From: Squalus acanthias | Taxonomy: Eukaryota | Direction: 5' to 3' | DNA: 64,000 nt | Assembly: GCA_030390025.1 (NCBI GenBank) | Contig: CM059431.1 | Coordinates: 140,618,001 to 140,682,000, forward strand | Shown: positions 1 through 64,000 of the stretch, in pieces | Layout: each line of letters begins with the position of its first letter | How positions within the stretch are numbered: position 1 is the first letter of the stretch | Translations under genes and position numbers: made by a program | The notes under the pieces: model-generated | Told to the model about the DNA's origin: nothing | Seen by the model: the letters and a program-made list of their open reading frames with translations, nothing else | Databases searched by the model: none

Positions 1-64
1 AATACTTGGGGAATTGATTCTTCTGTAACAGTTATTGGTATCACTAATGACGCTACACAGGTTG

Positions 65-930
65 ATATGACCAGAGATGATGTATCTGATTTAGTAGATG
101 GTGAGATTGTTATTGTACTGACCAGAGAAGATGTATCTAATTTAGTAGATGGTGAGATTGTTATTGTACTGACCATAGAAGATGTATCTAATTTAGTAGA
201 TGGTGAAACTGCTTTTGTACCGACCAGAGAAGATGTATCTGATTTAGTAGATGGTGAAGGTGCTATTGTACTGACCAGAGAAGATGTATCTGATTTAGTA
301 GATGGTGAGGGTGTTATTGTACTGACCAGAGAAGATGTATCTGATTTAGTAGATGGTGAAGGTGCTATTGTACTGACCAGAGAAGATGTATCTGATTTAG
401 TAGATGGTGAGGGTGTTATTGTACTGACCAGAGAAGATGTATCTGATTTAGTAGATGGTGAGGTTGTTATTGTACTGACCAGAGAAGCTGTATCTGATTT
501 AATAGATGGTGAGGGTGTTATTGTACTGACCAGTGAAGATGTATCTGATTTAGTAGATGGTGAAGGTGCTATTGTACTGACCAGAGTAGGTGTATCTGAT
601 TTAGTAGATGGTGAGGGTGTTATTGTACTGACCAGAGAAGATGTATCTCATGTAGTAGATGGTGAAGGTGCTACTGTACGGACCAGAGAAGATGTATCTG
701 ATTTAGTAGAGGTAAAGGTGTTATTGTACTGACCAGAGAAGATGTTACTGATTTAGTAGTTGGTGAGGGTGGCATTGTACTGACCAGAGAAGATGTATCT
801 GATTTAGTAGATAGTGAAGGTGTTATTGTACTGACCAGAGGAGGTGTATCTTATTTAGTAGATGGTAAAGGTGTTATTGAACTGACCAGAGAAGATGTAT
901 CTGATTTAGAAGATGGTGAAGGTGCTATTC
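65..930 (-). repeat. 51-bp tandem repeat; minus strand reads TITPSPSTKSDTSSLVS, about 17 copies, downstream of the mucin stop
   Basis: Unit actgaccagagaagatgtatctgatttagtagatggtgagggtgttattgt. Confidence 0.9.
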
Positions 931-1151
931 TTCTCATCAGGAAAGAAGAATCTATGCTGAAATATAGTGAGGTGCTATTGAAATTGAGAGATGATGTATC
1001 CGAATCAATAGATGATGAAGCTGCTTCTCTACTCGCCTGTGAATGATGTAGCCTGACTTAGTGATGATGAACGTGCTGTAATACTGATCTGGAGTGTTGT
1101 AGCCTGATTAGTGGATGAGAGTGGTACTATTCTGAACTGGGATAGTGTAGC

Positions 1152-4100
1152 CTAATTAATAGATGATGATGGTGCTGTACTGACCTGGGATGGTGTAGTC
1201 TGATTAATAGATGATGATGGTGCTGTACTGACCTGGGATGGTGTAGTCTGCTTTATAGACGATGATGGTGCTGTATTGACCTCGGATGTTGTAGCCTGAT
1301 TTATAGATGATGATGATGATGCTGTATTGACCTGGGATGGTGTTGTCTGATTTATAGATGATGATGGTGCTGTATTGATCTGGGATGGTGTAGTCTGCTT
1401 TATAGACGATGATGGTGATGTATTGACCTGGGATGGTGTAGTCTGATTTATAGAGGTCGATGGTGCTGTATTCACCTGGGATGGAGTAGTCTGCTTTATA
1501 GATGATGATAGTGCTGTATTGACCTGGGATGGTGGAGTCTCATTTATAGATGATGATGGTGTTGTATTGACCTGGGATGGTGGAGTCTGATTTATAGATG
1601 ATGATGGCGCTGTATTGACCTGGGATGGTGTAGTCTGTTTTATAGACGATGATGGTGATGTATTGACCTGGGATGGTGTAGTCTGATTTATAGAGGTCGA
1701 TGGCGCTGTATTCACCTGGGATGGTGTAGTCTGCTTTATAGATGATGAACGGACTCTAGCACTGACCTGGAATTTTTTAGACACCGCAAAAGTTAATGTC
1801 AATGCTGAATGTAAAGCCGGAAGCAGCATTGGTCTCATAGTGACAGCTGATGACTGTTGCATGGTTCTACCTGTCAGGGAGGGTGGAAACACATTGTTGT
1901 TTTCGTTCGATGATGGTGCCTTTACCTTGTTGGAAGACGGAGGCACATTCGCACTGGACAAGCTGGGCACACTCGCACTGCTCACGATAGGTACAGTCTC
2001 ACTGGTCAGGCTGGGCACACTCGCACTGCTCACGATGGGCACAGTCTCAGTGGTCACGATGGGCACAGTCTCACCGGTCACGATGAGCACCGTCTCATTG
2101 GTCACGATGGGCAGAGTCTCACCGGTCACGATGGGCACCGTCTCATTGGTCACGATGGGCACCGTCTCATTGGTCACGATGGGCAGTGTCTCACCGGTCA
2201 CAATGGGCACAGTGTCACTGGTCACGATGGGCAGATTCTCATTGGTCACGATGAGCACAGTCTCACTGGTCACGATGGGCAAAGTCTCACTGGTCACGAT
2301 GGGCACAGTCTCAGTGGTCACGATGGGCAGATTCTCATTGGTCACGATGGGCACATTCTCATTGGTCACGATGGGAAGATTCTCACTGATCACGATGGGC
2401 AGAGTCTCACTGGTCACGATGGGCACAGTCTCACTGGTCACGATGGGCACAGTCTCAGTGGTCACGATGGGCAGATTCTCATTGGTCAAGATGGGCAGAT
2501 TCTCATTGGTCACGATGGGCACAGTCTCACTGGTCACGATGGGCACAGTCTCACTGGTCACGATGGGCACAGTCTCACTGGTCACGATGGGCAGATTCTC
2601 AGTGTTCACGATGGGCACAGTCTCACTGGTCACGATGGGCACAGTCTCAGTGGTCACGATGGGCAGATTCTCATTGGTCACGATGGGCACATTCTCATTG
2701 TTCACGATGTGCAGATTCTCACTGATCACGATGGGCACAGTCTCAGTGGTCAAGATGGGCACAGTCTCAGTGGTCACGATGGGCACGGTCTCAGTGGTCA
2801 CGATGGGGACAGTGTCACTGGTCACGATGGGCACAGTCTCATTGGTCACGATGGGCACAGTCTCACTGGTCACGATGGGCACAGTCTCATTGGTCACGAT
2901 GGGCACAGTCTCAGTGGTCACGATGGGCACAGTCTCACTGGTCACGATGGGCAGATTCTCATTGGTCACGATGGGCAGAGTCTCACTGGTCACGATGGGC
3001 AGATTCTCAGTGTTCACAATGGGCACAGTCTCACTGGTCACGATGGGCACAGTCTCAGTGGTCACGATGGGCAGATTCACATTGGTCACGATGGGCAAAT
3101 TCTCATTGGTCACGATGTGCAGATTCTCACTGATCACGATGGGCACAGTCTCAGTGGTCAAGATGGGCACAGTCTCAGTGGTCACGATGGGCACAGTCTC
3201 AGTGGTCACGATGGGGACAGTGTCACTGGTCACGATGGGCACAGTCTCATTGGACACGATGGGCACAGTCTCACTGGTCACGATGGGCACAGTCTCATTG
3301 GTCACGATGGGCACAGTCTCAGTGGTCACGATGGGCAGAGTCTCACTGGTCACGATGGGCAGATTCTCATTGGTCACGATGGGCACAATCTCACTGGTCA
3401 CGATGGGCACAGTCTCACTGGTCACGATGGCCAGATTCTCGTTGGTCACGATGGGCACAGTCTCACTGTTGACGATGGGCACAGTCTCACTGTTCACGAT
3501 GGGCACAATCACATTGGTCACGATGGGCAGAATCTCACTGGTCACGATGGGCACAGTCTCACTGGTCACGATGGGTACAGTCTCACTTGTCACGATGGGT
3601 ACAGTCTCACTAGTCACGACGGACAGAATCTCACTGGTCACGATGGGCACAGACTTACTGGTCACGATGGGCAGAATCTCACTGGTCACGATTGGCACAG
3701 TCTCACTCGTCACGATGGGCACAGTCTGACTGGTCACGATGGGCACAGTCTCACTGGTAACGATGGGCAGATTCTCAGTGTTCACGATGGGCACAGTCTC
3801 ACTGGTCACGATGGGCACAGTCTCAGTGGTCACGATGGGCAGATTCTCATTGGTCACGATGGGCACATTCTCATTGGTCACGATGTGCAGATTCTCACTG
3901 ATCACGATGGGCACAGTCTCAGTGGTCAAGATGGGCACAGTCTCAGTGGTCACGATGGGCACAGTCTCAGTGGTCACGATGGGGACAGTGTCACTGGTCA
4001 CGATGGGCACAGTCTCATTGGTCACGATGGGCACAGTCTCACTGGTCACGATGGGCAGATTCTCATTGGTCACGATGGGCACAGTCTCAGTGGTCACGAT

Positions 4101-6802
4101 GGGCACAGTCTCACTGGTCACGATGGGCACAGTCTCACTGGTCACGATGGGCACAGTCTCACTGGTCACGATGGGCAGATTCTCAGTGTTCACGATGGGC
4201 ACAGTCTCACTGGTCACGATGGGCACAGTCTCAGTGGTCACGATGGGCAGATTCTCATTGGTCACGATGGGCACATTCTCATTGTTCACGATGTGCAGAT
4301 TCTCACTGATCACGATGGGCAGATTCTCATTGGTCACGATGGGCAGAGTCTCACTGGTCACGATGGGCAGATTCTCAGTGTTCACAATGGGCACAGTCTC
4401 ACTGGTCACGATGGGCACAGTCTCAGTGGTCACGATGGGCAGATTCTCATTGGTCACGATGGGCAAATTCTCATTGGTCACGATGTGCAGATTCTCACTG
4501 ATCACGATGGGCACAGTCTCAGTGGTCAAGATGGGCACAGTCTCAGTGGTCACGATGGGCACAGTCTCAGTGGTCACGATGGGGACAGTGTCACTGGTCA
4601 CGATGGGCACAGTCTCATTGGACACGATGGGCACAGTCTCACTGGTCACGATGGGCACAGTCTCATTGGTCACGATGGGCACAGTCTCAGTGGTCACGAT
4701 GGGCACAGTCTCTCTGGTCACGATGGGCAGATTCTCATTGGTCACGATGGGCACAGTCTCAGTGGTCACGATGGGCAGAGTCTCACTGGTCACGATGGGC
4801 AGATTCTCATTGGTCACGATGGGCACAATCTCACTGGTCACGATGGGCACAGTCTCACTGGTCACGATGGCCAGATTCTCGTTGGTCACGATGGGCACAG
4901 TCTCACTGTTGACGATGGGCACAGTCTCACTGTTCACGATGGGCACAATCACATTGGTCACGATGGGCAGAATCTCACTGGTCACGATGGGCACAGTCTC
5001 ACTGGTCACGATGGGTACAGTCTCACTTGTCACGATGGGTACAGTCTCACTAGTCACGACGGACAGAATCTCACTGGTCACGATGGGCACAGACTTACTG
5101 GTCACGATGGGCAGAATCTCACTGGTCACGATTGGCACAGTCTCACTCGTCACGATGGGCACAGTCTGACTGGTCACGATGGGCACAGTCTCACTGGTAA
5201 CGATGGGCAGATTCTCAGTGTTCACGATGGGCACAGTCTCACTGGTCACGATGGGCACAGTCTCAGTGGTCACGATGGGCAGATTCTCATTGGTCACGAT
5301 GGGCACATTCTCATTGGTCACGATGTGCAGATTCTCACTGATCACGATGGGCACAGTCTCAGTGGTCAAGATGGGCACAGTCTCAGTGGTCACGATGGGC
5401 ACAGTCTCAGTGGTCACGATGGGGACAGTGTCACTGGTCACGATGGGCACAGTCTCATTGGTCACGATGGGCACAGTCTCAGTGGTCACGATGGGCAGAT
5501 TCTCATTGGTCAAGATGGGCAGATTCTCATTGGTCACGATGGGCACAGTCTCACTGGTCACGATGGGCAGATTCTCATTGGTCACGATGGGCACAGTCTC
5601 AGTGGCCACGATGGGCAGAGTCTCACTGGTCACGATGGGCAGATTCTCATTGGTCACGATGGGCACAATCTCACTGGTCACGATGGGCACAGTCTCACTG
5701 GTCATGATGGGCAGATTCTCATTGGTCACGATGGGCACAGTCTCACTGTTGACGATGGGCACAGTCTCACTGTTCACGATGGGCAAAGTCACATTGGTCA
5801 CGATGGGCAGAATCTCACTGGTCACGATGGGCACAGTCTCACTGGTCACGATGGGTACAGTCTCACTGGTCACGATGTGTACAGTCTCACTAGTCACGAC
5901 GGGCAGAATCTCACTTGTCACGATGGGCACAGACTCACTGGTCACGATGGCCACAGTCTCACTCGTCACGATGGGCAGAATCTCACTGGTCACGATGGGC
6001 ACAATCTCACTCTTCACGATGGGCACAGTCGCACTGGTCACGACGGGCACAGACTCACTGGTCACAATGGGTACAGTCACACTGGTCACGATGGGCAGAT
6101 TCTCACTGGTCACGACGGGCACAGACTCACTGGTCACGATGGGCACCGTCTCACTCGTCACGATGGGCAGAATCTCACTGGTCACGATGGGCACAGTCTC
6201 ACTAGTCACGATGGGTACAGTCTCACTGGTCACGATGGGTACAGTCTCACTAGTCACGGCGGGCACAGACTCACTGGTCACGACGGGCACAGTCTCACTC
6301 GTCACGATGGGCACAGTCTCACTGGTCACGATGGGTACAGTCTCACTGGTCACGATGGGCACAGTCTCACTGGTCACGATGGGTACAGTCTCACTAGTCA
6401 CGAAGGGCACAGTCTGAGTGGTCACGATGGGCACAGTCGCATTTTTCATGACGGGTGCCATCGTACTGGTCACGATAGGAATGGTCACACTGGTCATGAA
6501 GGGCACAATCGCACTGATCCAAGAATCCATAATTGTGGATAAACTGAAAGCCCCTAAGGATGCTGTAGAGGTTGGAGGCTGTGCTGTTGAACTGGGGTGT
6601 GGACCTACTCTACCAAGTGAATAGGAGGTTTCCATTGATGCAGGGTGAATGGGCGATCGAGGCGCAGTTGAACTTCTCATGGACCTGGTTGTACTTTTGA
6701 TGCGGTGGTTCACAATCCTGGAGTTGAGAGAAAGTGGATTCTGGGATTCGGTGAGCGTCGGTAGCCCATTGGTCGCGGAATGCGCTCTGGTCATAGTTGT
6801 CA
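1152..6802 (-). CDS. Exon 7: 5651-nt mucin-like (PTS) exon, about 1880 aa
   Basis: Polypyrimidine tract TTGTTTCTCCTACTTCGCACAG acceptor ending at 6803; phase matches exon 6; open frame to TAG at 1152-1154. Confidence 0.85.
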
Positions 6803-9800
6803 CTGTGCGAAGTAGGAGAAACAATGTCAAAAGATCATGGGAGGCAACGGGCAGTAAAGTTGGACTTGGGCAAAGATGGAAAACAGGGAGAATCGCATTT
6901 GCCAGCCGTTTTGCAACACGCCTGATATCCGGTTCTGTTGAAAATAGTGGAATGAATATCGGGGTTTATAAAGAAAGAAACGGGAGACCGATGACATAAC
7001 GCCTGTTTTGCGCCTTTGCACTTGTCCAATTTCACCCACAACTTCTAGAGACACGCTCAAAATCAGCGCCTGTGAAAAGTGGAGCTCAGGCACAAACCAG
7101 CTCTGCATTCCAGTTAATGTGACCATTGTCATATGTGAAGATCCCTGAGGATATCTACATTGGTGAACCTCCCGCTGGGAGTGAGGCCAAGCAGATGGCT
7201 CAGGGCTTCCAATTTTTTCGCTTAGAAAACTGAGCAAACATAAAGGATTCAGGAAGGTCAAGGGTTGAATGGGTAAAATCCCCGCTTCAGTGCTCCTGGC
7301 AAATACCCAGGAGAAAATATCATGAAACTGGACAGTGATTTAAAACTAACAGCGATGAATTGTTAGGATCTGGAATGCACTGACTGAAAGTGGGGTGGAA
7401 GCAGATTCAATAGTAACTTTCAAAGGGGATTCGGATAAATATTTCTAGAGGAAAACTGCAGGGCTATGGGGAGAGGGCAGGGCACTGGAACTAATTGGAT
7501 TGCTCTTTCGAAGCGCCGACACAGGCACTATGGGTCGAATGGCCTCATTCTACACTCTATCCTTCCAGGATTCATTTCCATTTGCTATTTCTTCTTCATT
7601 TTGATTCCTAACCCAATGTGAGTAGCTTCCCATCTGTACAGCCTGGGAGCAGCGCATCCAGGAAATTCTGGAGCTGAGCTTTGCATTCTGGGAACGAAAC
7701 CTGCCCGATTTTCCTTCCGTTATTTTCGTTGCAGTTTTTGTTCGGGCCGTGTAACCTTCCCGCCACATTCTCCCTTATTAACCCCTCCTAGGGAGTTCTT
7801 AAAGCTGAGAGGCGTGGTGAAATTCGATAAGGATGGGGACGCGAGACAGGAGGAATCGCTCTCACCAACCATTATGGACACGCCCGATATCCAGTTCTTT
7901 TGAAGTCAATGGGACCGAATATGGGGCGGAGCGGATATCGGACACCTGATGCAACACCGTACGTTTTGCGAACTCGCCAATGTCGAATTTCACCGTCCCC
8001 CATACTTAGTCCGGTCTGTTGCTGTACCCTTACCTTTATATACAGGACAGGTTATCTTGTTCACGTCCAGGTAACTTTTTCCTCCCAGGGCTATCGCCAC
8101 CTGTGACATTGTTGTAAGGTTTTCCCAGTTTCCCCGAGAAATTTCATGCACCATTTTCTGCACAGATTTGGTGCAATTATAGACACGTGAGGTGAACACG
8201 TTTATGTTTTCGTCCAGGGCCTGGAGTGTAAAGAAGGTAACACTAATTTTAATATTTAATTTTAATGATCCGGAGATCATTTAGTCTGAGCACATATGAA
8301 CTCTGTTTCAAAGCACTGTAATATAAAGTGGGAGTGAATGGAAATAAAAATCGGGAGAGATCGGGCTGCAGATTCGCCATCTCCGTTTTACACCTTAAAG
8401 AGTGTGCAGTGACCCAGGGACGTGGGAGTTAATGGCATAGTTCCCTGAAGGTGGCAGGACATATTGAGAGAGTGGTTAGCAATGCCAATGTCATAAATAA
8501 AGGTATTGAGTACAAAAGTAGAAAAGTTATGCTCAGCCTCTTTGAAGCGCTGGTTAGACCACAACTGGCGTGTTGCATCCAGTTGTGGTCACCACAGTTT
8601 AGGAAGGATATGAAGGACCTTGAGAGAATGCAGAGGAGATTTACCATAATGGTTCCGGGGATGGGGTATCTTAGCTACAAGGACAGTTTGGAGAAGTTGG
8701 ATTTGTTTTCATTAGAGCAAAGGAGGTTGAGGGATGATTTGATGGAGATTTACAAGATTATGACGGGTTTGGATAGGCTAGACGGGGAAAGGCTTATCCC
8801 ACTAGTTGATGGTACAAGGACTAGGGGACAAAGATTTAAGGTTTTGTGCAAGAGGTACAATGGGGGATGTGAGGAAAAACATTTTTTATGCGGCGAGTGG
8901 CGAAGACCTGGAATTCGCTGCCGACGAAAGTTGTGGAAGCGGAGACACTCAATGCTTTCACGGGGAGACTGGGTAGGCACTTGATGGAATAAACTTGCAG
9001 GGCTACGGGGATGGAGCGGGGGAATGGGACTGACTGGATGTTCTACAGAGAGCCGGATTGGACTCGATGGGCCGAATGGCCTCGTTCTGTGCCGTTATGA
9101 ATCTATTACTCTATGATTCTATTACTGAAAGGTGAACTAAAAGAGCTCTTCAAAATTATGAATGGATTTCATAAGGTAAACGTAGAGAAGATGTCTCCAC
9201 TTGCAGGGTGAGTCCAAAACTAGGGTCCATACATATAAGATAGCCACTCATAAACCCAACAAGGAATTTAGGAGAAACTTCTTCACTAGAGAGTGGATAG
9301 AAGTTGTAACTCGCTATCACAAGGAGTAGCATAGGAAGCGAATAACAAAGATTGATTTAAGGGAAATATATATGAAGGATAAAGGAATAGAAGGATATGG
9401 TGATAGGGTTAGTAGGGCGGGAGGAGCCTCGTGTGGCCCACAAACACACGAATGACCTGTTTCTGTACTGAACATTCCATTTAAAGATTGTCCTCTTGGA
9501 ATTTGAAGTCAACCAGTTTCTCAATATAACTCAACATCCTGTTTACATTGTTTATCGCCACTTCAGTGTATTGATTTGATGAACATTGAATCATTCGTAT
9601 TCTGTTGTGATTACTTTAACTGTGAGCGATGATGTACAATGGCCAATTTTGAATTAACCGGCCATTGTATACCATGCCCGATTTTCCTTTGCATTGAATC
9701 CATGGAAGGTAAAATCTGGCGCCTGTAAATTGAAGAGCAATTGGATATTACCCATTTTACACCTTCACCAAAAGTTAAAATCACCCCTTAAATCTATTTC

Positions 9801-12800
9801 AACCAATGCCCTCCGCTCCTGGCGAGTTCTATCCCATGAAAGATATCGAGGTGTCTCAGAATCTTCCACTAGGATGTATTTTGCAATACTTCACACTGAA
9901 CGTCATCTGAACACATTAAACACCGATACACCAATACTGCAAAATCGTTTCTATGCTCTAATTGTTTAAGGTCTATCGCTTAATATGTTGTGAAGAAGCT
10001 GTTAGTTACTAACTGCCCTTAGCTCTAATTAAATCAGAATCCTATTTTCTAATTTCACATCACAATACCTGCATGGCCAGCCCTGTACTGCTCAAGCTCC
10101 CAATGGTCCCGTCCTCTCTCACTTCACTTAGAATCCGCCTCATTATCCACATTAAAGCCTTTGCGATGTCAAGCCGAGATCTGCCTCTTGGTTGTTGCGA
10201 GTGTATCAAACACCTCAGACTAAGTGCCGCGGTGGCCATTGTATCTACAACACAGGAAACAATTACCATCGGTTCATGGAGTAAATTTGACAGGAGGGTC
10301 GGTAACGAGAGGACACAGATGTACGATATTGGCAAAAGAATCTGAGGGGAGATGGGGAGTCATTTTTGCTTTTTTACACAGGGAGTTGTTATAATCTGGA
10401 ATGCACTGCCTGAACGGGTGATGGAAGCAGATTCAATGGTGACTTTGAAAAGGAAATTTGATATATACTTGATAAGGATACAAATACAGGGTTATGGCCT
10501 ATGGGGAAAGAGAAGGGAGAGTGGGATTAATTGGGGAGCTATTCAAAGAGCCACCACAGGTACGATGGGCCGACAGGCCTCCTTCTATAAGTTTAGATGA
10601 TTCTATAATATCCGAAGCCTCCCATGCACAAGCGATCCGATCACCCATGGATGAAGAGACGCTTCCCAAATTTCCCATCATTTTCCTCACAACCGGTGTC
10701 CAATGGACTCCCTCCCAGCACTCTTCATCAATCGTAACCGGTGAACGCAAGTAACCTCTTTCCAAACTCCATCAAATGGATATCTTCACCATTCGTAACC
10801 GGTGAACCCAGTAACCTCTTTCAAAACTGCATCAAATGGATATCTTCACCGACCGTAACCCGTGAACCCAGCTAACCTCATTCAAAACTCCATCAAATGA
10901 TATCTTCACCGACCGTAACCTGTGAACACAGGTAACCTCTTTCAAAACTGCATCAAATGGGTATCTTCACCGACCGTAACCTGTGAACCCCGGTAACCTC
11001 TTTCAGAACTCCATCAAATGGATATCTTCACCGACCATAACCTGTGAACCCAGGTAACCTCATTCAAAACTCCATCAAATGGATATCTTCACCAATCGTA
11101 ACCTGTTAACCCAGGTAACCTCTTTCAAAACTCCACCAAATGGATATCTTCACCGACCATAACCTGTGAACACAGGTAACCTCTTTCAGAACTCCATCAA
11201 ATGGATATCTTCACCAATCGTAACCGGTGAACGCAGGTAACCTCATTCAAAACTCCACCAAATGGATATCTTCACCAATCGTAACCCGTGAACCCAGGTA
11301 ACCTCATTCAAAACTCCACCAAATGGATATCTTCACCGACCGTAACCTGTTAACCCAGGTAACCTCTTTCAAAACTGCATCAAATGGATATCTTCACTGA
11401 CTGTAATCTGTGAACACCGGTAACCTCTTTCTATAACTCCATCAAATGGATATCTTCACCGACCGTAACCTGTGAACCCTGGTAACCTCTTTCTATAACT
11501 CCATCAAATGGATATCTTCACTAACCGTAACCTGTGAACCCCGGTAACCTCATTCAAAACTCCATCAAATGGATATCTTCACCGACCGTAACCTGTGAAC
11601 CCTGGTAACCTCATTCAAAACTCCATCAAATGGATATCTTCATCGACCGTAACCTCTGAACCCAGGTAACCACTTTCAAAACTCCATCAAATGGATATCG
11701 TCACCGACCATAACCTGTGATCCCCGGTAACCTGTTTCTACAAATCCAACAAATGGATATCTTCATCGACCGTAACCTGTGAACCCTGGTAACCTAATTC
11801 AAAATGCCATCAAATGGATATCTTCATCGACCGTAACCTGTGAACCCAGGTAACCTCATTCAAAACTGCATTAAATGGATATCTTCACCGACCGTAACCT
11901 GTGAACACAGGTAATCTCTTTCAAAACTGCATCAAATGGATATCTTCACCGACCGTAACCTGTGAACACAGGTAACCTCTTTCAAAACTCCATCAAATGG
12001 ATATCTTCATCGACCGTAACCTGTGAACCCAGATAACCTCTTTCTATAACTCCATCAAATATATATCTTAGCCGACCGTAACCTGTGAACCCCGGTAACC
12101 TCTTTCTAAATCTCCATCAAATGGATATCTTCACCGACCGTAACCTGTGAACTCAGGTAACCTCTTTCAAAACTCCATCAAATGGATAGCTTCACCGACC
12201 ATAACCTGTGAACCCTGGTAACCTCTTTAAAAACTCCATCAAATGGATATTTTTGAAACTATAAAATGAAACATCTTGTCTGCTCAGACATACCTACTGT
12301 TAATTCTTTCCCGTGATGAGCGATCTTCCTGAGATGAGCCCGGATGAAATTATGAATGAGAAAGCCCGGGACAGGTTCCTCCTCCTGACACAGCGCCAGG
12401 ATCGCCAGGCTGGCTTCAGTAAAGGCCTTTAGAGAATATCCAGCGTTTTCTGTAAATACAGTGACAGTCTCCAATTTTAGTGATATGCTCCACATCTGAC
12501 AAACGGGAGCTACAGATATGAGAATTCCTCACTAGTTCGTCCCCGATTCTCTCTGTGTGCCAGAAATCAGGCCAAGGATTTAAATGAATAAATAGAATTG
12601 GTGTAGAATTTACAGCACAGAAGGAGGCTATTCGGCCCAACAGGTCTAATTATGCTCCACATGAGCCTCCTCCTACTTTACTTCATCTCAGTCGAGCAGC
12701 TTACCCGAGGGAGCTTATTCATATCTCCCTCATGAACTTGTCTAACTTCGCCTTAAATACATCTATACAATTCGCCTCAACTTCTCATGTGTTAGCAATT

Positions 12801-23570: not shown

Positions 23571-24844
23571 CGCTTAATGAGCCAGCTTATTAGGTGAATC
23601 TTTTCACTGTTTGGAAGCAAATTCAATAGTAACATTTAAAATGGAATTAGATATATACGTAAAGTGGAAAAACTTGCAGTGCCAAAGGGCAGCTGAATGG
23701 ACAAAGACACGATGGGCCGTATGGCATCTTTCTGTGCTGTACCGTTCTCTGATTCTATGATTAAGGTATAACTGAGTTCAGTGAGTGAAACAGAAAGATC
23801 CAAACAGAGGGATATAGATAAAGGTGTGACTGAGTACAGTGAGTGATACAGAGAGTCACCAGCAGAGGGCGATAGAATGACATAGTGCTTTTAACGTAGT
23901 GAAACGTCACAAGGTGGTTCCCAGGGGCGTTATCAAACTAACTGTGACACCGAGCCACAGAAGGAGATATTAGGACAGGTGATCAAACGCTTGTTGAGAA
24001 AGGTAGGTTTTTAGGAGCATCTGAAAGGAGAAGAGTGAGAGGTGGAGAGGTTCAGGGAGGGAATTCCACAGCTTAGGGCTCAGACAGCTGAAAGCACGGC
24101 ATCCAATGGTGGAGCAATTAGAATCGGGGATGAACAATCGGCCTTAATTGGAGGAGCGCAGAGATCTCGGAGGGTTGTAGTGCTGGAGGACGTTACAGAG
24201 ATAGAGAGGGGGCGAGGCCATGGGGGATTTGAGCCCGAGGATGAACATTTTAAAATTGAGGCATTGCCAGACCGCGTCAATGTTGGTCTGCGAGTCAGAA
24301 GCTCATCTCAGTGTCAAATACGAACCCAATGTTGCGAACGGTTTAGGTCAGCCACAGAGAGTTGTCAGGGAGAGGGATGGAGTCAGTGGCGAGGGAACGG
24401 AGTTTGTGGCAGGGACCAAAGACATTGGTTTCATTCTTCCCAATAATTAGTTGGAGGAATTTTTTTTTCAAAACTAGGTTTCAAACATTATCCTTTTTCT
24501 CGAAGATGAAGATTAGTTCCTGTCACTATTCCGAGAAAAATTGTTAACACCTGCAGGAAGATCACACGTATGATTACGCTAGCATTACTAACCGGCAAAT
24601 GTGTTCAAAAGTACATTTATGAGTTGTACTGTTTTAATGTCAGTCTCATGGGCATCGCTAGCAAGGCCAAGTTTATTGTCCATCCCAAGTTGCCCCTTGA
24701 GAACGTGGTGGTGGGCCGCCATCTTCTTCAACCGCTGCAGTCCATGTGGCAAAGGTACTCCCACTGTCCTGTTAGTTAGGATGTTATAGGATTTTGACAC
24801 AGCGACGATGAAGATACGGTGATGTATGTCCAAGTCGGTATAAA

Positions 24845-27230
24845 AACATAAGAAATAGGAGCAGGAATAGGCCACTTGAGCCCTTGAGCCTGCTCCGCCA
24901 TTCAATAAGATCATGGCTGATCTTGGGCTCAAAGTCACTTCCCAGTCCGCTCCCCATAACCCTTCACTCCCTTATCTTGCAAAAATCTGTCTATCTCCGC
25001 CTTAAATGTATTTAATGACCCAGCCTCCACGGCTCTCTGGGGCAGAGAATTCCACAGATTTACAACCCTCTGAGAGAAGAAATTCCTCCTCATCTTAGAT
25101 CTAAAAGGGCGACCTTTATTCTGAAACTCCCACGAGGGGAAACATCCTCTCTGCATCTACCTTGTCGAGTCCGCTTAGTATCTTATATGTTTCATTATGA
25201 TCACCTCTCATTCTTCTAAATTCCAATGAGTATAGGCCCAACCTGCTCAACCTTTCTTCATAAGTCAACCCCCTCATCTCTGAAATTAACCTAGTGAATT
25301 GTCTCTGAACTGCCTCCAATGCAAGTATATCCTTCCTTAAATAAGGAGACCAAAACTGTACGCAGTACTCAAGGTGTGCTCTCACCAATACACTGTACAG
25401 TTGTAGCAGGACTTCCCTGCTTTTTAACTCCAACCCCCTTGCAATAAAGCCCAACATTCCATTTGCCTTTTTGATTAATTGCTGTACCTGCATGCTAACT
25501 TTGTGTTTCATGCACAAGGACCCCCAGGTCCCTCTGAACTGTAGCATTTTGCAATCTCTCTCCATTTAAATAATAATTTGCTTTTTTATTTTTCCTGCCA
25601 AAGTGGATAACCTTGCACTTTCCCACATTATACTCCATCTGCCAAATGTTTGCCCACTCACTTAGCCTATCTATAATCCCTTTGCAGATTATTTGAGTCC
25701 TCTGCACAACTTGCTTTCCCACCCATCTTTGTATCATACACAAACTTGGCTACATTACACTTGGACCCTTCATCCTAGTCATTAATGTAGATTGTAAATA
25801 GTTGGGGCCCCAGCACCGATCCCTGTGGCACCCCACTAGTTACCGTTTGCCAACCGGAAAATGGACCATTTATCCCGATTCTCTGCTTTATTTTAGTTAG
25901 CCAATTCTCTATCCATGCTAATATATTACCCCCAATTCCGTGAGCTCTTATCTTATGCAGTAACCTTTTATGTGGCACCTTGTCGAATGCCTTCTGGAAA
26001 TCCAAATGCACCACATCCACTGGCTCACCTTTGTCCACCCTGCACGTTACATCCTCAAAGAACTCCAGCAAATGTGTTAAACATGATTTCCCTTTCCTAA
26101 AACCATGCTGACTCTGCTTGACTGCAGTATGTTTTTCTAAATGCCCTGCTACTACTTCCTTAATGAAGGACTCCAGCGTTTTCCCAACGACAGATGTTAG
26201 GCTAACTGGTCTATAGTTTCCTGCTTTCTGTCTCCTTCCTTTCTTAAATAGGGGTGTTACATTTGCGGTTTTCCAATCCGCTGGGCCCTCTCCAGAGACC
26301 AGGGAATTTTGGTATATTGCAACCACTATCTCTGCAGCCACTTATTTTAAGACCCTGGGATGCAGGCCATCTGGTCCAGGGGACTTGTCGTCTTTTAGTC
26401 TCATTATTTCAGCAATTACTTTTTCCTTAGTGGTAGTGATTGTCTTTAGTTCCCCCTCCCTGTGGCCCCTTGATTATCCATTATTGGGATGTTGTTAGTG
26501 TCTTCTACCATGAAGACAGATACAAAATATTTGTTCAGAGTCTCTGCCATTTCCCCGTTCCTCTATATTAATTCCCCAGTCTCATCCTCTAAGGGACCAA
26601 CGTTTACTTTAGCTGCTCTCTTCCTTTTTATATACCTGTAGAAGCTCTTGCTATCTGTTTTAATATTCCTTTCCAGTTTACTCTCATAATTCATCTTCTC
26701 TCTGTTAATTTGTTAGTCATCCTTTGCTGGTTTTTAAAAATTTCCCAATCCTCTGGCCTCCCACCAAACTTGGCAACATTGTATGTCTTCGTTTTCAATT
26801 TGATACCACCCTTTACTTCCTTAGTTAGCCAAGAATGGTGCTCCCTTCTCTTAAAATCTTTCTTTCTCACTGGAATATATTTTTGATGAGAGTTATGAAA
26901 TATCTCCTTAAATGTCCACCACTGCATTTCAACTGTCTTACCTTTAACTTATTTTTCCAGTCCACTTTAGCCAGTTCTGCCCTCACGCCATCTTTGTTTA
27001 AGATCAGGACACTGGTTTGAGATACAACTTTCTCACCCTCCAACTGACTTTGAAATTCAACCATGCTATGATCACTCTTTCCTAGAGGATCCTTTACTAT
27101 GAGATCATTTATTCATTATGTCTCATTGCACAGTACCAGATCCAAGATAGCCTGCTCCCTGGTTGGTTTCATTATATAATGTTCTAGGAAATCATCCCGG
27201 ATACACTCTATGAACTCCTCCTCAAGGCTA
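24845..27230 (-). mobile_element. CR1-clade LINE, about 2.4-kb 5'-truncated copy with frameshifted RT
   Basis: [53 protein letters not shown]. Confidence 0.95.
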
Positions 27231-29634
27231 CCATCATCAGCAAAAGATGGCAAGAAAATGTTCAGGATTATTTTTGTACATAATGTTGTAAGGAATACTT
27301 GAAGGATAACATGGGTGGAAGAAGAACCTGTAACATCTTGATACCGGGAAAGACAGAAGATAAAATCTTGCAGTTAAATGGCACCTTGCAGGGCGTCGCA
27401 AAGTGTTTAGAGGACAATGAAATATTTTTAAGTGTATTCACTGTTGAAACGCGGCAGCCAATTTGTAAAGAAAAGGTCCCACAAGCAATGAGTTAAATGG
27501 CCAAATACTGAGTGCAGGAGCGAGTTTTTGTTTTAGAGATAGTAATTCCATCTCTGAGTCAGATGGTGAAGGGTTCAAGCCCCGCTCCAAACAGATCCCA
27601 ACGTGTAGAGACTGAAATATATTCTGCACATTAGAGCTTTGCAGAAAGTCCTCAAATTGAGATACACAGGTTACGATGAGATCAGGTATATCCGTGTTGT
27701 AAAGGGAAGCAGAAAGATTTATTTCCCTTAGCCCCCGAGGGTGACTGACCATCAGATGAACAGTGAGGGCCAGACATGGAGAGATGGTTTGTTTTTGGTC
27801 TATTGATGAACATTCCCTCACCGTCACAACCTTGCCTTTTGGAGGAGCTGTGGCTTTGTTCAGGCAATGTTTGACATTTCCTCTGGTGGGAGAGACCAGA
27901 ACAATTAGAGCTAGGAAAATTCAGGAGTGATGCCAGAAAACACTTCTTCACACAGAGGACAGTGGAGATCTAGAACTCTCTCCCCAAAAAGCTGTTGAGG
28001 CTGGGGTTCAGTCGAAATGTTCAAAATTGAGATAGATCGATTCTTGTTGGGTTAAGGAAACAAGGTGGTAGATGGAATAAGGATAGCGATCAACCATGAT
28101 TTAATTGAATGGCAGAACAGGCTCAATGGGCTGAATTGCCCAGTTCTTACCTATAGAGGGAGATAGAGAGACAATTGATAGAGAGTGGCGGGAAGATAGA
28201 GCGGGACAGAGAAAGAAAATGAGTGACTGTCAAAGAGAGAGCTGGAAGATTAGAGGAAACAAAAGCAAAGAAAGAAAAAGATATTTAAGGAAAAACAGAG
28301 AGGGAGAGAGAAGATAGGAATAGGGGAGAGGTAAACCAATAGAGATGGAGAAAGAGAAAGAGAGAGCTCTTCCCGCTCTCCCTCCGTGTGGTTCTCCAGA
28401 AAGGGTGGACTGTTTCTATTGTGGCATAACTGCGGCTGAGAGAGCTTGGTTAGATCAGGCAGAGGCTTTCATTCGATAGTGGAGTTCGGTGGGGGTGGGG
28501 GGAAGGGGCGGGGGGTTCAGCTGCATGTTACCGGAGAGTCAGAGCAGGTTTGGCATTTGGTCTCTGGTTTAGCAGATAACCAACAAGGAAAGATTTTTCT
28601 CATTTGATCCGGAAATATTGAGGTTGGGTTGTTGATGCCAATAGAGGATTGGATAACTTGAGGAGATGAGCAGCTGTGTCCTCTTCTCCTCACTGGGCGG
28701 ACTGACCCCTGGGTTTGTACCTGTACACCTGAGGTTCGGCTTTTCCCATCCTGTCAGCCGCCAGGCACTGGTTTAATACTCAGTACTGAACCTGGGGTAT
28801 TCACCTAGACCACATGCTGTTTCTCTGAGATCTTTATGTACATTGTACCTACGATCCTATTCATAGCTTGACATCTGCTGCATGTCTCATTCATACAGAT
28901 GGATTTAGATTTAATCCCGTTAGCTGTGGATCAGTGATAGCATAGTCGCTTCTAAACCAGAGGGCTGTGTGTTATAAGCCCCTGTTATACGTTGGTATTC
29001 ATTGTCCCAAAAAATACATGTCAAGGGAGCAGATTAACCTTTAACCTTACCTCCTCAGTGAGGGGCCGTCTGGGTTTTACCTCCCAGCCTATGTCTAGAA
29101 GTGAATGATGCCTAATATTGCTCGCTGAACTGTCTTATATCTCCCAGTTCCGACTGAGTATGAGTTCACCTCACCAACTCTCAATTAGGATCCCCACAAG
29201 CTATTGAGTGAATGAATTAAAGCTTTCTTGCCAAATCTTCAAAGAAGTCAGACAGCAAATCATCCAATCACAACTGTTTACTGACTCCCAAATCATAATT
29301 ATCATTATATAAACATTGGGTATAATAATAATTATTAAGTAGAAACAGATGTAGACAGGTTCGCCGAGCAATTGTAATAACACCCAATTAATAGGCAGAC
29401 AATTAACACCATGAATAAGAAAGGTTTTATAAACAGCTCAGTGTATCACCATAATTCAGCATTAGCTGGATCGCTGATTATCACATTCTAGTTGAGATCA
29501 GTGTGTGAGATGACTGCAGACTGGGTAGATTAATTTAGGATTGACTATTTGGGGATCTGATGAATTAACAGCATTAGATCGTCAGACTGCGCAACAGATT
29601 GGAGGAGAAATTCACCTCGGGCGATAGCGAATCC

Positions 29635-30545
29635 GCGGCTCATTGTGCACTCGGCCTGATTCTCTTTCCCATTGACTGTGCCTTTCACCCAATCAGCGGC
29701 TCATTGTGGGCTCGGCCCGATTCTCTTTCCATTGACTGTGGCTCTCACCCAATCGGCAGCTCATTGTGGGCTCGGCCCGATTCTCTTTCCCAGTGACTGT
29801 GGCTCTCACCCAATCGGCAGCTCATTGTGAGCTCGGCCCGATTCTCTTTCCCAAAGACTGTGGCTTTCATCCAATCGGCAGCTCATTGTGGGCTCGGCCC
29901 GATTCTCTTTCCATTCACTGTGGCTTTCCCCGAATTGGCGGCTCATTGTGGGCTCGGCCCGATTCTCTTTCCCATTGACTGTGGCTTTCCCCGAATCTGG
30001 CGGCTCACTGTGGGCTCGGCCCGATTCTCTTTCCCATTGACTGTTGCTTTCACCGAATCGGCGGCTCATTGTGGGCTCAGCCCGATTCTCTTTCCCAGTG
30101 ACTGTGGCTCTCACCCAAATCGCGGCTCATTGTGGGCTCAGCCCGATTCTCTTTCCCATTGACTGTGGCTCTCACCCAATCGGCAGCTCATTGTGGGCTC
30201 GGCCCGATTCTCTTTCCCAGTGACTGTGGCTCTCACCCAATCAGCAGCTCATTGTGGGCTCAGCCCGATTCTCTTTCCCATTGACTGTGGCTTTCATCCA
30301 ATCGGCAGCTCATTGTGGGCTCGGCCCGATTCTCTTTCCCAAAGACTGTGGCTTTCATCCAATCGGCAGCTCATTGTGGGCTCGGCCGATTTTCTTTCCC
30401 AATCACTGTGGCTTTCCCCGAATTGGCGGCTCATTGTGGGCTCGGCCCGATTCTCTTTCTCGTTGACTGTTGCTTTCACCGAATCAGCGGCTCATTGTGG
30501 GCTCGGCCCGCTTCTCTTTCCCATTGACTGTTGCTTTCACCAATG
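29635..30545. repeat. Minisatellite, 60-62-bp unit, about 15 copies
   Basis: tcattgtgggctcggcccgattctctttcccattgactgtggctctcacccaatcggcagc. Confidence 0.95.
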
Positions 30546-31171
30546 CGATGTTAATCCAGGGCGATCTGCCTGTACAAGTGGGCCTAGCAGATCCAACAGC
30601 ACTAATACAAGAGATGGGGAGTTCCCCAGTGGCTGCATGGACATTTATCTCTCAACATACTGTTCGGGTGTGAAACTGGGGTCAGAAATCGGCGGCCTCA
30701 CACAGACCGTTCATTTCCATTTCCGAAACACCAATTTTACGCCAGTGACAAATTTGTCTCCATCCATTCTCGAGCTTTGGGTGTCACTGGTTGGGCCCCA
30801 TTAATTGCCCTGAGAAGGTGCTGGTGGGCCTTCCTCTTGAACTGCTGATGTAGCTGTTTGATACAATTCAGTGGCCCACTTGGGCACTTCAGAGACAGCT
30901 AACATAACAGTCACCCACACTAGTGAGGGACTGGAGTTATACACAGACCAGACCAGGTAAGGACAGCAGATTTCCTTTCCAAAAATATTGGTGAACTTGT
31001 TTTTAATTAAACTCAGACAGATTAATGGTCACTGATCTCAGTTCTTTTTCAATTCCAGTTTTGTTTAAACTGAATTTAAATTCTGAAACTGCCATCTGAG
31101 CTCATGTTCTTTTTGGTTATTAGCACAGCCTCGGGATTTACTCGTCCAGTAACATAACCACTATACTATCC

Positions 31172-32670
31172 TAGGGTTCTAAAAGAGGTGGCTGAAAAGA
31201 TAGAGGATGCATTGGCTTTGGTCTTCCAAAATTCCCCAGATTCTGGAATGGTTCCAGCGGGCGGATTAGAAGGTCGCAAATGTAACACCGCTATTCAAGA
31301 AAGGAGGGAAGAGAAAAAGCAGGGAATTACAGGCCAGTTAGCCTGACATCAGTTTTTGGGAAAATGCTGGAATCCATTGTTAAGTAAGTGATATCAAGTC
31401 ACTTAGAAAATCATAACATGATTAGGCAGAGTCAACATGGTTTTATGAAAGGGAAATCGACTTTGACCAACTTATTCATTTTTTGAGGATGTAACTAGCA
31501 GGGTAGATAATGGGGAACCAGTGGATGGAGTATATTTGGATTACTAAAAGGCATTCGATAAAATGCCACATAAAAGATTATTACACAAGATTAGGGCTCA
31601 TGGGGTTGGGGGTAATATAGTAGCATGGATAGAGGATTGGTTAATGGACAGAAAAGAGAGAGTAGGGATAAACGGATCTTTTTCAGGTTAGCAGGCTGTA
31701 ACTAGTGGGGTGCCGCAAGGATCAGTGTTGGGGCCTCAGCTATTTACAATCTATATTAATGACCTAGATGAAGGGAAAGAGTGTAATGTATCCAAGTTTG
31801 CTTATGATACAAAGCTAGGTGGGACAGTAAGCTGTGAGAACAAAGAGTCTGCAAAGGGATACAGATAGACCAAGTGAGTGGGCAGTAAGGTGGCAGATGG
31901 AGTATAATGTAGGGAAATGTGAGGTTATTCACTTTGGTAGGAAGAATAGAAAAACAGAATATTTTAAATGGTGAGAAACTTTCAAATGTTGGTGTTCAGA
32001 GATTTGGGTGTCCTCGTGCAAGAAACACAGAAAGCTAGCATGCAGGTACAGCAAGCAATAAGGAAGGCAAATGGCATATTGGCCTTTATTACAAGGTGGT
32101 TGAAGTATAACAGTAAGGAAGTCTTGCTACAATTGTACAGGGCCTTGGTGAGACCACACCTGGAGTACTGTGTACAGTTTTGGTCTCCTTATCTAAGGAA
32201 GGATATACTTGTCTTGGAGGCGGTGCAACGCAAGTTCACTAGATTGATTCCTGGGATGAGAGGGCTGTCCTATGCGGAGAGATTGTGTAGAATGGGCCGA
32301 TACTCTCTGGAGTCTAGAAGAATGAGAGGTGATCTCATTGAAACACACAAGATTCTGAAGGGGATTGACAGGGTAGATGCTGAGAGGTTGTTTCCCCTGG
32401 CTGGAGTGTCTAGAACTACGGGGCATAGTCTCAGGATAAGGGGTCGGCCATTTAAGACTGAGATAAGGAGGAATTTCTTGCCCCAGAGGGCTGTGAATGC
32501 TGAATGTTTGAGTATATTCAAGGCAGAGATAGATAGATTTTTGGACTCATGGGGAATCAAGGGATATAGAGATCGGGCGGGAAAGTGGAGTTCAGGTTGC
32601 TGATTAGCTATGATCTTATTGAATGGCGGAGCAGGCTCGACGGCCGTATGGCCTACTCCTGCTCTTATTA
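31172..32670 (+). mobile_element. CR1-clade LINE, about 1.5-kb 5'-truncated copy
   Basis: Same family as 24845-27230; RT and C-terminal motifs with stops and frameshifts. Confidence 0.95.
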
Positions 32671-34144
32671 CCACTATAGTGTTCTAACCTGATGGTTAAA
32701 ATCTACTCCATTAAACAGCCATTTCTCTCATTGCAATTTGTGGTTATGAGCATTAATTGGTTGGTGGGATTGTCTACATTACATTTGACTGCAACTCAAA
32801 AGTACATGAATTGTGTTATAAAATGCAAGTATTTTTCTACCTACTATATATGTAGTATTTCCTAATTACTGTAAGATAAATGACATTTTTGACTTTTGAT
32901 ATTTACATTAAACCACAGAGTCAGGTCCCTCAGCCCCTCGCTCTGTCAGTCTGTGGCTCAGGTGATATAGAACTCCGAATCATTATGCTTGTGTGTGCTT
33001 GTTGTTCCAACCTGGTCATTGCTGATTACAATGGATTATTAGTTCCCATCCCGTGATTTTTGACATCTGATAAATACAGTGAAACTTCGCTATTTATTAT
33101 ACCAGAGTGAGGAGAGAAGGAAACAGACTGCATCTGGTGTGAATGTAAAATAAAACAGTGAATAATGTACAGCAGGTCAATCACTATCTGGAAAATAGTT
33201 ACAAAAGAGTTACATCACAAGCAACATGACCCAAAATGTCAACCTATCCTCTCTCCACCTAAATGCGGACGATCCTGCTCTGTATTTAGACCACGGTCTG
33301 GTTTTTAGGCCCAGAGTGATTCAGACTGTGGGGGCCTATGTGGGTCCTGTGCATTTACTGCAGTCGAGTTTCCACTGGCTCACTGAACTTTCACAACTGG
33401 TTACTCTTTGAGCGGGTGGGTAAATTTGCCACTTCATGTTCTTTATTTGACACTCTTCCAGTCCCCGTGTGTAGATACAGCTGTTTAGAAATTCACCCGT
33501 CAGTGTGAAAATACCAGGAATAGCAATGGAACAGATTCTGCACTAAATACATCGTTTCAGCAAATGTTTCCTTATTTTGGGAAGGCAGAAAACATTTTAA
33601 AATATAAGTCAGATTTCACAGGTGCAATATGCTCAGGAACCTCCCCAATAGGATACTCACCCTGGGTCACCCCAGAGAGTGGGTATTGGTTCCTATTAGA
33701 TGGTGGAATTCATCCCAGCTGAACAGACCCATTCCCTATCCTGAACCCACTCTGGTTCACTTCCCAGCAGGGCCACTGGGCATTGATACTGAGCGGTAAC
33801 TCGGGTAATGTTACCCAAAACCCAGGAATACTGAGTGCAATTGTCAGCGTCCCACTTCAGCCCAGACTGAGCCCCACCCTGGGCCCTTCCTGTCTGTGCA
33901 TTTCCCCAGTGCCCCATTGGGGAACATTCAGCCCCGGATATCCTGCAGAAGCAGCGCTGTGGGGCCGGGCGGCTGAGTCACGTGACCCTGTGGCTGGGCC
34001 TCTGACCTCACAATGGGAGATGACGCTCGCTCAGCTCGAGCTGGAAACCCTTAAAGGGGCCGATAGGATTTAAACCCGGAGCGCGGCCGCTTAAAGGGGT
34101 GGGGCAGAAAATCGGCCAAAAATTGTCATATGGAGCAGTAATGT

Positions 34145-37100
34145 TTATAAATTGTAATAATCAAACTCCACTTTCAGTCCGGGTCTTGTATCCTGCAGCA
34201 ACTTCAGCTGATTCTCTCTGGTTGAACTGAACTGATTCCCCCAAAGCCTGAAAGATTCAACAGGAAATAAACAGATTGAACATCAGTGTAAATAACAGGG
34301 AGACGAGTTAATATTTCATTAATAATTACAGCCAAATATTACCCATAAAAGTGACTGAATCCCATTAATATTTTATTTATTCCACAGGCTGAATGGCATC
34401 CTTCTGCGCTGTAAATGTCTCTGATTATATAAACACTCACCGGATCTCCTCCAGACTCCTGCAGGTCAGTATGAGGCGGCGGAGAGCAGGGACAGATCGG
34501 TCTGTGAAGGAGTTTGATCCCAGGGACAGAACCGTCAGTGACCGGTTTGTACTGAGAGCGGAGGCGAGATCCTCGGCACAAGAATCTGCGAGACCAACAT
34601 TCCATAGACTGGGGATCAGAGAGAGAAAGAACAGGAATCAGAGTAAGTCCCTAGGGCTAGAAATTAGTCTGGGGCGGTGGTGATAGCCGGGCGGTATCGG
34701 CTCGGCCGCCCGTTATACGCAGCGCCTGATATTCAGTTGTATTGCAGTCAATGGAACTGACCATCAGGCTCTGCGTATAACGGGCGGCCGATCCGGTACT
34801 GCCCGGCTTTCACCACCGCCCCAGACCAACTTCTAGGCCCCAGTGTTTATTATCAGTAACATTGTTATTAATAGACACTGTACATTATTGAGTGTCAGTA
34901 ATACTGTTAATAATCTAGTGTTTATTCATAATATCACTGATACGAATAATGTACAGTGTCAGACATCCAGTTATTATAAACACAATCTCACAGTCTGGTA
35001 CTTACCCCAGTTTCTGTATTTTACAGTCCGGGTTCCTCAGAGCCGCAGACAGTAGTTTCACTCCTGAATCTCCCAGTTTATTATTACCCAGGTTCAGATC
35101 CGTCAGTGAGCGGTTTGTACCGAGAGCGGAGGCAAGATCACCGGTACAAGAATCCGTGAGACCGTTATTCCAGAGCCTGGGATCAGAAATAAATAACAGG
35201 AATCAGGGTAAATCCCCAGTGTTTATTAATAAAACTTCCTGATACTAATACCAATGTACAGTGTTTCCTAATGACATTTAATGATGATAAACACTGTACA
35301 TTATTAGTAATAGTGTTATTACAGTTAATGCTTATGCGAGGAAGGATATACTTGCCTTAGAGGCGGTGCAACGAAGGTTTACTAGATTGATTCCTGAGAT
35401 GAGAGGGATGTCCTATGAGGAGAGATAGAGTCAATTGGGCCTATGTTCTCTGAGTTTAGAAAAATGAGAGGTGATCTCAGTGAAACATACAAGATACCGA
35501 GGGGGATTGACAGGGTAGGTGCCGAGAGGTTGTTTCCCCTGGCTGGAGAGCCTAAACTAGGGGGCATAGTCTCAGGATAAGGAGTCGGCCATTTAAGACT
35601 GAGATTAGGAGGAATTTCTTCACTCGGAGGGTTGTTAATCTTTGGAATTCTCTACCCTAAAGGGCTGTGGATACTCAGTTGTTGAATATATTCAAGACAG
35701 AGATAGACAGATTTTTGGACTCTCGGGGAATCAAGGGACAAGGGGATAGGGCGGGAAAGTGGAGTTGAGATCGAAAATCAGCCAAGATCTTATTTAATGG
35801 CGGAGCAGGCTTGAGGAGCCGTATGGCCTACTCCTGCTCCTTATGTTTGTTATGTTATTAATCAACACTGTACATTCATAACACTATTACTGATACTGTT
35901 AGACATCCAGTTATAAACACAATCTCACACAGTCTGGTACTTACCCCAGTTTCTGTATTTTACATTCCGGGTTCCTCAGAGCCGCAGACAGTAGTTTCAC
36001 TCCTGAGTCGCCCAGTTTATTATTACCCAGGTCCAGAACCGTCAGTGACTGGTTTGTACTGAGAGCGGAGACGAGATCCTCGGCACAAGAACCTGTGAGA
36101 CCGACAGCATCCAACCTGGGAATGAGAGAGAGAATAACAGGAATCAGAGTAAATTCCCAATGTTTAGTAACAGCACTGTTACTGATAATAATAATGTAGT
36201 GTTAGACATCCAGATACTATAAACACAATCTCAGAGTCTGGTATTTACCGTAGTTCCTGTATTTTACAGATCGGGTTCTTCAGAGCCGCAGACAGTAGTT
36301 TCACTCCTGAATCTCCCAGTTTATTATAACTCAGGTCCAGAACCGTCAGTGACCGGTTTGTACTGAGAGTAGAGGAGAGATCCTCAGCACAAGAATCTGA
36401 GAGACCGACACCCCACAGACTGGGGATCAGAGAGAAATAACATGAATCCGGGTAAATCCCCAGTGTTTATTAATAACACTATTACTGATACTAATAATAA
36501 TGTTCAGTGTCAGACATCCAATTATTATAAACACAATCTCACAGTTGACACTTACTCCAGTTCCTGTATTTTACAGTCTGGGTTCCTCAGAGCCGCAGAC
36601 AGTAGTTTCACTCCTGAATCTCCCAGTTCATTTCCACTCAGGTTCAGAGCCTTCAGGGACCAGTTTGTACTGAGAACGGAGACAAGATCCTCGGCACAAG
36701 AAGCTGTGAGGCCAACAACCCGTAGGCTGGGGATCAGAGAGAAATAACAAGAATCAGAGCAAATCCCCAGTGTTTGTTAATATCAATATTGATAGTAATA
36801 ATCTACAGTGTCAGACATCCAGTTATTATAAACACAATCTCACACAGTCTGGTACTTACTGCAGTTCCTGTATTTTACAGTCTGGGTTCCTCAGAGCCGC
36901 AGACAGTAGTTTCACTCCTGAATCTCCCAGATTATTATTACCCAGGCTCAGAACCGTCAGGGACTTGTTTGTACTGAGAGCGGAGGTGAGATCCTCGGCA
37001 CAAGAATCTGTGAGACCGTTATTATCCAGACTAGGGATCAAAGAGAGAAATAACCGGAATCAGAGTAAATCCCGTACCTTTAATAAAAACACTATTACTG

Positions 37101-37250
37101 ATAATAACTAACACTGAACATTATTATTAGTATCAACACAATCTCACACAGTCTGGTACTTACCGCAGTTCCTGTATTTTACAGTCCAGGTTCCTCAGAG
37201 ACGCAGACAGTAGTTTCACTCCTGAATCTCCCAGTTCAGTGCTCCCCAGT
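34145..37250 (-). CDS. LRR exon array of NLR: 87 nt + five 171 nt + 168 nt + terminal 103 nt
   Basis: [56 protein letters not shown] repeats; phase 2-2 exons. Confidence 0.93.
34654..34840. mobile_element. Palindromic MITE of about 187 bp (possibly Harbinger-type)
   Basis: Arms pair over nearly the whole length (GGGCTAGAAATT...AACTTCTAGGCCC); absent from the paralogous LRR introns, which read aaatccccagtgttt. Confidence 0.8.
35335..35858 (+). mobile_element. CR1-clade LINE 3' fragment in an LRR intron
   Basis: Near-identical to the 3' end of 31172-32670. Confidence 0.9.
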
Positions 37251-38046
37251 CTAAACAAACAGCCAGAGTGAAAAACAAACTGAATCAAACCCCGGATCTG
37301 ATACAATTTCTCTCTCTCTGATATTAAAGGAAACACTGAAAAAACTTCAGGAAATTAATAACCAGCCTTTCCTGTCACTGACAATGAATCTTACTCTGTC
37401 CAACTCCCCACCACCTTCTGTCTCAGAGGCGCGAGTATTGCCAGCAGGGCGAAGAGATGGTGGATGTATTGGAGAGTTTTAAGGGCGGTGTCATTGATGA
37501 GTTAAGATAACATACTGACGCCCGGTGGGGAAAGCTCAGCTCGCCCACTGGCGGTTCGCTGCCTGAAAGCTGTGATTCGCTCTTTGTTACTGAATGTTTG
37601 GTGTTTCTGCTCCTCTCTCCGACACACGCTGACAGTCCGATGACGGTCACTGGCCCTACACCTCGGGAATAGGGTGGGATGCTCCACGGACTGCTGTAGT
37701 TAGTGTCGGCCTACATGCCTGTAACAGTGAGAAGGAGCCTCTTCAATTAATGTATCTTAGACAGTGAGAGAACAATAAATATGATTTATTGTAATTAAAT
37801 CAGACTCTGACATGTATTTGCTGATCCGACAAAGACTAAAATTCATACTTGTTCACAAAAATCCATTTTAGATTTTCCAGTCCATAGGGAATTACTAACC
37901 GATCCTCTTATTATTGGTCATATTTGTGTTGAATCTGCTTCTCTCTGGTTTAACTGAACTGTTTGTTTCCCTCCATTACGGAGCAACAACACAATCCGTG
38001 ACTGTTCTACAATTCGTCCAACAGTTAGAGACAAATAAACAGTTAC

Positions 38047-39784
38047 CTCAACACCCGGCATTTGTGTAGTATTGGTCCCAGCCGCTGGAGTCCTTCACAC
38101 TGAAAGTGGCAGTGCACCAGATCAAGGTGTTTTATTGTATCACAGAGTCCAAGGATATGAGACAGGACCGCACAGTCACTCGGAGTCAGTACCAATCCAC
38201 GAAATATAAGTGTTTCCGCAGATCCCACTGTGTCCCGAGCCAGTGTGTAATTCTGAGACTCAAACAGGTAGTGCAATGTGTTCAGGAGGTCCCTTTGACC
38301 AGTTTCCCTCTCTTTGTTCTCAATCTGTCCATCAACCTTCTCCTTCACCCAGTCAATCACTCGGCAGGTGGTTTGATGAAGAAATGGACCCAGGAACTCC
38401 TCCAGGGGCCGAGCTGCCTGTGGGGAGGAGAGACCAGCAACAAAACGGAGAAATATCTCAAATCGCCCATCTTCCTTGCTGTGGGATTCTCTGAGGAGTT
38501 TCCGGATGTCCCCGGGATCTGGAGTCAGGAGTTGAGCGAGTGCGGCTACAAACTCTTGGATGGTGAGGTGCGGGAATGTGTACACCACGCTCTGGGCAGA
38601 ATCATCACTCTCCAAAAGTTCCATCATGAACCCAGACAGGAACTGGGAAGGTTGCAGATTGTACTTGATCAAATCTCCATTTCTAAACACAATCTTCTTC
38701 TCGGAGACTCCTGTGAAGGCCATCTCACCGATCTTCAGTAACACATCACGGGGGCTTTCAATCGCTCGGCCATGGTTTCTCAGAATGTTGTAGATATAGT
38801 AGGAATATAGTTGGGTGATGGTCTTGGGAACTCGCTGCTGATTCCTGTCTCTTTGTGTAAAGAAGGGGCCCAGTGACAGACCGAGGATCCAGCAGTAGGA
38901 AGGGTTGTAGCACATGGTGAACAGGATCTCGTTCTCCTCCACATGTTTGAAAACAGCTGCTGTCACCGTCTGATCTTCAAAAAACTTGTTGAAATATTCC
39001 TTCCGTTCTTCATCAACAAATCCCAGGATTTCAGCCCAGACACTGATCTCAGCCTTTTCCAATAAATGTAATGCAGTGGGGCGGCTGGTCACTAGCACTG
39101 AACATCCTGGGAGCAGCTTGTGCTGTATTAAACTGTACACAATGTCAGACACTTCACACCAGCATTCGGGATCTGTGCACATGAATTGAGGTTCTGTATT
39201 TCTCCGATTGTCAGCAAAATCGATGCGGTCCTTGAATTCATCCAAACCATCGAATATAAACAGCAATCCCTCTGGGTTCTTCCAGAGCTCTCCCAGAATA
39301 TTCCAAAAGTAAGGATACTGATCCAGTATCAGATTCCTCAGATTAATTCTACAGTTAATTGCGTTCAAATCTCAGAATTTAAAACTGAAAACAAATTGAA
39401 AGTGTGGGTATATTTTCCCAGTGGCCCAGTCATAAACAATCTTTTGTACCATTGTTGTTTTTCCAATCCCCGCGACTCCACTCACTGCTGCTGAACTCCC
39501 AGAATTGGATTTTCTCCGGGAAAAACTGCTCTGGAACAATTGATCAGTTCGGATTTTCTCCAATTCTGTCCAGAGATGTTTCTCTCTCCACTCTTCATGG
39601 TCTCGGCCTCTTGCCAGCAGTTCATGTTCTGCAAGTGTCCGATCTCGAACAGTAGAAATGACCGTTAGCTCAGCGTATCGATCAACCAGCTGGAAAACCT
39701 TAACCTTCTCCTGTATTAGGATAGTGTTCACTCTCAGTGTTTCAGTTTGTACCCGGAGTGTTTCCTTGTGTTTCTGTTGAAGAT
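38047..39784 (-). CDS. NACHT exon of NLR (interrupted by TGA at 39372-39374)
   Basis: Walker A GVAGIGKT, Walker B LLFIFDGLDE, sensor VLVTSRP, winged-helix YTFPHLTIQEFVAA, FLRFVAGL. Confidence 0.95.
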
Positions 39785-40259
39785 CTTCAATTAGAACAGA
39801 CAGAAAATGGATGTCAACATTAGTTGCATTGACATAAAAACTTCTCAATACCACTTTAGTATTCAGTAAAATATTGAAAGGATTAATTCAGTTTCAATAA
39901 AGGTGTGTGTAGAAATTAAAACTCATTTAATGGAAACCTCGCTTGAAAGTGAACAATGGCCGAGAAAAGTTTCCAATCCTCACTTGATTCTAATATTCAC
40001 TGAACACGGATAATTCTATGAAGGTGATATTTTCCCTCTGATGGTTAATACTATCCAGCCTGCCCTGTGCTATAGACATCTCATTATAAATACACACATG
40101 ATCCTGGTTATACGACAGTAGAGGTTCTAGTGGATCAATCTTTGAATCCGTCGGAAACGGGATTGGTTGCTCACCGAGAGGGACAATGTGCAGAAGATCC
40201 ACTGTTACTTTTATCAGGCCTTGAGCATGTTTTCTGGCCTTGAGCATGTTTTCTGAGTT

Positions 40260-40500
40260 AGTCTGGGCACTGGGAGAGGGACAGACTGTGAATGTACAGA
40301 AGTTCCACCGTTAGTGTCTCAGGTCCTGGGCAGGTTATCTGGGGTAGTGTGTGCACTGGGAGAGGGACAGACTGTGAATGTACAGAAGTTCCACCGTTAG
40401 TGTGTCAGGTCCTCGGCAGGTTATCTGGGGTAGTGTGGGCACTGGGAGAGGGACAGACTGTGAATGTACAGAAGTTCTACCGATAGTGTGTCAGGTCCTA
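40260..40500. repeat. 86-bp tandem repeat, about 2.8 copies
   Basis: gcactgggagagggacagactgtgaatgtacagaag recurs at 40267, 40353 and 40439. Confidence 0.9.
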
Positions 40501-40922
40501 GGCATGCATTATCTGCACATCTAATCAGCTAATCACAGCAAGAATGTTATTGCAATGAGGAAAACAGAGAAGAATAAGATGATCACGTGTGTCAGAAATG
40601 AAGGCAGAGGAAAGGGTGCGGGCATTGGATTGGTTTTGTTTTGTTTGGAAGAAGAGACTTCAGAATAAAACTGGACAGATCATCCGGCATTGACCTCGGC
40701 TTCTGACACGACAACGGAACTGGAAATATATCGCCGTTCCTTCATCGACGCTGTGTCAAAATCCTGGAACTCCCTACCAAACAGCACTATGAGAGTACCT
40801 TCACCACACGGACTGCTGCGGTTCAAGAAAGCAGCTCACCACCACCTTCTCAAAGGCAATTAGGGATGGGCAATAAATGTTGGCCTTGCAGCGACGCTCA
40901 CATCCCAGGACTGAAAAAAAAA

Positions 40923-41688
40923 ATCCTGCCAGGTGTGTATGGGGTTTCACAGTGTATCAGGATCCTGCCAGGTGTGTATGGGAATTCACAGTGTATCAGG
41001 ATCCTGCCAGGTGTGTATGGGGTTTCACAGTGTATCAGGATCCTGCCAGGTGTGTATGGGAATTCACAGTGTATCAGGATCCTGCCAGGTGTGTATGGGG
41101 TTTGACAAAGTATCAGGATCCTGCCAGGTGTGTATGGGGTTTCACAGTGTAGCAGGATCCTGCCAGGTTTGTATGAGGCTTCACAGTGTATCAGGATCCT
41201 GCCAGGTGTGTATGGGGTTTCACAGTGTATCAGGATCCTGCCAGGTGTGTATGGGGTTTCACAGTGTATCAGGATCCTGCCAGGTGTGTATGGGGTTTCA
41301 CAGTGTATCAGGATCCTGCCAGGTGTGTATTGGGTTTCACAGTGTATCAGGATCCTGCCAGGTGTGTATGGGGAGTCACAGTGTATCAGGATCCTGCCAG
41401 GTGTGTATGGGGTTTCACAGTATCAGGATCCTGCCAGGTGTGTATGGGGTTTGACAAAGTATCAGGATCCTGCCAGGTGTGCATGGGGTTTCACAGTGTA
41501 TCGGGATCCTGTAAGGTGTGTATGGGGTTTCACAGTGTATCAGAATTCTGCCAGGTGTGTACGGGGTTTCACAGTGTATCAAGATCCTGCCAGGTGTGTA
41601 TGGAGTTTCACAGTGGATCAGGATCCTGCCAGGTGTGTATGGGGTTTCAGTGTACAGGATCCTGCCAGGTGTGTATGGGGTTTCAGCA
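40923..41688. repeat. Intronic minisatellite, 39-bp unit, about 20 copies
   Basis: atcctgccaggtgtgtatggggtttcacagtgtatcagg. Confidence 0.95.
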
Positions 41689-42108
41689 CTGATAGCGATC
41701 TGCACCTGGATTGATTGGAGCAATAAAAAACTTACAAATTTACAAATAATTCAGAAATCTGAGCAAATATTAACTGCAATTTATGCAGAATATTTGAAAA
41801 TTGACAAATCCAAATAAACTTTAATTCTGTTTCCCCAGCCTTTGAAATTTTGATTCCCAGATTTTGACAATCTCTAAACAAACGGCTACAGTTAAACATT
41901 CTGATTCTCAGGAGTGAAATAAACGGTTTGAAATCTCCATGTCCTCACTTACCTTTCAGGTGCCTGGGTACTTCGGATAAACCTCGTGCGATGTTCATGT
42001 AATCAAATGGATCAGAACCTGTTTAAATCAATTAGCTTTCATGAAATCTGATCTGTGTAATATTATAATAAAATCTGAATTTGTATTCAGTGTTTGATTT
42101 TACCGTAC

Positions 42109-45100
42109 CAAGTTCCTGTATTTCTCTCAGTATTTTGTCCAGCTTTGGCACCTCTTGGCGCATTTTCACAAAGGATTCCCACATCACCCTACGAGCCCGA
42201 GAGCCTTTCTCCATCACCAGATTTAGGAGAAGTTTGGAACTGTCCGCCCGGTTTCCCTTCTCCACGAGGTCAGTGACTTTCTGTAAAGAATAATTATGAA
42301 TATATTGAGGAGTGGAGTGAAAGACAAGCACCGAGAATGAGAAGGAAAGGATCTGCTCAGTGATGGGATCTCCCAGTTGTTTTGAGCACAGAAAGCAGTC
42401 ACTGGGCCGGGTACTGATCCATTCTGAACAGGGGCGGAATATTCTGTAAACATCTTGATTCACTCATTAACGGGAAATAAATCAGATGAAACTAAAATAG
42501 AAAATCAGAAATAATGTCTAGGAGAGTGAGGAATCACTGACAATCTGCAGTAGTTTTAATGAAATTAGTTTTCTCTGTCCTTCAGTGTCCAACATGACAT
42601 CAGATTCCTGATAGACAATATGATACACTTGTTTCTCACACTTACTTCCTGCTGTCACACTTTGATTTAATGAGAAGTAAACACAGCAGCGAATCTGAAC
42701 TGAAATGGCAGTTAAGGGATGATTCTTAAGTGAGGGAAAACTGTGAGAAATTACACCGACTAATTGAAACAACCGCTGGTGATTTATCGGTCAAGAGAAT
42801 CGACCAATAATAAGAACGTTGAAAAGTCCAATCACTTTTCCCCTCAGTAATTGAAATGTCTGACATGCATTATTTTGCACACCCGCTGCCAGTATGAACC
42901 CTCGGTAACTGGGAGCACATATCCAGCAATGGGGCTCGTGTAGTCAGGACATTCATCATCAAAGCTTACATTTATATAGCGCCTTTAACGTAGAAAAATG
43001 TCAAAAATCCCTTCACAGAGGCACAATCAGACAATGGAGGTCAAGTGCGGCAGTGTGCTGGTTATGTTACTGGACCAGTAATCCAGAGACAAGAGTTCAA
43101 ATCTCACTATGGCGGTTTGCGAATCTGTATCGGCAACATTTGGAAATAAAAAGCTGTTATCAGTAAAAAAAGACTGTGGTAAAACCTGATGACCTTTCGG
43201 TCTGGTCCATGTGTGACTCTAGTCCTTTACCAATATGGTGGCCTCTGAAATGGCCTAGCAAGCCGCTATAAAGAAGGGTATAGAAGAATAAACCCCGCTG
43301 CGCACTCAGCATCGGCATCAGATTCAGACACAACGAAGGAACACCCGGACCAGAACTCACTAACATCTGGGGCTAGTACCAAAGTGGGGAGAGGTGGACC
43401 ACACATTAGTCAAGTAAATGTGTGACGCAGTTATACTTACAAAATCATATTTATTCATCAAGATCCCTCAAGACTCCTCCATCAGCATCCCTGGGTGTGT
43501 CCTGTCCCACTGGAGAGTGACCCCGAGAGTCCTCAACATTGAAGTCTCATGGCTTCAGGTCAAACGTGGGCAAGGAAACCTCCTGCTGATTACCGCCTAC
43601 CACCCTCCCTCAGCCGATGAATCAGTGCTCCTCCATGTTGATCAACTCTTGGAGGAAGCACTGAGGGTAGTAAGGGCACAGAACGTACTCTAGGTGGGGG
43701 TGGGAGACTTTAACCAAGTGTTACCAAACGATTCGATCCACTCTACGTGATCAGGAAACGGCTGAGTGCACTGAACACAGCAAAGGCTATGAGCCCGACA
43801 ACATCCCGGCTATCATGCTGTAGACTTGCGCTCTAGAACTAGCCGCGCCTCTAACCAAGCTGTTCCAGTACAGCTACAACACTGGCATCTATCCGATAAT
43901 GCAGAACATTGCCCAGGTACGTCCTGTCCACAAAAAGCAGGACAAATCCAACCCGGCCAATTACCGCCCAATCAGTCTACTCTCAATCATCAGCAAAGTG
44001 ATGGAAGGGGTCGGCGACAGTGCTATCAAGAGGCACTTACTCACCAATAACCTGCTCACCGATGCTCAGTTTGGGTTCCACCAGGACCACTCGGCTCCAG
44101 TCCTTATTACAGCCTTGGTCCAAACATGGACAAAAGAGCTGAATTCCAGAGGTGAGGCGAGAGTGACTGCCATTGAGATCAAGGCAGCATTCGACAGAGT
44201 GTGTCATCAAGAAGTCCTATTAAAACTGAAGTCAATGGGAATCAGGTGGAAAATTCTCCACTGGCTGGTGTCATACCCTATGTTCCCTGTAATTTTTTTT
44301 GGCCCTGCACGGCCCCTTTAAGGGGCTGCGCCGGCCATTCAAAATACCGGGCATGCGCGGTTTTTACACTGAAATGCCGGCTGCCCAGGTTCCCTGGAGC
44401 ACTGCTCAGCCGCGCGCCTAACAGGGAGCACTGGTAATAACCAGTACAAAGGAAGATGGTTGTGGCCATTGGAGGCCAATCATCGCAGCCCCAGGACATC
44501 ACTGCAGGAGTTCCTCAGGTCAGTGTCTTGGGCCCAACTATCTTCAGCTGCTTCATCAATGACCTGCCCTCCACCGTAAGGTCAGAAAAGCGGCTGTTCC
44601 CTGATGATTGTACAGTTCGGCTCCATTCACAAATCCTCAGATAATGAAGCAGTCCATGCCTGCCTGCAGAAAGACCTGGACAACATCCAGGCTAGGTCTG
44701 ACAGGTGGCAAGTAACATTCGTGCCAAACAAGTGGCAGGCAATGGCTTTCTCCAACACGAGTCTCAGCACCTCCCTTTGTAAATCAATGGCCCTACCATC
44801 ACTGATCCCCCCCACCCCACCATCAACATCCTGGGGTTACAATTGATCAGAAACTTAACTGGACCAGCCACATAAATGCCGTGGCTACTAGAGCAGGTCA
44901 GAAGCTGGGTATTCTGCGGGGAGTGGCTCACCTCCCGACTCCCCAAAGCCTCTCCAACACGTATAAGGCACAGCTCAGGCGTGTAATGGAATACTCTCCA
45001 CTTGCCTGGAAGGGTGAAGAAAGAGTTTCCAGTCTCTGGGCCTGCGGCAAGGCCGTAATAATAGGGGCTCAGAGTGACTCTCTTTCAATGTCTTCAGTCT

Positions 45101-46646
45101 GAGTTAATAAAACAGCTGACGACGTTATCACCATTTTCCTCGTACATCAGACTCGGAGCGTTATAATCATGGCCATGTGCTTCTCTGACTGAAAGATAGG
45201 CTTAGCCTGGGCACTCATGTCCTTTGAGATACTGCTGGCTACTTGTGAAAGGTTTGGGGAGGAGGAAAGAGGGGGGGCTGGCTTTGTCACTAAAGGATTA
45301 ATGACGATGAGGTCGGGTGGGTAAAGTCGCTCAGGGCCCTGTTTATTTCTCCATTTCTCTCATGTGCCATCCGCCTCTGCCATTAATGGTGCTGTTATTT
45401 CAAGTCGCTGACTTTCATCGCCATGTTGAAGTTTGGTATCGAAATAAGAGTTAATGTTTCAGGTCAAAGACCGTTCGTCAGATCTGAAACGTTAATTCTG
45501 TTTCTCTCTCCACTGATGCGTCCTGACCTGCTGAGTAGTTCCAGCATCCGCAGTATTTTGCTTATGTAAATTTAGGAGTTAATAATCCTTCTTTACGCAA
45601 GGTGTAATAGAGCTATTAATAACTCATTTTATCCAGAAAAACACTTGTGTTACAGGGGGCCTGTGGAATTTTTATAATATGGGAGGGGGGCTTCGGAAGC
45701 AAAAAAGATCGAGAACCCCTGATCTACAGAATGCACTGCAGCAGTTCGCCAAGGATTCTTCGACAGCATCTCCCAAACTCAATACCACCACCACCTAGGA
45801 GAACAATTTTAGCAGGCATATGGGAACATCACCACCTCCAAATTCTCGTCCAAGTCACACACGATCCTGACTTCGACATATATCACCGTTCCTTCATCAT
45901 CGCTGGGTCAAAATCCTGGAACTGCCTACCTAACAGCACTGTGGGATTACCTTTACCACACAGAATGCAGCAGTTCAAGAGGAAGTTCAGCATCACCTTC
46001 CCAAAGGCAAATAGGGATGGACAATAGATGTTGGCCTTGCCAGCGCGCCCATGTCCCAGGAATGAATTGAAAAAGAGACAGGAGTAGAGATTAGTGGGGT
46101 GAGCAACAGCTAGATGAATATGCTAAGTTTTTAAGGAGGAGATGAAGAGAAGGATGGGTCGAGCAAATGAATTCCAGAGCGCGGGGCCTTAGGCAACTAA
46201 ATGCTCCGTCACCACTAGTAGGGTGAGGGCGTGCACAAGAGGCCAGAGTCAGAAGAAGAGAGCATTCTAGAGTTGTGGGACTGTTGTAGGGCTACAGGAG
46301 GTTACAGAGAAAGGGAGGGGTGAGGCCGTTGTGCCAGATTCACAATATTCTCAGTTTTATCCATTTCTTTCCTATTTGGCCTGTTTCTCTTCTGTAACAT
46401 TGTGATTCTAAGATCTGATATCCTGTCAGTTCTGTGATGTTTAAATAATCCAAACTCCTTCTGTGTCCCTTCCACTTACCCGATGTTCTTGTCCACTGAA
46501 ATGCCTCTCGTATGTTAACAACGAGCTGACTCCGTCCACCCCTCCTTCAATCGCCTGTTCCAGTCTGTCCCGGTAGAATTTCGTCAACTGGAACAGCTGG
46601 TAATCGTCGCACTCTGTCAAGAACTCAGTGATTGTAGAGTTCGGAT
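42109..46646 (-). CDS. Two exons (46480-46646, 42109-42280) encoding an N-terminal CARD-like death-fold domain
   Basis: FYRDRLEQAI...VSSLL...FSGQEH/RKV...SKLLLNLVMEKGSRARRVMWESF helical pattern resembles CARDs; the domain call is inferred. Confidence 0.6.
43270..45010 (+). mobile_element. Degraded CR1/Jockey-group LINE (second family) with endonuclease and RT remnants
   Basis: LLITAYHPPS, NPANYRPISLLSIISKVME, QFGF, IKAAFDRV, GVPQVSVLGP, LFPDD; the 3' part probably resumes at about 45730-46075. Confidence 0.85.
44278..44433. mobile_element. hAT-like MITE nested in the LINE
   Basis: TIRs ctatgttccctgt / acagggagcactg; degenerate 8-bp TSD gtcatacc / gtaataac; the LINE reading frame resumes after it. 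Confidence 0.6.
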
Positions 46647-48344
46647 CTGTGAACACAAATGGACAAAACTAAACACATTATCCACTTTCTATCCGGGCTA
46701 CATTATTTCCTCTAACACCAAACAGCTGAAGCCTCCTGTGAACCACATTGTCTGACACCTGAAAACCCATATACACCGCAAACGTGAAATTTCATCCAAC
46801 TATATTGTCACGTCTCAACAAAGCTGTATCAAATTTGTCAAATACGACTCGTCTACAGATAATCCGTTCCAGCCTCCCCTCAGCATCCCCTGTTGATCCT
46901 CGCTCCCTATTTTAACAGAGACATTGTTTGGGCTCCTTCAGGCCAACTGTGTATTTTGATACCAAAACGAGGATTGAAAAATTATGTTCAGAGTCCCTCC
47001 TATCTCCTCTCTGACTTCCTTTAATAGGCTGGGGTGCATTATCTCTGGGCTCACTGACTTATCCACCTAGGCTATTGAACCAAGATCCAAATCCTTCTCT
47101 ACAGTTATCTCTAAATATGGTCGCACATCCTCCTCTAGTACACCAACATTTTCACTTCCACCATCATTTTTAGAAACTAAATAGTTTGCATCTCCCAAAA
47201 CGTCATCCTCCAAAACTAGTTTCTCCAGTACCCCCTCTACCTCACCTCCACTGCTTGCTGGCCTGCAAAACCCACCAAGAATTGCGCTATTTCCCTTCCT
47301 ATTGCTGACGTGTGTACAAATGGATCCTATCTTAACATAGCTCCCTATATCATTATGTTCTGAACCGCTCCGCCTCTCTCCTCCTTTAAGACACGCCTTA
47401 AAACCTACCTCTTTGACCAAGCTTTTTGTCACCTGTCCTAATATCGCCTTATGCGACTTTGTGTCAAATTTTGTTTGAGAACGGTCCTGTGAAGCACCTT
47501 GGGATGTTTTACTACGTTAAAGGCACTATATAAATGCAGGTTTATTGTTGTTCTAGCATGGTCATAGAACCCTTTAATTAACCCCACTCCCCAGCTCTTT
47601 CCCCATAGCCCTGTATTTTTTTCCCTTAAGTATTTACCCAATTACCTTTTGAAAGTTATTATTGAATCTGCTTCCACCACTTTCAGGCAGTGCATTCCAG
47701 TTTACATGTTTCCTGATGTTCCCTCTGGTAATTGTGCTACTTACATAACACTCGATGCCAAATCCAATTTCTTGGAACATGGAACCGTTTTTGTTTTTAT
47801 CTTAAACCAAGTGACCAGCTCTCACTACTGCAATACCGCTTTATTTTTTTCTGCTAATAACGTTTCACTTTTTCATAAACCTGTTTAAGCACGCTCTCTC
47901 ATCTCAGAACCGGATATTTCTCACCCTCCATTCATAACCGCTGATACACGTCCACTGCTCCATTCACCTTTTGTGTAAAACCATTGTTGTTGGTCGGTAC
48001 AGATCACGGCCGTCCCTTCCCCCTGAACTCAAACCAACTGCCCCAAGAACGTGAACCCTTCCCTCCTGCTCCAGCCCTGCAGCCGCACATTGACCTGCCT
48101 CATAATTCCCTCCATAAGTGGCTCAGTGCAAAACAATCCGGAGATCACCACCTTGAGGCCTTGTTTTTTGGTTTAGAGCCTTAGTCTTAATATTCCTTCT
48201 ATAAACGTGTTTCAATCGGTGTTGCTGGTACCGACCATGGCTATTTTCTGCTCTCCTTTCCTTCCCATAGATGGTGCCACTGTTCCTGGATGTTCTTCTC
48301 TCTGGCACCAGGGAGGCATCTTACCATTCGGGACCTGCTCATAG

Positions 48345-49232
48345 GAACATAAGAAATAGGAGCAGGAGTAGGCCATTCGGCCCTTCGAGCCTGCTCCGCC
48401 ATTCAGTGAGATCATGGCTGATCTTCTACCTCAATTCCATTCACCGGCCCTATCGCCATATCCCTTGATGCCCCTACTAGTCAGAAATCTATCGACTTCT
48501 GTTTTGAAAATACCCAATGACTGAGCCTCCACAGCCATCTGGGGTAGAGAATTCCAAAGATTCACCACCCTCCTTGTGAAGAAATTTCTTCTCATCTCAG
48601 TCCTGAATGGCCTACCCTTTATCTTGAGGCTGTGGCCCCAGGTTCTAGACTCCCCAGCCAAGGGAAACATTCTCCCAGCATCCATCCTATCAAGCCCTGT
48701 AATAATTTTGTATGCTTCAATGAGATCCCCTCTCATTCTTCTGAATTCAAGAGAATACAGGCCTAGTTTACTCAATCTCTTCTCATGCAACAGTCCCGCA
48801 ATCCCAGGAATCAATCTCGTGAACCTTCATTGCACTCCCTCTATGGCAAGTATATCCTTCCTTAGGTAAGAAGACCAAAATTGTACACAGTACTCCAGGT
48901 GTGGTCTCACCAAGGCCCTATATAATTGGAGTAAGACTTCTTTACTCCTGCACTCAAATCCTCTTGTAATGAAGGCCAGCACACCATTTGCCTTCCTAAT
49001 AGCTTGCTGCACCTGCACATTCACTTTCAGTGACTCATGTACAAGGACACCCAGGTCCCTTTGAGCATCTGCATTCCCCAATCTTTCACCATTGAGGAAA
49101 TACTCTGCCTTTCTGTTTTATCTACCAAAGTGGATAACTTCACATTTATCCCCATTATATTCCATCTGCCATGTTCTCGCCCACTCACTAAACCTGTCGA
49201 GATCCCCTTGAAGCCTCTTCACATCCTCTTCG
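48345..49232 (-). mobile_element. CR1-clade LINE 3' fragment
   Basis: RDLGVLVH...[14 protein letters not shown]...YSLEFRRMRGDLIE. Confidence 0.92.
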
Positions 49233-49849
49233 CTCAAGGCTGCAGGCGACTCTGTCCATTACGCTGACTATAATATCTCCCACCACTATCGTTCTGCTCT
49301 TCCTCTGCCCCACCTGCCTCTCACCCCAGCCCCACTCGGGGTGGCTCCCTGGAGTCACACTGTTGCTCAGGAAGACCCTCCTCTGAGTCACTGTCTCCAT
49401 CCACCTTACAGTCCCCAATACCAGGGATCTATTGGACAGTTCCAGTACTCGGGGGCTCCCTCCACCTGTGACTGTGATGCCTCTCTAGATGGTCACTCAC
49501 TTCCCTCTTTCTAATCAGCCCCTGTCCTGTTCCCTCTTCCTGTGGGAGCTGCAGGATCTTGCAGGAGATCTGGACCCTTTGTCAGAACAGAAATTATATT
49601 TTAAAGTATTTTGTGAACCTACCTGTGTCCATTCTTGTTGAAGATGTTGGATCTTCTCCCCTGTTTGGACCTTCAGCCATGGCGGTGACAGGAGTTCCCA
49701 GATTCTGATGCTCTGTAATAAATATATTAATAGGAGGGTTAGATGGAAATATTAAACTGCGAAGGAGAACGTTGCCTTGTTAAACATGATTTCAAGTCCC
49801 TCCTCCCCCACCGGTACAACAGCTGTTAGCTCTGGGATCGAGCATTTCC

Positions 49850-50260
49850 CGAGTGTTACGATCGACTCTCCACATCAGGTGTGACACAGACAGCTGCCCA
49901 CTGAGTCCCGCTGATCTCCACAACCCCGCTCCAGCGATCATCCGTCACTCGGACATTTTATTTTCTCTTCCATCGAATTTTTCAGCATCATGCGCGTCAT
50001 CCGGGGACTGGGGGTGGGGCAGAAGCGAGCATGCGCACTGCGGCTGGAGAGCGCATACGCTGCATAAATTAATGAATACTAACTGAACACGCCCCTTCTA
50101 TTGGCTGCACACACTAGATTGACATGGCTGCCGACCATTAGGACTCCGCAGCGCCATAGAGCTCCGCCCACTGTGATTTGAACCGAGGCGGCGGTTAAAC
50201 CGCCACCGCGCGAGCTGAGCATTGTTATGGATGACGTCAGAGCCCCGCCCACGTCGATTG
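49850..50260 (-). promoter_or_regulatory. CpG-rich putative promoter/first exon of the NLR gene
   Basis: CpG-dense, upstream of the ATG exon; GC boxes (ccgccc at about 50165 and 50245), CRE TGACGTCA at about 50232, ATTGG at about 50100, GCGCATGC-like motif. Confidence 0.55.
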
Positions 50261-50418
50261 TGACTGAAAACAGAAAATGCTGCAAATACTCAGCAGGTCA
50301 GAGAGAATCACTGCAGAGAAACAGAGATCATGATGTGGAGATGCCGGCGTTGGACTGGGGTGGACAAAAATGAGAAGTCGCACAACACCAGGTTATAGTC
50401 CAACAGATTTATTTAATT

Positions 50419-50457
50419 TTACAAGCTTTCGGAGCAGTTCGCTCCTTCGTCAGGTAA
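50419..50457 (-). ncRNA. Minimal type-I hammerhead ribozyme motif in the pseudo-LTR
   Basis: UUAC CUGACGA a GGAGC gaacu GCUCC GAAA GC UU GUAA: stem I UUAC/GUAA, stem II GGAGC/GCUCC, palindromic AAGCUU stem III. Confidence 0.7.
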
Positions 50458-50680
50458 GTTTAGCAGTGAGAGAATCTCCCAGAATTCACAATTTAAACAC
50501 AGACAAAATATATTCAAATCTTTCCCTACATCAAAGAGCATAGCCAAGACAATGAGATGTGTCCCAGGGGGTCCAACGTGTCAAACCACCTGCTGGCTGC
50601 ATATCCTGTCAATCTGCGTAGGTTCTTGTGTTAGCCTTTAAAAAAAAAAAACACCTGGGAAGACCGGCCATGATGTCAAG

Positions 50681-62224: not shown

Positions 62225-64000
62225 CTACCAGTGTGGAGTCAGACTCTGTAACAAGTGTCCCTGTGTACAGTGTGTGTCTATCCCAGTGAGGAGTCGAAGT
62301 CTGTAACAAGTGTCCCTGTGTACAGTGTGTGTCTCTCCCAGTGAGGAGTCGGACCCTGTAGCAAGTGTCCCTGTGTACAGTGTGTGTCTCTCCCAGTGAG
62401 GCGTCCGACTCTGTAACAAGTTTCCCTGTGTACAGTGTGTGTCTCTCCCAGCGAGGAGTCAGACTCTATAAAAAGTGTCCCTGTGTACAGTGTGTGTCTC
62501 TCCCAGTGAGGAGTCAGACTCTGTAACAAGTGTCCCTGTGTACAGTGTGTGTCTCTCCCAGTGAGGAGTCAGACTCTGCAACAAATGTCCCTGTGTACAG
62601 TGTGTCTCGCCCAGTGAGGAGTCAGACTCTTTAACAAGTGTCCCTGTGTACAGTGTGTGTATCTCCCAGTGAGGAGTCAGACTCTGTAACAAGTGTCCCT
62701 GTGTACAGTGTGTCTCTCCCAGTGTGGAGTCAGGATCTGTAACAAGTGTCCCTGTGTACAGTGTATGTCTCTCCCAGTGAGGAGTCAGACTCTGTAACAA
62801 GTGTCCCTGTGTAAAATATCTGTCTCCCCCAGTAAGGAGTCAGACTCTGTAACAAGTATCCCTGTGTACAGTGAGTGTCTCCCCCAGTGAGGAGTCAGAC
62901 TCTGTAACAAGTGTCCCTGTGTACAGTGTGTGTGTCTCCCAGTGAGTAGTCAGACTCCGTAACAAGTGTCCCTGTGTACAGTGTGTGTCTCTCCCAGTTA
63001 CGAGTCGAACTCTGCAACAAGTGTCCCTGTGTACAGTGTGTGTCTCTTCCAGTGATATATCCGAATGTATGACAAGTTTCCCTGTGTACATTGTGTGTCT
63101 CTCCCAGTGAAGAGTCAGACTATGTAACAAGTGTCCCTGTGTACTGTGTGTGTCTCTCCCAGTGAGTATTCAGACTGTGTAACAAGTTTCCCGGTGTACA
63201 GTGTGTGTCTCTCCCAGTGAGGAGTCAGACTCTGTAACAAGTGTCCCTGTGTTTTGTGTGTTCCCCTCCCAGTGTAGATTCAGACTCTGTAATATGTGTC
63301 CCTGTGTCCATTGCGTGTCTCTCCCAGTGAGGATTCGGTCTCTATAACAATTGTCCCTGCGTACGGTATGTGTCTCTGCCAGTGTGGAGTCGGACTCTGC
63401 AACAAGTGTCCCTGTGTACTGTGTGTGTCTCTCCCAGTGAGGAGTCAGACTCTGCAACAAGTGTCCCTGTGTTCTGTGTGTTCCCCTCCCAATGTAGATT
63501 CAGACTCTGTAACATGTGTCCCTTTGTCCATTGCGTGTCTCTACCAGTGAGGATTCGGACTCTATAACAATTGTCCCTGCGTACGGTATGTGTCTATCCA
63601 AGTGAGGAGTCGCAGTCTGTAACAAGTGTCCCTGTGTACAGTGTGTGGCTCTCCCAACGAGGAGTCAGCCTCTGTAACAAGTGTTCCTGTGTACTGTGTG
63701 TTTGTCTCCTCGTGAGTAGTTGGAGTCTGAAACAAGTGCACCTGTGTACAGTGTGTGTCTCTCCCAGTGAGGAGTCAGACTCTGTAACAAGTGTCCCTGT
63801 GTACAGTGTCTGTCTCTCCCAGTGAGGAGTCAGACTCTGTAACAAATGTCACTGTGTACAGTTTATGTCTCTCCAAGTGAGAAGTCAGACTCTGTAACAA
63901 GTGTCCCTGTGTACAGTGTGTGTCTCTCCCACTGAGGAGTCGGACCCTGTAGCAAGTGTCCCTGTGTACAGTGTGTGTCTCTCCCAGTGAGGCGTCCGAC
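62225..64000. repeat. Minisatellite, 55-bp unit, at least 32 copies, runs off the window
   Basis: gtgaggagtcagactctgtaacaagtgtccctgtgtacagtgtgtgtctctccca. Confidence 0.97.

What the first reader, a model, noticed from the sequence alone, without database searches (positions are those of the whole stretch)
1152..20308. Vitamin-B12-carrier alpha domain fused to a ~1880-aa mucin: a candidate 'cobalamin-binding mucin'
Seen: six small exons scattered among repeats splice with consistent phases into a signal peptide plus a complete TCN1/TCN2/CBLIF-like alpha domain. Six Cys are placed for the three family disulfides. Right after GKSYLDVNKITC the gene splices in frame into a 5.65-kb Thr/Pro/Val/Ser repeat exon. 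Established: these proteins are about 400-430 aa, with a short linker joining the alpha and beta domains, and cobalamin is clamped between the two. Inference: here the linker position has become a giant mucin stalk. This could be a secreted mucus or gland protein that holds or withholds corrinoids (nutritional immunity), or that pairs in trans with a free beta-domain protein. I know of no described protein with this architecture, but I cannot search.
Basis: partly seen in the sequence, partly recalled or inferred. Interest (0 to 1): 0.92.

Follow-up and report, generated by a model that had tools for sequence, protein, structure and literature searches.

The report
Shark B12-carrier head fused to mucin tail
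This shark gene joins the front half of a vitamin-B12 carrier protein to a very long sugar-coat-type repeat tail, an arrangement shared with rays but never described in print, and it has probably lost the ability to clamp B12 on its own.

Summary
Seven minus-strand exons (20308 to 1152) have AG/GT splice sites and matching phases. They give a 2197-aa protein: a hydrophobic leader, a complete transcobalamin/intrinsic-factor alpha domain with all six family cysteines, then one 5.65-kb exon encoding 1883 aa of Thr/Ser/Pro/Val/Ile repeats.

The splice into the repeat exon sits at the same intron position and phase where three other carrier-family genes of this genome end their last alpha exon.

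No beta-domain exon lies in the window or in the 40 kb downstream. The alpha-domain corrin-contact motif TNYYQ is replaced in this gene and in its two closest relatives.

The gene is one of at least 16 recent copies in this 3.7-Gb genome, and several copies are decaying. An electric-ray RefSeq model ('mucin-2-like') and a bamboo-shark model carry the same head-plus-tail layout. So the architecture is real and old in elasmobranchs, but it exists only as unremarked automatic annotation.

'Cobalamin-binding' is not supported, because an isolated alpha domain of human transcobalamin holds no B12. No RNA evidence could be obtained, and selection tests among copies were neutral.

Verdict: a new architectural variant of a known family, with unknown ligand.

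The parts
20239..20308 (-). Exon 1: ATG at 20308, hydrophobic leader MPPVMTLTLLLFSASYPATSQQC, donor GCA|GTAAGT, phase 1
   Evidence: The leader was judged by eye and by likeness to the N-termini of relatives. No signal-peptide predictor was run.
18946..19128 (-). Exon 2, alpha domain (PF01122 positions 29-79)
   Evidence: 18.2 bits alone
16845..17015 (-). Exon 3, alpha domain (PF01122 positions 90-128), donor AAAG|GTAAGT
   Evidence: 21.3 bits
12294..12449 (-). Exon 4, alpha domain (PF01122 positions 136-178). It holds KAFTE at the place of the corrin-contact motif TNYYQ.
   Evidence: 17.4 bits
10069..10244 (-). Exon 5, alpha domain (PF01122 positions 183-240)
   Evidence: 38.1 bits, over the cut-off
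8034..8220 (-). Exon 6, last alpha-domain exon (...GKSYLDVNKITCPVYK), donor AAAG|GTAAGG, phase 1
   Evidence: 40.2 bits. PDB hits are intrinsic factor 3kq4/2pmv and haptocorrin 4kki.
1152..6802 (-). Exon 7, terminal, 5651 nt including the TAG stop at 1152-1154. It encodes a 1883-aa Thr/Ser/Pro/Val/Ile-rich tail.
   Evidence: The stop is CAG->TAG relative to the paralogs whose frame reads on as ...SSSINQATLSQFN.
6340..6802 (-). Non-repetitive start of exon 7 (VTTMTRAHSATNGLPTLTESQNPLS...DSWISAIVPFMTS)
   Evidence: It occurs as 16 full and 1 partial copies in the genome. It aligns to the tail of the Chiloscyllium model P0048, E 3e-4.
1942..6516 (-). 24-bp x 190.6 tandem array = 8-aa units TVPIVTSE and variants
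   Evidence: It aligns to the Narcine P0002 tail at 31% identity, E 1e-16.
1043..1748 (-). 48-bp x 14.6 array = 16-aa units SSSINQTTPSQVNTAP. The CDS ends inside it at 1152.
68..929 (-). 51-bp x 16.9 array (17-aa DTSSLVSTITPSPSTKS). It lies downstream of the stop and is broken by a stop and a frameshift. It is probably former coding sequence, now 3' UTR. AATAAA lies about 130 bases beyond the window's left edge.

Best explanation
This is a real protein-coding gene, and the most intact of the 13 copies examined. It belongs to a young, tandemly amplified, elasmobranch-specific family.

The product is a secreted, mucin-like glycoprotein. It has a leader peptide and then a disulfide-stabilised globular head descended from the alpha domain of TCN1/GIF-type vitamin-B12 carriers. 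A single terminal exon follows, joined at the intron where canonical carriers continue into linker and beta domain. That exon encodes about 1880 aa of Thr/Ser/Pro/Val/Ile tandem repeats that would form a long, probably O-glycosylated stalk.

The beta domain is absent and the alpha-domain corrin-contact motif has been replaced. The head is therefore most likely no longer a B12 clamp. It would act as a binding module for another, unknown partner, displayed on a mucus or gland glycoprotein.

Shown: gene structure, family membership of the head, absence of nearby beta exons, loss of the motif, copy number, and the same layout in a ray and a second shark.

Inferred: transcription and splicing as modelled, secretion, glycosylation, and loss of B12 binding.
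For: Gene model: seven exons, all AG/GT, phases consistent, one terminal stop.

Head:
- Five exons hit PF01122 collinearly.
- The spliced head scores 239.9 bits over positions 5-300 of a 427-position HMM built here from 47 two-domain relatives. No match to the beta part.
- Six of six Cys are conserved, and 29 of 37 columns that are at least 80% conserved are kept.

Junction: the intron after exon 6 lies five codons after the last Cys and is phase 1. The same holds in the canonical gene on C1824, the TCN2 gene on C13 and the alpha-only gene on C12.

Paralogs: 12 of 12 fetched copies show exon 6, an intron of about 1.2 kb, the same exon 7 start, and then the same three repeat types. Counting the window's copy, 10 of 13 keep both GT and AG.

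Other species:
- Narcine XP_069792302.1 (993 aa) is an alpha domain plus a tail of about 630 aa of degenerate PTS, with no beta domain. Its tail aligns to exon 7.
- Chiloscyllium GCC19399.1 joins alpha exons to a tail that aligns to the non-repetitive exon 7 start.

Tree: the window's protein, Mustelus and Narcine form a clade (SH-aLRT 100) on a long stem of 0.87 (quick tree).

Loss of B12 clamp: no beta exon in the window plus 40 kb downstream, with a positive control. TNYYQ is replaced at 5 of 5 positions in all three clade members.
Against: No transcript evidence. The one run search listed no run on record as RNA, and laying four runs gave only transposon-derived cover. One 153-nt contig runs unspliced across the acceptor.

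Among the 13 copies, pN/pS is 0.85 for exon 6 and 0.87 for the exon 7 start. The exon 7 start diverges faster (0.075) than the intron (0.050), so there is no sign of purifying selection within the family.

Variation among the 186 repeat units is greatest at second codon positions.

The antisense frame is open for 1542 aa, so the length of the open frame proves little.

In 10 of the 13 copies exon 7 is cut short or a splice site is lost. Only the window's copy and L019 read through to the end of the 16-aa array, and L023 nearly does.

The Mustelus RefSeq model stops two codons after exon 6.

Loss of TNYYQ weakens canonical binding but does not exclude it. PMC4350170 says GIF and TCN2 also form fewer of these H-bonds.
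Confidence: 0.55

Rival explanations
1. One reading: a cobalamin-binding mucin. The head still takes part in corrinoid capture, either weakly by itself or by closing on a B12-loaded free beta-domain protein. The mucus would then hold or withhold B12.
For: The alpha fold, the disulfide cysteines and 29 of 37 conserved columns are kept.

Human TC can be assembled from separately made alpha and beta domains when cobalamin is added (PMC5599065, passages). Cleaved IF30.Cbl.IF20 is still recognised by cubilin (PMC6257451, passage).

Beta-only (DUF4430-only) Tcn-like proteins are reported in teleosts (PMC4350170, main text).
Against: TNYYQ is replaced at 5 of 5 positions in all three members of the clade.

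TC-alpha alone carried no cobalamin.

In this genome, the search with the carrier protein P0003 matched beta-type exons only on contigs C1824 and C474, which also hold alpha exons. The C13 gene's beta exons were found separately. No stand-alone beta gene was identified, though this was not searched exhaustively.

The long stem branch suggests a change of function.
Confidence: 0.15
2. No fusion protein is made. The locus is an alpha-only or dead carrier-gene copy lying next to satellite-like repeats whose unit length happens to be a multiple of three. The head-plus-tail models in other species would be gene-prediction artefacts.
For: Neutral pN/pS among copies. No third-position excess among repeat units. 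The antisense frame is open too.

Many copies are broken: L018 has a GG donor, L025 and L027 have lost donor and acceptor, and L028 has a stop after 4 codons.

The Mustelus model is alpha-only. There is no RNA evidence.
Against: The strong donor and acceptor are in matching phase at the family's own intron position.

The non-repetitive exon 7 start is recognisable in a bamboo-shark model. A tail of about 630 aa of degenerate, non-identical repeats is open in the ray model, which is hard to explain without selection.

All three arrays inside the exon have periods divisible by 3 (24, 48, 51). The two intronic satellites do not (61, 43).

The window's copy has no stop in 1882 codons despite 318 one-step paths to a stop.
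Confidence: 0.2
3. The repeat exon is internal. The gene continues further downstream into a beta domain or another module beyond the 40 kb examined.
For: A further repeat array (51-bp units) and an AATAAA lie downstream of the stop. The stop at 1152 is a CAG->TAG change relative to some paralogs.
Against: In paralogs without that change the frame still ends about 40 codons later. No beta exon was found in 40 kb downstream. The Narcine model ends without a beta domain.
Confidence: 0.03

Closest known systems
Vertebrate cobalamin carriers TCN1 (haptocorrin), CBLIF (gastric intrinsic factor) and TCN2 (transcobalamin), Pfam PF01122 plus the beta domain PF14478
   Same: Leader peptide, alpha domain with the six conserved Cys, and exon structure up to the phase-1 intron five codons after the last Cys. 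In the tree it lies on the TCN1/GIF side, not with TCN2.
   Different: No linker plus beta domain. TNYYQ is replaced by KAFTE. A 1883-aa repeat tail follows instead. It sits on a long stem branch.
Narcine bancroftii XP_069792302.1 'mucin-2-like' (P0002, 993 aa), an automatic RefSeq model
   Same: Alpha domain followed, four to five residues after the last Cys, by a Thr/Ser/Pro/Val-rich tail with the VP(I/V)VT.E theme. No beta domain. Same clade.
   Different: The tail is about 630 aa and degenerate, not 190 near-identical 8-aa units. Its N-terminus is modelled without a leader. It has no VWD/CK domains, so the name 'mucin-2-like' is only compositional.
Alpha-only carrier-like models of elasmobranchs: Pristiophorus japonicus (P0004), Hypanus sabinus and Hemitrygon akajei (P0005, P0091, P0093), and the C12 locus of this genome
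   Same: They form the sister clade (SH-aLRT 96). They also lack a beta domain and end just after the same intron.
   Different: They end about 10 residues after the alpha domain (...DNLSGK...DNLPKGENER). They keep TD(F/Y)(Y/D)Q at the corrin motif.
Beta-only (DUF4430-only) Tcn-like proteins of teleosts
   Same: The complementary case: half of a carrier encoded alone (PMC4350170, main text).
   Different: The other half of the protein, a different lineage, and no repeat tail.
Small secreted, non-gel-forming mucins (from my own knowledge, for example MUC7-type)
   Same: Leader, tandem PTS repeats encoded in one large exon, no transmembrane segment, and no cysteine-rich D/CK domains in the tail.
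   Different: The head is a B12-carrier alpha domain. The tail is unusually rich in Val and Ile (30%).

Membership tests
Eukaryotic cobalamin-binding proteins (TCN1/TCN2/CBLIF, PF01122) | Alpha-domain sequence match to the family profile | tested here: met
   Exons 2-6 hit PF01122 collinearly at 18.2, 21.3, 17.4, 38.1 and 40.2 bits, against a cut-off of 25. The spliced head scores 239.9 bits against an HMM of 47 relatives.
Eukaryotic cobalamin-binding proteins (TCN1/TCN2/CBLIF, PF01122) | Six cysteines of the three alpha-domain disulfides | tested here: met
   All six align to columns that are Cys in 32-47 of 47 relatives. The pairing itself is recalled from the transcobalamin structure, not tested.
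Eukaryotic cobalamin-binding proteins (TCN1/TCN2/CBLIF, PF01122) | Short linker followed by the beta domain that closes on the ligand | tested here: not met
   No beta exon in the window or 40 kb downstream at E<=0.01, while the same search found three beta exons of the C13 gene. No beta match in the HMM search. PF14478 found nothing genome-wide, but that test is weak.
Eukaryotic cobalamin-binding proteins (TCN1/TCN2/CBLIF, PF01122) | Alpha-domain corrin-contact motif TNYYQ | tested here: not met
   KAFTE here. Among 47 relatives the consensus residues occur in 30, 25, 34, 37 and 38 sequences. The motif is as defined in PMC4350170.
Eukaryotic cobalamin-binding proteins (TCN1/TCN2/CBLIF, PF01122) | Family gene structure at the alpha/linker boundary | tested here: met
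   A phase-1 intron five codons after the last Cys in this gene and in the C1824, C13 and C12 genes.
Eukaryotic cobalamin-binding proteins (TCN1/TCN2/CBLIF, PF01122) | High-affinity binding of cobalamin | not testable with these tools
   Needs the protein. Published work on isolated TC-alpha argues against it (PMC5599065).
Secreted mucins / mucin-like proteins | Long Pro/Thr/Ser-rich tandem repeats in one large exon | tested here: met
   T+S+P is 42% over 1883 aa. The arrays are 24-bp x190.6 and 48-bp x14.6, in a 5651-nt exon.
Secreted mucins / mucin-like proteins | Dense O-glycosylation and an extended, unfolded stalk | tested here: inconclusive
   Glycosylation cannot be tested here. A single-sequence AlphaFold2 model of 300 tail residues had mean pLDDT 46, with weak 6-residue strands every 8 residues. 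This is neither confident order nor proof of disorder.
Secreted mucins / mucin-like proteins | Signal peptide | not testable with these tools
   A hydrophobic N-terminus that resembles the leaders of relatives. No predictor was available.
Gel-forming mucins (MUC2 type) | VWD/C8/TIL and cystine-knot domains flanking the PTS region | tested here: not met
   No Pfam family in the 1937-aa frame. There are 0 Cys in the tail.

The most novel reading that the evidence does not exclude
Elasmobranchs carry an old family of mucins headed by half of a B12 carrier. The head would still work in corrinoid handling by closing, in trans, on B12-loaded beta-domain proteins or on corrinoids directly. This would tether or sequester the vitamin in mucus, as a form of nutritional immunity or as a luminal B12 store. 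The recent burst to at least 16 copies in this shark would then reflect selection on that function.
Probability: 0.12. Interest if true: 0.85.

Novelty: new variant of a known kind. Interest (0 to 1): 0.6.

Why it matters
The three B12 carriers are textbook two-domain clamps. This protein keeps only the alpha half and hangs it on a tail of about 1900 residues, and the layout is conserved between a shark and a ray. That would be the first reuse of this fold outside the clamp that I know of.

It offers a natural test of what the alpha domain can do alone. It may also explain why many elasmobranch 'transcobalamin-like' RefSeq models look truncated.

It is a practical warning for annotation as well. 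The same gene type is labelled 'mucin-2-like', 'cobalamin binding intrinsic factor-like' or 'hypothetical protein' in three species.

Tried and rejected
RNA evidence: the look-up of sequencing runs listed no run on record as RNA. Read laying of X1-X4 on 6250-10400 gave cover only over transposon-like stretches, plus a few short X1 contigs over the first repeats of exon 7 (about 6290-6392) with 7-8 mismatches each. There was none over exons 5 and 6. One 153-nt X1 contig (6789-6940) is contiguous across the acceptor. This says nothing either way.

Word-index homologue searches: all three returned only the query's own cluster or one shark protein. The exhaustive representative search was what found the relatives.

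PF14478 search of the genome: no match. This is uninformative because the beta domain is split by introns.

I did not ask again, so full gene models of the paralogs were not built. Their exons 1-5 were judged only.

Selection tests: pN/pS among copies and codon-position variability among units gave no coding signal. The expected G->T stops at the Glu codon are too few to test (3 G->C, 2 G->A and 0 G->T among 186 units).

AlphaFold2 of the tail: low confidence.

The careful tree search did not finish, so the quick tree is reported.

Earlier-findings look-ups gave only bacterial split transcobalamin-like operons, which were not used.

Literature: five full-text searches found no paper describing a carrier-mucin fusion. 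The shark-skin proteome paper PMC10707392 has no occurrence of cobalamin, intrinsic factor, haptocorrin or B12 in its main text. The supplements of PMC4350170, which hold the Tcn3 sequence and domain models, were not opened. I therefore could not place little-skate Tcn3 relative to this clade.
Full report
**What is there.** The window is positions 140,618,001-140,682,000 of contig C7 of a 3.7-Gb genome. On the minus strand, tblastn with the closest database relative finds five collinear alpha-domain exons. That relative is P0001, 'cobalamin binding intrinsic factor-like' of Mustelus asterias, 330 aa.

Reading the DNA around these exons, plus exon 1 and exon 7, gives seven exons:
- 20308-20239
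- 19128-18946
- 17015-16845
- 12449-12294
- 10244-10069
- 8220-8034
- 6802-1152

Every internal boundary has AG and GT. The intron phases are 1,1,1,1,0,1. The joined CDS is 6594 nt with one stop at its end, which gives 2197 aa.

**The head is a carrier alpha domain.**
- Each of exons 2-6, translated alone, hits Pfam PF01122 in collinear order: positions 29-79, 90-128, 136-178, 183-240 and 253-297 of 317. Exons 5 and 6 exceed the 25-bit cut-off on their own.
- Exon 6 also matches intrinsic factor (3kq4, 2pmv) and haptocorrin (4kki) among solved structures.
- I built an HMM from 47 two-domain relatives. The spliced head scores 239.9 bits over model positions 5-300 of 427. Nothing in the 2197-aa protein matches the beta part.
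- The six Cys align to columns that are Cys in 32, 45, 46, 47, 37 and 46 of the 47 relatives. Of 37 columns conserved at 80% or more, 29 are kept.

**The junction is the family's own.** Exon 6 ends five codons after the last Cys, in phase 1 (AAAG|GTAAGG). The same position and phase hold in three other genes of this genome:
- the canonical two-domain gene on contig C1824
- the TCN2-type gene on C13
- an alpha-only gene on C12

The repeat exon therefore sits where canonical genes have the exon that begins the linker and beta domain. Its acceptor (polypyrimidine tract, then CACAG|TG) is also phase 1.

**No beta domain.** I ran tblastn with the C-terminal 140 aa of 46 carriers against the window, the 40 kb downstream of it and all other loci held. 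It found no beta exon near this gene. It did find three beta exons of the C13 gene, which serves as a positive control. Searching the whole genome with a canonical shark carrier (P0003) matched beta-type exons only on C1824 and C474.

**The tail.** Exon 7 encodes, in order:
- about 150 non-repetitive residues
- a 24-bp array of 190.6 copies (TVPIVTSE and variants)
- a spacer of about 70 aa
- a 48-bp array (SSSINQTTPSQVNTAP)

It ends at TAG 1152-1154. Composition is T 20%, S 11%, P 11%, V 18%, I 12% and E 9%, with no Cys. No Pfam family matches.

The stop is a CAG->TAG change relative to paralogs that read on for about 40 more codons. A third array (51 bp) follows. In this copy it is broken. 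An AATAAA lies about 130 bases beyond the window's left edge.

**A young multigene family.**
- The non-repetitive start of exon 7 occurs 16 times in full and once in part, at 90-100% identity. Eight copies lie on C7 between 137.85 and 143.73 Mb. The rest lie on unplaced contigs.
- All 12 other copies I fetched have the same layout after exon 6.
- Of the 13 copies including this one, 10 keep both GT and AG. L018 has a GG donor. L025 and L027 have lost both the donor and the acceptor. L028 has a stop after four codons.
- The frame from the acceptor to the first stop ranges from 4 to 1882 codons. The window's copy is the longest.
- The picture is birth-and-death turnover, with the window's gene the best candidate among the 13 examined for a working copy.

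**Other species.** An exhaustive profile-free search gave 86 relatives. Two matter most.
- P0002 is RefSeq XP_069792302.1, 'mucin-2-like', of the electric ray Narcine bancroftii, 993 aa. It has an alpha domain at residues 80-365 and then about 630 aa of degenerate Thr/Ser/Pro/Val repeats. It has no beta domain. Its tail aligns to exon 7 at 31% identity, E 1e-16, around a shared VP(I/V)VT.E theme.
- P0048 is GCC19399.1, a hypothetical protein of the bamboo shark Chiloscyllium punctatum. It joins alpha-domain exons to a tail that aligns to the non-repetitive start of exon 7, E 3e-4.

In a quick maximum-likelihood tree of 56 alpha domains, the window's protein, Mustelus and Narcine form a clade with SH-aLRT 100 on a stem of 0.87 substitutions per site. 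The sister clade (support 96) consists of alpha-only models from a sawshark and two stingrays. Both lie on the TCN1/GIF side, apart from TCN2. The careful tree search did not finish, so these are quick-tree supports.

**Does it bind B12?**
- Lopes-Marques et al. (PMC4350170, main text read) describe an alpha-domain motif, TNYYQ, that forms H-bonds to the corrin ring. Among my 47 relatives the consensus residues occur in 30, 25, 34, 37 and 38 sequences.
- The window's protein has KAFTE, Mustelus KTFNE and Narcine KVLTE, so none of the five positions is kept. The alpha-only sister clade keeps TD(F/Y)(Y/D)Q.
- Bloch et al. (PMC5599065, passages) report that separately expressed TC-alpha carried no cobalamin. 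TC-beta needed extensive washing to lose it. Holo-TC assembled from the two halves only when cobalamin was added.
- For rat TC, interface analysis ranks Cbl/beta above Cbl/alpha (PMC11107200, passage).

Together these make a stand-alone B12 clamp unlikely. They leave open assembly in trans with a beta-domain protein.

**What argues against a working fusion gene.**
- I could get no RNA evidence.
- Among the 13 copies, p-distances are 0.027 for exon 6, 0.050 for intron 6 and 0.075 for the exon 7 start. pN/pS is 0.85 for exon 6 and 0.87 for the exon 7 start, which is close to neutral.
- Repeat units differ most at second codon positions.
- The antisense frame is open for 1542 aa.
- The case for the tail being coding therefore rests on four things: the splice sites and phase, the family's intron position, the periods of the three arrays (24, 48 and 51 bp, all divisible by three, against 61 and 43 bp for the two intronic satellites), and the two independent gene models in other orders.
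- A single-sequence AlphaFold2 model of 300 tail residues was of low confidence (pLDDT 46) and settles nothing.

**Literature.** Five full-text searches found no paper describing a carrier alpha domain fused to a mucin-like region. The 2014 survey of chondrichthyan carriers describes Tcn1/Gif, Tcn2 and a divergent Tcn3 in little skate, all said to have two domains. I did not open its supplements.

**Verdict.** The architecture is real at the DNA level, shared across elasmobranch orders, and present in databases only as unremarked automatic models. The name 'cobalamin-binding mucin' goes beyond the evidence. The best reading is a secreted mucin-like protein with a repurposed carrier head. It is a new variant of a known kind. 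Interest is moderate to high, pending transcript and binding data.

Noticed in passing
window 38046-39887 (-) and 35911-37236: Two adjacent open frames hit NACHT, NOD2_WH and NLRC4_HD2 (E 7e-21 to 3e-12), separated by a stop codon. A 304-bp x 4.3 repeat just downstream on that strand could be leucine-rich-repeat exons. Together they look like an NLR-type innate-immunity gene or pseudogene next to the carrier-mucin gene.
   Followed up: partly
window 14640-16768, 10722-12250, 21621-22477, 40923-41685, 54135-55816, 62219-64000, 52611-53631: The window is full of satellites: 43-bp x 49.5 in intron 3, 61-bp x 25 in intron 4, three 39-bp arrays, a 55-bp array at the right edge, and an (AG)n tract. 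Several give long open frames in multiple frames and on both strands.
   Followed up: partly
window 1914-6542 (+): The antisense strand of the repeat exon has a 1542-aa open frame (GHDGHSLT units). None of its consensus codons can reach a stop in one step. This is a caution for ORF-based gene calling.
   Followed up: yes
G000 C12:103838524-103849179 (L005, L015); C13:56460526-56498837 (L001, L007, L013); C1824 and C474: The genome also holds three other kinds of carrier gene. One is an alpha-only gene on C12, whose last exon is 83% identical to the Pristiophorus model, with no beta exon in the 20 kb after it. One is a TCN2-type gene with beta exons on C13. Several canonical CBLIF-like copies with beta exons lie on unplaced contigs C1824 and C474.
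   Followed up: partly
window 25778-26341 (-), 43824-44318 (+), 50684-52552 (-): Reverse-transcriptase (RVT_1) fragments of retroelements. The stretch 8335-9446 inside intron 5 drew very deep cover from all four laid runs, as an abundant repeat would.
   Followed up: no
L028 (C1142) and L025/L027 (C3500, C1065): One paralog has a stop four codons into exon 7. That would give an alpha-only product much like the Mustelus RefSeq model, which ends ...YKVQ. Two other paralogs share loss of both the exon 6 donor and the exon 7 acceptor.
   Followed up: partly
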